Below the pieces are notes generated by a model. The model was not told the origin of the DNA, did no database searches, and saw nothing but the letters and a program-made list of their open reading frames with translations. From Setoptus koraiensis (taxonomy: Eukaryota; Animalia; Arthropoda), in the NCBI GenBank assembly GCA_048013815.1, contig CM106586.1, positions 15,562,001-15,626,000 of the forward strand: a DNA stretch of 64,000 nucleotides, given 5' to 3'. The translations under genes were made by a program, and so were the position numbers. Each line of letters begins with the position of its first letter. The stretch's first letter is position 1. Below, one piece after another: positions 1 through 64,000 of this stretch.

Positions 1-406
1 GCGGTGACATAGCTGACAGTTTGTCCTGCGCTGCTCTGCACGATTCACCTGTTGGGCCCAAAAGAATTGTTGTTCACCGGAGCCTACTTGCGCCCTGTGA
101 CACAGCGCTGGCTGCTGTGCAAACAGAGGAGATTCGTGCGGATATTTTTGCAACTCGTGATTGGTGCCGTCGATTCGACGGGCCCAACGGCGACCGGTTC
201 AGCGGTCATCATGATGCACTGTCCGACAGTGACCAGCGCGCAGTGTTGCCAACGCCCGTTCGAACCGGGTCGCCGAAAGGAACAATCAGGCGACGGAATG
301 GGAGCGGACGATCGAGTCGTTGGCTTGTTGCTTGGGCGACACACAGACAAACAAAGGAAGCACGTTAATCGATCCCATTGATCCGTCCTCATTCGCGTTC
401 GCGGGC

Positions 407-510
407 ACAGCAACAACGACAGCGACAACGATAGCAGCAACAACGACAGCGACAGCGACAACGACAGCAACAACGACAGCGACAACGACGGCAGCGGCAA
501 CAACGGCGCT
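407..510 (+). repeat. Degenerate (GCA/ACA/ACG/GCG) low-complexity hexamer-like repeat
   Basis: gcaacaacgacagcgacaacgatagcagcaacaacgacagcg... runs for about 100 bp; it generates only low-complexity shadow ORFs. Confidence 0.8.
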
Positions 511-879
511 GGCGAGAGAAAATCAACAACCTAAAATGATGTTATCATCATCGCTAGCGCCATTGTAGTTGTTGGTCTATGATGAAATAAATAACGACAA
601 GCACCTAGGGTCATTATCGTAGGAGCCGGTTTTACACGGGGGAACTTGCGACAGCAACACGTACTGCACGTGTTGCTGGCCGGTCGTTGGTGTTGTCGTT
701 GTTCGAGCAAACTTTTCAGTTTAATTCAACCGAGTGACACGAGCGACCGGCGGCAACTGATAGCTGCAACTGTGTTCTTTGGGAGCACGTCGAGCCATTC
801 TCTCGGTGCATACTCTTGCTATGCAACTATGCCGGCCAGTCATACTTGCAGTTTACACTTATGCGGGCGACTCACAAAT

Positions 880-969
880 ATAGCACAAGCCATAGATATA
901 GCAAAAGCTATCGATTTAGCACGAGCCGTAGAATTAGCACGAGCAACAGATATAGCGCGAGCCACAGAT
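880..969 (+). repeat. 18-bp degenerate tandem repeat, 5 copies
   Basis: atagcacaagccatagat / atagcaaaagctatcgat / ttagcacgagccgtagaa / ttagcacgagcaacagat / atagcgcgagccacagat. Confidence 0.9.
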
Positions 970-2204
970 CGGGGCCATAACGTTGCAATTGAATGGATTG
1001 AATGAAAAGAACGAAATGATACGACCAATGAAACGACGCCACGATATAGCGACGCACGAGACGCCGACGGCGCGGCGCGAAAAAGCGCGTAAATCACGCG
1101 TTGATTCGGCCGAATAACGCCTGAAAACAACGTCAAAGGATGTAAACAAAAGCACGAACGCAGCAAAGAACGAGCAAAGATTTAAAGATTCTTTTATAAG
1201 ACGACGAGACGCTGACTGGACAATGGTGCAATCTCAAGTGGAAACAGCAAATAAAACAGTTGTAACACAGCCAGACAAATGAGAAGTGGTGGGCGTACTA
1301 TTTGTTTGCTCTACTTCTTTATTTGTTGTCGTGCATGGGGCCGGCGCGGGCGACGTGTCGCGTACGTGGCACAGTCCGTGTTGGCCCGTGCGCACGTACG
1401 CAAACACGGGCCGGCGCATACCGACGCACATCCGTCCACCGCGCCCGACAATGAGTCGGGTAATGAGTGTTGGCGCGCATCTTGAGCTGATTGGCCGTTT
1501 GATTGGGTGCTCGTGGTCGACTTGTCCGCTGCCGGTTTGTCCGGCAAAGCGACCACTTTTGCCAACGGAGCCCCAACGGACCAACTGACCACTCAGCGAC
1601 TATATTTCGGCTCGTTGAGTGGCGAGCAAGTTGCGCGTTGCAAGTCGAGCGACGAAAATAGCGACGAAAACAATGAATTGGGGGGCCTCTGTCACTATTT
1701 TGGGACCAGAAGAGCAAAGCAAACAATGAGGCCGCGGCACAAACAAACCCACGCAAGATTTGTCGACAAGATTAGCTCACAATTGTCAGTGGGACAGCGG
1801 AGCGGAAGTTGACCGGTCATCGTCTAGTTTGCGCGCTAATGATGACGGGCATGCATTTTGCATTGGCGTCGGTTTCTTGCGGCAGCGATGCAAATGATGA
1901 TTGCAACTTGCAATTTATAAACGTCGCTTATGGACGCTTCATACGGTGCATTCTCTTGGTCGTATCATGCGACTCTGCGATGTATGAACTGGCCGCTGAT
2001 CGGCATGACAATTCCGGCCCGATCGGCCCGTAATGACTGGCGTTGTTACCTGTTGACAGTTTCGCGCTGAATTGTTTTACCCTCAATTGGGTCACACGCG
2101 TTTATAACGCGACGCGGTCGGTTATTTGCTGGGCGGCCACGCTCTCGGCACTGGATGAGCCGTTGGCTGTCGCGGAATCCAACGAAATAAACGAGCCAAC
2201 GGTC

Positions 2205-2264
2205 GCTCGGAAGCCCGCGGCTCGGAAACCCGCGGCTCGGAAACCCGCGGCTCGGGAGCCCGCG
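2205..2264 (+). repeat. 15-bp GC-rich minisatellite, 4 copies
   Basis: Unit GCTCGG(A/G)A(A/G)CCCGCG at 2205, 2220, 2235 and 2250. Confidence 0.95.
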
Positions 2265-2462
2265 CGGGCCAGATTGCAGCAGATAGCTTGTCGTAATTTA
2301 TACGCGAACGCCGCTTGGTTTCCACATGATATATATGCCCTCTATGCATGCAACCGGCGCTGCTGGCCAACTTGTTGGCCCATTTACATATTGTGCATTT
2401 ATGCTGTATAATGCACAATATCTGCAGTGTCGCGCCGAAGTGACAATTGGCTCGGTCCGCCG

Positions 2463-2530
2463 GTCGCCGGTCAGTTGCGGCCGTCGCCGGTCAGTTGTGG
2501 CCGTCGCCGGTCAGTTGTGGCCGTCGCCGG
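2463..2530 (+). repeat. 20-bp minisatellite (3 copies plus a partial) containing the E-box CAGTTG
   Basis: Unit GTCGCCGGTCAGTTG(C/T)GGCC at 2463, 2483 and 2503, partial at 2523. Confidence 0.95.
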
Positions 2531-2607
2531 GGGCATCAACGACAACGCGAGCAATCACAAAATCGCAAGTCTATTGTTGTCGGGCCGGCGAGTGTCATGG
2601 CTCATCA

Positions 2608-2655
2608 TTGGCCCGTCGTTGGCCCGTCGCTGGCCCGTCGCTGGCTCGTCGTTGG
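2608..2655 (+). repeat. 11-bp minisatellite, 4 copies plus a partial
   Basis: Unit (T/C)TGGC(C/T)CGTCG at 2608, 2619, 2630 and 2641. Confidence 0.9.
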
Positions 2656-2998
2656 CGGGATCGCACGCGGCGCTCAACATGACCGACAACAACACGATAA
2701 TGCAAAGAAGGGAACGCAAAGAACAACCAGCCAAGGAACAATTCGCAAATGAATGAATGAATGAATGAATGTTATTATTTATGTGCTGTTGCCAAATTAT
2801 CTGTGACAGCTGAATTTCAATTAGAGCAGAAAGCATAAAGAGCCGCGACCACCAACACGCCAGGTTATCTATCCGCGGTGCGCGCGTGATTGATCCCGTG
2901 GAGCCCCGTGAATCACGGCCCGTGATCCTGCGGGCCGCCCCCTCTCCGGCGTCTTCTCGCTGCTCGTCGCGCAGCCAGCCGAGCGCTCCGAACTCCGC

Positions 2999-3066
2999 AG
3001 TCCAAACTTCGGGTCAAAACTCCACAGTCCAAACTTCGGGTCCAAACTCCGGAGTCCGAGCCTCAA
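2999..3066 (+). repeat. 13/14-bp degenerate tandem repeat
   Basis: gtccaaacttcgg / gtcaaaactccaca / gtccaaacttcgg / gtccaaactccgga / gtccgagcctcaaa. Confidence 0.8.
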
Positions 3067-6000
3067 AGTCCGGGCGACGACTCACCCACCGGACACTGCT
3101 GGCGTGCACGTAGCGGCCGGCATAATGGATTGCATTTTGCGCACAAGTCAAAGCAGAGGCCCCATTCTAATCCTGTCGCCGACACTGGCGATCGACGACG
3201 CGATTGCAGGCCCGATCTCAATGGCTGATTTGATTGGGTCTCGGGACTGGCGCAGAACAGTGTTTCGGCACGCCGATAAGTCCCGTGTCTTGTATCATCG
3301 ACGGTCGCTGTCATTTATTTACTTCGTTTATTTCGTTTATTTATACGTTTTACGCGATAAGCGCGAGTCCGACGGATCGCATCGAGACGCGATGCCGATG
3401 TCGCCAATCGCCGAGAGCCGTCAATGAGTTTCTGCCTCTCGTCATCCAGAGGGAATTAGAGAAATCTTTCAGAGCTATCTCTGGGCCGTGGCAGAATTTC
3501 TCTGAGAATCCGCGAGCACTTTCGCAGCGCCAATGCACGTCAATTTGAGCCAGAGTGGCCAAAATGTTGCACGAGCACGCGGCGGGTGTAATATGGTCAA
3601 AAATCAACAAGTCAACCCAACTTTTCGAGCTGCTCGTTAAGCTGGATGCGACCAGTGATTTGCAGGCTGGCGTTTGGTCGCTGGCGATTGGCGAGCACAA
3701 CATTTGAAACTTGTAAACCATTCAGTTTGTGACAGTTGATGCGAGCCAACTTATCGCCCGCCAGCATGCGAGCCTGCGAGTCTGCGAGCCCCTCGAGCTT
3801 ATCCATAATGCGCGCCGTCTAATCTCGTCTAATCCAACTATGCCAACGGCGTCAGCAATTGTACAACTGCAAAGATTTATATTATAACAAGCCATACATT
3901 TATATATTTTTCGCCAATCTATAACGGCCTCTAATAATATAATATCTAGAACAGAATTAGCGACAGTGGCGGCGGGCGATTAGCGAGCATGAGAATGATC
4001 GCTCGCAGTTCGCAGTTTGAACGCGATTCGACAATCAGATCGGCTTCGATTTCGATTATTCTGTTTATTCGATTCGGTGCGCTTTCACACACACACCAGT
4101 GCCATGCTGCAAACTTGTGCCCCGTTCGCGATCGGCGCAATCGAACGAACGGGCGCAACAACGTCACGTAAGCTATTACGAAATGCGAGCGAATAAGCGC
4201 GTCTCGCTCTCGTCGAACGCGCCGAACGCGTCGAACGCTGCGAATCGTTCGAATGATCTATTTCTGTTTTGGCTGATCTGTCTCGTGGGCTGAGCCCGTG
4301 CAACGCGCGCTCGCATAATGCGTCTGCCAATTGCGCCCCTGCGCTGTCTCCATCTCACGTGTTCCACATCACTGGCGGGCCCCTGGCTGTCGATGGGCGC
4401 CGGCCGGTTGCCAACAATAACAACGACGACAACAGCGACAACAACCACGACAGCGACAAACAGAAAGGAGTAATGGGAACGGGGCTCTCGATGCTCCCAA
4501 TCATCGAATCCCAACCCGAGGGCTGGGTCAAGTGTGTCACGTGTGACAAAAAAGGGCTGCCCTCCATAATATCACATTTTTGCACAATAGCCACAGTGTG
4601 CCCAGTGTGAGCCTGTTATGCAACAGGCGCTGGTATCGCCATCGGTTTGGCTTCCTCTTTCATTCATTTTTTGCACAATTGTCATGTGCTGCTGGCCCCA
4701 ATGTCACCCAGTTCACCAATGTAGTTCGACGGATTCATGGGCACCGTTGATGATTTATTTTTTTCTATCCTGTCCATGCGAGGTGGAGAGCCGATTGCTT
4801 TGTTGCACTGAGGCCGCCATCCATCTGTTCTCCTTACCTGTTGCTCGACGATCGAGCCACATTAGATAACTGTTACGTTTACTCTTTTGCACCATTTTGG
4901 GGCCCGCCGTTCCGATGTCCGCGGCAACTGTTCGCCTGGAGTTAGTTTCCAGTTGAAACTGGCAACATTTGCCAGCCCATACTACCCACAGAACAGTTTG
5001 GACAGCAGCGACTCGATGCAGTTCTCACCACACAAGTGCTGCGTCGGGCCGCCCAAAAGCGAGCCAATTTGCACCAAAACGCAACTTGTCAGACCAACCA
5101 AAACCGAAGCGGCCAATTATTGCTGCCCGTCGACAAAGACGCAACTGTGGCTGTCACGCTATTGGCTCACATTTGCGTATATTTGCATAAATATCTATAT
5201 ATATATACATATTTCACCTTGGGCCATCAATTTGTTTGTGCTCGGCGGCGCTTCTTTTCGTTTCTCTGGCACTGTGGCCTTCTTTCGGGCACTGTCGCCT
5301 TGTCTCTGACACTGCTGTGCCCTCGAGGAACCGCCGGCAACACGGGAGCCCGGCATACCTGTTGAGCCCGCGCACACCGCGTCACAGTAAGCGACTCGAA
5401 ATGCATTTATACCGATACGCACGCCGGAGGGGACCGCTTTTTGGTGGACTGGTCGACGGTGGCCGAGCCAATCGATCATGCGCTGCACATGGCCGCTTGC
5501 AAGTTGCAAGTTTAAATATTTGATTACGACACGATGCGACAATGCAACGGCCTGGAGGAATAATTTGCACTGTTGTAATTTGCAAAGAAAAAAATTGTCC
5601 CAAAAAGTCTTGCGCGGCGCCGGCCCCATGCAAAATTCGTGTAAAATGCAATTTAAGCAACTGTTGCGCGCCATTAATTTCTCAATGCGTTTCCGTGGCT
5701 CTGGCATTGGTCTCGTTGCAATATTTGCCCAACACACATTACGCTCGCTCTAGATACATTACATTTATCCGCTCGTCTAATGGCCTCATCATTTTGTGCC
5801 CATCGGGCCATGTCACCGACGGCACCATGCAACCCAATGCAAGGCTGTGTTGTCGCGAATTGAGGACCCCATTTTAGAGCGAGAAACAGAGCGCTAGATC
5901 GAGACAAATTGAGTAAATAATTTTTGTGTGTTTGTCGCTTCTGCAGATCAGAGTATCGTCTGAAAGCAACGACATACAAACTGCAGTGCACCAAACAACC

Positions 6001-6380
6001 GATGGGCGGCCGACCGCCCATTTCTTCTCGTCCGAGGCCCCCGGTGTCAGGCCGATCCCAGAGAGAAGATACCCGAAGGAAATGATGGACATTATGCACC
6101 TACGGGGCTCATTATCGTGTCCGCTCTGCTCGCGTTTGCAGTTTTGCAATGTTCGCATGATCGCAAAACAGAAGCGAGCCGTTTGACGTCCTGAGTTGGA
6201 TGTTGCAAGTCCGAACGGAGGCTTGCTATGCGTACGCGAGGGCCGACAGGAGATACTTGTTGTTTATGGCAGTTGTCGTGATCGTCGTCGTGTTTGCTCG
6301 TAGTTGTTAAACTCTAGACATGAATGATTTTCCACTGTTTGTTTGCTGCGCACTTTGTTTTGTCCATTACTGGCTACCGC

Positions 6381-6381
<1 letters not shown>

Positions 6382-6467
<86 letters not shown>

Positions 6468-6486
6468 CAACGACGACGACGACGAC
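6382..6486 (+). repeat. (GAC)35 microsatellite with a few AAC interruptions
   Basis: 105 bp read directly; non-coding context. Confidence 0.97.
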
Positions 6487-7987
6487 GCGCTCACAAGTTG
6501 CCACGATGAGAAAGTATAATGTTTGCAAAACGACCAGTTGCAGATGCCTCAATGATCAACTACCTGGCCATTATGCACCAATCAATAATCAGGTTGCATC
6601 ATTGCTCTGGCGTGCTTGTGTCTCTGCCAGTCTATGCGACTATTTCTGTCTGGCGCCGTCCCTAATGGCTTTTACCTGACGCGCAACAAGCGCCAGGCAA
6701 AATGCAAAAGTATAAATCAATCGAATCTTGTATCTGTAACTTGTAGATGCAAGATAATAAGTATTGTTCGGTCGATTGTAGCAACCCTGGTTGCATCATT
6801 AGATCGGTTTATCCGGGCGACAATGACGATTATCCCGCCTAATCGCCACAATACAGGCCAACAATATGCCCGTGAATCGTAATACGGATTCTGTATCTAA
6901 CAACGGTCTGACATTGTTAGAGAGAGAGAGAGAGGGGGCCTCTGGCCGACGCGACCACCTATCTGACTCTTGCTGGCCTGATCTAAAGCTAATCTGATTA
7001 TTATTTCCACTTTGTGCAATCCACAATTTACAAGGCTCAGATTATCGCGCAAGATGATAATAGATTGCGGGCCCCATGAAATACATACCGCAATATATCG
7101 CTTTGGGGTATTTCTTGCGGGAATAATTGTGTTCCAAGAATATTCCATATCTTCTAACCTCGTGTTGCATATCATCGCCGGGCCCATCGTGACCCAGTGG
7201 GCCACTGAAAGAGCACGATGCCAGGCCGCTAATCAGTGCCGCTTTGCCAGAACAACAACAACAACAACAACAAACATGCTGCTTGCGGTGGTGTTAAAGT
7301 TTGACAGCGTTAAAGCGCCGATAAACAGTGACTTTTGCTGTCGGAATTATCATATCATAACATTGGATGTATACCGTTCGTTCAATGCAATGATTGCTTC
7401 GAACAGCACAAGAAGTTTGTCAAAGAAGCAACCATTGTAATGCGACGTAGCGATGCATACCGATTGTTATGCTCCTTTGGGCCCATTGTTTGTGTTTACT
7501 TCACCTTCACTTCACTTACCTTACTCCCCGCCTAGAAAACTTTTACGTTACCTTTTTCTTTTCTTGTGTTCTTGTCTGCCCCTCTGCCCCTCCCCCCCCG
7601 ATTTGCCCCCGTTCTTCTCTGTATCCTTGGAAGTGCATACCTGGTTTGCCAGTGTGTCCCTCTTTGGTGCTTTCCCCCTGTGGCAGCGCCACCGATTCAA
7701 ACTAGAGCATTATGGTGACATGGTTGCGATGATTGCGACAAGGAAAGAAGCGTTAAAAAAGTTCGCGACGAGAGTGTGGAAAATCGTCGCCAAAAGAAGT
7801 TTGCCAGCGACGGGCAGTTTGTGATCGACGACCTCAGTGACGATTCGCACACCGACACAACCGGTCGCATCTATTCATTCTGGCATATATCACGCCATAA
7901 CGCGCGCTATCATCGCTAGCATCCAGTGAATCGCCACACTGACCACGGCAACACACACACACGCACATACAGGTAACGAATATCAGT

Positions 7988-9448
7988 ATGGCCAACATTG
8001 ACATGGCCACAGCAAACAATAATTGCTGGACAGCAACAACAACAACAAGCCAGCTCCTCGTGGCCAACAGCCACCAAGACGAGCACGTGCTAAGAGAATT
8101 CGACGACGAATACGTCGAACAATACTGTAATACTGTAGGCCAGCGAGAATTATCCTCAAATGATGCACTCAATCAGGTGCACCAATCGGTATACGAAATG
8201 GATGATGCAACAACAACACCATCGGCGTTAGCTTATCACGATATAACAACAAACGAGAAAAATTTTCATCTTTTTCACCATCATCAGCATCATATTATAA
8301 CAACAACCGCCAACAACCATTACAACAACAATCACCACCAACACCAACAACAATTGCCAGATTCAACGTATATGGACGAAGATCAGCTTGACCAGCTACA
8401 AACAAATGATGAACAACAACATAACAACCAAAACTCGCTATTCGACAACAACAATCAATTGATTGCTAGCATATATAACCAACAACAACAGCCACAACAC
8501 TACGAGCACCAGCATCAACAATTTGGACAAACAATAATGATGACAGTGCCTTCATACTTGTCATCGGCCTTATCACCTGTATCCTCTCAATCCCCGCCAC
8601 TAAATTCGTCATCATTTATTTCAGAATCAACAAGTGCCACAAGTAGCAATATTGCCTTTTCAACAACACCACCAACAACAACAAGCAAACCTAAACAACA
8701 AGCAGCGGACCAATTAAAAGCAGGCACAGCAAAGAGGTCAGCGGCAGCCAAAGCATCAACGGGTAAAAAGAGGACTAATTCGCGTGGTGTCAAGACCATC
8801 ACAAAAAACAAAGACAATAACTCCAAGAAAGATATCTACAATGCCAGAATGTTGCTGAGCTCTTTAGAGCAAGCGCTGCAGCAAAGAAAGAGATCCTCAT
8901 CAACAAGCTCCTCCATTTTTTCTAGCAGCTATAACGGACCTAGCGACGACATCACGGACGATTCAACCGAGTCAACAACGACTTTTAACAACAACAATAA
9001 TCAACTCAATAATAATACTAGTAATGACGAAAACAAGGATGTTGTCGGTTACAATAATCAAAATATAAAAACATCAACTATCACAAACAATAACTCAATT
9101 GGGAACAATACCGATGATGGAGCAATATGTATAGTTGACAAGATTGTTATTAAAAAAATTAGAAGAGTTAAGGCAAATAACAGGGAACGTAATAGGATGC
9201 ACAATTTAAATGGGGCACTAGACAGACTAAGACAACATTTGCCTCCATTCGATGAAGACGCCAAATTAACGAAAATTGAAACATTGAGAGTGGCCAAAGA
9301 TTACATACTGAAACTCACTAGCTTGCTAGAGCAAACCCAAACTCAGACTAACATCAATTGCGAAACGGAACATTCCGCGATGGTGGACGACAAAACAACA
9401 CCAACAGATCAGTGCCAAGATATCAAGCCAATATTCTTAAGCACTTGA
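7988..9448 (+). CDS. tap: Neurogenin/tap-family bHLH transcription factor, intronless, 486 aa
   Basis: C-terminal b[46 protein letters not shown] matches the neurogenin signature ([13 protein letters not shown]...[14 protein letters not shown]). Long N/Q/H/T-rich N-terminus. Confidence 0.88.
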
Positions 9449-9761
9449 TTGCATAACTGATTTGTATATCTGTACTGTAATTATGGTAATAATAACAAAG
9501 GTTTTTTATCTAATTAAATATATATCTATAAATTTGTATATGCATTTAATTTGAATAGGCCGAATGATTTAATTGTAATGCCAATCCTAATGCTATAATG
9601 GTGATGATAGAGGAAGTATAGTTGTCAATTATAGTTTTGGTAGTAGTAGTAGTAGTTGTAGTAGAAGTTTCTTTTGTTAGTGTTGTTATTGTAGCCGCAA
9701 TGTGGATCAAGCATCATCTCCTTACTGATTGCTGTAATCATCGAGGATTGCAATCAGCAGT

Positions 9762-10640
9762 CTAATTAAATGACTGATTTATAGCCATATATCTTATGGA
9801 TCTGGTGCGATCACTACCACCAGGCGACTTGTTCAGCATGTTTTGGGCTAATTCGATCAAATCCCTGGGTAATGCCACCTGTAAGCAAACAATTTTTGCA
9901 AGTAGTTAGTAGACCGCACAATCAAGTGACCCGTTAAGTAAGAGGCCAAGCTATTATTGCTATCGGATCATTTGCTGGAAACTCACCTGAGTGGCGACGT
10001 AGTTGATGTCTTCGTAAAGCCTGATCCATTTCTTTGTTGGTCCATCAAATCTAATGTGGTGATTGTCCCGGGTCAATTCTTTGGCCTCTTCGCGGTGTAA
10101 TTCCGTCTCACGATTGTGCAACCACATTTTGACTACACTTCTTGCCGACTCAAACGCACCGGCAAATATATCGTACTTCTTTTTGACCCAGCGCAATTCA
10201 TCTATTGGCTGGCCGGCGATTACGCCTAACTCACTGTTGATATATAAATATCTAACATAGTTTTTTATATTCAGCACATTCGATTGTGCATTGTCTTTAG
10301 CGATGGCCTCAAGTTCCTCAACTATGTTTTCCGTTTGCGTGGTTATCCACGCTAACAGAGTACCCGTCAGGAAGGGCAGCTCACCAGTAGTCTGGCCCCT
10401 TGCTCGAGCTCTTATTCTAAGGCTTTCTTCATTGGGTATATTTGTCACAGGTGGCTGGAATCTGGACAATTCGCGATTACTCTGAGTAGATTCATCTACC
10501 ACCTCTTTCCATTTTTGCTTGCCTTCTTTTATCTGTTGAACGCTTTCTCCACTGTCCGACTTATCGGACTTACAGGCTACAAATTGATTGCCTATAATAA
10601 GTGCACAGCATGCGCTTACAATTAGCGTAGATAGATACAT
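9762..10640 (-). CDS. Orphan secreted protein A; complement(join(9762..9878,9987..10640))
   Basis: ATG followed by a signal peptide (MYLSTLIVSACCALIIGNQFVAC). Donor CAG|GTGAGT at 9987/9986 and acceptor TTTGCTTACAG|GTG at 9879/9878 give an in-frame 38-aa last exon. Paralogous to 11261..11878. Confidence 0.75.
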
Positions 10641-11260
10641 TTTTGATTATAATCATAAACAATTTTGTATGCAAATCTAAAGAACACGATGAAAAACAAG
10701 GCCGTTATATGAACACTATTATAGCAGATGAAAAAAGGATGAATTCTCTTGAGCTACGCTAGTTGCAACACAATAGCACTAGCAAAATTGATACCTTTCT
10801 ATATATAGCATCTACACTGGTGCCATATATGTGAGCAAAGATCAATTGCTAAAAATGTGAGACTATTTTTGTCAGAGGCATCCACGAAAACAATCCTAAA
10901 CAAGAGGCAGGCAAGAGTCACTCTGTCTATCATGTTCACAAGAATCACATGATGCGTAGAGGTGATCTTGCCAAACGATGGTGTCTATTCCAAAGATCGT
11001 AAGCAACATAGTTCGCTCGATAAATAGAAAGGACATCGTCTATATTCTATCGAGCTTGTTTGTGACACCAGTAGCATTCACTCTACTACTACAATGGCTA
11101 GCCTCTCTCCAGTAGCACCAGTAGAGTTATATTTTGATTTGTCACACACAATTCAGCGTAAACGAAGAGATTGTAAAAATTTTTGATAATGTGAACAATG
11201 GGCTAAAAACTTTTGTTGGCACAACACCCGGAATACCCCATTATCAGAGACCGCACATAG

Positions 11261-11878
11261 ATGCTTACCATTATGATTACGTCAGGCGATAACTCTGGGC
11301 TGCTGTTGTTTTTCTTTATAAATCTGACAGTCTATGTAATAACGAATGTCCAAAATGTTGACTGTCAAAAAAGAGAGCAAGCCGTTTACATGACACGCAT
11401 CAGTCCCGAATTACATTCATGGATTATGAGGAGAACAGAGGAAATTGTATTTGATCTAGATATATTACAAAATGCCATTGAGCACAAAGCTAAAGCACCC
11501 ATACTGACACTTGTTGCCTATTTCAATAGCTGCTTAGATCTATTGGTCATACTGGACTTGAATATACCGGGACTGGAGTATCTAGAACATGAAAAAGATC
11601 TCTATGATGATTCATTCACGCGAAATTTAGCTAACTCTGTACAAGATTATGTTGTCAATACCATGACTAAAATGATTGAGCTCGAACAATCGATGAAAAA
11701 GAATACTAAACCCTCGCAGAAATGGATTGATCTGTATGAAATACTAGATATGCTATCAAAGCAAGTCCGCTTTGATCCATGGATAGTATCCACTATAAAT
11801 AGTTTTTTTGAAGAAAACAAGGCCGGCCAACTATCCTACAGGCGGAAGCTATTCAAGGAATATACTGAAATTAAGTAA
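11261..11878 (+). CDS. Orphan secreted protein B, 205 aa (possible extra 3' exon 11984..12074)
   Basis: Hydrophobic N-terminus (LLLFFFINLTVYVI..VDC). Shares W-I-x3-T-E-x-I-V and K-W-I-x-L-Y-E motifs with protein A. The stop overlaps a possible AA|GTAAGT donor with an in-frame acceptor at 11983. Confidence 0.72.
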   Translation: MLTIMITSGDNSGLLLFFFINLTVYVITNVQNVDCQKREQAVYMTRISPELHSWIMRRTEEIVFDLDILQNAIEHKAKAPILTLVAYFNSCLDLLVILDLNIPGLEYLEHEKDLYDDSFTRNLANSVQDYVVNTMTKMIELEQSMKKNTKPSQKWIDLYEILDMLSKQVRFDPWIVSTINSFFEENKAGQLSYRRKLFKEYTEIK

Positions 11879-12188
11879 GTGCTGTCAGTATTCATAATGG
11901 AAATCAATTACAACAGTTTTCGTCCCCTAAACTCATCGACGTATAGCTCTTGAAATATTCTCTTTATCTAAACTTCTGTGCAGGATTGTGAACAACAGTT
12001 ATACGGTTACCGCCACAACTAAAGCAACCAATTTTCTGCAAAGAATATTCGGACCTGGACCTAACAAACAGTAGTGAAATGCTCAAATATAAGACGAATG
12101 ATAGTGTGATAGTAATAAAGATAATTCAAATACTTTCTATGAGTGTTTAATTTAAGATTAAATTGTCTGATGGAATTCTAAGATAAAT

Positions 12189-13630
12189 TCATTCGTCGTC
12201 TTCTTGCTTTTCTTCGAATCTAATCTTTTTAGACTGATGGTTCAGTTGGTCTGGCTTGCCTCTCTTTTTTGCAGATCCTCCCATGTTTCGCAACCTGCCA
12301 TCCTCCAGAGTTCTCAGTCTGGCCTCTAAAGTGGCTCGATGCTCAGTACCTAAAGCATTAGTGATATCTTCACCTAAGGCATCAACTCTAGTAGCTAGAG
12401 AGGCTTTGGCCGCAAGCATACGAGACATCTTTCCTTTCATTTGTGCATTACTTTGACCCACCAATTGCGCATGATAGATTAAACCGTATTTTGGGGTATC
12501 ATGTTTAGTTTTCAAAGCTCTAAATAGTGCTTTTTCCGCACCCAAGATTTGCACAGTGGAAGCTGGGTGTTTGGCTAAATTCATCAAGGAACCTGCATGA
12601 GAAATCAATCTTGCACCAACCAATTCACCAACAAGAATAGTTAAGTTGGGTGCTATAGTCATCATTCTATTCTTGAGATATTCGAACAATTGTGCACGAT
12701 AGTCGGTAAGTTCAATAATGTTCTCACATAAACTCTTAATATTAGTTAAATCCTCTTCTGCTATATCAGTTCCCATAGATATCTCGGCGTATTCTTTAAC
12801 TTTTTCTTGAGTGGCCTCGTCAGGTATGATCTCGCTGAGATCTGTAGTTGCCGCATCTGTGCGCATACCCATGGCTAATATAGTCCTAACGTATGTAGAA
12901 TGATCTGAGATAATCTTTGATAATTCAGGAAAATGCCAACCATACCACTCCCTGCATCGCATAATGTAGTTGTTAAGTTCTTTGTCCAAATCATCTAATA
13001 GTGATACAGCTTGAATAATCATAGTGTCAACTTTGTCAGGTGTGAATTTTAATTTATATCTGCCAATACCATGTGAGGCACCTAACTGCATGATTTCATT
13101 GTCCTGGTTAGACCAGTCAGGCACAAGATCTTCTATTCTAAACCTAATGAGGGACATGAGTTCTTGGACGGCAGCACTAGTGACGCAATTAACACTGAAT
13201 TTTTCCTTGATTTTATTACCCAGCTTTGAGTCAGCAACAGCCAGCTCTTGTGCGATTTCCTCGCTGAGAATGGACTTTTTGATGGTTTTCTTGAGCTTGC
13301 GCCCTATTTTTCCTTCTAACAGCGACGCTGCCGAGTCAACGGCCTCCGCTGTAGATTTGAATTTTTCAAAATGATGCAAAGTTATGATTTTGCTCAGTTT
13401 TTCTCCGCCTTCTTGGAAGCATTTTGTAAGCTTGTCCAACTTGGACAGTTTTTTGTCATCGTGAAGCTATATGGAAAAGGTGCGATTGAGATGATGGATA
13501 AGAAATTGTTGGTGAAATGGTGGCCTGTAAAACGAATCGAGAGATATCATGATTAGGTGTGAGAGTGCTGGTGTGAAATATTTACCTTGAAGACGGCATA
13601 TCCTTGGGCGGTCTCGAACAAGACCAACAT
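12189..13630 (-). CDS. NOP58: Nucleolar protein 58 (box C/D snoRNP); complement(join(12189..13466,13586..13630)), 440 aa
   Basis: MLVLFETAQGYAVFK|LHDDKKL start; KVDTMIIQAVSLLDDLDKELNNYIMRCREWYGWHFPEL and STVQILGAEKALFRALKTKHDTPKYGLIYHA motifs; GT-AG intron 13467..13585. Confidence 0.95.
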
Positions 13631-14062
13631 TGTGCAATTTATTGTTGCTTGGTGTGTCGATGATGATGTAATTGGTGCAATAAGTTGGATAATATAGATA
13701 ATGCTGATAATATGTTTTAATCCGGGATTGAATAGAAGTAACAAATGTTATTAAAACATGCGATTTCCAACATGTGGACCTGTGCGCGCTACACAGTCGG
13801 ATTGGCGACACATGGGATTCTATTGCGCACGCTAGCTGAAAATACGCGTGTCTCATGGCTACAGTGGTAATATAGCGGCAACGGGGAAAAGTCTTGTGCT
13901 GGCCCCCTGCGCACAGCAGAGCGCCATTTTCAAACTCCTGAAAAGTCAGTGGCGTTGACAACTTTTGTGCGCATATAGGGGAAAGCAGCGTGCCGCTACA
14001 TTATGTTCGCAACTGTAACCATGAGACACGCGTATTTTCAACCAGCGTGCCAAGGCGTCCAA

Positions 14063-14095
14063 AGAGAGAGAGAGAGCGAGCGAGAGAGAGAGAGA
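14063..14095. promoter_or_regulatory. (GA)n tract inside the NOP58/CNOT2 divergent promoter region
   Basis: AG dinucleotide run between head-to-head start codons 13630 and 14364. A GAGA-element role is inference. Confidence 0.45.
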
Positions 14096-14363
14096 ATGAA
14101 TCTGATGTCGAATCCGACTGCAACAACCATCCATACCACCACACTTGTTTGTCCTTTTTGCACTATGTAGCATCGTAACAATTGTTGTCTTTCCTATCAC
14201 CTCTGTACTCTATTCTGGTCTATGTTTAGTCTATATTATTATTACTATTATTATCATTATTATTATTACTGTAACTATTATCATTATTATTAGTAGTAAC
14301 CGCAAGCCTCTAGTAAGAACACCAGTGAAACGATAAAATTCTCAATTAATTTCTACACCAGCT

Positions 14364-14897
14364 ATGGTTGCATCAGACCAATTCGGTATGATTGGCTTGT
14401 TAGCATTCTTGAGGGCCGCCGAAACGGATCCCAACCTAGCTAGTGTAACATTTGGAACAGATCTTACGGCCTTAGGTTTAAATTTAAACTCACAAGAGAG
14501 ACTCTATCCAACGTTTGCCGGACCTTGGGCAGATCAGCCTTTGAAAGTGTATGATATTGATTATCCCGTTCCACAAGAATATTTAGTCAATTCAATGATT
14601 AGTGATAAATTAGCTAAGATCCAACTAAAGCGCTATCATGAGGACACAGTATTTTTCCTATTCTACATGTTTCCCAGTCACATACTCCAAGTTGAAGCTG
14701 CCGTTGAATTGTACAGCAGAGAGTGGCGTTATCACAAAGAGGAAAAAGTTTGGATAACCAGGGCACCTGGTATGCCAATAACAGAAAAAACTCAACACCA
14801 CGAAAGAGGTACATACTATTTCTTTGACCCTATCAACTGGAGAAGAGTGGCCAAAGAGTTTGTACTTAACTACGATCTGCTGGAAAATAGATCATGA
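14364..14897 (+). CDS. CNOT2: CCR4-NOT subunit 2 (NOT2/Regena), NOT-box region only, 177 aa
   Basis: DQFGMIGLLAFLRAAETDPNL..GTDLTALGLNLNS..LYPTFAGPW and LYSREWRYHKEEKVWITR..ERGTYYFFD..W motifs. An acceptor-like CCAG at 14361 means an upstream exon cannot be excluded. Confidence 0.92.
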   Translation: MVASDQFGMIGLLAFLRAAETDPNLASVTFGTDLTALGLNLNSQERLYPTFAGPWADQPLKVYDIDYPVPQEYLVNSMISDKLAKIQLKRYHEDTVFFLFYMFPSHILQVEAAVELYSREWRYHKEEKVWITRAPGMPITEKTQHHERGTYYFFDPINWRRVAKEFVLNYDLLENRS

Positions 14898-15934
14898 ACT
14901 ATCTATAATTCAACAGATATGATCATAACATATGATGATAAACCGCAGCAGCCTACTGTAAAATCATTTGGTTAAACCAACGACGCCTGTGTTTGTTCGT
15001 TGCTTCTTGGCGATAATTAATCAATAAAGATAGTAAAATTAAGATTTCAAGATTAACCAAGTGGATAATATGTACCAAGTTAGCTCTTTGGGCTGAAGGG
15101 TAAACAGAGAATGTGCGGCTAGTTGTTTTTTAAATATAGGCTCAAGTTAGCGTTGGCGTAAGTTTCAGTGAACATATTTGTTTTTACGTCCTGCACACTA
15201 ATGCCACTCAACGTTTGTGGGTGGGTACTTGTTTGTCGCTTAACACTGACAGACCCTGGCTCAAACATTATTCAACATTGTGAATCGATATGCATCGATT
15301 GACCCATTCATGAGGACCTCCAACTAAACTGATAAAGCATTCCTATATACAGAGGTTATCTACAGTGCTGTCATTCTCAACGAACAGAAATCAGCTGCTC
15401 AATCTAAACGCAATCAAATGTACATCGATGATGACAATTGCAGGCTTAACAGAGCTGTCATGGTAATACAACCATGTGTTTAACCTCAATAATGGTCATC
15501 CATCGTTCTAACATTTTTTCTGAATTATAGAACATTATTTTTTAAAATTAACCGATGTATTACAACGAAGCTCCGACAAATAATCAGCCAGAAAAATCAG
15601 CTAGAAGTCACACTATCCGGTATCCTCGTTTTCACAACTTTATTTAACTAATTGCACGTGGAATATTCATAGCGAAGAAATTGTATTTTAAATATCCATG
15701 CTCGTGTGTTGTGTCAAGGATCATACCATAATCAATTGGAATCAATTTTGGATGGCAGAATTTAGGAACAGAAAAAAGAACAACTGATACCGCTCGAGGA
15801 GAGATAGAGCCACTAGATGAAATTGGAAAATCGGCCTCAATTTGAGCCCTTTGGTTAAGTTAACATGATATAAGTCACATGAAATCACCATATCCAATTG
15901 ATTGTGTCAGTCACGGTAACTCAGAGCACTCGGA

Positions 15935-18274
15935 ATGGCGCTGATACATAGACAATTTGACCCGATGTTTCTGTTCATAGGAGCATATGATTTTGCAACT
16001 TCATCAACAGTCCTGATAGCTGTCACAACCTTTTTCGGGGGATGGATTCTTTTAAGGTTCTACAATTACTTTAAAACAAATGTCAGACTTAATCAAATTA
16101 AACATGTCAACTTTGACCCGGATCAAATTAGGCAATCGAAACCCACCACATCGAACACTGAATCGTTGTCAGCATTAAATACCAGAAAACATCCAGATAG
16201 TAACTACTTTAAGGATAAAACATTGATATCAAGAGAGGCAGATGCAATAATAGAACAGATTTTAGACTATGTTTTCAGGGACTATTTCTTCAGTTGGTCA
16301 AATGAATTCCTCCCCGAAAAAGGAGAGTTCCAACAAAAATTAGCAACTAAATTCAAGTAAGTGTTGGACCAGTGTAGGAGTCACTTGAGATGTATTAGTG
16401 TTTATTGCATAGATGAATAACTTATTTCTTTCTTTTTCGATTGTTTCCTTTATCTAGAAACGAGATTTGGAATGCAATATCACAATTATTGATGAGGGTG
16501 CAAGAGATTGATCACGTTACATTTTTTACCGAGACACTCACTCGCCATCTTCAGCGACATTTTCGGAAGTTTAACATAGCCACATCACAGCAAATTGATG
16601 AGAATCAGCATATAGTTAAGTTCTTGATTTCGAGACATCTCGACGATGATAGGGCGGAGTTGGAATTTTTAAGAAAAATCTGCCAGTTTTTATTAAAGAT
16701 CCTGTTCCCGCTAAACTACGCGAATTGTGATGAATTCATATTCCTATTGAGAGAAATATTAACGTGTCATGTATTATTTAAAGCTATAGATTGGATATGC
16801 GATCCTTACTTTATCAATCACCAAGCTATTGTAGCAGGTTGTGTTGTCGGCCCCACTAGTCCATCACCAAACATGGTCAATCAACCTTCACATGATATAC
16901 CTCAACCGCACGAGAACGGATCCAACTTCAAACAAATGGAGAAGCATATTGATAAAACACGATCTAAGATCAAAGAGTACAAGCAAAAATTATTGGAAAA
17001 ATCTAATGCGTCCAAGAACGGTGACACTGCGAAGATTCCGTCTGGTAGTCGAGAGGAGGATCCAGATCAACTGAAAACTGTAATTCATGAACTCGAATGC
17101 CATCTTACTAGAGCTGATCTCTGGAGAATAAACATTGGTGCTTGGCTAGTTGATGTTCATTGTGTTGAAAGATGGCTAGAAACAGACGAAATGTTAGTCA
17201 TCTTCTTGGTTTATACGGACAAATCTCGTACAACCACCAGCACAAGGTCATCATCAACTGGATGGATCGCCATACGGACTCTAGCTGAGGTGTGCGATCA
17301 AAAGAGGCGATTTTCCAAAAAGATACCTGCCTTGAGAAAATTGGATCATCCTATTTTCCGTCGTAGTGATAAGGGCCAGTCTTCAACTCCTCAGAGGATC
17401 TGGATTAAAGAATTGCAACAGTTCTTTGACTTGGTCATCGGTTGTGAAAATATAGCAGATAGTGAAGAATTGTTCTTGTTCCTATCACCTACACCCAGAC
17501 ATATTCTATCTAAGGTATCCAAGTTGCCGACTATCACACCGAAGCTGTCTAAATTACCGTTTTTACCTTACTTTGGTGTCTCACCTATACTTTTGAACTT
17601 GGCCTCAAGTCAGAAGGGCAAAAGCAAAACAGGTCATTCAGATAGGGATATAAGTATTGAGCAGGCGTATCAGAATGAATTTAACCTTCGAGGCAATCCA
17701 GATATATTTTTCGCCGATGAGTATGAGCAAAATTCAGACATAGCCGAGCCCATCTATGACCTAATATGTGAAATATTTGAACTAAGAGGCGTTCAACACT
17801 GGTTGAGGAGGACGGTCATATTATTTTTCCAAGTGGCCTTTGGCAAAACAATCAACAAGCAATTGAAAGATTGCGTCGCTTTTATTTCATCAGAGTCTTT
17901 CACCTCTTCTTACCTGATCAAGTTTCGTGACTGCTTCTGGCCCGATGGAAAACCAGCCGAACCGTGGCCAGAGATTACTGAGGACGACAAGAAACTTACT
18001 TATTTATTAGCAAAACAGTATCTCATAAACAACATACCAGATGTGTTCGTCAACATACTAGGCCAACAGAACGCGCGAAAGGGCTTCCTTAAGGTATTCG
18101 AGGCTTTGCAAAATAAGAAGGCCAATAAACAATTATTTTATGTAAGTATTAAGATTAATTTACCTCTTGTAAACTCTCCCATATTCCAACTAACGTTCAG
18201 ATAATCTAATATATGTTTAGGATATACTTGAATCGTTTCTCTATGAATTTGCTCCGGAGCTCAACAAGAAATGA
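15935..18274 (+). CDS. SNX25: SNX25/snazarus-like sorting nexin (TM, PXA, PX, Nexin-C); join(15935..16356,16458..18141,18221..18274)
   Basis: PXA-like (QILDYVFRDYF..SW; LLREIL..VL..AID.ICDP.FIN). HLTRADLWRINIGAW resembles SNX25 HMARTDWWCENLGMW. C-terminal EIFELRG..WLRRT..GKTINKQ..FRD.FWP.GK..GQQNARKG. Both introns are GT-AG and in phase. Confidence 0.85.
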
Positions 18275-18480
18275 TCACTCACATGTGAAAATATTGGAGC
18301 CGTCTGCTATTGCACATGTAAGTGAACTGACATTTTCTTGTTTGTATTTTTTCGAATGCACGTTGTTGTTGTCATGTGTTAGCGCATCAGGATGCACTGT
18401 TTACTCAAATATAATTGTTGTTTTATTCAATCACATTATTTCTCCTTTATCCAATAATCTAGTATCCAATATAATCTGCC

Positions 18481-19215
18481 ATGTCTATTTTTACACCAAC
18501 TAACCAAATAAGGCTGACCAATGTGGCCGTTGTTCGAATGAAACGAGGAGGAAAACGATTTGAGATAGCTTGTTACAAAAATAAAGTGATATCATGGAGA
18601 AGTAAAATAGAGAAGGATATCGACGAGGTGATGCAAACTGTTAACATATTCACTAATGTGTCTAAAGGGGCTGTGGCAAAAAAAGAGGATCTCGTCAAAT
18701 GTTTTGGCCACGACAATATAAAGAAAATTTGCGAAGAAATATTAGATAAAGGCGAATTGCAAGTGAGCGAGAAAGAACGTCAGGTACAACTGGAGTCGTC
18801 CTTTAAGGATGTAGCCACAATAGTTTCAGAAAAATGTATCAATCCAGAAACTAAACGACCTTATCCTGTTTCAATCATTGAGAAGAGCATGAAATCGATA
18901 CATTTTTCCATCAATCCAAAGAGAAATAACAAACAACAGGCTCTCGATGTCATCAAGAAGCTTAAAGATGTTCTACCCATCGAAAGGTGCATGATGAAAT
19001 TGCGTATTGTAACAAGCAAGAAGAACAAGCAAAAGATACTAGATCTTGCAAGTGATGTTGAGTCACAAATGGTGGACGAATCAGGTAATCTTGAGATAAT
19101 TTTCTCGATTGATCCTGGACATTTCAGACAGCTCGATGAGCTAGTGAACAGCACTCAGAGATCGCAGTTACACGTACTATCAATTATAGAGATTCAAGAT
19201 GAGGATGTCGAGTGA
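18481..19215 (+). CDS. SBDS: Ribosome maturation protein SBDS, intronless, 244 aa
   Basis: MSIFTPTNQIRLTNVAVVRMKRGGKRFEIACYKNKV..W; KCINPETKRPYP. Confidence 0.97.
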   Translation: MSIFTPTNQIRLTNVAVVRMKRGGKRFEIACYKNKVISWRSKIEKDIDEVMQTVNIFTNVSKGAVAKKEDLVKCFGHDNIKKICEEILDKGELQVSEKERQVQLESSFKDVATIVSEKCINPETKRPYPVSIIEKSMKSIHFSINPKRNNKQQALDVIKKLKDVLPIERCMMKLRIVTSKKNKQKILDLASDVESQMVDESGNLEIIFSIDPGHFRQLDELVNSTQRSQLHVLSIIEIQDEDVE

Positions 19216-19515
19216 AAGGACATACGTTGACATTATTCGCCTAAGCAATTTATTTTTTATAATTATTCTAATAAACACACAGAACAGGATTACAATTGAT
19301 TAAGACTCTTTAAGGGCACCGCTCACTTCTTCTTCATGAACCAGAAGGGTTTCTCTTTCCATTCGTTCTTTTCGTAGTCCCACTTGGATGCAAGTCCCTC
19401 AATTGGATCAACAGCGTTATCTATATAGAATCTAACAACCTTCTTCTTACCCTCGTCTGACAGAGTCTCAGGCAGTGGTGGTAGTATGGTCCTTCTAAAA
19501 ACAAGGTACAAAAAT
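19177..19515 (+). repeat. Direct repeat copy 1 of the SBDS-3'-end / COX4-3'-end block (copy 2 at 24688..25026)
   Basis: Constant offset of 5511 bp; 19263..19491 identical to 24774..25002; flanks diverged without indels. Confidence 0.95.
19323..19515 (-). pseudogene. COX4: COX4 3' fragment (last about 60 codons)
   Basis: IFLYLVFRRTILPPLPETLSDEGKKKVVRFYIDNAVDPIEGLASKWDYEKNEWKEKPFWFMKKK; no upstream COX4 sequence and no ATG. Confidence 0.85.
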
Positions 19516-19850
19516 ATGCAATTGTCTAGATCGCATACAACTCCGGACAGTCACATAATAGTTACGTCTATATTAGTGAATGGGAACAGATATTATTAGA
19601 GATTCATACTTGTGTTCAAATTGAATAGGGTGGATCATTACTAGATCAATGATATCTGTATCGAATGAACATAAAAGTGAAGAGGCGTGTGTATTCATTG
19701 AACCACTTATTATAGAAGATTCAATATTTAGTTTAGCTCGACACATGTAATTAGTCACATCTAGCGCAATTGATGGAACTTTTGCCGATTACATTTCTCT
19801 GTGTCACGTTTTCTGAGCGATTTTGTATATGCAGTATCATCAAAACGAAG

Positions 19851-21985
19851 TCACGGAGCCTCCTTTGAGTTTTGATTGGCTGGACTATTGGATGAAACCC
19901 GTTTCACCGCCATGAACAATGCGAAACCCATAAAGTTGATACCACCAAGACAGCAGAACAACCAATTCCAAGAGCCCCTGAAACGTGTACCATCCTTAAT
20001 TTTTAATATATGATAGATTCCGGGAATTTAACAGATATTTATGAGTCAATTATGTAATTATTAACCCCAGTGAAAAATTAATTTTCACATGGAAATACTC
20101 ACTATCGCATCGAACACTAGTCCAACGCAACAACCAAACGCAGGTACCAGGCCGCAACCCATGGTGTTATATATACTGAAGATGGGTCCGCTGAGACCAG
20201 CCTGACTCCAGTCGTCGCTGATAGCACCCATCATGACTAGCTCTATGGCCGGATGAAGAGACTTGTTGATTGCAAATACAATGTTTTCCTCACGATTGAT
20301 GAATGTTGGCAGTATCCAGGTAATGAGAGCGCCGGTGGAGGCTAATCAGTATGTTTGAAAAACGATATATGACAACAAGGAAAACAATTTGGTCAGCATC
20401 TCGGCCATCTTTAGAAAGCTCTTTGTGGTATAACTCATAAAGTGTAAAGAGTTGAAATATCATTGTTTCATTGCTCGTTTGTTTGTTGTTGTTCTCACCT
20501 ATACAATATACCAACTTCCTGGCTTTGTGTCCTGACCATTCTAACTTAAGCGTTAGGAATCGCAGCAATTCGCTTGACCATAGTACAGCCAACAATGCAG
20601 CAGACTGTATTAGACAGCATATTAGACCGATAGATTCCATATCCATTCCCAAAATAATTCTCATATAGGTTGGCAATAAGTTACCAAAACACATTTGTGT
20701 ACCATCGTATAAAACAAAAGTCGCTATAATTAGGTAAAAGTTCCTTGAAGTAAACAACTTTTTCCATGGGATTGAGGGTGCTTGCGATCCTTCATCATTT
20801 GATGGTTTAAACGCTCTCTCCGACATAATAATTTTCAACTCTTGTTGACTAACAAGCCAGCATTCTTCAGGTGAATTTCTCACAACTATCGACCAAAGTG
20901 ACAACCAAACAGCTCCTATCAGACCAAGCCCATAGAAGGTCCACGACCAGTGATAAGAGCACAAGTAACTCGTGATCAACGGTGCGGATGTAGTGCCAAT
21001 AATGGCGAATAATTGCAGCAGCGCTATGGCCCTTGTATTCTCATAGGAGGGTAACCACTTATCAGTCATACCTAACGAAAATTGATTTGTGAGATCAATT
21101 TGAGCAAATTATCAGTTTTTCATAGTCATCACGAGTCGCTAAATTATCAATCGTGTTTTGATTCTGGTAAATCAATTAGTAGAAGGTTTCTAGCGTTGCC
21201 ATTTTTATTTTTTTATATCAATCTTACCGAAGAAAATTGGAAAACAAGCGGCCCCTCCAATACCTATGATGAATCTTAGCGCAACCACCCATTGCCAGCC
21301 GAAATACACTGCGCTTGGTATGAGAGCCATTGTAGTCAGAGAGACTATTTTTGATACAATAATTGGTTTGTAAAATCCATTTTTGCCAGCCCACTGCGAC
21401 AGATAAATTTGAGGCAACTTTGAGATGCGCAAACCAACCAAATATATTAATCAATTTTGCATGGTTACAGATAAGATGTGGTGATCAGTAAGCGTCCTTT
21501 CAGTTTTTACTTACTGCATAACCGATGAAATAAACGTTGATTATCAAACTTTGTACAAAGTTTGACCAAACAAATTCGCCATCCACACCGGGAACTAACT
21601 CCAACTCTATATTTGGATCCTCTGTATCTCTGAAAGGGTACTCTTGTTCATCGAGAGCAGTGTGATTGACCATTTTGACAATGGCCACTGTTATTGACAG
21701 ACGCAACATGAACATGAGAGCTAGACCTGTTGAGGCCAAAAACATTACCACCCATCTGATGTGGTGGAAAATTTTGTTGGGCCATCGACGTTGAGTTATG
21801 AGGCTCGCAGATAATTCGAAAGTTTCTATTGATTTCTGTCTCTTTAGTTTGTTCAACACACTCACTTCATTTCTCTTGGTAAAACTATTTCTAAGTTCTC
21901 GACATATACTATCCGGTTTAGAGAGCGTGGTCGAGTCGTTTATTTCGTCATATAAGAAAGTGCCGTCAGTTTTATTTGAATTCAT
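19851..21985 (-). CDS. SLC17 (sialin/anion:cation symporter)-like MFS transporter, about 5 exons (boundaries approximate)
   Basis: IRWVVMFL..MLRLSITVAIVKMVN; FVWS..QSLIINVYFIGY; VALRFIIGIG; KWLPSYENTRA; IPWKKLFTS..LPTYM; last exon GSWNWLF..GINFMGFALF with TGA at 19851..19853. Confidence 0.8.
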
Positions 21986-22765
21986 TGCCAATTGGTCAAG
22001 TTTGTTCGATTGGAGGACTGTTTTTCTTTTCCTCTTTGAAACTTTCGATCTGTAAACAAACAAATAATACCCCACGAAAACAGATATTTCTTTTGGGCAC
22101 CTTCTAGCTCAAAAAAATTGTCACTGCCCGACATCAATAATAGCTCTTAACGATAATCATGACAAGATACTTCTAAAGAGTTAATCTTTTTCCATCAATA
22201 GAGCCCTGACATAACTATAGTACGAACATCAACAATTTTTTTTTATTAGCTCGGCGAAAGAGGTAGAACGAATGCTATAATAACTAGATATTAATGATGA
22301 TTACCGGTGAACAATAATAAAACAAAAATGACTGTAATTCATGGCGCGAATCAGAGAATGATCGAATAAATTCTCTCATCTCTATTTGTCGTTCTATGTA
22401 ATGACATCAAATCATTTCGTAACTATAAGCGAGTGATTTATGGCGACACTTCTTGTCATGCGTGGCAGTTTAATGGGGAGCTTAACTTTTAATCCGTTGC
22501 CAACGAACACATTGTTGTCTACCATTATTGGCATCTTGGGAAATGGGCTTACTCAAAACTATTTGTAACCGGGATACATGTACTCATTTTGTGACCACCA
22601 TTGTCAGCATGTTGTTTCTGTCTGGTGTTTCTAGAGGCCAAGCAATCTGAAGCATTCAATACACTTGTCTGAATTGACTCTAGTATGATTGTGATTTTAG
22701 CGATTTCTTGTTTACTTGTCGACTTGTTAGACACAACAGAAAGAAGATTTGATTTTAACTAACAG

Positions 22766-23057
22766 CTTCTTCCTGATGAACCAGGAGGGTTTCTCTTTCC
22801 ATTCAGTCTTTTTGTAGTTCCACTCGTAAGCAACTCCCTCAATCGGATCTACAGCGATATCTATATAGAATCTAAGAACCTTCTTTTGGGCTCGGCCCGA
22901 TAGAAGCCCGAGTATCTGGCAGCGGAGGTAGTATAGCCGATCTGAAGAGATACAAAAGGATGGGTATCGATACTAGAAATATAACATTTCCGCAATTTGT
23001 TTCCATCCTCCTTCTCTCTCTAAGTGCGTCCCATTCTGGTCTCTTGTACTTAGTCAT
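22766..23057 (-). pseudogene. COX4: Diverged COX4 pseudogene (internal deletion, frameshifts)
   Basis: KYKRPEWDALR..WK..GNVIFLVSIPILLY..ILPPLPDT, then a frameshift to KKVLRFYIDIAVDPIEGVAYEWNYKKTEWKEKPSWFIRKK. Confidence 0.88.
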
Positions 23058-23181
23058 AACTAAATTAACTGAACGCTAAATCTACCGTTTATTCATGATT
23101 GATAGTCATAAATCTAACTAACAAACACATTTGCAATCAAATATGCATACACTCACAAAATGCAGTAGCAAAAATCACCAC

Positions 23182-24312
23182 TCATCTACCAAATCCTGAC
23201 AAGTTTGTAGGTGCAAATGGATCATTGCTAGGCAGGTTCATAGAGAATGCACTGGCGGGGTTGAAAGGATCATTTTCGGGCAAAGCAAAAGCGCTAGAAT
23301 CCGAGGTGAATGGATCGTTGCCCTTGAATGGGTCATCCCCTTTGAAAGGGTCATCATTTGCAAATGGATCGTTCCCGAAAGCATCCGAATCCTCAAAGAA
23401 TGGTAAATTGGAATTTTGTGCTGATGAAGAATTATTACTCTGCGATTGGCCATCACTTTTTCTACTGCTACTACTCTTGGAACGTAAGTCGTGTAATGGT
23501 GTAGGTGGTGCTAATACTTGACTGATCAACGCACTTAACCTGATAGTATCTTTGTTATTGATTGCTTGATTTAGATCATTAATCCTGTCATCTGTTTGGG
23601 CTTTGAATTCCTCCATTTCAAGCAATTTTGTTTTGACTTCTGTTAGTTGCGATTGTGTATCAGCGAGATCTTTTGACGTAGAATCGAATTCCTCATTGCA
23701 TCTCTTTAATTCTTCTTGTAAGGTGGTCTCCTCTAATTTTAGTGTCTGCAGTCGATCTCGTTTAGTTTTCAATTCTTGATCTTTAGTCTCCACTTTAGTT
23801 CTTTCCGTATTCAATTGTTTCCTTAGTTCCTCTATTTGAGTATTCATCTCGGATAACTTAGTTACAGCGATATCTCGCTGATTATCTAATTGTTTAACCA
23901 TCTGATTATAGGCTTCAATCTCATTATGCATGGTTTTCATTTCGCTCTCTTTGAGTCGCATGCTTGCTCGCTTTTGAGCTAATTCTGCTTCCAATTGTGT
24001 TTTAGCGGCTATTATGTCCTCTGGAGTTTGACGACTGGTCATAGGTGAGGTTGTGTCTGTGGTTGTTGTTGTTACTGGATTTGTTGAGGAGGTATTGGAA
24101 ATGTTTGATCCTGCCGTGTTGTTTGTTGTGCTATTATTACTTGTATTTATTCTAGCTGAAGCCAAATGCTGAAACGGGTCATCATCTGCATTATTGGTTA
24201 TATCTCCCTTTGCGTGGGACTGTTGAACAACGTTATTTGCGTCCATTATTGTCGAAGCACTCGCATTCGTTTGGCCAGAGATATTATTACTAAAATTATC
24301 AAAGTTATCCAT
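23182..24312 (-). CDS. Eps15: Eps15-like protein: coiled coil plus DPF repeats, no EH domains or UIMs, intronless, 376 aa
   Basis: Coiled coil ELAQKRASMRLKESE..VKQLDNQRDIAVTKL resembles insect Eps15; six C-terminal DPF motifs. First ATG at 24312. Confidence 0.72.
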   Translation of the reverse strand: MDNFDNFSNNISGQTNASASTIMDANNVVQQSHAKGDITNNADDDPFQHLASARINTSNNSTTNNTAGSNISNTSSTNPVTTTTTDTTSPMTSRQTPEDIIAAKTQLEAELAQKRASMRLKESEMKTMHNEIEAYNQMVKQLDNQRDIAVTKLSEMNTQIEELRKQLNTERTKVETKDQELKTKRDRLQTLKLEETTLQEELKRCNEEFDSTSKDLADTQSQLTEVKTKLLEMEEFKAQTDDRINDLNQAINNKDTIRLSALISQVLAPPTPLHDLRSKSSSSRKSDGQSQSNNSSSAQNSNLPFFEDSDAFGNDPFANDDPFKGDDPFKGNDPFTSDSSAFALPENDPFNPASAFSMNLPSNDPFAPTNLSGFGR

Positions 24313-24475
24313 GATGATAAAATGGTACACCAGTAATGATTGAATGGGGTTTGGTTTTGTAAAGCCAATGGTTACATTAGGCTAATAACGACAACCGAAT
24401 TAAATAATTCACTATACATTGAATATAAATAGACTAGAAAACAAAATTATCATGGATGTCGTTTGTCAATCTATT

Positions 24476-24725
24476 TCTATTTTGACACACCAACTAATGT
24501 GCTTGAGTATAGGGTGCTTCAAGCAAACAGTTCTACTAGCACAGATTGTGTTACGTGTGTCGCGCCTCCAAAAGTGCAATCCAAAAGTGCTCATGCACCA
24601 ACTGTGCGTCAGGACATGCATCTTCGGCGATTGTATCGTAGGCACAGTGAACAGTACTCACCATGAATATTGATCACAAGTTCTCTGCTATCAATAATGG
24701 AGATTCTAGATGAGGGTGTCGAGTG
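24476..24725 (+). pseudogene. SBDS: Decayed SBDS remnant
   Basis: TCTATTTTGACACACCAACTAA (24476) matches SBDS 18484; AGTGAACAGTACTCA (24646) matches 19143; LSIMEILDEGVE* matches SBDS LSIIEIQDEDVE*. Confidence 0.65.
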
Positions 24726-24833
24726 AAAGAACATAGGTTGACATTACTCGCCTAAGCAATTTATTTGTTATAGTTATTCTAATAAACACACAGAACAGGA
24801 TTACAATTGATTAAGACTCTTTAAGGGCACCGC

Positions 24834-25424
24834 TCACTTCTTCTTCATGAACCAGAAGGGTTTCTCTTTCCATTCGTTCTTTTCGTAGTCCCACTTGGAT
24901 GCAAGTCCCTCAATTGGATCAACAGCGTTATCTATATAGAATCTAACAACCTTCTTCTTACCCTCGTCTGACAGAGTCTCAGGCAGTGGTGGTAGTATGG
25001 TCTTTCTAAAGACCACGTACAAGAAGATTGGTATCGATATTAGGAACATAACATTTCCAGCTATATGTTTCCATTCGGGCGTAGGTGCATCAAACTCGGC
25101 AAATGTCTGACAGAACGAGTAACGGTATAATGCTTTCTTCTCATCTATTGTAAGTAATTTCCAGTCTCCTTCCTCTTTTTTTCTAAGTGCATCCATTTCA
25201 GGTGATGGTCTTTTGTACCGGATTGGGGGGCATGGTATAGACTTCAGGTCGTAGTAGACCTCTCTACCGGAGAAGCTTGGGCCAACTACCTCACGATTGC
25301 CAATCCATTCCCTGTAATCAGGCACTGGATACCCAGTAACGGTTGTTGATGATGATCGTATACAAGCAAGACGACCAATTCGCCCGAATCCTTTTATTCC
25401 GATTTTAGCTAATGGGGTGCTCAT
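24834..25424 (-). CDS. COX4: Cytochrome c oxidase subunit 4, intronless, 196 aa, GAPDH-like N-terminus
   Basis: IGNREVVG..G..Y.D....P.P.IRYK; ALRKKEEGDWKLLTIDEKKALYRYSFCQTFAEF; EWK..TM helix; DPIEGLASKWDYEKNEWK. Confidence 0.95.
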   Translation of the reverse strand: MSTPLAKIGIKGFGRIGRLACIRSSSTTVTGYPVPDYREWIGNREVVGPSFSGREVYYDLKSIPCPPIRYKRPSPEMDALRKKEEGDWKLLTIDEKKALYRYSFCQTFAEFDAPTPEWKHIAGNVMFLISIPIFLYVVFRKTILPPLPETLSDEGKKKVVRFYIDNAVDPIEGLASKWDYEKNEWKEKPFWFMKKK

Positions 25425-26605
25425 AATTGATTGTTTGTTGTATAATAAGTATTGTTGTTGCTAATAATTAGTAATAATAGTGATAAAGGTGCTGCAATGA
25501 TCGCCTTTGGTTGTTCTATCTATTTTATGTAATAACGGAGTGTGGATAATAAGATAGAGAAGGCTAACAAGATGTGAGCATCAAGCAAAAAAATAACATT
25601 AGGTCTGACTAGGAAAATATTGCGGTGAATGTCGTTTCAAGGGCCAAAATTTCGCGCAGGGGGTGGAATCATTAAAAAAGTATGCAGCTGACGCTGATCA
25701 TACCCCCGTTCATCTGTGGATATCCATTGTGATTCACAGTATAAATAATGCATTTTTCAAGCTTTCGCGCCATGCGTACATGTGCTGCAATTGGTCTTTG
25801 AAGTGAATTGAGTAGTCGGCGTCAGCATACACAGTGCATTTTTCCGAATGAACAATGCGAATGTTCGTGAAGCACAGATCGTACATTTGCAATTATTGTA
25901 TGGAATAGACTTAACAAATCGAAGCGCAGTAAAAAACATCCAATAGAGCTAGCACGAGCAGCACACTCATATTTTTCGAGTTTCCTGTGCCATGGTTAGC
26001 ACAAAGCTTGACATTGCGACCATTCTATATGTGGTGTAGGTGATGCTCGCTCTTCGTTCGCTAGCGCACCATTGATGGATTGTTGAGGCGGCCCATAGAG
26101 CACGAGAGAGCTTCGCAGTGGGTTGGTGCACGTTGCAACTGTCCCGCGACGGGACTGTGGTCGTTAACTTTCGAATTGCTTTCTGGTGACTGGCAGCCAG
26201 TCTCGCTACGCGCGCTCTCGCGTTTGGGTGTGAGCAGCCAAAGTTGTTGTTACGATGCGGATAACAAAAAATAATTGTCCTAGTTTGTAAATAAACGTTA
26301 TGCTTTTAATTAGATTGATTTCTGTATTCGATTGATTTCATTAGTACCTCAATGACAACAAAGAAATTATAACCATCAACTATCACGCAGCAGCGAATAG
26401 CAAGAATCAATGAACTATGATCATAGAAACTGACTGGTCAGTCGCCATGATTAATAGAGGCCAACATTAACATTCCTATTTCTAGTCGATAACAGTGGTC
26501 AGTTCATTGTGGCTTACCAGTTGCAAGCAATTACTCGTACATTATTTGATCGGCATAACAAATAGACAAACAAACAAAATAGAAATGAATAAAAGGGAAG
26601 TCATC

Positions 26606-29072
26606 ATGGCCAACACCGGGCAAACTCTCACCGATAGAATTAATGCCGCCCGGTACGCTTTGGCGGGTCAAGGATTGGCAAGATGTGTTTGCAAAGCCAC
26701 CACTGAGGAGATCATCGGACCGAAGAAGAAACACATAGATTGTGAGTGAGCATGATTGTTCTTTCAGACAGTCACTTTTTATCAGATTCTCTATAACATT
26801 ATGTGTCTATTGTGATGATTATTTCTTATGAACAACTTACTTCACTGTGATATACAGATTTAATCGCTTGCACAAACGAACCGAATGTCTCCATACCGCA
26901 ACTGGCCAATCTACTTATAGAGCGTGCCAATCACACAAGCTGGGTTGTTGTTTTAAAGTCTCTTATTACTGTTCATCAATTGATGTCTAACGGAAACGAG
27001 GTGAGCTCTCGACAACAAATATCAACACACTGCTAATATTAGCTGAAGCTGTATAACAATTTTGCTAACAATTATGTCTCAAATCATAATCAATGCCAAA
27101 ATCGAATAGAAATTTACCCAATACATGGCCTCCAGCAATTACACATTCGACCTGTCGGGATTTCTTGATAGGACAATGGCACGAGGCTACAATATGTCAC
27201 AATTCGTTAGAAAATATTCTCAATACATTAATGCGAAATCTCTAGCCTATAGGACGCTCGCACTAGATCTATGCAGAATCGGAAAAGAGTAAGTTAAATC
27301 GAAAGAAGTTACCTTCAAATACTGGCACATCTGTATGATGGGACCTATGACCAGTGATTTATTCATGTATGTTTTTTCCCCGATTGAAATACAGCGTTGG
27401 ATCGCCCAACCTTCTCCGCGTGATGAATATGGAAAATCTGAGCAAAACTCTTCCTGTCTTGGAAAGTCAATTGGACGCATTGCTCAATTTCGAATGCACT
27501 ACCAAAGATCTCAATAACAACGTAATCAATTCAGCGTTCATACTGTCGTTCAGAGACTTAGTCAAATTATTTGTATCCTACAACGATTGTATAATCAATC
27601 TGTTAGGTAAGATACTTTCCATTTCATGACTATTTGTGAATTAACTTCATTATAGTGACTGATCTCTATTCTTTCCACTTATTATCTTATCCAGAGAGGT
27701 ACTTTAAATTGAGTAGGAAGAAAACAAAAGAAGCTTTCGATCTGTACAAGAATTTTCTAGAGAGAATGGACAGGATTAGAGAATTTTTAAGCATTGCTGA
27801 GGCCATAGGTGTAGACAAGGGCGAAATACCTGATTTGAAGACAGCACCTAGCTCTATATTGGATGCCTTAGAGTCACATTTGAATAATTTGCAAGCCAAG
27901 AAGTAAGTCGAAGTCAATCTTGAGGAAAATCAAAAACAGTTTTCTATAGTTTATTTAATTAATACTGATTGGCCATAATTGTCTTCCAACATCATCAGGG
28001 GAGGTAAAAAAGTTGCCTCACATTCGCCGATATCTGACCCAGAAGAGAATAAAGATTTGGACGAGGGCAAAGATCTCGAAAAGAACAGCACTGAAGCTAC
28101 TCCGACAAACGATCTCAAACCCGTTGGAAATCCGTTCTTATCAAAGCCCGTAGATGATACTACAGCATCAGATGCAAACATTGAGAAAGAAGAAGTGAAA
28201 GAAAATGAAAGACCTTTGGATCCCGGAGAAAATATATCCACTTCCAAAAATCTAGCTGTCGATCCAGGTGAGTGATGAACACTTTTTGATTCTGGAAACA
28301 ATCACAGTTACATTGTTTACAAAAGTTACAAAATAACCTGTTCGATTTCTTCTATTTATATCTTGATCTGCGACATTTCAACATAGATGCAGATAAAAAT
28401 GACAGTTCTGGTAATCAAACAGTTGAACATAATACGAATGAGGGGCATCACCCACCTCCAAGACCAACTAGCTCGCCAGCAGTATCACCGAAGAATATAG
28501 CTACATCGAATGATACGAACAAGGAATTGAAGTTGAATTCGAAGAATGAAACCAACTCTAAGCCACCATCTAGACCACCATCTAGGCCACCACCGCCCTC
28601 ATCTGCCAGCTCTAGTCGTGCTGTGAGTCCTACTGTCGCAGTGGACGTAGCAGCGGATATTGTGAATCGACAAAATCGACATGAGGACGAAAAGAATAGT
28701 AACGAAACCGCACAACAACAAACCAAGTCAGAACAGGAAGTTGTTGAAAGTGTTGATTCAAATAAGATCAACCCCGACGGATGCAAGTCACAAGTAGTTG
28801 AAAACGAAGGTCCCGGTACAAATAGTGCAAATCAATCGAGGAGAGGTTCGGCAATAAGTCATAGCGGCGGTCATGCCCCACCGGCTCGACCAGCCCCGCC
28901 AGCAGCCAGGAAACAATCAGAGGTACTTGTTAAAAAGAAACAAAACACTAACCGTAAATCGATTCGTAGATCTATAGTTGAGAGGTTCCACTTACAGTCT
29001 AAGCGTAATTGTAGTCCACCACCTCCATCGATACTAAAACCAGAACACCCTTTACCATCCGAGAGACCATAG
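26606..29072 (+). CDS. PICALM: PICALM/AP180 (lap) ANTH clathrin-assembly protein; join(26606..26741,26858..27000,27110..27288,27395..27606,27695..27902,27999..28267,28387..29072), possible extra in-frame intron 28923..28997
   Basis: GQTLTDRI..A; [17 protein letters not shown]; [18 protein letters not shown]; [20 protein letters not shown]; [27 protein letters not shown]. All junctions are GT-AG and in phase. Confidence 0.93.
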
Positions 29073-29857
29073 CGTCCAGAATCTAGATGTTAGCAGTAGA
29101 GCAGTAGATGTATTTCTATAAACTATCGGTAATGTTCGTGGCCATAAACATGGTACTAAATGGCCTCGTGTGTCAGACTCGTCTTTGATCGGATCTGATT
29201 TGAATCAGCTTGCTTGCATATCAGACGCACAACGCGAACAAAATACGTGGCTTCATACATGGCTTGAAAGTTTAGTTTGAACGTAGCTATACATCGCTTG
29301 ATCAATCAAAAAAAAGAACCTTCTATAAAAATTATCGCGTGCCCTCCCCTAATAATATCCATGATTTACCGCTAAGCATAACATCAACACAGATAGACTC
29401 TCCCACTCATCTCCTTCTTATTTAACCCTTTTTTTTAGGCAAAAATTGAACCGCCCTCGGACGTTTCTTAAAAAAATTCATGACCAGAACAGTTCATATA
29501 GGAGAAGAAGTCTAGAGCATCTAATTGTAGTTAATCACGACCGAGAAAATGCCGGCTAAAAGGATTCATTTTGAGATGGAAACTATAAGGAAACGTCTGC
29601 TAGAGTGCCCATTTGATTATCTTTACTAAGGTGATCGGATGTAGACTCGTTTGTTTATATTAGCGCACACTGGACCTAACCCATAGAATAACATTCTATT
29701 TGAGCAGGAATATTTATGTTTAATTAACACAAGATACACTCATATTTATATACATTAATAATTTCTTTATTTGATAACAGATACACGTATTAAGCTACTC
29801 ACACTAGTTATAGGCACAGCGAATGTTGCGGGATCAATTGATCGGAAAAGGGCTATT

Positions 29858-30094
29858 TCATTTCCAAAATCCTCCATAATTCATGTATTTCTTTGGGTAC
29901 TTGTAAGGACCATGATGGTTTTCACCACCAGTTATGATGATGTTGCCTTTCTTCTTACCGCCCTTCAAAATTATTTTGCCATTGTATATAATAATGTCTT
30001 GTCCTTTGTCTGCTCTAGCAACGTTCATTATGGTAACCAAAATGGTGAAAGTCAATAACACGGTGATGATGAGATGTCTCGGCGATTTCGTCAT
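29858..30094 (-). CDS. Small secreted peptide, 78 aa
   Basis: ATG, signal peptide (HLIITVLLTFTILVTIMNVARA), then DKGQDIIIYNGKIILKGGKKKGNIIITGG..GGFWK. Confidence 0.75.
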   Translation of the reverse strand: MTKSPRHLIITVLLTFTILVTIMNVARADKGQDIIIYNGKIILKGGKKKGNIIITGGENHHGPYKYPKKYMNYGGFWK

Positions 30095-30494
30095 TTTGAG
30101 TCGATGAGATTTGTTGTGATATTCTATTGAGAATAATTGTTCGCACAATGCTATTGATTGATTTAAGAGCTTTCTGCGGTGAGACTGATTGGCCACTGAT
30201 GAAGTTACATGAGATTTCAGGTAATTTATAAGGAAATTTTCTCCTTCAGGTCTCATGTTATCGATGTAGTCAGCTCGCGCCAACAGGATTCTACATCAAA
30301 TTCAATGCGAAAAAAAAAACTTGTCTATGATTTTTTTCCATCCTTCTGTCATCGACTGCAGCATACTTTCAAATGCAAGTGAGAATGCATGGCTTGAGAA
30401 GAGGGACTATATTTACCCAACATGAATGTAACAACTACTATGTCAGGCTTCATTGAACAATACGGTTTTTAACTCGTAAATAACTAAACAGGTG

Positions 30495-32192
30495 TCAACT
30501 TGTCTTTTCCAGCCCAGATCTCCTTGCCATCGCTGCAGCCGCCTTTAGTTCCTTCTCTTTTTGGAGCTCTTTTTGCTCCTGGACATAATCATCATAACAA
30601 TCATTTACTGGTCTGAGGGCTTTCACTGGCTCTGTGAAAAACCAATAAACTGGTCTAATCACCAATCTTAATACATAATTGTACAGAAATTTCTGGACGG
30701 ACACTGGTAGGTTGTCGTAAAATTTTTTGCTATCTAGAATAGTTATAAGGGAGCAGATCATTGCAAACATTATAACTGCATTGAAAAATGGCGGATGAAT
30801 ATTTTTTTGAAATCGCTCCGAATGTGCCAACAGGCTACGCCTTCCAGGATGTGATTGGTTGGTAAAGTACCTCTTAGAAGTGTAGTTATGTAGTGGAGTA
30901 GTTGTGGTGGTGTTTGACGATATGTGTGAAACTGATTCACTAGCATCACACTTGAAATAGTCCCTCTCTTCCGCCTCAGTTACACCTATAGTATATTTTT
31001 TTAGGCATGCAGGAATATTATATCTACCAGAAGCCTCTTGATTGTTTTCAATAATGCTCATTATCAATGCACTACTATCAACGGCGATAGCATCCATAAT
31101 ATGTCCTCTTTTCAAGTTGATTCTAGTTGTGATGTAATCCAGGTAATTACTTATTCTAGCGACTGGTATCCAGGCATTTTTCGAAGGTAACCAAGTGTCC
31201 ACTCTGTAACAATCGTATTCGTTTGATCTAAGTTGTGGTGCGCCACAATGTACAATTCTACTAGGTATTGCAAGTTGCACGTAACAGTCCCAAATGAGAT
31301 TTCTCAATGTTAAAAACTCCAGGGTTGAATCTTTTTCTCTGGATGATGTAACACTCATACAGTAAACAATATCGGTTTGTTTGACTAGCTGTTTCTCAAC
31401 CGTTTCGTGTCCAAAGTTATAACTGGCGCCACTGGACATCAGTCGGAGCGGGCTGTTGATGCTTTTGTTGAGGTGACACCGGGAAACGAAAGCGGCACAA
31501 GATTCTCTGGAGGTCTCGACTAAATGTTCACATACCTGGGCACCAGGTAGATTGTTCATGATTCGGCAGCAGTCGTCTTGGAAAGTTTTATTCTCTGACG
31601 AATTGACGGCTTCAACCACAGCAGATTTAACGATACATAATCCTGAAAAATGATCAAAGTTTAGTTTCGTTTCAAGCTGAGCTGAAAAGTAGTCTAGGAT
31701 GGCTAATTGAAGTTTTGCACCCAAACCAAAATAATACTGACTATTAGGACCAACAACCGATTTGTACATGCACCCGTTTATATATGATAACTTGATGTAG
31801 TCGAGTTTTTTGGACAAATTGCTAGGATGCCTTGGTTTGATTACATCAACAACATTTTCCGTATCTTCGACACTTTTGTGTATTTTATTTGGTATAGCCA
31901 ACACCTTGGGCATAACCTTTTCTTCTTGCGCCCACAATCTTCGCTTATCCTCATCTGTCATATCTTCTTTGTTGTTGAGACGCAACATTTCGTCCACATC
32001 TTCTTTGAGATCATTTAATTTGTTCAGTAACGATAAATTGCCCCTTCTTGCTACGACTTTTTTGAGTTCATCTTGGTTGGCTAATAATCTACGATAGAAT
32101 TCTGCATTGTAACGAGGCTTGTAAACTGAATATATTTGTCTTGACCAATAGCCAGTCAAGTATAATGAGGAGAAGAATTTAGGTTGAGCCAT
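30495..32192 (-). CDS. Slimp: SLIMP-like mitochondrial seryl-tRNA synthetase paralog with a 165-aa C-terminal extension, intronless, 565 aa
   Basis: SLYLTG..Y....P resembles SLIMP SALYITG..LQPY; LAIPN; SerRS-like C-terminus (ISNYLDYITTR, SIIENNQ..G..NIPACL); the motif-2 FRxE is absent (SSGASYN). Confidence 0.78.
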   Translation of the reverse strand: MAQPKFFSSLYLTGYWSRQIYSVYKPRYNAEFYRRLLANQDELKKVVARRGNLSLLNKLNDLKEDVDEMLRLNNKEDMTDEDKRRLWAQEEKVMPKVLAIPNKIHKSVEDTENVVDVIKPRHPSNLSKKLDYIKLSYINGCMYKSVVGPNSQYYFGLGAKLQLAILDYFSAQLETKLNFDHFSGLCIVKSAVVEAVNSSENKTFQDDCCRIMNNLPGAQVCEHLVETSRESCAAFVSRCHLNKSINSPLRLMSSGASYNFGHETVEKQLVKQTDIVYCMSVTSSREKDSTLEFLTLRNLIWDCYVQLAIPSRIVHCGAPQLRSNEYDCYRVDTWLPSKNAWIPVARISNYLDYITTRINLKRGHIMDAIAVDSSALIMSIIENNQEASGRYNIPACLKKYTIGVTEAEERDYFKCDASESVSHISSNTTTTTPLHNYTSKRYFTNQSHPGRRSLLAHSERFQKNIHPPFFNAVIMFAMICSLITILDSKKFYDNLPVSVQKFLYNYVLRLVIRPVYWFFTEPVKALRPVNDCYDDYVQEQKELQKEKELKAAAAMARRSGLEKTS

Positions 32193-33666
32193 CTTTAAGA
32201 TGACGAAAACATTTAGTGGTGATCGCCAGAGATTTTACAGTTCCCAAACACGGGAACCTGTCGTAAAAATCACATGGTCAAAACACATGGCGTTTCTTTT
32301 CTATCGCTTCATAAGAGACTAGAGGACCGGCCACCAGACGTCACCTCGATCGTGCCTCAACAACTAAAGATAGATTCTGATTAAATGTGTTAAATTAAAT
32401 GTGGAGATGCTAGTTTCAAAAACCTGATGACCAGATAAAATTTATTGTGAGACTGAGATACGTACTAGTATCTCGACAATGGGGGCCTAAATCTTGCCCA
32501 CTCTATCGAGTACAGTTGTTTTGGGAAAATACTTTGAATTTCCGGTCTACCTCGATCGGTTGGGAGTTAAAAGATAATTTTTGTGAAGTACCTGTGCATT
32601 AATTGCATGTTGTCTATAGTGTGATTAGTTTTTTGTCATCTCTATTTTCGTCATACATCATGAATGAGACAATATTGTTCACAGGTAATATAAGTCCCTG
32701 TGAGCAGAAAAACAGGTTTTCATAACTGCTGTCAGTTCATTGGCAAAACTTCGAAAATATATTTAATTTAGAACAGGCAGTTCATTGTGAGAATTTAGTT
32801 ATCGGGAAAAATTGTTTAAATTAACGGCATGTGACATCTATACTTATTATCGTGCTCATACATCGTTTAACGGACGTGAGGCCTCGTTGGTCAACAGCGC
32901 TGCGGGGCTCCTGATGCGCCCATCCCTCTCTAGTCCGATACCGTCGCACCCTCAGTTGAATAACCTTAGTTAATGAATGCTCCAGTTTCGTTTTATCACT
33001 AAACAACAATGATTTGATTGTTTGTAGTTGGTAGGCTCTATCATATAATAAAGAATGATCCGATTCGTTTTAACAGGTGTAATCAAGCAATCAATTAGCG
33101 GAAGGAGCAACAAATGGATGTATTGTCTGCAGTTTTTTGACAATTCTTTTATGTTTAAATTTAAATATAACCAGTCTAGGCGTGTTAAAGCCATTCAGAT
33201 GGATTAATAAGTGTTACAACAGTATCTACGCATCAATTTACTTATCGATTCCTCCATGAAAATGGATTGAGAGGAACGCCCAAGTGCCACTCGCTGGATG
33301 AATTGTTTAATTGATATATTAATTTGCATCGTCGAAACATCAACTCTTTGAAACCTATCAATTTACTTGTTGGACTATTTCGAAAGATATGTGGAACGAT
33401 TCATGAGCTACCCGAAAAAAAAAAATCAAAAAGTTTCAAATCCTAACAGTGCAGCCACGAATCTTGTTCAAAAAGTTGAGCTCTTCTCTATTTCGTATCG
33501 ACAATAATTATAAAACAGTTATATGATTACATCTCATTCCAAAGTGACATTAGACTATCACTATATATTTGTGAGCAGGAAGATCAAGCTAATTGAATAC
33601 GAAAGAGATAAGAAATTCCCACTTCGAATGATTAATACAATTGCTCATCTTTGTTTTTCGAGAAGA

Positions 33667-36600
33667 ATGTTCAACATCCAGCGTTTATGTATCAGTATAC
33701 CTGCTCTCTATGTAATATTCCTGGATAGTCTACTCGTGGCGCAACTGGAATCTAGATCCGTCACAAGTTCTATTCCAAATGCTCTCACTTCCGCCTCAGC
33801 CTCAGCACCCACATCTCTGTCATCGTCTTCCAATGGTTTGGATTCTAGAGCAAACGGATTAAATTCTCGCTATTTAAATCCGGCCGGATCCTCAGTGGTG
33901 ACGCCGGGCGTTACATCATCACAAAATAATAATGGCCTCCAGCAACAGCAAGTGTCGATCGCGAGCAATCTTCAGCAAAGTAGCAACTCTAATCAGCAGC
34001 TGCAACAACAAAACAACAACTTAGAGTTGAATTTGCAAAGATTGCCGATGAATGCAACTCCAATGTTGAGCACTACATATAGTTATAATGGAAACATTGG
34101 CCAATATGTACCAGGCGACATATCGGCAAGCGGTGTTTTATTTAAACCAAATAGCAACAATAATCTAAATCTGAATATGCCCTACGGACAGTATAACCAG
34201 ATTAGGCCATTGTCAACAATTGCCTCATTAGTTTCTACGCCAAATAGCAACCAATTCACCTACGTCGGCCAGAATGGTGGCCTAAGCAATCAGTGGCCGA
34301 ATAATAATAATCTCTTTACTGGCAGTTCTAACGGCAACTACAACAATTTCATGCGCAATAATCAAAGAAACAATCAGAACGGCAATTTGTTTACTCGTCC
34401 GAATCCATATCACCATTCAATGATGAACCAATTGAGTCACATGAACAACTTGATGAGGCAACCAATAAATTCTGTGAACAATCACATAATTACAGATGCC
34501 GTAACTGGCGCCGATGACTACTATCAACAATTGGATCAGAATCAGTACTCCATTAGTTCAAATAATCAACAGCAGAGTTCATTCAATAACTTGGATGGAA
34601 ATTATGCAAACAATGTGGCACAAATAGATCCATTTATTGGTTCGTCAGCATCAAATTTGGTTCCGACAATACAAATGCCAACCCCAGGATTTGGTGGCTA
34701 CTTAGACAATTACAAGGGCAACGATCAGTGTATATCGGCAGACAATAGACACGGAACCTGCTACCCAGCCAGCGAATGTATGAAACGAGGTGGAACTCCA
34801 ATGGGCAAGTGTGGAGGTCCTAGCGATCTTGCAAGCTCAGGCTCCGTTTGTTGTTCATGTAAGTTAACAAAGTTACGTATATTACCTGAAGCAAACTAGT
34901 AGAGAGTCGAGTTTTCTATCTAATTTGCCGATTTCATTTGTCATTTGCCTTCTACTCACTTTGCCATTCAGTTGAGCTCTCCTGTGGTCAATTTGCCGCA
35001 GAACGTTTTGTCTACTTCCGTAACCCAAACTATCCAATGAGTTTTGATCAATCGCGAATGTGTCGTGCCCGGATAGGAAAGTTAGACAAAGGAATATGCC
35101 AATTGAGGCTGGACTTCATACGCTTCGATTTGGCGCGGCCCACTAATGGAAACTGTTCAACTGATATGTTTGTGATAACTGGACAAAACGAGAACAGCGT
35201 AATACCAAAGATCTGTGGTCTAAACGATGGACAACATTGTAAGTTGCTTTATGTATCGTTACTTTCCTTTCATTTACTTTTTCAATCAAAAAACAAACTT
35301 ATCAAAATACCAAATCCATTATTGTCTTCTCAAAATGAAATCCAGATTACGTGGGCGTTGACGAGTCGAGCATGATCACTTTACATATGTTGATGTTGGG
35401 CGCTCATAGGCGCCAATTTGAGATACTTATCACCCAGATACCGTGTAGGTCGGATTATGCAGGTATGTTTTCCTAATGGCACATTCTTTTAGATTTCTAG
35501 AAAGTCTTCATACGTGATGTTCAATGACACCACGAGAGGGTGTGTTGATATATAAAATAACTTGAATGGACACTTCTCATTTGGGCAACAACAATATTAA
35601 TATATATTTTGCTTTATGCCTCTGTCTAAAACTGTAGCACCGTCACACTGTTTGCAGTACTACATGGGTACAAATGGCGCGATAAAAAGTTTCAACTACG
35701 ATGACGATTTCAATATTTACCAACAACAACACCTTGTTTCTGGCCAGCAAGACGGTACTCCAATAATAGTGGACAACTATTCGTTGGCGTCAATCAATAG
35801 CGGCCAATTTGCACCTTACTCCACAAATCAGTTGGCGAATTCGCTAGTTAACGCAGGACAGCAACAGCGCAATCCGTTTGGATCGCTACAGAATCCCGGA
35901 TGGACACAGGCCACAAATAGGTTCGGGGCCACTGGCTACGACATATCACACCAGCAACAGCAAACTGATTGGCCAGTTACAGGCGGCGGATATCCGAATG
36001 ATCTGGATTATAGTATGTGCATCAGAAAAGAATCGGGTTTTTGTTCCATAACTTATCTGCTGTCACGATCTGATATGGGTCTAACCCAGCCTTTCGCCAT
36101 AGGCCACCAACCGTTGACTGGCTCAACTCTCGACAATTTTGCCAATTTCGCCAACAACGATACCCAACAACATCAGACAGTACCCTCAGATGACAATTTG
36201 GTTTCAACCGAATGCCGTGACGATTATCTACTAATTGGAGGTGTGCGTTTATGTAGCGGTAACGCCGCTTCAACCGGAAGTGGCAATAGTTTGCGCGGAC
36301 AGCAACAACAACAGCTACATTTGCAACAGCAAGCCTCTTTTGTTAATGGCACATCATCGTCGTTGCCATTGTCTTCGGTTGGTACCCAACAACAATCCTT
36401 GGGTGCAGTATGGTTGGCAAATCTGCGAGAGCAACAGGCAATTCTGCAACAACAATTGATCAGGTTGCAACAGCAGAAACACTACAGTTCAACAAATCAA
36501 GGAAATCACACAAACATATCGATAGTTTCGGCTAACAATAACAACAGTCTACCACAAACTATTAATAGCACTGATTTAGATCAGCAACAGCAACAACTGC

Positions 36601-36803
36601 AAGCTCAATTGCAAAGTTTGATGATATTGCAACAGCAGCTAGTAAGCCAACAACAGCAACAACATTATAGCGACCAGCAGAGTGGTGGTGTTATTATCAC
36701 CGACGATACATCGGGTCCATTTATATTGCGTTTCGTTTCTAATATGGCAAGAAATGCGCGCGGATTCCATTTAGAGTATAGACAAAATCCCTGTAACAAG
36801 TGA
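33667..36803 (+). CDS. Secreted CUB-domain protein; join(33667..34858,34972..35238,35346..35462,35638..36803)
   Basis: Signal-like N-terminus; GTCY..SEC..RGG..MGKC..SVCC; YFRNPNYP; ICQLRLDFIRFDL; PKICGLNDGQHYYV; ITQIPC; CLQYYMG.NG.IKSFNY; DYSMCIRKESGFCSI; GFHLEYRQNPC. The start could also be 33628. Confidence 0.88.
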
Positions 36804-37878
36804 AACAGACAATTTGTATATGATTCCCTTCAGATAATTGGTCTAAATCAGCATCAATTAAGATAAATCAATTGATAGTTTAATATTTGATTTGGCGAAA
36901 GATTTGACGAGTTCCTGCACTCGCTAACCATTCCATCCACTATTCACAATGACCGTCGCGATCAGAAGAAACAGGTTGTCAGAGTATAACCTATTCTTGT
37001 TGATGTCAAGTGATAAGATTTGGTACGTACAAACATTGTATTGTAGCTACTCATCAAAGACATTATTGTAACACAAACACAGAATTATTTTGACAAATTA
37101 TTTAATATTTAATTACTAAAACTTATCGGCCTCTCTTGTGGATGCTTAGATGACATCTATATTTATCAATCGTGCATATTGTGGAGTATCTTCTGACTGC
37201 TTCTACTCGAAACCTCATTACACAAGGGGATTAGAGTTATCAGAGATATCAGAAAGAAAACAACATCACATGAGGAAGTCGATACTCCGAAGAGTCGAGT
37301 TATATCGGATATCAGATAGTTCTTTTATTTTGTGCATTCATTTCGAGCAATATCTTAAAAACAGCGCCTCGGTTTAGATAGCGATCTTAGAAAGGGATAT
37401 AAACAATTTCCTAAAGTTTTCTCTTGTTTTGTTTGTACGCTATTGGTGATTTTGCTTACTAGAAAATGGAAACATTATGGGTCTGATGTAATAACAGCTT
37501 TGGTTCACCTAGCATAAATCGTTTGTGCCTTTATCAATTGGACTTCATGTATCACCGGGGAATTTGATCATTGTTGCATGGTAAATTTGAAAATCAGTTT
37601 CTCGATGGGTAGTTTCACCAAAACTACTAATCTCATCTTGAGTGTGGTTTTATAAAGATTCTTTCCATTTTTTCTGTAGTCCCCTCAGCTAGATTACCCA
37701 AAGAGGCATCTATCTCTCAATAGTGCTCTTATTTGGTCCTGTATTTATGTTATATTTTCTGACAAAATTTTGCAACGGTTAAAAAATCTTGAGTTGGGGT
37801 CATGGTCAGTTCTATTGTTGTCAAAATTTCTTAGAGGAAAACTTTAATCAAACGATCAATTGACGCGCTCAAGTAGTT

Positions 37879-39330
37879 CTATAATTTAGTTGACTCGAGT
37901 TCCTCCACGTTCAATGCGCAATCCAGCCTAGCATCCATTGATTTATTAAGATGCTTTTTGTCTCGGAATTCATTTAACTCTGATGACAATCTGCGATTAT
38001 TTACTCCTGCCATATCTAGCGCTCTTAATAGTGTTTTTTCCAAGTGTTTATTCCTGTATTTACCACCGACATAATTCAACAGTTTATCTAATATAACTTT
38101 GACTAGGACAACCTGGCCATCTCGTGAGATCACTAAAATACCCTGTCCATTTATTTCCGCGACAGCACAACATATTATGTTTAATGTAATTGTCACTTGA
38201 AAAAGTATATCGCTGTTAGTGGTATCACAAACAAACATCTGACCATATTTTGTCGTGATATATGCTAAATTCAACTCTTTCTGTCGAGCGCATACTATTG
38301 AAGTGGGGACATCACAGTCAGACCATCTACTATTGATCTTTATAGATTGTGCGGGATCCCGATGACACATAGTATTGACTACAGTTGGCATGTCAATAAA
38401 ATAAACTTTTATAGATTCTCCTATCTTATTGGCAGCAATAAGGGTTGTATAATTGGCATTGGTTGGAACTAGTGTTTTGTTTTTAGTCTTTGGCTTGTTC
38501 AACGGTGTTGAGAATGCAACCGCATGTGCTTCGATTGTTTGGGAACGTTTGCGTAGGCAACAGTAAATCTGTACAAGCCCGCAAATGTTTTCTTCTATTG
38601 ATCCCTCTTTCGAGTCTGACTGGTAATTATCCAGAGAGTCGTTTGTCATGAAAGAAAATCGATTGCTAGTGAGTGTGGAATTGGTGTTGGATTTCTTTCG
38701 ATACTCCAGGTAAGTTGTCAGTCCGCTTAGAGCAAATATGTTGCAACTAGCGTCTCGCTGTATGCTAGTAATCTGACATAATGAGGTTAGTTTGGGGTCG
38801 CAATCGAATTCCTTGTTCAAATTGAGAGACTTTGATCTATTGGTTATAGCAGAGTGGGCGAAGTGATTGATCTGAGGCTGTGTTATGCAACAAGTATACA
38901 CATGTTTCTGAGAGATGATTCCTAAGGTCACTTGATCAATCCATTGCCAATGGATAACGTCTCCCATGGTTAATCCATTCGCTGAAAGATTGACTTCTCT
39001 AACAATGTTCGCATATTCGCATTTGGTATTATCTACAAGATCAATTATGATAATTTTATTATCATTTGACAAAGCTATATATTGCATGTTCTCATTGACC
39101 TGAGCACAATCGCAATTGTCAAGTATATCGGTGCTGAGTAAAAATTCGTAAGACTCTTGATCGGTTATTAACTTGATGGTAGAATTGCTACAGCAACAAA
39201 TACAACGTGAAGAGGTAGACTTGACCTTAGCCCAACTAATATCATCGCGCGTGAGACCAACATCGGTGAGTTTTACAAGTTCCGTTATCTCGACAAGGTT
39301 GTCCCCATTGTCATCGATTGATTGGTCCAT
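37879..39330 (-). CDS. Stand-alone, divergent clathrin heavy chain terminal domain (beta-propeller plus linker start), intronless, 483 aa
   Basis: Colinear with CLTC residues about 1-365: DVIHWQWI~DVTFWKWI, GLVQIYC~GAMQLYS, SQTIEAHAVAF~SQPIEGHAASF, DVPTSI~DFPVAM, TTKYGQMFVCD~ITKYGYIHLYD, SRDGQVVLV~NRKGQVLSV. Stop after about 40 further residues. Confidence 0.82.
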   Translation of the reverse strand: MDQSIDDNGDNLVEITELVKLTDVGLTRDDISWAKVKSTSSRCICCCSNSTIKLITDQESYEFLLSTDILDNCDCAQVNENMQYIALSNDNKIIIIDLVDNTKCEYANIVREVNLSANGLTMGDVIHWQWIDQVTLGIISQKHVYTCCITQPQINHFAHSAITNRSKSLNLNKEFDCDPKLTSLCQITSIQRDASCNIFALSGLTTYLEYRKKSNTNSTLTSNRFSFMTNDSLDNYQSDSKEGSIEENICGLVQIYCCLRKRSQTIEAHAVAFSTPLNKPKTKNKTLVPTNANYTTLIAANKIGESIKVYFIDMPTVVNTMCHRDPAQSIKINSRWSDCDVPTSIVCARQKELNLAYITTKYGQMFVCDTTNSDILFQVTITLNIICCAVAEINGQGILVISRDGQVVLVKVILDKLLNYVGGKYRNKHLEKTLLRALDMAGVNNRRLSSELNEFRDKKHLNKSMDARLDCALNVEELESTKL

Positions 39331-40909
39331 TTTGAGATGCAAGATTTCAAAGATTTCTCAGTAATTATAGTGATTTCAGATGACCACAACGGAATATTCC
39401 GTTTCGGAGCAATAAATGTTTGTTTATGATCATGCCTGCATCGTGATGAAGGCTTACTCAATTCTCATATAGTCCTGTTTAGATACATTGAATGAGATTA
39501 ACAGGAGACGAGACTTCTTGGGCGTGACCTCAAAATAAAAAACATTCATTTATTCTGATGATTTGAAAAAATAATTAAGTTCGATACGGTTGATGAAAGG
39601 CCATTTAGCTCGGTTTGCGTGTATTGCGTTGTATATTGTTCAGCGTGTGTTGAAACAATTTGACAAATGTATTGTTTTTCACTTTTAGAAAATCTATTCT
39701 TCTTTATTTTATCGCCATATTAAAATAATGATGGTTGTAATACGCCCCCGTGGCAATGAAAGGACTGCTGCGATACATTGCACAATCGTTTGTTGGAACG
39801 ACGGCAATAATTCATTGATTGTGACCAAGTGATGACATCTTTTTTGAATTATATTACAAATGTTGCTGGTGCAAAAAATATCCTCTCAAGTTATTATTTA
39901 CTGTAGAGTATTGAGTTTCAGAGAATTGATTGACAGAGGGAGGTTTTGTTCTCGAACAGAATCTCTTCAAACTTGTTGAATGTGTTCTTCAAACTGGCGT
40001 CAGAAGGAAATAGTTGTAAATAATACGCTAGCCGGCATTTGTTTATTTAAAATAGGGATGGGTGATGTTTTAACAAGTTGTACATTATGTAAACAGGATA
40101 AATGATTTTTAAAGTCAACAAACTGATGCAGTTTTTAGCTGGTTGTGCGGTTAGCCGCGGCCCGGCCCGACACGACATCGATCGAAGCGACTGCGTGAAT
40201 CTCGGCGATTGAATGATCGAAGTCTTGCAAATAATCATTAAATTTTGCCATAAGGGGTCTCGCATCGATCTAAATCAATTCACAGTTACGTTGTTGCGAA
40301 TACTACCTATATTAAACAATATAGATATGCAAATTGGACGAGGGGCGGGACGGCTCAATATTTTCGCTGAGGTAGGGTTACCCGTGGTCATAAGCATCGT
40401 TGGTCGCTACTTTAATTTTCTTGTTAGTCTTGTTTTTCAGCATAACCGCTGCATGAGTTTCTCACATACACACAAGAATGATGGTGCGAAATCAAATCGT
40501 GTAAAGTTTGAAATCGGCGCTATTCTTGTGAATAGGGCAATTAAATTGTTCGCATTTCAGCGAGTCTACCGTACAAAAGCTGACGACATGAACAGTTGAC
40601 AGGAGGCTAAGCGGGGGAAAGCACTCAGCACACACAGATTCATTTGCAGCGAACAGACACACCTACAAAACTGGAGTTGAGCCAACAGAGGGGAGGCCAG
40701 TAGGTAAAGCTAATAAATAATAAATGATGATAATAACAATAATAACAATTATGACTCCGTCCCAGGCAACAGGAGTTTTCTTCCAGAGATTTGCCGAAAT
40801 GCTCAACATTTTGTTTTAATTTCAATAATTATTTCATTTTGAATCAACAAGCAAGCGGAAAAATATTTTTGTTTATCATTCACCTATTAATATTCACTCA
40901 CAGAAAAAA

Positions 40910-42814
<1,905 letters not shown>

Positions 42815-43637
42815 TACGTCCGTACACTTAAATATCTAACCATCTGATGAATGAACCACGTAAAGAATAAATAATTTAATGTACTGAAATAAAAACATTT
42901 CTCACATGTAGACCTTTCTCATTTACATATATTTCATAATTGAAATTAGACTAGCACAAGGTATAGATCTTGATCCTCTGAGGAAAGTTATAGTTTTACC
43001 ATTTTTCTATGCGATTTTTTCTTACAAAAAAAAAATGCGTCATGAGCCATGACAATACTTGCAATAGTACAAATCTATTCTTCTGATGTGCAATCGGTTG
43101 ATGCGTAATTCACTGAGTTTTAGAGAACCAATAAAGTGATAAATGTTCATTGTAGGATAAACTGACAGCATTGCAGTTTTTCGCTGACGGCAAGGTTTTT
43201 CTCGAGCAAAAACTGCTGCAATTCACAAAGGATCTGATTGTTTTTACATAACGTCATCAATTGATGTTAAACATATATCTTGGCGTCACTGTACACCAGG
43301 TGAGTCAATGCTCCCGAGCGACTACACTGGATTCCATAAGTAAACAATTGAAGAACGTTAACGCATGTGGAAAAAGTTGCCGCCCGTTGATCACAACAAT
43401 TACATCTGTTTTTGAGCGTGTCGGTTGTTGCGTGTGTGCATTTTCGCTCGATTAACAATAGTTCCTAAATGTGATATACGGCGTGGCTTTGATCAGACTA
43501 CCCCTTACATTGGATTACTGTCATCATTATTATATACCCATTAAATAGAGCGAAATCCAACAAGCCTATTTGCCCCGAAACAATTAAAAGGGGGCCATTC
43601 GTGTTGGAGGAGTGTACATAAGTCAATAGTAGAAATC

Positions 43638-45031
43638 ATGAAGATATGGTGAGTAGCTGACATTATCATTATCATTATTCATCCGGCAACGAATTATCCC
43701 ATCATACCTATCAACTGATAAAAATATCATCTCTATGTCTCTCAACCTCGATCCCCATCAGCATGGCGTCTGATTTCTTCTATCCCAACATGGGTGGAGT
43801 AGAATCTCATATTTGGCAACTAAGTCAATGCCTTCTAGAATTGAACCACAAAGTTATCGTCATCACTCATGCATATGATGATCGAGTTGGAGTCCGATAC
43901 ATGACTAACGGTATTAAAGTGTATTACCTGCCATTTTTATTATTTCCTGGACAAAGTATTATCTGGCCTCTGCTATTTCACACGTTCCCCATTGTTCGGT
44001 ATATTCTGATTAGAGAACAAGTCAATATTGTACATGGCCATTCTGCCTTCTCACCATTAGCACACGAAGTCATGTTTCACGCTAAAACTCTAGGCATTAA
44101 CACGGTCTTTACGGATCACTCTTTATTTGGATTCAACGATTGCGGAGCTATTGTCTTGAACAAGTTTTCTAAAATGTCGCTTATTTTATGCAATCATCTC
44201 ATATGCGTATCTCATATAGGAAAAGAAAATACAGCTTTAAGAGTTGGAGCCGACCCAAGAAAGATATGGGTTATACCCAATGCAGTCGACACACATGCTT
44301 TCACGCCAAATCCAAGCAAACGTGATAAGAAAAAGATTACTATTGTTATCAATAGTAGGCTTGTATATAGAAAAGGAATTGATCTCCTTGCCATGGTATT
44401 GCCAACTATTTGTCAGAGACATCAAAATATTCGTGTGCTTATAGCTGGCGATGGTCCCAAAAGAATATTGTTGGAGGAAGTGATCGAGAATCATCATCTA
44501 CAAGACAGAGTCAAACTCTTTGGTGCCGTCCCTCATGATCGCGTGCGTGATATTCTTGTTTGTGGTGATATATTTTTGAATGCCTCTTTGACGGAGGCAT
44601 TTTGTATGGCCATTGTTGAGGCGGCCTCCTGCGGCCTTCAAGTAGTTAGTACTAGTGTTGGAGGCATACCTGAAGTATTACCACCTAACCTTATCAAACT
44701 AACACAACCGTCAGTCGAAGGTTTGGTTGGTGGCGTAGAGAGAGCCATTCAAGACATAATTGAAGGTAAATGTGTACCACCTATTGTAGCACACCAAATT
44801 ATTAGCCGAAGTTACTGTTGGATGGATGTAGCTAGGCGCACGGAGCTTGTCTACAAAAGCGCCAATGAGGAGCCCATGGACAACCTTGAGCAAAGAATCA
44901 ACAAATTCAGGTGTTGCGGACTATTTTCCGGGTTGTTTTTTATTATACTGGCCCTAATTGAGAAATTCCTTCTAATAGTTTACGAATGGTTGACACCAGC
45001 CAAGGATATTGACATATGTCCCTCGTTTTAG
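43638..45031 (+). CDS. PIGA: GPI-GlcNAc transferase catalytic subunit; join(43638..43648,43762..45031)
   Basis: An 11-nt first exon ATGAAGATATG|GTGAGT plus CAG|C gives [67 protein letters not shown]. Confidence 0.96.
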
Positions 45032-45033
45032 CT

Positions 45034-45702
45034 TTAAGATATCCACCTCAGCCAAGAGACTCTCATCCTATCCCAAATATTTTGGATGTCGTCCAGGGCT
45101 GGTCGCACGTCCAGGAGAGCGAATCTATTTGTCTCAGCCTCAAGCGGTCCGTCATAATAATCTATTACATAATGTACGTCTTTTCCGCAACGATCCACTA
45201 TCCAATCATGCCTATCGAAGGGGAGTTCATAGCCTAACCATGAGCGTATGCGTGCCCTTGGGCTGAAATTTTTCGCGTCGCCATTGAATCTCTTCAATTT
45301 CGGCCCAACTGGGCATTCTTTGGCATGAAGATATTCCCATTTCAATATCTCTTGCCACGCGCTCTCGTTGTTAGCATTGTGTATTTTGATAATACTAGAC
45401 ATATCTTGTTGCTTGAATTTACTGTCCTCTGCAGCATTAACATGAGACTTCCAATCCCATCCCTTGCGGATCATGGCATTCCAGAACATTTGTTCGGAGG
45501 GGTATACCCAATTGCCTCCATCGGCCTTTGGGATTGTTGACTGTTCTCTCTCCTTAGATAAATCAAACGGTTGACCGGGCATCGGAGCCTGTCTAGCCTC
45601 CAAAGGCATCATGTTGTCAGGATTAATTTTCTCGCCGGCCATGGGGCACTCGCTTGCAGATGTTTTGGTTTGGCCGTGATCGACCGGGCATTTAGACGTC
45701 AT
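45034..45702 (-). CDS. HCCS: Holocytochrome c synthase, intronless, 222 aa
   Basis: CPV/CPM heme motifs; [18 protein letters not shown]; [17 protein letters not shown]; [19 protein letters not shown]; LDVRPALD. Confidence 0.96.
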
Positions 45703-46492
45703 AATGATAATTTGTTAATTGAGGTCAATAGAAGAATAAAAATAATCCAAAATTGACAAATGGGCACGTTGTCTGAATTTCTATCCGATGTCTGTCAGTG
45801 TATCTAGAAAATTCACGAATTCATGTGGATCGCTCGTGTATGCCTGTCCTCGTGAGGTCATGTGCACCAAGCCATGTGTGCTATGGTGAAAAAGAAAATA
45901 ATGGGATCGACCGGTAGAGGTCGCATGAGTAGCCGAACCCAAGCATGTCTCACTCTTATACGGCGTACGTGCGGCGCACATATCCCTTGTTATTAGGATG
46001 ATGGATTTTGCTCGTGATCGCGACCATGAGTGTCGCTATAAGATCATGTTAATCCTTGCAGGATCCTCTTTCCCGGATGTACGCCGGACATTTGATTTCG
46101 ACGATTGTACTAATTATGAATCAGGTGGCAACTCGGTGAGAATTTGTGCAAAATGAGAGTTGTTTTCGTAATGTGCCTGTGTGAAAAGACCCAACAGCCA
46201 TGAGATTGTTGCCGAAAAGCAAACAATGAGCCCGGTGTGTTTGAGTCGCTAGTAAAGCACGTACAACTACTCCACAATATACTTTCAGTGGCCTTGTTTG
46301 GCTTCACGCACCATTTTGACGTCTCACACTGTCATTAACGTTACGTAACTCGCGATATAGCGTCTGAGCGCTAGATCGCGCGAGGACAGCGGCTGCAGAT
46401 TGTGTTCATTTCACTCAACCGGAGCTAGATATTCAGCCCGTGCGACAACCAGCTAACTGGAGCGTTATGTAAGAAGCAAACATAAATACAAC

Positions 46493-46516
46493 AGAGAGAG
46501 AGAGAGAGAGAGAGAG
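46493..46516. repeat. (AG)12 microsatellite
   Basis: Read directly, between the HCCS and alpha2delta starts. Confidence 0.9.
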
Positions 46517-47949
46517 CCTACTGTGAAAGTGCTGACAATTTTGCGATATAGTTGCGTAAGAGAGCTTGGCCAGGTTGGCGCTAGCTTTCGCTGAACTGTT
46601 CTCCGTTGGCTCTGAACTGTTCTCATCTGGCTCAACAGCGATAACGTATCGTTGCCATTATGGGGTTCTTGCGTGCTGTGTCAACCAGCATGGCTTCTTC
46701 TTATTATTGAAACAACACACACAATCCGATCCAGTTTTCTCCCCCGCACTAACAGATTGTGGCACCATCTTTGTTTGAAAAGTACAAGCACAACTATGAT
46801 GCAACCTACTTATTGATCTTCTGGCTGGTTTCAGGCCAGTCAAGCCCAATGGGGCCAATCGGAGCCAGTGGAACATGACTACGAATAGTTCGGGCAGCTA
46901 TCAGCACACACAAACGCCGATTTTACGACAGTATTAATAGTGTTATAATGCTGACATTATTCATTGCTTCATTTTATCAAAATCGTCAATTCTAGGGCCA
47001 AATTCGTTCAATCCGGACAACTGCTTTCAGACTGTTGGGCTTGGCTTGTGTCATAAATTGTGTTATGATGTAAATGAATAATTTATTTACTAAAACCAAA
47101 CATCTATCGACAAGATCAAACAAGAACCAATAGCAATCATGTTGTTATTATTATTCGCAGTAGCGCTTTCATTTCATCAACAAGACTAGCAGCTAGAGCC
47201 GACGTCAATCATTAGGTGCGCCCATTAACACCAACCAGTCTGCTGTATCTTGCTTGTCTCATACAGCAGGCTTACACTCAACTCATATAAATCAATATTT
47301 TGTGATAGTGACAGTATTGTAACTACTAATCAACATTTCAGCATTATATGTTGATTATTGTGAGATTGAAGCACACAAACACTGTTGTGATTTATCCGGA
47401 AAATTGAATATATTGAAAAGCCTGCAAAAGTAGTTTGATTGGCTAATTGGCTGCGACAATTTAGTTAGGGATGAAAAAAGAAGATACAACAATGCAACAA
47501 AAGCTCAGTTCTACAAATATTATGCAACCGAATCAATATAATCGATTAAATCAAACCGCTACTGCAGGAAAAACAAAAGTCTATTCTAGCTAGGAAATGT
47601 CAAACAACACAATACCTGTCCGATTATAAGAATGGTAAGTGATTTTAGTGTAAACAACAGCAGAGGTGACAATTTCTTGATCACAATAATTCAATTGGAT
47701 GCATTTCACCTCGTACAATCCCGGCGTGACAGTTTTTTCAAACTCGGGCCCTTTCTGACAGCAGCCACTTGAGGACTTGTGAACTTTTCGTCGAATGGAA
47801 GTTACCAAGAATCGTACGTTTCCTATAGGTGCACGCTATACGCCCAGAAAACAGAAGGCCTCTCTGTCATAACTAGATCTGTATATTAGATATCGCATTT
47901 GTTTAGAGATAGAATAATTGTTTGATTATAGTAGTTATAATAATTAAGA

Positions 47950-50900
47950 ATGGCAGTAGAGCTCGAGTCGAGAAGGAGGCCCTTCCTATCTGGCCTGACA
48001 ATCTGGTCGATTGGTGTTGTCATTATTAGCTGCCTAATAGTGACCCTGGTGAAACAGGCCAATAATGGCAAATCGTTTATTGTTGGCGATGCCACATCAT
48101 CTCATCAAAGTCAGCAACAAATCGCTGACACCAAACAAACATTTGCGTCCGAAATCAAAAATTGGGCAGGCAGATTAGGCTCTGACATTTATGAGGGCTC
48201 ATCTAAGGCGACCTGTGTGCGTTCAATTCGCGACGCCTATCTGGAACGAGGCGCCCAAGTAGAGCAAATTGACGCTTTCAGGATGCATTCAGACATGTTG
48301 CAACAAATCAGCGATATGATGGTCTGGCACAGGAAGGCTGTTGAATTGATTGCACGAAATGCCGAAGCTCTAGCTGCCAATCACACCTTTATAAAGAATC
48401 TTCATTATGATTATTTAGATGTGCATCGTTTGCGTGGCCTAGACGAGCCCCATTTTCCGACGGACTTCTCTCAATTAGCCGATGATCTATCAAATCAAGC
48501 TGCCTCGTCATCATCCGGAGCGATCAACGTCACCGAGGTACAACAACAGATAATGTTACAGCAACAGTTGGCCAACAATCCGTTAGTGAACGACCCGTCG
48601 TCCTCGGCGGGTTTCAATCAACAAACACCAAGCCAATATCCGGCCTCTAGCAATGGTGGATCACCGGTGCCGGGGCCAGCCGAATGGCAGACACCATTCA
48701 GATATATAGCGCTGTCGAAGCACAAGAATTTCCCTGACATTTTGGTCAATTTGGACATGTCTGCCGTCCATTTACCGGTGCCCGTTTATCCCGGCCAGCA
48801 GGAGATTATGAATGGCATTATGTGGACAGAGGGACTAAATAAGGTTTTTAAGGACAACATGGTTAGAAATCCGCGTCTCACAAATCAATATTTTGCCTCG
48901 TATTTGGGCTTCTTGCGAACATATCCCGCACACAAATGGCGAATTGCACGTAGCGAGCCTGACTTGTACGATGCACGAATGAGGCCGTGGTACGTTGCTG
49001 GTGCCGCATCTCCCAAAGATCTAGTGATTTTAGTTGATTCTAGTGGCTCGATGACGGGCTTGAGACGCGAAATAGCCAAAGGTGTTGTATTTGAAATACT
49101 GGACACGCTCACCGACAATGATTATTTTTCCATATTGAAATTCTCTGAGACTGTCACTCCGATTGGATTGCCTCGATGCGATGCTCCGAAGCCGCCCAAA
49201 TTGGGCACCAATATTGCCAATCTGTGTTTGCCAAACAATCCCACCCCGTTGGATAATAAACAAAAGGTGATTTGTAACAATTACAAAGAACAGCAACAAC
49301 GTCAGACTTTGTACAGACAAGCCCAGATTAAATTGAAGAAGGCCAAACAGCAGCAACTGTTGCAACAACAACTCCTTATGAAAAACAAGAACACACCAAA
49401 TGCCGGTCAGCAATTTGACGCCTCCGATTTGACCACTGACCAGCAAACAATGATGGCCATTGACGACAACATAACCGTCTCGCTTTTAGACGATCTCAAT
49501 GTGATCAATTACAACAATCAACAATATGCATTTAGTCCTACCATTGTCAATGTCACAAACGATCTTGAGGGAGCGCTCATTTTGCCTGCCACGGGCAGAA
49601 ATATTCGCCACATCAAGGGTAATTTCAGTATGACCACATCGGGAATAGCAAATTTCACACACGCTCTAACGGCCGCCTTTGAATTGTTGCAATCATATAA
49701 TAGGACGGGCGATCAGGGTTCTCAATGCAACCAGGCCATTATGCTCATTACTGATGGCGCCCCTGAGGAGAATTTCCAGGAAATTTTCAATCGTTACAAC
49801 TACCCGGATAAGTCGATCAGATTATTTAGTTATGTGATTGGTCGCGAGGTGGGCGACATCAATCCAACCCGTTTGATGGCTTGCAACAATCGAGGATACT
49901 ACACGCACGTGATAAATCTGTCCGAAGTCCGCGAACAAGTGCAACAATATCTGCCTGTGATGTCTAGACCCTTGGTGTTGTGGAAGCAGCATCCGGTTGT
50001 TTGGACGGCCGCATACGGAGACGAAACTTATCAGTTGTTGTCCGATTGGGTGTGGGAAAGCAAGAGACGCGAAAGGGCCAAGATTATCCTGAGCGAAGAA
50101 AGAGATCGCTTGAGTATGGAGGCGTCCAACGAAACTTATACAGTTATTATAATATTGACAGGCATAAAGGAGTATGATGAAATACCACAAGTTGACGAGG
50201 AGCTCAAGAGGCGCTATGTTTGCGAAGACAAAATAGACGATTTGCCGTCGGACGACGAATTTGACACATTGGGCTACAATGACATGGATTGTCATTGGCA
50301 AACTAAGCGTGCCGATCTATTGACCAGTGTTGTTCAGCCAGTGTTTAATACAAAAAACGAAACTCTCTTCTTTGAGCGAGTCCTCCAAAAGAACATTTGG
50401 ATCGAAAAGGAAAAAATGGTGTTCAATGCACAATTGCTGGGCATGGCCTCAGTGGATATTAGCATCGCTGATCTGATGGCCATGGCACCATCGCACAAGC
50501 TAGGCCCCAATGCTTATCCCATATTGGTCACCAACAACGGCTACATTATGTCTCATCCAAATTTGCGCGCCCTATTAGAGGACCCCACCGATCGTCAGTC
50601 GCGTATATTGAAACCGTTTTTTGCTTCGGTTGATCTTAGTCACGTCGAGCTAACTGTTAGCGAGGGTGCCGACAGGAGGCGACCTTATGAGTTTAGTAGG
50701 CGCATTTTGGCGCTTAGAGACGCAGTGGTGAAACGAATGATTGGCTACGATACATTCATGACAAAGCGACCAATTGATTGCCAAAAGAGGGCCCAAACTC
50801 GCAACCAAACCTTCTATTACGGACCAATCAAAGATACGCCATTCAGTTTTTTGATTTCGTTACCACAACCGTACGGATTGTATCGTGTCAAGGCCCAATT

Positions 50901-53874
50901 AGACCTGAAACGAACAACAACAAACACACAATCGTCGGCTAGTAACGCAAGTCCATTCTCTGGCTCAAGCTCGTCAGCAACATTAAACAATCTACCCAGG
51001 CCATTGGGTAGTTATTTTAAGCCAAGTGAATATGATATTTGGACCGTTCATCCGGAGTATAATTATTGCGATGGCTCCAACAACAACAATTCTGTGGGCA
51101 CAATTTTAGATTTATTACAACGGATTGAATCTAAGCAATTCGACGATATTCAATGGAGACATTCCTCTAGTAATCCACCATTTATTGTTCCAGGTAAATT
51201 AATTTGTGATAAAGATTTGCTGCAATCACTGATGTTTGACGCAGTGGTCACCTATGACAAGCCAGACTCTATTTGTGGCTCAACAATGGCCACTGGAGTC
51301 TCTGGCAATACTTTCTCGAGAGACTGTGATAAAAATGGTGACATAAGCAATGGCAATTCGCAAACATCATTCTATGATTCGATCCAAGATCAATTGGGTC
51401 AACAAACATGCAAAATGAGCGCAGCCGAAGTCAGGTGAGTACCTCGACAATCCATTGCCGTTGATAAGTATTATTTGCAATTTCATTTGATAATGTCCCG
51501 TACAGTCTGTCTGCCTACATAGTTGAGATCTATCAAGAGTTGAGCGAATACGTCGTTGTTTCACTTTGTGCAACTCGACTGTTGATGCTTCTCAGATATT
51601 TTGATCTCCTTGTGCATTGATGTCGACGATACAATCTAAAGACATTGATTATTAATTGATTATTCATCTTGCATGATGATTGTTGTGCCTGTATAATTAA
51701 CTTTTGCGTCACACAATCTCTAGTCCTTTGGATATTTTGCTATCTCTTCTTCCAAGGTAAACGGTGGTCGACAAACCGAACTCGATAATTGATCAGCACA
51801 ATAAATTATTATTGTCAATAATTCGTCGATGTTGCTGAAAAATTGATGACTACAAATAGCTCAAATAGCTTATTTGATAGAAACAATTCACTAATTAAAA
51901 CTGATATATCTCTATTTTTCATTGAGTAGGCACAGGTTGGTATCGATGTATGGAATTGAATTGTCTTTCATTGCCACTAGAAGCGGTTTGACACGCGTAA
52001 GAGTGTACGATTTGACCAAAAGAATTAAACGATTGGCGGAGATATTCATCGAGAAACATCCCAGGGCTATGGATGAGACATTCTATGGTAGAACAGTGGA
52101 TTACAATCTATTGATTAATGAAACTGCCACAGTTATCACAGTGCCGTATAATGCCTATATTAGATTGATAGCTAAGCTGCGACAAAGAATAACAGTGTTG
52201 GATTTGAGCAGTCATGATTCTAAGCAACATTGCGAAGATTCCAATCACGACGTTGTTAGAACAAATGACATTATTTTGGAGACAGGTGAATTATCGACAG
52301 TATCTGCCAGTACAACAAGCAGTTCGAGCGATCAGTCACTTGCGATTAATCAAACAACAACAACAACAACAACAACAACTGTTGATGGTCTGTCTTTGAC
52401 GAGCAACATCGACGGTCAGGCCTCAGTTACACCAACTCCCGCCGATCCATACATAGTGGAAAACGCCGGAAACGGACAACAAACAACCACAGCAGGCTCT
52501 TATAAAGGTTTCATGGAGTCGTTGCCAAAGACGGAAAACTATGCTAAATATTCCGCTTATGAATTGTTAGATCTATTATATAATAGTAGTGTACATGTAT
52601 CGGCAACTCAATCAATCGTCATTGGCGAAGGAAAACAACGTTCAGTGGCAGCAGTGACGGGCCTGTTGTACGATTATGCAACATTTGCAAAACGATTCTT
52701 CAACACAACAAGTATGCAAATTAATTCTATGCCTTACGGTTCATCGTCGACCCAACAACAAACGATGAGCGCCAGTATTTGTCATAATGAGGACGGCTAC
52801 AACACTTGTCCAAGCCAATGCGGTTATCGTAACGATTCTGTACATTGTTTTCTCATCGACAACAATGGTTTTGTTGTTGTGAGCGAAGAATTAAATCACA
52901 TTGGTCGCCACCTAGCCGAAATTGATTCGAAATTATTGGCCTCTCTAATAGCAGACGGATTGTATCACCCGGTGGATTTTTACGATTATCAAGCTGTGTG
53001 TATAAAGCCAGAGGACAAAGGGGGCTCATCATCGGCATCTCACAATTATGGCATCATGAGTTTGCGATTTCTATTTAGTTTGTTACACAATTTAATGGCC
53101 ATTATCGCTTGGATTTGGTCAGGTGTCAGTGCGTTACTCTGGTACTATTATGCTATTCCAAACAGTGCTCTAGAATTAATTGGCCTACAACATCAGATGA
53201 CGAGGGGAGCCGTGGACGCCCAGATGTCCCAAGCACAAACTTTGTTGTCCATACTACCCAATAAGACTACGATAAAGCCTTGCGAAAAGGAGTACACCTT
53301 GTTTGAGACTCGTCCCACAAATTCCATATTGAACAACCAGCATAATCAGCATAGATTCATGCACATGTCTAAACAACAACAACTTTACATGCAACAACAG
53401 CAAAAACAACAGCAACAACAACAGCAGCGTCAGCAACAACAATCCAATGGCAAACAATTCAAAGAACAGTCAGTGATCACTTATACGACACATTGCGAAT
53501 GTGACCACTGGTATGTTTATGATCGTGTCCCTAGGACTAACTTAATCATGTTAATTATGAAATCTGATCCATTGTGCTCCAGAGGGCACATACCATTTTG
53601 TGACCTGAGCGCAGAGGCCAGATCGGGCCAGACAAATCCCATTAGAAGCCGACAGTACACAAATGACTCCTCTGACCCCAAAGACACTATTTGCGTTCGT
53701 TTAGAACGCGAGGCCAGTTTATACAGACGAAAACCTGACACCTGTATCAGTTATCACACTAATGAGAACAAGATTGAAGTTTGTGGTTCGGCATTCAAAT
53801 CGGCCGCTGTCAACAACATACTTTTTATTAGCATATTGATTATTAATGCATTGATATCATATTGTTTATTGTAA
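47950..53874 (+). CDS. Voltage-gated calcium channel alpha2/delta subunit (straightjacket/CACNA2D-like); join(47950..51434,51930..53874), about 1809 aa
   Basis: VWA-N (AVHLP..VY, WTEGLNKVF.DN..NP.L..QYF.S..GFLR.YPA.KW); VWA SPKDLVILVDSSGSM; CNQAIMLITDG; Cache-like LGPNAY..TNNGY..HPNLR; CFLIDNNGFVV; C-terminal Cys plus hydrophobic GPI-type tail. Confidence 0.93.
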
Positions 53875-56800
53875 CATTAGCATTAACAATTGAATATTAT
53901 AATTCTCACTGTTGAGGCCTTTATACTGGCCGATTCAGCAAAATAACACATCCGTTCTTGTGCTTCTCGTTTTGATGATTGACGTGTTGAATTTATCTGA
54001 TGACAATTTCTGATGAACAAACATTGCTGGATGGGCTCTATTTCGGGAATGCAGATGGTTTCAAAACTGTAAACTGTGCAGAAAAATTGGATAAACTGTT
54101 TATTTATCCAATTTTTCATCTGACCCTCAGTAGACAAACGACTCATTTGTTTTGTCGATAATCCGTCGATAATCGAGTAGACGAGTATCTTTGCATTGAG
54201 ATTGATGATGATTTCATTGATGATCTCTCTGTATCGGCCGCTGGCTATATTGAAACATGTAGTCGAAAAATTCAAGCAAAAATGCCTTGTTCATCGGTTT
54301 TCGTGGCAGAAAAATTCTATATTCGATGTTTTCGGTCGAAATAAATAGGGCTCAAAAGACGTGTCGCCTTAAGTCTGGCCTAAGTAGCAAGTTTCAGAGT
54401 TTTATCATCACCAGAAAAATTTTAGTCCGTAACCGATTCTGTTCTTCCTAATTATCACTAGTTGTGAGCCAGAGTTTGATAATTGAATTAAAGTGTTCAG
54501 CTCACATTGGTGCCATATATGCTGTGATTTCCGTCGGAACTTTGTCAAGCCGGCAATTCACATGGGGTGGTACCTGGTATCTGTTAAACAATAACTCAGA
54601 TGCCCTGAGGTAAGCTCAATTAGAACAAAACTGAACAGCTCCTAGGCTGAATGCAACTATTGTGTCCCAACTGCAACATCTGTAATCATCACCTTTGTCT
54701 ACCTGTCTAGATACATCACGTAAGTAGTTGTTGCAAAGTATTTCTGATTAGATGGCAGTGTTCAATCGCACATGTATGTGTATCACTTATCTTTCATCGC
54801 GTCACCAGGGGTCACTTTGTGTTGATTAGTTGATGAGTTATCAGGCCATTCCACGAGTCAATAAACGATCGGCAATGTCGTTTAGTTATAGTTGTCGACA
54901 AGTGTGAATTGATTCGTTGTATGGTTTCGACATGCAATCCAAGTCTGTATTTGTTAGATACTTTATTTATTAGAGTCTATTTAATTGTTACAATTGTGCA
55001 AAAAAACCGTTTCATGTTTGTCTGACGAATTTTGTCGACAACAAAAGCAATCGTGTAAATTGTTTACATTGTAGTATTTCACACAAGTGAATAGAATAAG
55101 TCGGGGATCAGCGCCATTATTAGAGTGAATAAATATATACACAAGCGATATTTATTTTAGTGGTTTAGCAGTTGTGACAAAATATAATATCAATGTATGC
55201 CACTATTAAACTGTTTATTCACTTGTTATATTAGATATTAATAAGAGATTAATGGACTGAATGTTGTCACATGTATATAGGATTACTATTTGATTGTAAC
55301 ATCATACAAGTCATCAACAACCACTTGATTACATAAAACAACACCGTGGCTTCACAAGTTATGAAAACCAATGAAGATATTGGTAGACGTTTAGCAAAAC
55401 AACATGCACGCTTATGTATTTTACTACTACTACTGTTAGCTATCGGCGACGATGAAAATGGTTTAGTGTTCCAGTTGTGATGGTATCAATTTCTGCTTCA
55501 CTTCAACGTTAGCTAACTTTATAACTTATCTACAATCTAGATGGATTGATTCATCATAAGCTCCAATGATGCTTATGAAACTTATGTAACACACTTCTGT
55601 GTAAGCTTGTTTGCTAGTCAAACATTTTTATTGATTTGAATTGTTATTTCTTGTTGCAGTTCCTGGCTGCACCATAATGCACCAGTATTGCATCAGTCTC
55701 ATTGATTGTCATTGATCGTGGCGAACGTTTGTTTTCAATAAGCGATCAATTAGTCAAAGTTAGATAAAATGAACCTCTATATTGTAATATGAAGCTGCAA
55801 ACTAATAGGCCAAGAGAGCGAGAAAGAGAGAGAGAATCAAATTTTTGCTAATTTGGAAGTGAGCCTTGGATAATTTCTCTATTCTCGTAGTTGATTCACA
55901 TGGACGAGATGAAGATAAAAAAGCTGACATACTGCTCTGTACACACAAAAAAACTACTAATTCAAGTTTAATCAATTCTACTCTGGCTAATCTCATCCAT
56001 CAAGATCGACTGCAATCCTGATAAGAGCAGATTAGTGCAGTGCGATTCCGGATAACTTTAAGACGATGGTGGCCACTTACAATTAGGATCACGTGCAACC
56101 TCTCAAATGTGGATCATCACTTTGTGTATGTACCGCTGTTTTAGCGACAACAATTGGCCATGACCATTGTTGTTGCTTGTTGTTTCTGCTCAATGTCACG
56201 CTGGACTTCCGTTACCTCTAAACGGCTTCTGCGAGCGAGATTACAACTAGCAATTAGCGGTTTGCAAATCATTTCTGTTGAACATTGGCTCTCTATCAAA
56301 CAAGCCTAAAACGAACGGTATGACGGATGAACTGATTTAATTATACTAATTGTTGTTATTGTTGATAGATCTCAATTACGTGTAATTCATGCTGCTACAC
56401 TTATTATCAGTTGTATTTCAGTCTGATAACGGATGTCACATCACTGGTCAGGTTCATCAAGCGCACAAACAAAGATAAATAAAATCATCATTTAAATTTG
56501 TGATCGATTGCAATCTCTCATTTATTGTTTGTCTATGAGAACGTATCTCAATTTAGAATCTTGGCAGCTGTAACAATGTATACATGATGGTATATTCACA
56601 CAACCAACAACAACGCTGGCAACCGGCGAAGCATCACACTAACTTTTCAAGATGACTAACAGTAAATAAGCAAACTTGCAAGTTTGGTTGTTGGTTACAC
56701 TGTCTTTATTGTCGTTCGATTGTTGTTGGTGTGGCTCATTTTATCTGACTTGCTTGCTTGCTTGATTTTGATAACTAATTATGATGAAGAGGAGGCAACA

Positions 56801-58620
56801 AATTTGTTGTTTACTGGCAATATTGATGCCGCAAGCCATCGCAGACACAAACGCAAAAGCATTAGATACAATTTGAGAATTGAAATGAGTTACTGATGAT
56901 CGTCGGAGCCACAATGAATGAAACAACGTTTTGTATAAGCGGCAACACAACAACAAAAAGAGCGAGAATAAAAAGAAGCAATTCCCAAAAACATGAGGGA
57001 GGTACACCAAATCATTATTTAGAGAGGAGTTAGTGCTGATAGTGAAATGCCGGCGGATCATACACGCGCTCATGTTTGTAAACACTGTGGAACGTTAATG
57101 TATCATATGGAAGCCATCCATGATAAATGTTGTTTGGCCAATGAGAGTGGCACCACTAGAACGATGCCACTTTGGCAGACCAACATTAAACTGAAACTAT
57201 AAATACGTTAGACAAAACAACAAACTTGTATCATTTCGTGATTCCAGCTGAAAGCGACAACAACGGCAACAATATCAACGCTAATTTAAATTTTGCTAAT
57301 CATTATCAATACAACCACAACCACAATTGTCTTGCATGCAAAATATGCGTGCTGCCACTAATTATCTTCAAAGATCATCAATAGAAAAGCAAGAACCTTA
57401 CACGTGCGTAACGAAGCAACAGGTATCGCTGCTGATGGGATCGGACCAAACCAGACCATCATTATCTTGTTGAAGAGTGACTCATTTATACATTTATATA
57501 TATATACATGTTTATGTGTATATTGCAGGGGCTTGTTGTTGTTCATGAGGATAATCAACAGCACTGAACTAACTAGTTAGACAAGTCAAACAAACGAGAC
57601 AAACAATACTTGTCATACGTAGTGCCATTAGTCATTGTGAATAATTCCAAATATTCCAAGCAACGTCGACGGGTATCATCATAAAATCATCAATCACTCC
57701 ATACTCCACCTCGCTCATGCTTAAACATACACACACACACACATTTACACTTGCATAATTTAATTTTATTCTTATAAATTAAATTATTATATTTGTCACA
57801 ACACTTACAACTGTGAGAGCTTATTTTGACCGCTATCGCACCATCATACATTGCACCAAAATCATTGCTGTTGCTGAAGACACCAATACAACAAGCAATT
57901 ATTCTTATGACAACATTTGCTTTTCTTATCAATAATATCTAGCAAAAGTTATCATACTCGATAAAACGCTCTTCAAGTATAGATCATCAGTTGCGATAAT
58001 CGATCGCGACATATACATATATAACCGTTGGTTGGTTTGCTTGGTTGATGTTATAACCGAGACTTCCTTCATCATTACACTATTATTGTCACCACCACTA
58101 TTGAGCTTGCGGCAATAGAAAGCTCGTTACAGACTAAGATCGTAAATTATATAATAATACACTCTAAATCTGCCAATACTGCGCCTCTCTCCCACTGTAA
58201 ATTGCGATTGATTACTCTGATATCCAGTAGAGTGAAACATAGAGCAAAAGCAAGTCATTCAATTTTACCAACTCCTTAATTGATGAGTTCCACGATATTA
58301 GAATCACTCATCTCATCCAATTAATTCATCTATTGGGAATCGGACTGCACCTCAAAACGATACATCACACACCCATACAAAATCCATATAAAGATTATCG
58401 AAACAATTGGGGATTGTTTGTTTTTCGATATTTTTGATCGCACTGAAAAGGAGATAACCAAACAAAAGTGACATACCGGTATATAGGGAAATACAGCACA
58501 CACCTTATATAGCGCATAAAACAATTTTAATTTGACCAGGAATTAATCAATTTAGTTCCGATCGAGTATTGTCTATAGTAGACGAACTTTCTCTACAAAA
58601 GCAGCCAGCTAAAAGTCAAG

Positions 58621-60206
58621 ATGTCCGAAGAAAAAAAGGTTGCGGAAGAGAAGGGCTTGGTCAATGTCCCTTTAATTCCATTGAAGATAACACTATTTTG
58701 TTGGTATGCCGCCGGAGCATGTCTCTTACCCTACATGACACTTCACATGAAACAATTGGGTCTAACCGTATTCGAAATGACTATCGTCTATGCCGTACTA
58801 CCCATAATCCAATTACTTGGTACACCTATAGCCGGCTACATAGCGGACAAGATGGGAAATTACAAGCCGGTCCTTCTAATAAGTTTGGGCACTTGTATAG
58901 TGACTACTTCGCTCATACAAATAGTGCCCGGTAGAAAGGGCCCAGAGCCAGACGATTCCGATGAGTCTCAAGCGGCTGACAATTGGTACATGTTAACTTT
59001 CTGGATTTATATATCAGTGAGAATATTTCATCAGGTTGCCGTTGGCTTATCCTATGTGTTGCTAGACACAACAGCCATTGTATTGTCCGAAGAGCACGGT
59101 TCAAGTTATGGTAGACAAAGATTTTGGGCAATTTTGGCAACAGGTATTTTTTCGCCTATTTGCGGCTTTATTATAGATCACATAAGTGTTTCTGTCGACG
59201 CAGAAACTGGCAATATCATCAACAATTACGCACCAGCTTTCTATTTCTTCAATGTACTTACTGCCATAACTTTCTTTGAGGCCACCATGATCACTGTTAC
59301 AATACCGGAACTACCCACCAATGTTTGGAAAAATATTAGACCACTACTTAAAACGGCTAATATATGGCTATTTTTATTGTCGATATTCGTCATGGGCTCA
59401 TGCTGGGGCTTCCTAGAATCATTCTTGTTTTTACATTTACAAAAATTGGACGCACCAAACTATTTAATGGGATTAACACTGACCGTCGGCGCTTTCGTTG
59501 GTCTACCATTCTTATATGAATCTGAGTGGTTTATTAACAAATTTGGAGCAGTTCCGATATTGTTGGTGGCTTTAGTGGTTTATTTTATAAGACTGATAGG
59601 ATATTCACTAATAGTAAACCCATGGTGGTGCATTCCATTTGAAGTGATGGAGGCATTTACACTCCACTTAATGTGGGTGGCAACAGTCAAATTTGCATAT
59701 TGCTATTCACCTCCAGGTAAGTAATCGCCATGGTGTTTTTTTTTTCTATTTTTCTAGAAACTTTAAATCACGCAACCCAGGATAAATCTCACAAATGTTA
59801 GTACTTTCAAGAACCTATCTAATTATTGATGATAATACACGATTCTTTCATCTATTATCAAACAGGTATGTTGGCCAGTTTACAAGCAGTAGTTGGTGGT
59901 TTGAATTTTGGAGTCGGAAGGGGATTCGGTTCACTTGTAGGAGGTATTGCTTTTGGCCTATTTGGAGCAAGGGTTGCCTTCAGAGTTGTAGGTTGTTTGG
60001 CATTGATAATGGCCATCATTTACGGTATTTGTTATCAATTATTCCTAAAGAAAAGTATCATCAAGGATAGGAGGATACCAAAAAGGAGACAAGTTGAGAA
60101 TGGCTCGGATAATATAAATAACGATGAAAGTTGTCAAGAGACAATTTTGAAGAAGAATCCATCAGTGGACGTGAAGTTCGTAGCTGAAGAGAAATTAAAT
60201 ATGTAG
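58621..60206 (+). CDS. MFSD6-like (MFS_1-like) transporter; join(58621..59716,59866..60206)
   Basis: LIPLKITLF..AAGACLLPYMTLHMKQLGL; IADKMGNYK; YGRQRFW; FLFLHLQKL.A; FEVMEAFTLHLMWVA; GLNFGVGRGFGSLVGG. Confidence 0.88.
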
Positions 60207-60372
60207 ACCAAGACTTCAAAATGGTCATAAGCATATGTACATATGCATATATCATATATATATATATATTTAAATAAATACATATATGATTTAACGATGC
60301 AAGTATGTTTTGTAATATAATAATAATAATAAAAATCATCAAGTACTGTTCTATCAGTTTTTGTGTTTCTTA

Positions 60373-61164
60373 TCAAAAATAAAAGCCATCGTCTGGTGGA
60401 CTAGAGCTGTCAGAGCTACTAGAACTACTCGAGCTACTAGAACTGCTTGAACGACTCCGGCCGCTGAGAGGACTACTAGAGCTGCTTGAATCGCTGGAAC
60501 TGCTCTCAGATAAATGGGGTCCGCTTTCGTTGGAATTGATATGATGACTCTGATAGCCGTTATTATCCATCAAGTTAATTGGCATAGATGATGAGGATTT
60601 GGGATTTGGCGTGCAATTGTTGCTAGTATTACTATTATTAGTTGTATTGATTGTGTTAGGTCCAATACTAGTGCTTCCGCAACTATTGCTACTAGTGCTA
60701 GTGTTTCCATTACTTGTGGCTGCAACAACATGATTGTGATTTGTTATTGTTGCCGATTGATTGATATTATTATTACTACTATTACTATTGGCTTGATTAT
60801 TATTATTATTATTATTATTACTAGTGTTATTACTATTATTATTATTATTATTATTATTACCAGTACTATTGGTATTGTTAATATTGTGGCTGTTGCCACT
60901 GCTCACTCCACGTCTTGTTGCTTTAACTGTAATATTATCAGTAAGTCTTTGTAGAACCATTTCGCCTGTAATCTTATCAATAACTAAGACACACTCTTTA
61001 ACATGGGGCCTCCGTTGGCCTCTGAATACAGAATGACTTGAGACGGATCCTTCAACATTGGGGGCCGTTATAGTAACTTGACCAGAAGGTGTAACTTCAA
61101 CCATAGCTGTTTCGGCACTGCTAACAGAGGCTGGCTTAAAATCGTATCTAAGCGTATGATAGGC
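60373..61164 (-). CDS. Eaf: ELL-associated factor, last exon (upstream exon(s) between about 61260 and 61530 unresolved)
   Basis: After acceptor CAG at 61165: AYHTLRYDFKPASV..QVTITAPNVEG..VFRG..KECVLVID..TGE..L.RL..NITVK.TR; N-rich and S-rich tail. Confidence 0.9.
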   Translation of the reverse strand, partial: AYHTLRYDFKPASVSSAETAMVEVTPSGQVTITAPNVEGSVSSHSVFRGQRRPHVKECVLVIDKITGEMVLQRLTDNITVKATRRGVSSGNSHNINNTNSTGNNNNNNNNSNNTSNNNNNNNNQANSNSSNNNINQSATITNHNHVVAATSNGNTSTSSNSCGSTSIGPNTINTTNNSNTSNNCTPNPKSSSSMPINLMDNNGYQSHHINSNESGPHLSESSSSDSSSSSSPLSGRSRSSSSSSSSSSSSSDSSSPPDDGFYF

Positions 61165-61909
61165 CTGCTGTTTATCAGGGGATAATAATAATAACTATAA
61201 CAACAAAATAATAATAATGTGTGTCAATATTATCATCAGTCAGGAGGACTACAAATTACATGATGATCATTGACGATATCAATATCAATTGTTGAAACCG
61301 AATCAGTTGACAGTGGCCCGCGCACTGTTTGACCGTCGTTGGTTTCTTTGCTCTGTATAAAAATGAAAATTATGAGCTTCACAGTAGAGAAACTAACCAC
61401 AATGTGTCACAATGTTGTCAATATGGATTATATTGCACACATGGGGCAAGTTTGACGTGAAACGATGCGAAATCACGATCAAGTTTACTCACTCTTACCA
61501 CCGTTTTCTGACGCCAAGTTGGCCATTATTCAGAGCGTGAAACTGGCCGCCGAACCGCATTGTTGCCCGTAGCTCGCCTGTCGCCTATCTCTGATAAACA
61601 GGTGGAAAGTGAGAATGCACATCAGAGAATCAGTCAGTTCAGCATGGAGCCACAATCAAAGTGTCACCTCTCTGCAAAATGGTGTGTGTACTTTGGTGTG
61701 CAAACTTTCGCTAGACCGTCTGGCTGGATGGGCGCTCATCGCCGGCAACCTGTTGGCCATGCTGCTGTTGGCTCAACAAGTGCGACATGTCAGCGGCGAC
61801 AGTGCAGTTGACATTTGTGGCGCTCATTGTGTGGCGAGGCGCTTGGCCGGCATGCGGCAGCATGCTGAGTGTGACAGTCACTTTGGAGCCTCCAATTGGC
61901 GATGAACTC

Positions 61910-61973
61910 GCCATCGGGCCATCGGGCCATCGGGCCATCGGGCCGTCGGACCGTCGCGCCGTCGCGCCGTCGG
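61910..61973 (+). repeat. 8-bp tandem repeat, 8 copies
   Basis: (GCCATCGG)x4 grading into GCCGTCGG/ACCGTCGC/GCCGTCGC/GCCGTCGG. Confidence 0.92.
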
Positions 61974-62840
61974 GCGACAACAGTGAAAGTAACGCCAGCG
62001 ATGACACTCGGTGACACAACACAAACAGCGGCACGCAAGCATCTTTCGTCATCGGTTTAGTTTCAGCATCATTTCTTGTAACATTGTTGTGTAACAATGT
62101 CTGCTCGCCCGTCGCATCACAATCGGCGCCTGTCAGTGGTGGCCGTAGACCCCACGGCATAGAGTTGCGATTGTGGAGAAGAGTCGCCGCGGGGTGGGCG
62201 CGCAGATGAAGAGATGTCACCAAGAAAAGGTGTTATGTAACAATATTGTGAGTTATGCAACAATGTCGCATGTTGCCCAATGTCCGACAAGTTGGAGAGA
62301 ACAGACGAGAGTCGACAGTCGGCGCGATCTCGCAGAGCCAACATGCCGCTGTCCGAACATGACTGTTTGACAGCGGCTCACTAATGCTGTCATCGTTACG
62401 AGCAGATAGTGTTACATAATGCGACATTGTGTCGCCGTGATGTGTGTAACGACCATTGTTGGCCGCTCAACAGAGACACAAGCGACAAGTGTATCAATGA
62501 ACTCTGTCCCATTGTGCGCCATCGGTCTGCATCACACTGTCGGCTATTCTGGGCTATTCTGCACTGGCCGCAAGACGCAGCCCAACGGCGGGCCCATTGT
62601 GGTCACTTTCTCCATTTTTGCCATTTGTAAACAAACAATTTGTAGACAAACAATTTGTGATAGACAATTTGTGATAGACGAACAAATTGTGGACTAACAA
62701 ATTGGCAGCACATTTAGCATACATGGCGTGCCAATTTACAGTTGCCTTGCTCATCTGGGCTGCGCTAACTGTAAATTGTCGCAAATTGTGTAACTACTAG
62801 TGGCCATACTGCACGACACCACAGACACCCTAGCGCTTGA

Positions 62841-62887
62841 CCGCTATAAATAGCGGCCCGGGGCAACCATGGCCGGCTCATTTGCAT
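62841..62887 (+). promoter_or_regulatory. Candidate core promoter: TATA box, Inr-like TCATTT, octamer ATTTGCAT
   Basis: TATAAA at 62845; TCATTT at 62878; ATTTGCAT at 62880..62887; ATG of the next gene at 63182. Confidence 0.55.
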
Positions 62888-63181
62888 CGTCCGAGTCGCA
62901 TAGGTCGCTCATGAAAGCGCACAAGTCAAGCCAGCAAGCAGATACAGCCAACCAGCAAGCCAGCCAACGTCCAGACCGAATATTCAGATAATCCGATCAG
63001 ATAAACCAGATATAACACAACACATTTTGCACATTTGCACAACAACACACACGTAATACAGCACCAAGAGCATCGTGGAGTACAGCAGTGATACACGGTG
63101 CTTCACTGGGTACCACTGAGTTATATCACAGTTAGCTAGCAATATAACAGAGCCACGTATCATATCATATATCACACCAAA

Positions 63182-64000
63182 ATGGCCAAACTGAGCGTAC
63201 CTGTCACATTGGTGCTATCGTCGGGCGCCTGTCTGGCCGTCTGTTGTCTCATACTGATCGCAAATACCCACTCAATTCAAGCGAGCACCTCTGACTCGCC
63301 CCTGGCTGCCGTCGTTTCCGTGCCCATGGATGAGGCCGAGACGGTGGCCGTCACACAACAATTGTTTGCCAATAACGGATCGTCACAGCAACACGAAAAA
63401 GAGGCAGAAAAGAAGCCCCAAACAACGACAACAACCAACTCAACCGAACAGCACTCAAACCAATCACAACCACCGACACAACAGAGAAACACAATTAGAC
63501 ACAGACAACGCGGCAGCAGACAATATTCGCCCAGCTCGCTAGACTCATACGCAAACGCATATCAGGCCGTTTCCGGTGCCGGCTCAGCAGCCAGCCAGTA
63601 CTCAGGCGACGCTGATTATGCGCCTATAACCAGCTCCAAATTATCGTCGTCGGCCAACTATCACCCGTCCTATTATGACAGGCCGTCTCTGTCCGCTCTC
63701 GACAGTGTTGGCCCGTCATCTGGTGCAACCCAACAGCAACTGTCATCCAGTGGCAGAGCCTCTGATTACATAACCCAACAGCAGCAGCAGCAATACAGCA
63801 ACGCTGGTCACTTCAATGGAGATCAATTGAGTCAAACAGATTATTCTGACGGGCCCAGCTCGTCTGCAATGTATTCAGCGGGGCACAGTGGCGCCTCTAG
63901 CGGACCAGTTCATGGCAACAGCAACAGCCCGGCATCTGGTAGTGTGTCGTCCCACCAGGCGGCCCACTCATTGAACAGTCCAAGCCACCAAGCGATGTAT
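63182..64000 (+). CDS. Secreted low-complexity (S/Q/A/Y-rich) protein, 5' part, open to the window end
   Basis: 273 codons without a stop from ATG 63182; signal peptide MAKLSVPVTLVLSSGACLAVCCLILIA; RQRGSR furin-like site. Missing from the ORF track because it has no stop inside the window. Confidence 0.82.
   Translation, partial: MAKLSVPVTLVLSSGACLAVCCLILIANTHSIQASTSDSPLAAVVSVPMDEAETVAVTQQLFANNGSSQQHEKEAEKKPQTTTTTNSTEQHSNQSQPPTQQRNTIRHRQRGSRQYSPSSLDSYANAYQAVSGAGSAASQYSGDADYAPITSSKLSSSANYHPSYYDRPSLSALDSVGPSSGATQQQLSSSGRASDYITQQQQQQYSNAGHFNGDQLSQTDYSDGPSSSAMYSAGHSGASSGPVHGNSNSPASGSVSSHQAAHSLNSPSHQAMY

Follow-up and report, generated by a model that had tools for sequence, protein, structure and literature searches.

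What are the two proteins encoded head to head at positions 9762-11878 of the 64,000-nucleotide stretch of the Setoptus koraiensis genome analysed here (the window), and what might they do for the mite? Eriophyoid mites rank among the major pests and virus vectors of plants, and their molecular means of host manipulation are not known (PMC7738191). The original prediction, made from the nucleotide sequence of the window, took the two genes for secreted, fast-diverging orphan paralogs and candidate salivary effectors. Its coordinates, the divergent layout and the 620-bp spacer proved right when the open reading frames (ORFs) and splice sites were considered: gene A (9762-10640, minus strand) has two exons, gene B (11261-11878, plus strand) is a single ORF of 205 codons followed by TAA, and the spacer between them (10641-11260, no strand assigned) is presumed to hold both promoters.

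Exon 1 of gene A (9987-10640, minus strand) starts with the ATG at 10640 and comprises 218 codons, which encode the signal peptide, a linker of ~65 aa, and the helical core up to ...YVATQ; the ORF meets a GTGAGT donor directly past the CAG at 9987. The phase-0 intron (9879-9986, minus strand; 108 nt, GTGAGT...CTTACAG) extends from the donor, beginning at 9986, to the acceptor AG at 9880-9879, and exon 2 (9762-9878, minus strand) contributes 38 codons and a TAG, encoding a conserved C-terminal tail. Position 9762 of the original prediction is thus the stop codon of the spliced gene, according to the exon 2 model, which is confirmed by spliced relatives. Four of these (P0010, P0013, P0020 and P0027) are spliced at precisely the position of the gene A intron, and exon 2 matches the C-termini of P0013 and P0010 with E-values of 7e-7 and 6e-6, respectively (BLASTP; the two exons were searched as separate sequences). 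P0010 and P0013 are spliced forms, found on contigs of 948 and 957 nt, and were counted toward transcription of the short-type relatives, i.e., those grouping with gene A (see below). At least 10 ORF-called short-type relatives continue with "..VS.." at the gene A splice point, which corresponds to read-through of a GTNAGY donor.

Two alternatives should be considered for the gene B model. A second ATG at 11273 is in line with the start of the ortholog P0003 and may be the start of the gene, instead of the ATG at 11261. As read from the sequence, there is also an alternative 3' end (11875-12074, plus strand), in which the TAA overlaps a GTAAGT donor (11875-11880); a candidate intron of 109 nt would lead to the AG at 11982-11983, and a candidate second exon of 30 codons would follow (11984-12074). 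Splicing of gene B at this site is possible: the paralog C, encoded elsewhere in the genome, has a proven intron located a few codons from the candidate donor position. The profile of the family tail had no match in the three forward frames downstream of gene B, and it matched the second exon of paralog C at E 9e-5.

The relationship between the two proteins is well established. BLASTP aligned A and B at 26% identity over 128 aa (E 5e-7), B and C at E 1e-5, and A and C at E 0.002. Smith-Waterman comparisons without the first 30 residues gave z-scores of 11.8 (A-B), 8.4 (B-C) and 6.5 (A-C), and the observed scores were reached in 0 of 2000 shuffles, so that the similarity reported initially reflects real homology. 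The motifs quoted at that time are present and colinear, and the suggested spacing of about 100-107 aa agrees with the distance between the outer tryptophans: W98 and W205 of A are separated by 107 aa, and W54 and W155 of B by 101 aa. The family core of ~160 residues contains three near-invariant tryptophans; in gene A numbering, the near-invariant core columns are W98, L138, W151, K155, E185 and W205. The three Trp motifs are 53-54 residues apart, a spacing that suggested an internal repeat; this idea was rejected, given that hhalign comparisons of the three segments against one another yielded a probability of ~1%. A profile search found exactly three family members in the S. koraiensis genome, which consists of two contigs (24.22 and 24.53 Mb), with paralog C located on the other chromosome from A and B. 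In the six-frame translation of the window, the family profile retrieved A at E 6e-53 and B at E 3e-46.

The label "orphan" had to be abandoned. In addition to the third paralog, a HMMER profile search of 1.84 billion proteins returned 34 clusters at E < 1e-3 (E < 1e-10 for 26), and two old subfamilies could be distinguished; it should be noted that the profile was built from five sequences in a single pass, and remoter relatives may exist. Word-index searches with two family profiles returned only P0001, P0002 and P0031; such an index has too little resolution for the family, and it was the full HMMER scan that revealed the relatives. All 20 clusters that were looked up, out of the 34, came from unannotated assemblies (19 from Logan and 1 from ENA), and none of these 20 had a named, annotated proteome as its source. 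The best named relatives of the neighbouring Nop58 gene are acariform mites, as expected if the host is an eriophyoid, and ~40 Nop58 clusters from the same assembly sources are closer to S. koraiensis Nop58 than any named mite. The 20 clusters without an annotated source, taken together with the ~40 closer Nop58 clusters in the same sources, suggest that the family is probably confined to eriophyoid mites. Pfam contained no family match for A and B (E <= 1), nor for 37 members beyond single-member noise at E >= 0.01 (a Not3 match of one member at E 0.01 was treated as such noise), and a profile search of PDB sequences had no match. The initial failure to recognise a family was therefore borne out, and the Pfam search placed the proteins in no known housekeeping family. 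Judged by sequence comparison, A and B belong to a previously undescribed family and are not single-species orphans.

Three clades were recovered: short, with gene A (99/92); long, with paralog C (95/91); and the B clade (100/99), whose stem has a length of 2.86 substitutions per column. The union of A and B in one clade was not rejected (AU p 0.168). Gene A has both features of the short subfamily, the phase-0 intron before the C-terminal tail and the tail motif ..KSPxG..D..R..RY. The long subfamily is characterised by an N-terminal FLPPD..IVGNGFKL module and a C-terminal GLYY..VPAHFPFSAQDAI tail; in gene B, this N-terminal module is absent, and the long-type tail was not found in the three forward frames downstream.

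Signal segments were called by a heuristic that combines Kyte-Doolittle hydrophobicity with the rule of small residues at positions -3/-1. In A, the signal-peptide-like segment comprises residues 1-23 (10572-10640, minus strand), with likely cleavage at VAC|K and an 11-residue maximum of 3.01 at residue 6, and no membrane-like segment was detected beyond the N-terminus. In B, it comprises residues 1-35 (11261-11365, plus strand), including the hydrophobic stretch LLLFFFINLTVYVI, with likely cleavage at VDC|Q and a maximum of 2.55 at residue 14. Within the limits of this heuristic, both products are signal-peptide proteins, as had been proposed (11-residue means of 3.0 and 2.6 for the hydrophobic N-termini of A and B, respectively, and small residues at -3/-1). 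The same property extends to the family: of the 34 non-fragment rows, 33 have an 11-residue maximum of at least 2.2 among residues 1-45, the exception being P0032 (1.67); for P0011, this applies after trimming of an upstream ORF extension. Among the full-length members, nearly all carry a hydrophobic stretch within residues 1-30 or 1-40, and, apart from a hydrophobic core helix, no later membrane-like segment is present.

The structures predicted by AlphaFold2 are all-alpha, and the predicted mature proteins of A and B have 1-2 Cys, in agreement with the earlier description of the pair as all-helical and low in Cys. For B, the mean pLDDT is 70 (74-92 in the core blocks), and residues 49-204 are all helical. 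Foldseek searches with the B and C models yielded no match in the PDB at E <= 0.001, B and C had no usable match in the ESM Atlas, and a wide VIA-align search returned generic helical bundles only, with Z up to 10.5; matches between helical structures are meaningful only from Z ~13. The best structural match was the N-terminal three-helix bundle of Not5/CNOT3 (B: Z 9.2, 77 aligned residues, rmsd 2.3; C: Z 10.5, 104 aligned residues, rmsd 5.8). It is likewise an antiparallel three-helix bundle of ~80-100 residues; however, it is an intracellular ribosome-binding domain, the sequence identity is 7-9%, and Z is below the meaningful level.

All three genes have orthologs in the assembly of a sister species. 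We used the neighbouring Nop58 exon (12189-13439, minus strand; Pfam Nop domain, E 1e-86) as a synteny anchor and as the divergence baseline. Protein-level identity to the sister species was 81% for A (P0002), 92% for B (P0003, 183 aa) and 72% for C, compared to 97% for Nop58 (P0035), the only gene in the baseline; for the cores, the values were 86%, 94% and 77%, respectively. On this baseline of one gene, the characterisation as fast-diverging would apply only in part, to A and C more than to B. The signal-like segments are 51-61% identical to those of the sister species, compared to 77-94% for the cores. In gene B, the segment is 51% identical to that of P0003, compared to 94% for the core, as expected for a signal peptide.

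We lean slightly toward the interpretation that the mite has three genes of an undescribed family of secreted, cysteine-poor, all-helical proteins with an extracellular role, A and B being two of them. Under this model, an ancestral gene of the short/B type would have been duplicated in inverted orientation; A would have kept the canonical short-type sequence, whereas B would have diverged strongly and then settled under constraint, as suggested by its 94% core identity to the ortholog. Both proteins would be directed into the secretory pathway, be cleaved past the conserved Cys (VAC|K and VDC|Q) to remove the signal peptide, and be released as soluble helical bundles. They would act outside the cell by binding a ligand or a protein partner, not as enzymes, and their most likely role would be in the extracellular physiology of the mite itself. 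We infer this functional part from the anatomy of the proteins.

Several other explanations were weighed against this model. The possibility that two unrelated or non-coding ORFs resemble each other by chance could be raised in view of the low pairwise identity; it is refuted by the shuffling results, the 81% and 92% identical orthologs in another assembly, the 34 clusters of relatives and the conserved splice site, and its probability is negligible. It is also highly improbable that the proteins are not secreted, i.e., that an uncleaved signal anchor, or a start-codon artefact in B, leaves them membrane-tethered or organellar. Such an outcome would be consistent with the N-terminus of B, where a long uncharged or acidic n-region precedes a hydrophobic stretch that begins only at residue 13-14, and with its second hydrophobic helix at residues 80-98 (19-residue Kyte-Doolittle mean of 1.89). 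However, this helix aligns with the conserved buried helix of the long type, LLLNTLVDLDNL, and lies inside the predicted bundle (pLDDT 86-89), and the N-terminal hydrophobic stretches are short (~11-16 residues) and lead into small residues at -3/-1, a pattern that holds in nearly all full-length members although the segment evolves fast. A structural or reproductive secretion (egg coat, spermatophore, cuticle lining or gut matrix), or a carrier of lipids or other hydrophobic ligands similar to apolipophorin-III or the group 5/21 allergens, appears very unlikely. A clade-wide physiological role of this kind would agree with the conservation of the family in numerous assemblies and with its division into a short and a long lineage, and core helices 1-3 are arranged as a three-helix bundle. 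Mite allergens of groups 5 and 21 (Blo t 5, Der p 5 and Der p 21) are, like the new family, secreted, cysteine-poor helical bundles of acariform mites; unlike it, they have ~100 residues and three helices, compared to a core of ~160 residues and six helices. Blo t 5 (2jmh) superposed on core helices 1-3 of paralog C at Z 7.4 (rank 45; 87 residues), level with some 50 unrelated generic bundles, and was not listed for B; the Blo-t-5 Pfam model had no match in A or B (E <= 1) or in the 37 members (E <= 0.1). Apolipophorin-III, an insect exchangeable apolipoprotein, is a secreted, cysteine-free amphipathic five-helix bundle of similar size, but the likeness is an analogy only: no member matched it, or any other Pfam family, at E <= 0.1, and it was outside the top structural matches, the best of which were themselves generic and below Z ~13. 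The repetitive or low-complexity composition typical of structural secretions is also missing.

The explanation favoured in the original prediction, a role as salivary effectors, is credible but unlikely. In this case, synthesis would take place in the salivary glands, and feeding would deliver the proteins into pine needle cells, where they would bind plant targets and suppress defence or alter the host cells. The effector reading is consistent with the signal-peptide-like segment, the small size and soluble helical nature of the proteins, the absence of relatives in annotated non-eriophyoid proteomes, and the much faster divergence of A and C compared to the housekeeping Nop58. Effectors are expected to be lineage-specific, and over half of the predicted secretome of Aculops lycopersici (612 proteins) has no orthologs outside eriophyoids (PMC7738191). 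Similarly to the salivary families of plant mites (Tetranychus urticae and the A. lycopersici secretome, PMC7738191), the new family has a signal-peptide-like segment, small size and no annotated domains, is probably restricted to one mite lineage, and may diverge faster than housekeeping genes. Conversely, no sequence relation to any named protein was found, and the family comprises three genes in old subfamilies with no species-specific expansions. Tandem expansion is the feature usually cited for effector families, and neither this nor a birth-and-death pattern was observed; furthermore, B is well conserved, and the pair lies between a bHLH gene and Nop58, outside any cluster of secreted genes. 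With three old copies and no expansion, the effector reading stays a guess. It is quite unlikely that, as a variant of this scenario, both the short and the long lineage consist of core salivary proteins shared across Eriophyoidea, with A and B co-regulated and B a Setoptus offshoot retuned to a conifer target; if so, effectors conserved throughout the superfamily would be seen here for the first time.

At a minimum, the analysis defines a formerly unannotated gene family, corrects its gene models and supplies a profile for it. Predicted to be secreted, missing from the named, annotated proteomes of the searched libraries, and found in numerous unannotated, apparently eriophyoid assemblies, the family is a concrete candidate that can easily be tested, with three genes per genome and clear orthologs. 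It may represent salivary components that are conserved, or an extracellular function specific to the clade; if expression turned out to be non-salivary, this would be an ordinary lineage-specific family of unknown function.

The spacer common to A and B may co-regulate the two genes. It contains a mirrored TATA-like 13-mer (10794-10806 and 11020-11032), which was dropped as a duplicated promoter and is not used as evidence because 13% of shuffles do as well by chance. The contigs of origin of the orthologs P0002 and P0003 and of the Nop58 sequence P0035 all measure 36,224 bp; equal size is no proof of one contig, and it is from these sizes that we infer that the A-B-Nop58 linkage, with the head-to-head order, was kept in the sister species. 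A JGI metagenome locus, which shares no synteny with the upstream neighbourhood of paralog C, carries a long-type gene that is intronless.

Genes A and B, which form a head-to-head pair, make up a family with a third paralog, C, on the other chromosome. The family is real, spliced and conserved, and its three genes encode helical proteins with signal-like N-termini; it has no described relatives and was undescribed until now. Gene A, on the reverse strand, consists of exon 1 (from the ATG at 10640 to 9987, ending in ...VATQ), an intron with the donor GTGAGT from 9986 and a pyrimidine-rich acceptor, CTTACAG, ending at 9879, and exon 2 of 38 codons with a TAG stop (9878-9762). The listed ORF of A, to 9960, contains eight codons of intron read-through; the left boundary of 9762 in the original prediction is the stop codon of the correct spliced model. 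Gene B, on the forward strand (11261-11878), is one ORF of 205 codons. The start codons are 620 bp apart, and the ORF coordinates agree with the predicted divergent arrangement across a spacer of that length. The TAA of B overlaps GTAAGT (11875-11880), and a good acceptor follows 109 nt later; no resemblance to the tails of the family was detectable in the putative 30-codon exon 3' of B. The pair is flanked by a bHLH transcription-factor gene on the A side (7988-9448, forward strand; Pfam HLH, E 3e-17) and by a Nop58 exon on the B side (12189-13439, reverse strand; Pfam Nop, E 1e-86).

The homology of A and B, which had been proposed from colinear motifs, was recovered by BLASTP: residues 95-221 of A and 51-171 of B are 26% identical (E 5e-7), and the alignment reproduces these motifs. 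After removal of the first 30 residues, the local alignment score was 11.8 SD above shuffles and was reached by none of 2000, so that the resemblance withstands shuffling. Gene C first surfaced in a search of the whole genome with B, in which the third match, a weak one, lay on the other chromosome. Its exon 1 (L005:1153-1989, in the stretch read around C) has 279 codons and a signal-like N-terminus of its own, and both exons span L005:1153-2493 (about 22,679,875-22,681,215 of contig C1). The shuffle z was 8.4 for B-C and 6.5 for A-C, and B and C have the stretch RISPEL(H/Y)xWIxRR in common. The assembly has two contigs, C1 (24,221,962 bases) and C2 (24,533,333), with 48,755,295 bases in total; in the published chromosome-level assembly of the species, an eriophyoid of the Phytoptidae that was sampled on Pinus koraiensis, there are two chromosomes and the N50 is 24.53 Mb (PMC11920263). 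In this 48.8-Mb genome, the family profile found exactly three genes: A, B and C.

The two exons of A were used as separate search queries. A word-index search found only the sister-species orthologs of A (P0002) and C (P0001). A single HMMER pass with a profile of five sequences against 1.84 billion representative proteins gave 34 clusters at E<1e-3 (26 of them <1e-10), including the B ortholog, P0003. The label of orphan genes has to be dropped, given the third paralog and the 34 clusters. Near-invariant columns of the alignment are W98, L138, W151, K155, E185 and W205 (A numbering). The maximum-likelihood tree has three clades. The short clade (support 99/92) includes A and has 17 rows of 160-210 aa. 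The long clade (support 95/91) includes C, has 15 rows of 250-336 aa and is distinguished by an extra module at the N-terminus, FLPPD..IVGNGFKL, and by a tail at the C-terminus, GLYY..VPAHFPFSAQDAI. The third consists of B and P0003 only; its stem measures 2.86 substitutions per column, and the split between long and short+B (95/91) places it on the side of the short clade. A is this genome's ortholog of a lineage that is widespread, and B, head-to-head with A, is a lineage-restricted and divergent paralog. Because a single A+B clade was not rejected (AU test, p 0.168), there are two readings of the history of B: the duplication may be old, with B lost elsewhere, or it may be recent and inverted, with B changing in a burst afterwards.

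Splicing is seen across the family. Where the donor of A lies, at least 10 ORF-called proteins of the short type end in ..(H)VS.., as results from read-through of a GTNAGY donor. Four others of this type (P0010, P0013, P0020 and P0027) carry a tail like A exon 2 instead, the match to exon 2 having E 7e-7 for P0013 and 6e-6 for P0010. These two come from contigs of 957 and 948 nt, respectively, and are most simply explained as assembled transcripts, suggesting that other species transcribe and splice their short-type genes. In C, the TAA stop overlaps a GTAAGT donor, and exon 2, about 390 nt further on, encodes GMLYKAFNGELSFSLPFAVQDSILRGY and matches the long-type tail profile (E 9e-5). The intervening intron is full of microsatellites (CACTATT x4, CAACAACCTG x5).

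Among 20 family clusters whose sources were looked up, 19 came from Logan and one from ENA. An additional long-type gene, intronless, lies on the JGI metagenome contig Ga0268249_1000047 (75,148 bp of intron-poor animal DNA; L009:5992-6867 in the part read, L009:1-12858). By eye, neighbouring long ORFs resemble an MT-A70-type methyltransferase, a VRK/CK1-type kinase and mitochondrial ribosomal S5; the probable source of the contig is an eriophyoid-like mite present in the sample. For the neighbouring Nop58, the named relatives that come closest belong to acariform mites (Oppia, 69%; Dinothrombium, 68%; Brevipalpus, 66%). About 40 Logan/ENA/JGI clusters are nearer than any named mite (71-79%), a pattern to be expected of a clade with poor annotation, such as Eriophyoidea. 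From these sources and the close Nop58 clusters there, we infer, rather than demonstrate, that the family is restricted to eriophyoids.

The all-alpha, low-Cys, signal-peptide-like character noted originally holds. Nearly all full-length members have a hydrophobic stretch within the first 30-40 residues, and no member has a later membrane-like segment except a conserved buried helix. The stretch ends in a V-x-C form in A (VAC|K) and B (VDC|Q), and in ARC|D in C. Mature A and B have 1-2 Cys, and their C-termini are neither hydrophobic nor carry a KDEL-type motif. AlphaFold2 models, built on a shallow five-sequence alignment, are all-alpha (mean pLDDT 70 for B, with core blocks of 74-92; 59 for C, with core blocks of 65-86). 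Foldseek with the B and C models gave nothing at E<=0.001. With an exhaustive structure aligner, the first three core helices matched three-helix bundles of a generic kind only: Not5/CNOT3 (Z 9.2 and 10.5), syntaxin Habc, MIT, BAG and designed bundles, with the mite allergen Blo t 5 at rank 45 (Z 7.4); all Z scores are under the level where helical matches carry meaning. No family member matched Pfam, the family profile had no match among PDB sequences, and ESM Atlas searches with family members had none. The even Trp spacing had suggested a three-fold internal repeat, for which there was no support.

The proteins would be released as soluble helical bundles after signal-peptide cleavage, and may act through binding, not catalysis; the A-B pair may have been born by inverted duplication. 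Lineage-restricted secreted families of unknown function are a familiar finding in mite genomes. The original prediction read the pair as fast-diverging candidates for plant-directed effectors. Compared to the sister species, identity is 81% for A (core 86%), 72% for C (core 77%) and 92% for B (core 94%), versus 97% for Nop58; thus, A and C change much faster at the protein level than Nop58, whereas B is not outstanding, and by this one baseline gene fast divergence is seen in A and C. Signal segments evolve fastest (51-61% identity versus 77-94% for cores). P0002, P0003 and the Nop58 ortholog, P0035, each lie on a contig of the same size, 36,224 bp, which makes linkage of all three in the sister species, as here, almost certain. 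Mild arguments against plant-directed effectors are the small and stable copy number, the old subfamilies, the well-conserved B and the housekeeping neighbourhood. The effector explanation is compatible with all results, none of which favours it specifically, and we consider it rather unlikely; its strong, superfamily-wide form is more doubtful still. A role outside the cell in the mite's own physiology is more likely. The analysis defines the family and provides corrected gene models and a profile for it.

The common spacer might co-regulate A and B. It holds a mirrored TATA-like 13-mer, ATA[T/A]ATAGAAAGG towards each gene, at 10794-10806 and 11020-11032 (154-166 nt upstream of the A ATG and 229-241 nt upstream of the B ATG). 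It should be noted that 13% of shuffles match this mirror (p about 0.13, not significant), and it is therefore only a lead to two core promoters. An upstream ATG in the presumed B leader opens a 33-codon uORF (11093-11194); either the transcription start is 3' of this ATG, or splicing or regulation acts on the leader. The neighbouring bHLH gene has one exon, of 486 codons, in which long low-complexity tracts rich in His, Gln, Asn and Thr precede the HLH domain (residues 392-443). The G+C content is 0.49-0.54 at 1-8000 and 62001-64000, with a sharp step near 8 kb, 0.46 at 48001-50000, and 0.36-0.43 over most of the remaining window.

Follow-up and report, generated by a model that had tools for sequence, protein, structure and literature searches.

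In the 64,000-nucleotide stretch of Setoptus koraiensis DNA analysed here (the window), the minus strand carries a COX4 gene whose first codons, 5′ leader and upstream DNA are homologous to GAPDH. The gene and its parts are as follows.

24834..25424, minus strand: chimeric COX4 coding sequence, 196 codons plus stop, an intronless and uninterrupted open reading frame (ORF)
25362..25424, minus strand: COX4 codons 1-21, GAPDH-derived (codons 1-19 plus A-C), from codon alignment and BLASTN
25350..25361, minus strand: fusion point and first retained COX4 codons (I-R-S-S)
25008..25067, minus strand: single hydrophobic transmembrane (TM) stretch of COX4, residues ~120-139, read from the translation and inside the Pfam COX4 match
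24672..24833, minus strand: 3′ UTR and tail of the intact COX4, with an antisense copy of the last SBDS codons
25425..26017, minus strand: GAPDH-derived 5′ leader and upstream (promoter) region, -1 to -592
25625..25793, minus strand: conserved core of the upstream cassette, with eight matches in the mite assembly

The N-terminus of the 196-residue translation reads MSTPLAKIGIKGFGRIGRLACIRSSS. Residues 54-186 match the Pfam COX4 family (PF02936; 1.3e-43, 148.7 bits against a cut-off of 26) and cover profile positions 6-138 of 138. The sole other Pfam match in the ORF is Gp_dh_N (PF00044) at residues 7-21 (profile positions 2-16 of 101), which is sub-threshold (E 0.0093; 16.7 bits against a cut-off of 31.7), and no GAPDH body follows the captured motif, Gp_dh_C (PF02800) being absent from the ORF by Pfam. 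The product of 24834-25424 is a bona fide COX4 and not a GAPDH; on this point ORF and Pfam agree with the original prediction, which had described an intact, in-frame COX4 without an intron or a GAPDH body. It is the single intact COX4 in the assembly (48.7 Mb, two contigs), and an exact look-up of the chimeric protein in public assemblies returned no record. The frame contains no ATG, GTG or TTG ahead of the start codon, and the first methionine after Met1 is residue 77, within the conserved domain. Against the COX4 of the closest sampled relative, the body gives dN 0.034 and dS 0.92 over 166 codons (dN/dS ~0.04; 0.036), pointing to strong purifying selection. The 3′ tail is homologous to the relative's COX4 locus as far as L012 position 10811, beyond the SBDS stop, and 31-mers across 24650-25850 are present at 0.99-1.00 in three DNA runs.

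The GAPDH-homologous 5′ end

The mite's own GAPDH (MSAPTAKVGINGFGRIGRLVLRAC) is intronless and lies 131 kb off on the same strand as COX4. The two genes share 15 of their first 21 residues and 54 of their first 66 nucleotides, synonymous positions included, and BLASTN aligns the COX4 front with GAPDH at 80.5% over 113 bp (25364-25476; E 2e-24), a match made up of 61 nt of coding sequence and 52 nt of 5′ leader. A-C of COX4 (GCT TGT) matches GAPDH codons 23-24 exactly, given a 9-nt deletion. The range first proposed for the captured segment, 25368-25424, thus falls within it and comprises only codons 1-19, the GAPDH coding part reaching ~25362 (codon 21). The homology to a donor gene expected of a captured 5′ end is therefore found at the nucleotide level, as is the relationship to the species' own GAPDH on which the original claim that COX4 took the GAPDH start depended. 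The direction of transfer, GAPDH to COX4, can be read from the distribution of the segment, which is in the GAPDH of both species and absent from the relative's COX4. A second GAPDH paralogue (C2:11689879) was ruled out as the donor, as it has no nucleotide similarity.

Between the captured codons and the mite's own GAPDH, dS is 0.22 and dN 0.15; GAPDH itself differs between mite and relative by a dS of 0.53 across its full length and of 0.31 across these 20 codons. The dN/dS of the 20 captured codons (~0.7, from very few sites) is compatible with relaxed constraint.

That an ordinary presequence came to resemble GxGxxG by chance or convergence, or that GAPDH and COX4 were misjoined in assembly, is extremely unlikely. 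Presequences are compositionally simple and the Gp_dh_N match is weak by itself (E 0.0093), but the nucleotide identity extends to synonymous sites and into untranslated DNA. At ~20% divergence from the true GAPDH locus, the segment is unlike a misjoin, and its 31-mers occur in independent runs; the divergence therefore rules out the chimeric assembly that had been raised as a possible undoing of the prediction.

The homology continues well beyond the leader. The COX4 front aligns collinearly, between -592 and +61, with the DNA upstream of the relative's GAPDH (L013 922-1690) in three HSPs (69% over 231 bp, 77% over 194 bp and 77% over 123 bp; E 4e-18 to 5e-36), and two blocks upstream of the mite's own GAPDH are likewise collinear with the COX4 upstream region. 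The suggestion that the GAPDH promoter might have been taken along is thus upheld, with ~650 bp collinear and the upstream region included. This extent also bears on retroposition, which the original prediction had proposed and which we now set aside. A chimeric retrogene would have required a jump of reverse transcriptase from COX4 mRNA onto the 5′ end of GAPDH mRNA, followed by insertion of the product; in its favour, neither gene has an intron, and most animals express both strongly. Such an origin is nonetheless highly improbable: homology to GAPDH runs ~590 bp upstream of the ATG, far past the conserved leader block (~52 nt) and beyond any plausible transcript, COX4 sits at its ancestral locus, the 3′ duplicate described below contains the end of the SBDS coding sequence, and no poly(A) follows the 3′ UTR. 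The comparisons demonstrate instead that the 5′ end was captured as DNA.

Matches to the cassette core elsewhere in the assembly lie upstream of V-ATPase c (two copies), SerRS, TFIIH p62 and uridine kinase/SAP30; a search for an RNA gene in the core gave neither a tRNA nor an Rfam family that reached the gathering score. These matches raise the tentative idea, which we consider rather doubtful, that the GAPDH 5′ cassette is a reusable module for expression and targeting in the mite lineage. The same ~0.7-kb upstream sequence precedes GAPDH, both V-ATPase c copies and COX4, and in the COX4 case it supplied the protein start as well. Under such a module, the GAPDH beta1-loop-alphaA segment would be intrinsically import-competent, which would explain its independent recruitment by plants (cytochrome c1) and by the mite (COX4), and an earlier round of capture could have left the FG...LV.RA pattern that the relative's replaced presequence has in register. 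That one upstream cassette is used repeatedly in so compact a genome hints that regulation may be rewired by this route more generally.

Comparison with the closest sampled relative

The relative's COX4 lies in the same neighbourhood (E, F, SBDS, PXA, NOT2, Nop) and has no intron, and its ATG occupies the corresponding position; both COX4 and GAPDH are single ORFs in both species. The shared locus and the purifying selection on the body indicate that the two COX4 genes are orthologous. The 5′ end of the relative's gene is ordinary and unrelated to that of the mite, with homology beginning only at ~codon 22. As the same locus has an unrelated 5′ end in the relative, the capture is lineage-specific, occurred at the DNA level and included the promoter region, and the comparison places it after the split from this relative. 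Presequences that grade smoothly from ordinary COX4 in relatives, which would have spoken for convergence, are not what the relative's gene presents.

On the far side of the captured segment, the mite locus returns to ancestral DNA:

26087..27499, no strand assigned: ancestral upstream flank (E side), adjoining the GAPDH-derived segment, 73.5% identical over 1478 bp to L012 6071-7460

Nothing at the mite locus corresponds to the 5′ region of the relative's COX4, whose only matches elsewhere in the mite assembly are to a short repeat; the ancestral 5′ end is gone from the mite genome and was replaced rather than added to. COX4-locus DNA lies on both sides of the chimera, and on this ground a 131-kb inversion joining a GAPDH duplicate to COX4 was rejected.

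Timing rests on the absence of the segment from the relative and on a small dS sample, since the noncoding site patterns are unclocklike. A three-way noncoding alignment gives branch lengths of 84 for the COX4 copy, 113 for the mite's own GAPDH and 44 for the relative's GAPDH, and the captured upstream DNA resembles that of the relative's GAPDH more closely than that of the mite's own. With the own GAPDH on the longest branch, a simple noncoding clock therefore fails to date the event after the split. The mite GAPDH locus has itself been rearranged, which may explain the odd branch lengths.

The same pattern is cited by an older scenario, in which the ~20-residue N-terminal extension of both species was already GAPDH-derived in their common ancestor, decayed in the relative and was refreshed in the mite by ectopic conversion from GAPDH together with its upstream DNA. 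The extension is missing from other eriophyoid-type COX4 proteins, and the relative's replaced presequence shares F13, G14, L19, V20, R22 and A23 with GAPDH in register, a likeness that counts against our preferred reading; counted from Met1 without gaps, 7 of 23 positions are identical (shuffle p ~0.009, a post hoc value). The corresponding 69 nt of the relative have no significant similarity to GAPDH (25/69; codon-shuffle p 0.17), however, its COX4 has no upstream similarity to GAPDH, and conversion over so diverged a template is not expected, so we judge both the ancestral GAPDH origin and the later refreshment unlikely. A capture after the split accounts for the mite gene in our preferred reading.

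The new N-terminus as a putative presequence

The fusion lies just upstream of an R-(A/S)-S-S-T motif conserved in both species, where I-R-S-S-S-T-T-V-T-G-Y-P of the mite aligns to K-R-A-S-S-T-Q-V-G-Y-P of the relative. R23-S24↓S25 is a likely processing site of the R-2 type and so a candidate for MPP cleavage; by motif reading alone, the R-2-like I-R-S↓S-S-T of the mite aligns with K-R-A↓S-S-T of the relative. As predicted for the motif segment, the N-terminus is basic and acid-free: the first 25 residues carry a net charge of +5 and no acidic residue, position 36 being the first D or E. In an 11-residue window, the helical hydrophobic moment reaches 0.80, a value attained by 237 of 5000 shuffles; that of the replaced presequence is 0.65. 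The COX4 N-terminus has the physico-chemistry of a mitochondrial targeting sequence (positive, acid-free, amphipathic). Given the captured GAPDH front, an NAD-binding motif therefore occupies the place of the mitochondrial import signal.

It could be argued that only the promoter was captured and that a downstream start, cryptic splicing or a non-AUG start keeps the GAPDH codons out of the mature message or protein. Two possible RNA runs compared with 22700-26000 yielded three short contigs, all inside the COX4 body (25014-25297) and none over the junction, so that 25300-25480 is uncovered, and the captured codons have the dN/dS of ~0.7 given above; two poly(A)/oligo-dT runs, compared with the same interval (3301 letters), yielded 0 reads of this mite and so provide no test of expression. 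Against such an arrangement, Met77, already within the conserved domain, is the first in-frame start after Met1, and the relative's gene is intronless with an equivalent ATG. Without residues 1-21, ~3 residues would be left before the putative cleavage site, and GFGRIGRL is unchanged from the mite's own GAPDH despite two synonymous changes inside it. We consider promoter capture by itself distinctly improbable, and translation of the motif probable.

In the reading that we favour, with a probability of roughly 80%, a copy of the GAPDH 5′ end replaced that of COX4 and now drives the gene and serves as its presequence. The replacement itself is shown by the sequence comparisons: after the split from the relative, a DNA copy of ~0.65 kb, running from the regulatory DNA upstream of GAPDH through the 5′ leader to about codon 21, replaced the proximal promoter, leader and first 20 codons of COX4, joining in frame immediately upstream of R-(A/S)-S-S-T. 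COX4 would most likely be transcribed from a GAPDH-type promoter and translated from the GAPDH-derived ATG, the former Rossmann beta1/Gly-loop/alphaA segment acting as a matrix-targeting presequence. Processing would take place near R23, so that the mature COX4 subunit would be essentially unchanged.

The gain or change of presequences by nuclear genes is an old question, and we know of few cases in which donor, recipient and junction are all readable. In the mite, the donor (GAPDH, in two species), the ancestral recipient (the relative's COX4 locus), the junction and the co-captured promoter can all be read at the nucleotide level. From residue ~22 onward, the mite protein is otherwise an ordinary arthropod COX4 (PF02936), 80% identical to that of the relative (P0001) and 60% to that of Aceria tosichella (A0A6G1SAG6; P0024), and shares with them the domain, the single TM stretch and the C-terminal SKWDYEKNEWK; its first 21 residues, leader and upstream DNA differ from those of the relative in being unrelated to them and homologous to GAPDH instead. 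Drosophila jingwei and Sdic, both young chimeric genes, owe a new 5′ end or promoter to a gene next to them, and they resemble the mite COX4 in that a foreign 5′ region was recruited to give new regulation and a new N-terminus. Those genes are new and dispensable and their parents intact, whereas in the mite the chimera alone encodes an essential respiratory subunit.

Our literature search found no animal or COX4 case of a GAPDH-derived presequence of this kind, in line with the original claim that no described animal COX4 of such origin was known to it; a precedent does exist in plants, where the presequence of cytochrome c1 derives from the N-terminal exons of cytosolic GAPDH (GapC) (Long, de Souza, Rosenberg & Gilbert 1996, PNAS 93:7727, as related in PMC5610209 and PMC2031878). 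As far as those accounts describe it, the plant case likewise joins the NAD-binding end of cytosolic GAPDH to a nuclear-encoded respiratory-chain subunit, by a DNA-level transfer whose direction from donor to recipient can be determined. By the same accounts, the cases differ in that the host is here an animal and that ~21 codons rather than three exons were acquired, through an intronless segmental 5′ replacement joined inside an exon rather than intron-mediated exon shuffling. The mite capture also brought promoter and leader, displaced an existing functional presequence, and is young enough that untranslated DNA can still be aligned. Copies of rice rps11 similarly carry presequences duplicated from the 5′ part of other nuclear genes, namely atp2 and coxVb (Kadowaki et al. 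1996, EMBO J 15:6652, as related in PMC2031878); in that account, the donors were already mitochondrial with working signals and the recipient newly transferred from the organelle, whereas the mite donor is a cytosolic enzyme and its recipient an old nuclear gene. If our reading is correct, the mite would be a second, independent recruitment of a GAPDH N-terminus, and the N-terminus of a cytosolic Rossmann fold may be pre-adapted for import. Like this pre-adaptation, two further ideas become testable: that a working presequence can be swapped wholesale without harm to an OXPHOS subunit, and that by promoter replacement a respiratory gene can come under the same regulation as a glycolytic one.

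Later rearrangement of the locus

Downstream of the intact COX4, the ancestral gene order has been disturbed, as the following features record.

18481..19212, plus strand: SBDS, the ancestral downstream neighbour of COX4, 97% identical to the relative's SBDS by tblastn
19177..19517, minus strand: psi2, COX4 codons 133-196 and 3′ UTR, in the ancestral position tail-to-tail with SBDS
19518..22765, minus strand: inserted 3.2-kb piece of an MFS-transporter paralogue (Pfam MFS_1), 75% identical to C2:23312112
22766..24450, minus strand: block inverted relative to the relative's gene order, holding part of the old F/COX4 intergenic region, F and psi1
23182-24330, within the inverted block: coiled-coil gene F
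22766-23039, within the inverted block: psi1, an old COX4 3′ fragment with a stop, by tblastn

By BLASTN, the inverted block is plus/plus to L012 8001-9445 and both its flanks are plus/minus; the MFS piece has no match in the relative's COX4 locus. Neither a single inversion nor NAHR between two inverted COX4 copies reproduces the observed orientations, and since these simple mechanisms fail, at least two steps or a template-switching event would be needed. We suggest a younger local event, in which the F/psi-COX4 block and the MFS piece were moved and inverted into the COX4/SBDS tail with duplication of 341-365 bp (psi2). The other local COX4 copies, originally taken to be decayed genes, are in fact 3′ fragments. 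Their distribution and similarity indicate that psi1, common to mite and relative, is older than the species split and that psi2 is a by-product of the young rearrangement: psi2 is contiguous with SBDS, as COX4 is in the relative, and 19177-19517 is 95.6% identical over 341 bp to 24688-25028 of the intact gene.

GAPDH-derived DNA at the front of COX4

The chimeric COX4 is encoded by one ORF, the N-terminus of which reads MSTPLAKIGIKGFGRIGRLACIRSSS.

24834-25424, minus strand: chimeric COX4 coding sequence, one 196-codon ORF

Residues 54-186 are COX4 (Pfam PF02936, 1.3e-43), the only other Pfam signal is a sub-threshold match of residues 7-21 to Gp_dh_N (profile positions 2-16 of 101), and no GAPDH body is present in the ORF downstream of the captured motif, in accord with the original prediction of an intact COX4 opening with a GAPDH motif alone. 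No in-frame start lies upstream of the ATG, and the next methionine, residue 77, falls within the conserved domain. Protein and Pfam-profile searches of the whole assembly (48.7 Mb; two contigs, C1 and C2, of ~24 Mb each) gave three COX4 signals, all inside the window, comprising one intact gene and two fragments (19177-19517 and 22766-23039); the chimeric gene is therefore the sole intact COX4 found in this assembly. The eriophyid mite Aceria tosichella has the closest named COX4 (60% identity). The exact chimeric protein has no record elsewhere, and the RNA runs compared with the locus included none of this mite's reads.

The mite's own GAPDH lies 131 kb from COX4 on the same strand, and its closest named match (81%) is from the oribatid Oppia nitens.

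C2:15455096-15456112, minus strand: GAPDH, intronless 338-codon ORF

Its N-terminus reads MSAPTAKVGINGFGRIGRLVLRAC and, besides the glycine motif, has M-S-x-P-x-A-K in common with COX4. The first 66 bases of the two genes are identical at 54 positions, synonymous positions included, and the BLASTN comparison suggested in the original prediction extends the match across the ATG into the 5' leader (window 25364-25476; 80.5% over 113 bp, 61 nt coding and 52 nt leader; E 2e-24), with a second collinear block farther upstream (25720-25777; 90% over 58 bp). A GAPDH paralogue at C2:11.69 Mb, considered as donor, gave no BLASTN similarity.

The best database matches to both proteins come from the closest sampled relative (Logan assembly SRR33593474): its COX4 (P0001, contig L012) is 80% identical and its GAPDH (P0121, contig L013) 96%. 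All-against-all BLASTN of the 5' regions of both COX4 and both GAPDH genes gave three collinear blocks between the chimeric gene and the relative's GAPDH; the 5' region of the relative's COX4 resembled that of neither GAPDH.

Blocks shared by the chimeric COX4 front and the relative's GAPDH
Window 25788-26017, L013 922-1149: upstream, 69%, 231 bp, E 4e-18
Window 25594-25784, L013 1195-1388: upstream, 77%, 194 bp, E 5e-36
Window 25364-25485, L013 1574-1690: COX4 front, 77%, 123 bp, E 3e-20

The two COX4 genes can be aligned only from about codon 22-30 onward. Given the collinear blocks and their absence from the relative's COX4, some 650 bp of GAPDH 5' DNA precedes the chimeric gene, with the relative retaining an ordinary COX4 5' end. 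This nucleotide homology bears out the predicted GAPDH origin of the COX4 start, and we put the probability of capture at the DNA level at about 95%. Convergence on a GAPDH-like presequence is excluded by the same pair of 5' ends, and retroposition, which had been proposed as one route, is excluded because the homology reaches ~590 bp upstream of the ATG. A chimeric assembly, also raised originally, is excluded by the ~20% divergence of the captured segment from the real GAPDH locus; further against it, sampled 31-mers of 24650-25850 are present at 0.99-1.00 in three DNA runs.

The junction and the timing of capture

Codons at the junction
GAPDH: ...CGT CTT GTT TTA AGA GCT TGT GTT...
Chimeric COX4: ...CGT CTT GCT TGT ATA CGA TCA TCA TCA ACA ACC GTT...
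Relative's COX4: ...TTG GTG AAA AGA GCA TCA TCT ACC CAA GTT...

Judged by alignment, COX4 codons 1-19 are clearly GAPDH-derived, while codons 20-21 (GCT TGT, A-C) derive from GAPDH codons 20-21 by substitution or from GAPDH codons 23-24 by way of a 9-nt deletion. From codon 22, I-R-S-S-S-T-T-V-T-G-Y-P is homologous to the relative's K-R-A-S-S-T-Q-V-G-Y-P, and the first 20 COX4 codons were thus swapped for 21 GAPDH-derived codons, nearly in register. L-V-x-R-A is present in both parents at this point, so microhomology may have contributed. At the chimeric locus nothing corresponds to the relative's COX4 5' region (L012 9400-10145), which elsewhere in the assembly matches only copies of a short repeat; the old 5' end was lost, not relocated.

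Between F and COX4 the relative has a palindromic repeat of GCACAAAAGC...GCTTTTGTGC type (L012 9560-9900), probably a MITE-like element, with copies in the mite's own genome at C2:7938723 and C1:13668270. The relative's codons 1-23 (L012 10058-10126), representing the replaced presequence type, match GAPDH ungapped and in register at 7 of 23 positions (F13, G14, L19, V20, R22 and A23 among them; shuffle p ~0.009 for protein, 0.17 for DNA); this likeness may reflect chance, join-guiding microhomology or a trace of an older capture.

Divergence of captured and GAPDH codons
Captured 20 codons vs own GAPDH: dN 0.15, dS 0.22
Captured 20 codons vs relative's GAPDH: dN 0.12, dS 0.54
Own vs relative's GAPDH, same 20 codons: dN 0.023, dS 0.31
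Own vs relative's GAPDH, whole gene: dN 0.021, dS 0.525

Together with the absence of the capture from the relative, these comparisons point to an event after the split of the two lineages, yet not a recent one. The noncoding captured DNA is not clock-like (branch sites in a three-way alignment: own GAPDH upstream 113, the longest; COX4 copy 84; relative 44), and these branches were left out of dating because the own GAPDH locus is heavily rearranged.

Rearrangement of the locus and reuse of the upstream module

In the relative the locus runs E - psiCOX4(-) - F(-) - intergenic - COX4(+) - SBDS(-) - PXA..., where E, F, SBDS and PXA are neighbouring genes or flanks.

The mite's own locus, listed down the window
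27499-26087: E flank
26017-25364: GAPDH-derived 5' DNA
25424-24837: COX4
To 24672: COX4 tail, including a copy of the last SBDS codons
24450-22766: inverted block, part of the old intergenic region with F and psi1
23182-24330: F, coiled-coil gene, 382 aa, weak sub-threshold Pfam coiled-coil matches only
22766-23039: psi1, degraded COX4 fragment, 78% identical, with a stop
22765-19518: 3.2-kb MFS-transporter paralogue piece, 75% to C2:23.31 Mb (C2:23312112)
19517-19177: psi2, COX4 codons 133-196 and 3' UTR, 95.6% DNA identity to the intact gene
18481-19212: SBDS

Since psi1 and psiCOX4 alike come after F at its 3' end, they are orthologous, and psi1 is older than the split. The second fragment, psi2, marks where COX4 lay ancestrally, tail-to-tail with SBDS (duplicated SBDS-COX4 tail unit, 341-365 bp), and, at just 4.4% divergence from the intact gene, is younger than the capture or has been homogenised. 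Of the old intergenic region between the divergent F and COX4, the F side stayed with F and the COX4 side is gone. This order cannot be produced by a single inversion, and we therefore give the locus as a map without a mechanism. Compared with the relative's gene order F is inverted, and it now follows COX4 immediately, on the same strand. The MFS piece, broken into several ORFs and inserted between the two COX4 3' fragments, is absent at the relative's locus.

Duplications also occur at the GAPDH locus (L010, C2:15450001-15460000).

L010 3535-4710 and 8911-10000: inverted-repeat arms with GAPDH between them, at least 1.4 kb, 100% identical
L010 8378-8552, inverted, upstream of GAPDH: further partial GAPDH duplication, 83% to codons ~62-120 of the functional gene

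Each arm holds an identical V-ATPase c-subunit (16-kDa proteolipid) gene, the only two in the genome. Over the 696 bp in front of each of these genes, identity to GAPDH upstream positions -60 to -677 is 79.5%, in matching gene-relative orientation, and V-ATPase c is therefore likewise preceded by the cassette that COX4 captured. Other eriophyoid-type mites (L018, L019) have GAPDH and V-ATPase c adjacent and head-to-head. A conserved core of the cassette, 90-135 bp (window 25625-25793), recurs at 70-80% identity in front of unrelated housekeeping genes, namely SerRS, TFIIH p62 and uridine-kinase/SAP30 (L014 2039-2173, L015 2014-2099, L016 2073-2157 and L017 2031-2162). It has no match in Rfam or among tRNAs and may represent either a promoter module that has dispersed or a small mobile element. 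One upstream module has thus been put to use repeatedly, which lends weight to the reading as promoter capture.

Probable function of the captured N-terminus and known parallels

The COX4 body differs from the relative's by dN 0.034 and dS 0.92 (166 aligned codons). Residues 1-25 score +5 for positive and 0 for negative charge, acidic residues start only at position 36, and 8 of the first 30 residues are Ser/Thr. The helical hydrophobic moment peaks at 0.80, that of the replaced presequence at 0.65; the GAPDH N-terminus itself has charge +4/0 and a moment of 0.91. The COX4 branch has acquired A3T, T5L, V8I, N11K and V20A, of which T5L adds hydrophobicity and N11K the charge originally noted, and GFGRIGRL is intact despite two synonymous substitutions inside it. 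R-x|S-S-T, downstream of the join and common to both COX4 genes, would fit an R-2 processing site, which would leave the mature protein essentially unchanged. The captured segment quite probably now provides promoter, start codon and presequence.

A full-text literature search returned no animal or COX4 example of such capture. The closest precedent is plant cytochrome c1, the presequence of which was donated by cytosolic GAPDH N-terminal exons (Long et al. 1996, according to PMC5610209 and as cited in PMC2031878). Donor and logic are the same. Unlike the plant case, the mite COX4 is animal, lacks introns, replaced an existing presequence, co-captured promoter and leader, and is recent enough to be legible in untranslated DNA. 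In the other classic case, rice rps11 (Kadowaki et al. 1996, as cited in PMC2031878), the donors are described there as mitochondrial.

What the first reader, a model, noticed from the sequence alone, without database searches (positions are those of the whole stretch)
37879..39330. Free-standing clathrin terminal domain gene
The 483-aa intronless ORF follows the clathrin heavy chain beta-propeller motif by motif into the start of the linker, then stops. Only about 1 kb separates it from the convergent CUB gene, so the roughly 1300-aa leg and trimerisation domain cannot follow. It is strongly diverged yet frame-intact, has loop insertions, and has about 22 Cys by my count. By-eye alignment suggests the clathrin-box groove is altered (TLQIFNIEMKSKMK becomes KIIIIDLVDNTKCE). 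It cannot form triskelia, so it may be an adaptor decoy/regulator or a repurposed propeller; isolated terminal domain is known to bind adaptors. I know of no described animal gene with this architecture.
Basis: partly seen in the sequence, partly recalled or inferred. Interest (0 to 1): 0.85.

Follow-up and report, generated by a model that had tools for sequence, protein, structure and literature searches.

The report
Stand-alone clathrin terminal-domain gene
This mite gene encodes only the adaptor-binding "foot" of clathrin; it is intact and under strong selection, and it belongs to an old, apparently unstudied animal gene family that also occurs in lampreys, lungfish, reptiles, ticks and molluscs.

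Summary
Window 37879-39330 (minus strand) is an intact, intronless 483-codon gene. Its product is a clathrin terminal domain (TD) plus the first linker helices, then a short disordered tail.

- **Fold:** the model matches solved clathrin TDs at Z 39.9 (rmsd 2.4-2.5 Å over about 345 residues). Other WD40 propellers reach only Z about 20.
- **Selection:** it is not a pseudogene. dN/dS against a 92%-identical syntenic ortholog is 0.06-0.09.
- **Not a mite invention:** 14 further eriophyoid-type mite sequences form one clade. That clade nests inside an acariform mite clade of a wider family of short TD-only proteins. Members occur in scorpions, ticks, spiders, horseshoe crabs, centipedes, priapulids, molluscs, brachiopods, annelids, a hemichordate, lamprey, lungfish, caecilians, turtles and lizards.
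- **Distinct from real heavy chains:** the family separates from canonical heavy chains with 100/100 support. Databases label members "clathrin heavy chain-like". I found no paper describing them.
- **Binding sites:** in the mite protein the clathrin-box groove is remodelled, while arrestin-box residues (R260, Q264, I266) are kept.
- **C-terminus:** every acariform mite member ends in T-[K/R]-L, and deuterostome members end in T-x-V. This is a class-I PDZ-ligand pattern.

Function is inferred: a non-polymerising peptide-binding propeller held on a PDZ scaffold. Expression is not shown.

The parts
37879..39330 (-). Complete intronless coding sequence (483 codons plus TAG stop) of the stand-alone clathrin terminal-domain protein
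   Evidence: ORF list and sequence. The ortholog P0001 has the same start and stop. dN/dS is 0.06-0.09.
38092..39303 (-). Seven-bladed beta-propeller (residues 10-413), homologous to clathrin heavy chain residues 4 to about 330
   Evidence: AF2 model mcbc40201f930, pLDDT 82.6. VIA-align Z 39.9, rmsd 2.4-2.5 Å to solved clathrin TDs. PDB profile search E 1e-17.
37948..38091 (-). Three helices (residues 414-461) matching the first linker helices of clathrin (to about residue 375)
   Evidence: Secondary structure of the model. Superposition on 1bpo, 5ods and 9r9b reaches chain residues 375-376.
37882..37947 (-). Low-confidence, probably disordered tail (residues 462-483)
   Evidence: pLDDT 42-48 in the last blocks.
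37882..37893 (-). C-terminal S-T-K-L. T-[K/R]-L-COOH is invariant in all mite members and fits the class-I PDZ-ligand pattern.
   Evidence: C-termini compiled. Alignments.
39190..39204 (-). C-I-C-C-C strand of blade 1 (residues 43-47). It replaces the I-C-I-R-E/H strand of clathrin and of other TD-only proteins. C43, C45 and C47 are invariant in a five-sequence alignment of the mite clade.
   Evidence: Alignments.
39004..39039 (-). Lengthened c-d hairpin of blade 2 (residues 98-109) at the clathrin-box groove. It grows to about 60 low-complexity residues in sister species.
   Evidence: Model strands 93-97 and 110-113. Alignment block. Site table.
38587..38712 (-). Roughly 40-residue insertion in the blade-4 hairpin (residues 207-248), low confidence. 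Sister species carry a conserved serine-rich motif here that this species has lost.
   Evidence: pLDDT 49-66. Alignments.
38818..38886 (-). Insertion between blades 3 and 4 (residues 149-171)
38449..38508 (-). Insertion in blade 5 (residues 275-294)
38524..38553 (-). R260-H269 segment. This is the best-kept stretch relative to clathrin 188-197 and holds the arrestin-box residues R188, Q192 and I194.
   Evidence: Site table. Invariant columns.
36804..37878 (.). 1,075-bp spacer to the convergent CUB-domain gene. It holds no further coding capacity for a clathrin leg.
   Evidence: The ortholog locus L001 has the same layout.
39331..41209 (.). 1.9-kb upstream spacer shared head-to-head with a PAK-type kinase gene (41210-42814, plus strand)
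   Evidence: Synteny in L001.

Best explanation
Shown: the gene encodes a folded clathrin terminal domain plus the first linker helices and nothing more. It is under strong purifying selection. It is the eriophyoid-type mite ortholog of an old bilaterian family of TD-only proteins that is separate from the true heavy chains.

Inferred: the protein has no leg or trimerisation domain, so it does not polymerise and probably acts as a single unit. It most likely works as clathrin's TD does, as a platform that binds short linear peptide motifs in grooves between propeller blades, but with changed specificity. The clathrin-box groove between blades 1 and 2 has lost its key polar and basic residues and carries an enlarged hairpin. 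The residues of the blade 4/5 (arrestin-box) site and part of the central W-box pocket are kept.

The invariant free C-terminus T-[K/R]-L (T-x-V in deuterostome members) most likely docks onto a PDZ-domain scaffold. This would place the propeller at a particular membrane or cortical site, where it recruits or sequesters motif-bearing partners independently of clathrin lattices.

The confidence given is for the whole statement. The 'shown' part alone I put at about 0.95, and the inferred mechanism at about 0.5.
For: - Fold and homology: (Z 39.9 against about 20 for other propellers).
- Architecture ends after the linker start: with a conserved stop in all family members.
- Selection: dN/dS 0.06-0.09, with differences at codon positions 1/2/3 of 26/19/133. 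Protein identity to the congener is 91.7%, the highest among six neighbouring genes compared at 81-91%.
- Family: 16 representatives at E<1e-30, then a gap to clathrins. Named members span many phyla.
- Tree: canonical versus TD-only split 100/100. The vertebrate branch follows the species tree. Acariform clade 100/99, eriophyoid-type clade 100/100.
- Site mapping: Q89 to I, R64 to D, K96/K98 lost. R188, Q192 and I194 are kept as R260, Q264 and I266 and are invariant in the 15 mite-clade sequences. Q152 is kept and F27 becomes W.
- C-terminus: 26 of 26 full-length acariform mite sequences listed, plus the scorpion, end T-[KR]-L. Hemichordate, lamprey, caecilians and lungfish end T-[TAS]-V.
Against: - No binding, localisation or oligomeric-state data exist.
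- Expression is not demonstrated. The only RNA-labelled run gave one 187-nt contig, which could be DNA carry-over.
- The retained 'arrestin-box' residues sit in the most conserved structural motif of the fold, so they may be kept for stability rather than binding.
- W164, part of that site and invariant everywhere else, is replaced in the mite clade.
- The PDZ-type ending is missing from many family members: ticks, spider, molluscs, squamates and turtles. It is therefore either not ancestral or often lost, and some of those ends may be gene-model errors.
- The hairpin register at the clathrin-box site is alignment-dependent (versus 46, 66).
Confidence: 0.5

Rival explanations
1. Adaptor decoy or competitive regulator. 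The free TD binds the same clathrin-box, W-box and arrestin-box motifs as clathrin. It thereby titrates AP-2, epsin, amphiphysin and similar proteins away from triskelia and tunes coat assembly.
For: The fold is a near-complete copy of the adaptor-binding domain. In non-mite family members the groove keeps Q/E at 89, Y/F at 91 and K/R at 96. It is established knowledge that isolated TD binds adaptors.
Against: In the window protein and its clade Q89, R64, K96 and K98 are all replaced, and a variable low-complexity hairpin sits at the groove. Family-wide, R64 becomes W and K98 becomes L, which removes the basic contacts for the acidic end of the clathrin box. A pure decoy would not need a conserved C-terminal anchoring motif.
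Confidence: 0.17
2. The C-terminal T-[K/R]-L is not a PDZ ligand but another terminal signal. It could be a weak peroxisomal PTS1-like tripeptide, or a phospho-threonine 14-3-3 mode III site. Either would send or regulate the propeller in a different way.
For: [KR]-L-COOH matches two of the three PTS1 positions. T-x-x-COOH fits the mode III spacing. Both comparisons rest on my own knowledge. The motif itself is invariant in mites.
Against: Threonine at position -3 is outside the canonical PTS1 set [SAC]. The deuterostome endings TSV, TAV and TTV fit PDZ class I but not PTS1. No upstream arginine typical of 14-3-3 sites is conserved.
Confidence: 0.08
3. Accessory subunit of a coat or tether. 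The propeller docks onto another scaffold, such as canonical clathrin legs or a different alpha-solenoid partner, and supplies an extra or alternative 'foot'.
For: The first linker helices, which connect TD to the leg in clathrin, are retained and conserved. The long persistence of the gene beside a full-length heavy chain suggests a non-redundant role.
Against: No partner gene is linked to it. Synteny is kept only between the two closest species. Nothing in the sequence points to a specific docking surface.
Confidence: 0.1
4. Decaying copy: a retro-copied or truncated fragment of the heavy-chain gene with no function.
For: It is intronless, highly diverged from clathrin (about 20% identity), and gives no Pfam hit.
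Against: dN/dS is 0.06-0.09. There are intact orthologs at 33-40% identity in at least 14 further species with the same start, stop and terminal motif. The gene nests in a clade that tracks animal phylogeny. The whole genome region is intron-poor.
Confidence: 0.02
5. It belongs to a different WD40 or beta-propeller family, and the clathrin likeness is superficial.
For: There is no Pfam match. Language-model neighbours include Vps16, HPS5 and Vps8 propellers.
Against: Apart from one chance-level hit (E 0.73) to an unrelated protein in the profile search, all sequence hits in PDB are clathrin. There is a gap of 11 orders of magnitude in Foldseek E-value and about 20 Z-units to the next fold. Swiss-Prot structural hits are the 14 clathrin heavy chains.
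Confidence: 0.01

Closest known systems
Terminal domain of clathrin heavy chain (CLTC/CHC17 residues 1-363; PDB 1bpo, 1c9i, 1utc, 3gd1)
   Same: Homologous seven-bladed propeller plus first linker helices: Z 39.9, rmsd 2.4-2.5 Å, about 20% identity. It shares the W-x-W strand, the S-Q-x-I-E-x-H segment, and the D-F-P, T-K-x-G and N-G-Q-V motifs.
   Different: It is a separate gene that stops at about clathrin residue 376. It has no leg repeats, light-chain site or trimerisation domain. The clathrin-box residues R64, Q89, K96 and K98 are replaced. There are four loop insertions, a cysteine-run strand and a conserved T-K-L C-terminus.
Unnamed family of short 'clathrin heavy chain 1/2-like' or 'uncharacterized' predicted proteins. 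Examples: Lingula XP_013398554.1, Limulus XP_013786453.1, Dinothrombium RWS08938.1, Oppia XP_054155573.1, Dermatophagoides LOC113789354, Glandiceps XP_077996151.1, Microcaecilia XP_030065525.1, Anolis 'clathrin heavy chain 2 isoform X2'.
   Same: Same TD-only architecture. One clade against canonical heavy chains (100/100). Shared tryptophan at the F27 position. T-x-[LV] C-terminus in many members.
   Different: The window's clade sits on a long stem (1.12 substitutions per site) and is 480-650 aa instead of 340-460 because of low-complexity loop insertions. It has lost W164 and the family's W at position 64, and has C-I-C-C-C in place of I-C-I-R-H.
CHC22 (CLTCL1), the vertebrate second heavy chain
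   Same: A clathrin paralog with altered adaptor specificity.
   Different: CHC22 is a full-length, trimerising heavy chain that arose in jawed vertebrates (PMC6548504). The TD-only family is much older, much shorter, and present in lamprey and invertebrates.
CLHC1 (clathrin heavy chain linker domain-containing protein 1)
   Same: A short clathrin-related protein of unknown function. This comparison rests on my own knowledge.
   Different: It is named for the linker motif, not the propeller. It did not appear among the structural neighbours of the model in Swiss-Prot, where only the 14 heavy chains matched.

Membership tests
Clathrin heavy chain (canonical CHC17/CHC22 type) | N-terminal seven-bladed terminal domain | tested here: met
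   Z 39.9 to solved TDs. Profile E 1e-17.
Clathrin heavy chain (canonical CHC17/CHC22 type) | About 1,300-residue alpha-solenoid leg (CHCR repeats) after the linker | tested here: not met
   The ORF stops at residue 483, about clathrin 376 plus a 20-residue tail. 1,075 bp of non-coding DNA separate it from the next, convergent gene.
Clathrin heavy chain (canonical CHC17/CHC22 type) | C-terminal trimerisation domain and light-chain binding region | tested here: not met
   Absent from the ORF and from all orthologs.
Clathrin heavy chain (canonical CHC17/CHC22 type) | Clathrin-box groove residues (R64, Q89, F91, K96, K98) | tested here: not met
   The window protein has D68, I94, I96 and C104/Y106, or A107/I109 in the other register.
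TD-only clathrin-like family (unnamed; database label 'clathrin heavy chain-like') | Groups with TD-only proteins to the exclusion of canonical heavy-chain TDs | tested here: met
   Split supported 100/100. The window is nested in the acariform clade at 100/99 (quick tree agrees).
TD-only clathrin-like family (unnamed; database label 'clathrin heavy chain-like') | Protein ends after the first linker helices plus a short variable tail | tested here: met
TD-only clathrin-like family (unnamed; database label 'clathrin heavy chain-like') | Family-specific residues: W at clathrin position 27, W at position 64 | tested here: inconclusive
   W33 is present. Position 64 is D in the window and I/V in its clade, against W in non-mite members.
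Class-I PDZ ligand | Free C-terminus [S/T]-x-hydrophobic | tested here: met
   The protein ends S-T-K-L. The pattern is invariant in 26 acariform mite sequences and recurs in deuterostome members.
Class-I PDZ ligand | Physical binding to a PDZ domain | not testable with these tools
   This needs peptide-PDZ binding assays.
Canonical WD40 repeat proteins | WD40 repeat signature, or closest structural neighbours being WD40 proteins | tested here: not met
   No Pfam WD40 hit. WD40 structures score about half the Z of clathrin TD.

The most novel reading that the evidence does not exclude
Bilaterian animals carry a third, unrecognised clathrin-related gene lineage: a stand-alone terminal domain that never polymerises and is tethered by a PDZ-type C-terminus. 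It acts as an independent hub or regulator for endocytic or trafficking motifs. It has gone unnoticed because, in the capped searches run here, no member came from mammals, birds, frogs, teleosts, insects or Caenorhabditis. The mite copy is an extreme, insertion-rich version with a remodelled clathrin-box groove.
Probability: 0.45. Interest if true: 0.75.

Novelty: new variant of a known kind. Interest (0 to 1): 0.62.

Why it matters
Clathrin biology is built on two full-length heavy chains. The terminal domain is known only as the adaptor-binding end of a triskelion, or as a laboratory fragment.

A naturally free-standing terminal domain under strong selection, inherited vertically from before the protostome-deuterostome split, implies that the domain has a job that does not need a coat. 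It offers natural variants in which individual peptide grooves have been kept or rebuilt, which bears on the long debate about redundancy among the four TD binding sites.

It also corrects gene counts. A phylogenetic study of heavy-chain genes reports one CHC gene in lamprey (PMC6548504), yet lamprey also has a TD-only gene.

For genome annotation, these proteins should not be named 'clathrin heavy chain'.

Tried and rejected
- **Pfam scan of the window protein:** no significant hit. The 37-residue Clathrin_propel model is too short and the protein too diverged. Some non-mite relatives hit it weakly.
- **Expression:** one run search and one read-laying run were available. Three runs hold all the sampled words (X2-X4); the two laid (X2, X4) span the whole stretch in single contigs and look like the genome's own DNA source. 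The laid low-depth run (X5) covers intergenic DNA too, so it is DNA. The single 'RNA?' run has one 187-nt contig in the ORF. This is not evidence of transcription.
- **Synteny beyond the closest species:** CUB and PAK neighbours are kept only in L001, not in the short contigs L002-L004.
- **CLHC1 as a possible relative:** not among structural neighbours, and its papers are uninformative. I could not fetch its sequence to compare directly.
- **Hits of 470-750 aa in the representative search:** checked as possible related short forms. They are mostly fragments or fusions of canonical heavy chains.
- **The PTS1 reading of T-K-L:** considered and ranked low because deuterostome endings do not fit.
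- **Literature:** six searches and one targeted reading found no description of a TD-only clathrin paralog. The library holds open-access papers only, so absence is not proof.
- **Organism and canonical heavy chain:** I could not confirm the organism's name or verify the canonical heavy-chain gene of this genome myself. Both rest on an earlier scan note.
Full report
**1. What is in the sequence**

On the minus strand an open frame runs from the ATG at 39330 to a TAG at 37879-37881 and encodes 483 residues. An in-frame TTG four codons upstream is not used by the ortholog, which starts at the same ATG.

Downstream lie 1,075 bp without any ORF of 80 aa or more. Then comes the end of a convergent CUB-domain gene (35616-36803). 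Upstream, 1.9 kb separate the gene from a divergent PAK-type kinase gene starting at 41210. There is no room for a clathrin leg.

**2. Is it really a clathrin terminal domain?**

Pfam finds nothing, but every other test agrees.

- A single-sequence search of all PDB chains returns only clathrin heavy chains, with a best E of 4.5e-10.
- A profile of five family members raises this to 1e-17.
- A first AlphaFold model from five sequences (pLDDT 58.6) hit 39 clathrin TD structures at E about 1e-20 before any other propeller at 1e-9.
- A second model from a 53-sequence alignment is confident (pLDDT 82.6, pTM 0.84).
- That model superposes on solved clathrin TDs with Z 39.9 and rmsd 2.4-2.5 Å over 343-349 of about 355 residues. 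The best unrelated WD40 propellers reach Z about 20.
- In Swiss-Prot models the only strong matches are the 14 clathrin heavy chains.

Model residues 10-441 match clathrin 4-358. With TD-plus-linker structures the match runs to clathrin 375-376 at model residue 464. The last 20 residues are of low confidence.

**3. Is it a live gene?**

A contig from another sample (L001) carries a 92%-identical 483-residue ortholog in the same gene order: haem lyase, PIGA, Mob1, PAK kinase, this gene, CUB gene. Between the two, differences at codon positions 1, 2 and 3 number 26, 19 and 133. dN/dS is 0.06-0.09 by four methods, with dS 0.46-0.64. Its 91.7% protein identity is the highest among the six neighbouring genes compared, which range from 81% to 91%. 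This is strong purifying selection, so the pseudogene reading is excluded.

Direct evidence of transcription is missing. The runs that hold the region are DNA-like. The one run labelled RNA gave a single 187-nt contig inside the ORF, which proves nothing.

**4. The family**

An exhaustive profile search of 1.84 billion representative proteins found 16 members at E<1e-30. They are 272-648 aa (two of them truncated fragments); none of the ten looked up carries an informative name, and those traced come from assembled reads and metagenomes. After a large gap, weaker hits begin at E 3e-25.

Every complete member ends in [S/T/A]-T-[K/R]-L. All five sequences in the first family alignment carry a C-I-C-x-C strand in blade 1. 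Most carry long low-complexity loops.

The weaker hits were the surprise. Many are not fragments of heavy chains but complete short proteins from annotated genomes, labelled 'clathrin heavy chain 1/2-like' or 'uncharacterized'.

| Group | Organisms |
|---|---|
| Mites | Dinothrombium, Oppia, Dermatophagoides, Blomia |
| Other arachnids and horseshoe crabs | Scorpions (Centruroides), horseshoe crabs (Limulus, Tachypleus), spider (Nephila), ticks (Ixodes, Haemaphysalis, Dermacentor, Rhipicephalus) |
| Other ecdysozoans | Centipede (Strigamia), Priapulus |
| Lophotrochozoans | Gastropods and a bivalve, brachiopod (Lingula), annelids (Owenia, Ridgeia) |
| Deuterostomes | Hemichordate (Glandiceps), lamprey, lungfish, caecilians, many turtles and squamates including Anolis |

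No mammal, bird, frog, teleost or insect appeared. The searches were capped, so this is not proof of absence.

**5. Phylogeny**

A maximum-likelihood tree used 57 sequences and 375 columns, with a site-heterogeneous model and 1000 ultrafast bootstraps plus SH-aLRT.

- It separates the 12 canonical heavy-chain TDs from all 45 TD-only proteins with 100/100 support.
- Inside the TD-only side the vertebrates branch as lamprey, lungfish, caecilian, turtle, lizards. This is the species order, as expected for a vertically inherited gene.
- Acariform mites form a clade (100/99).
- The window's clade of 15 sequences is monophyletic (100/100) on a long stem of 1.12 substitutions per site.
- A quicker tree gave the same picture.

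The window gene is therefore a fast-evolving ortholog of an old bilaterian gene, not a recent truncation of the mite's heavy-chain gene. An earlier scan note reports a full-length heavy-chain gene elsewhere in this genome and calls the organism an eriophyoid-type mite. I did not verify either point. The intron-poor, compact window and the tree position are consistent with the mite label.

**6. Binding sites**

I used a canonical sequence (P0036) that is co-linear with human CLTC over residues 1-197. The published site residues come from my own knowledge: site 1 is R64, Q89, F91, K96, K98; site 2 is F27, Q152, I154, I170; site 3 is R188, Q192 and neighbours; site 4 is E11. Searches give this picture.

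| Site | Clathrin residue | Window protein |
|---|---|---|
| 1, clathrin box | Q89 | I94 (A/V/I in the clade) |
| 1 | R64 | D68 |
| 1 | F91 | I96 |
| 1 | K96, K98 | No basic counterpart |
| 1 | c-d hairpin, 4 residues | 10 residues here, up to about 60 low-complexity residues in sister species |
| 2, W-box | F27 | W33 |
| 2 | Q152 | Q186 (kept) |
| 2 | I154 | T188 |
| 2 | I170 | L204 |
| 3, arrestin box | R188, Q192, I194 | R260, Q264, I266, each invariant in all 15 clade members |
| 3 | W164 | I198 (W is invariant in every other group) |
| 4 | E11 | E17 (kept; glutamine in most of the clade) |

Across the wider family, Q/E89, Y/F91 and K/R96 persist outside mites. R64 is tryptophan and K98 is leucine, so even the ancestral groove was less basic than clathrin's.

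HMMER's local alignments place the hairpin one strand later than MAFFT does (versus 66). The conclusion that the polar and basic contacts are gone holds in both registers.

**7. The C-terminus**

All 26 full-length acariform mite sequences listed, and the scorpion, end T-[K/R]-L. The hemichordate ends T-T-V, lamprey T-A-V, and caecilians and lungfish T-S-V. Lingula ends I-R-L. Ticks, spider, horseshoe crabs, molluscs, annelids, turtles and squamates end differently.

A threonine at -2 and a leucine or valine at the free end is the class-I PDZ-ligand pattern. [S/T]-[K/R]-L resembles ligands of NHERF-type PDZ domains. Both statements rest on my own knowledge. Its strict retention through several hundred million years of mite evolution, in an otherwise variable and disordered tail, shows that the free end is functional. 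Its recurrence on both sides of the bilaterian tree suggests, but does not prove, that it is ancestral. A PTS1 or 14-3-3 reading fits the mite endings less well and the deuterostome endings not at all.

**8. Most likely mechanism**

Shown: this is a selected, folded, non-polymerisable clathrin TD.

Inferred: it serves as a peptide-motif-binding module whose specificity has moved away from the clathrin box. It is positioned through its C-terminus by a PDZ scaffold, and it acts independently of coats. I put this at about 0.5.

Other readings are minor.

**9. Novelty**

The architecture is common in genome annotations, so the mite gene is not unique. Six literature searches and a targeted reading of the main heavy-chain phylogeny paper found no description of the family. 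That paper counts a single CHC gene in lamprey (PMC6548504).

I therefore rate the finding as a new variant of a known kind. The domain is known, but its existence as an ancient stand-alone gene appears unrecognised.

Noticed in passing
window 1-8000 and 62001-64000: G+C is 0.49-0.54 at both ends of the window against 0.37-0.43 across most of the rest (one 2-kb bin at 48001-50000 reaches 0.46). This is a sharp compositional step of unknown cause.
   Followed up: no
window 40711-40749: A short AT-rich simple repeat in the spacer upstream of the gene. Several other contigs of the same genome runs join here, so it is a dispersed repeat.
   Followed up: partly
window 40213-40599 (+): A 128-aa ORF in the spacer between this gene and the kinase gene. 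It has no support and is probably spurious.
   Followed up: no
P0005-P0008, P0010, P0011, P0014, P0017 (sister-species proteins); equivalent to window 38587-38712: Most sister species carry a conserved serine-rich motif (L-R-P-S-F-G-S-[VM]-P-S-R-L-S-Q-[LM]) in the disordered blade-4 insertion, next to the arrestin-box site. The window's species and its congener have lost it. It may be a phospho-regulatory element.
   Followed up: partly
P0120 (748 aa, representative search hit): A protein that joins a clathrin propeller and linker motif to a complete protein kinase domain (Pfam Pkinase 482-733). Organism unknown.
   Followed up: no
P0025 (Owenia fusiformis, 1087 aa) and P0089 (572 aa): Other TD-first architectures. 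The Owenia family member carries a 650-residue serine/lysine-rich tail. P0089 has a canonical-type TD followed by an unrelated coiled-coil-like tail.
   Followed up: no
AlphaFold DB hit A0A0V0WEY3 (439 aa, named 'Clathrin heavy chain 2'): A short TD-length entry that matches the model over residues 7-360. From its accession series I would guess Trichinella, but the organism is not shown and I did not check whether it is a family member or a fragment.
   Followed up: no
window 23182-24330: Another first-stage note on this window reports an 'Eps15 without EH domains or UIMs' 15 kb away. That is a second atypical endocytic gene in the same window. I did not examine it.
   Followed up: no
P0176/P0178 (Dermatophagoides pteronyssinus LOC113789354, 683-686 aa) and P0171 (Blomia, 684 aa): NCBI models of the house-dust-mite orthologs are about 180 residues longer than the 487-508-aa forms found in assemblies. 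This suggests N-terminal extensions or alternative gene models.
   Followed up: no
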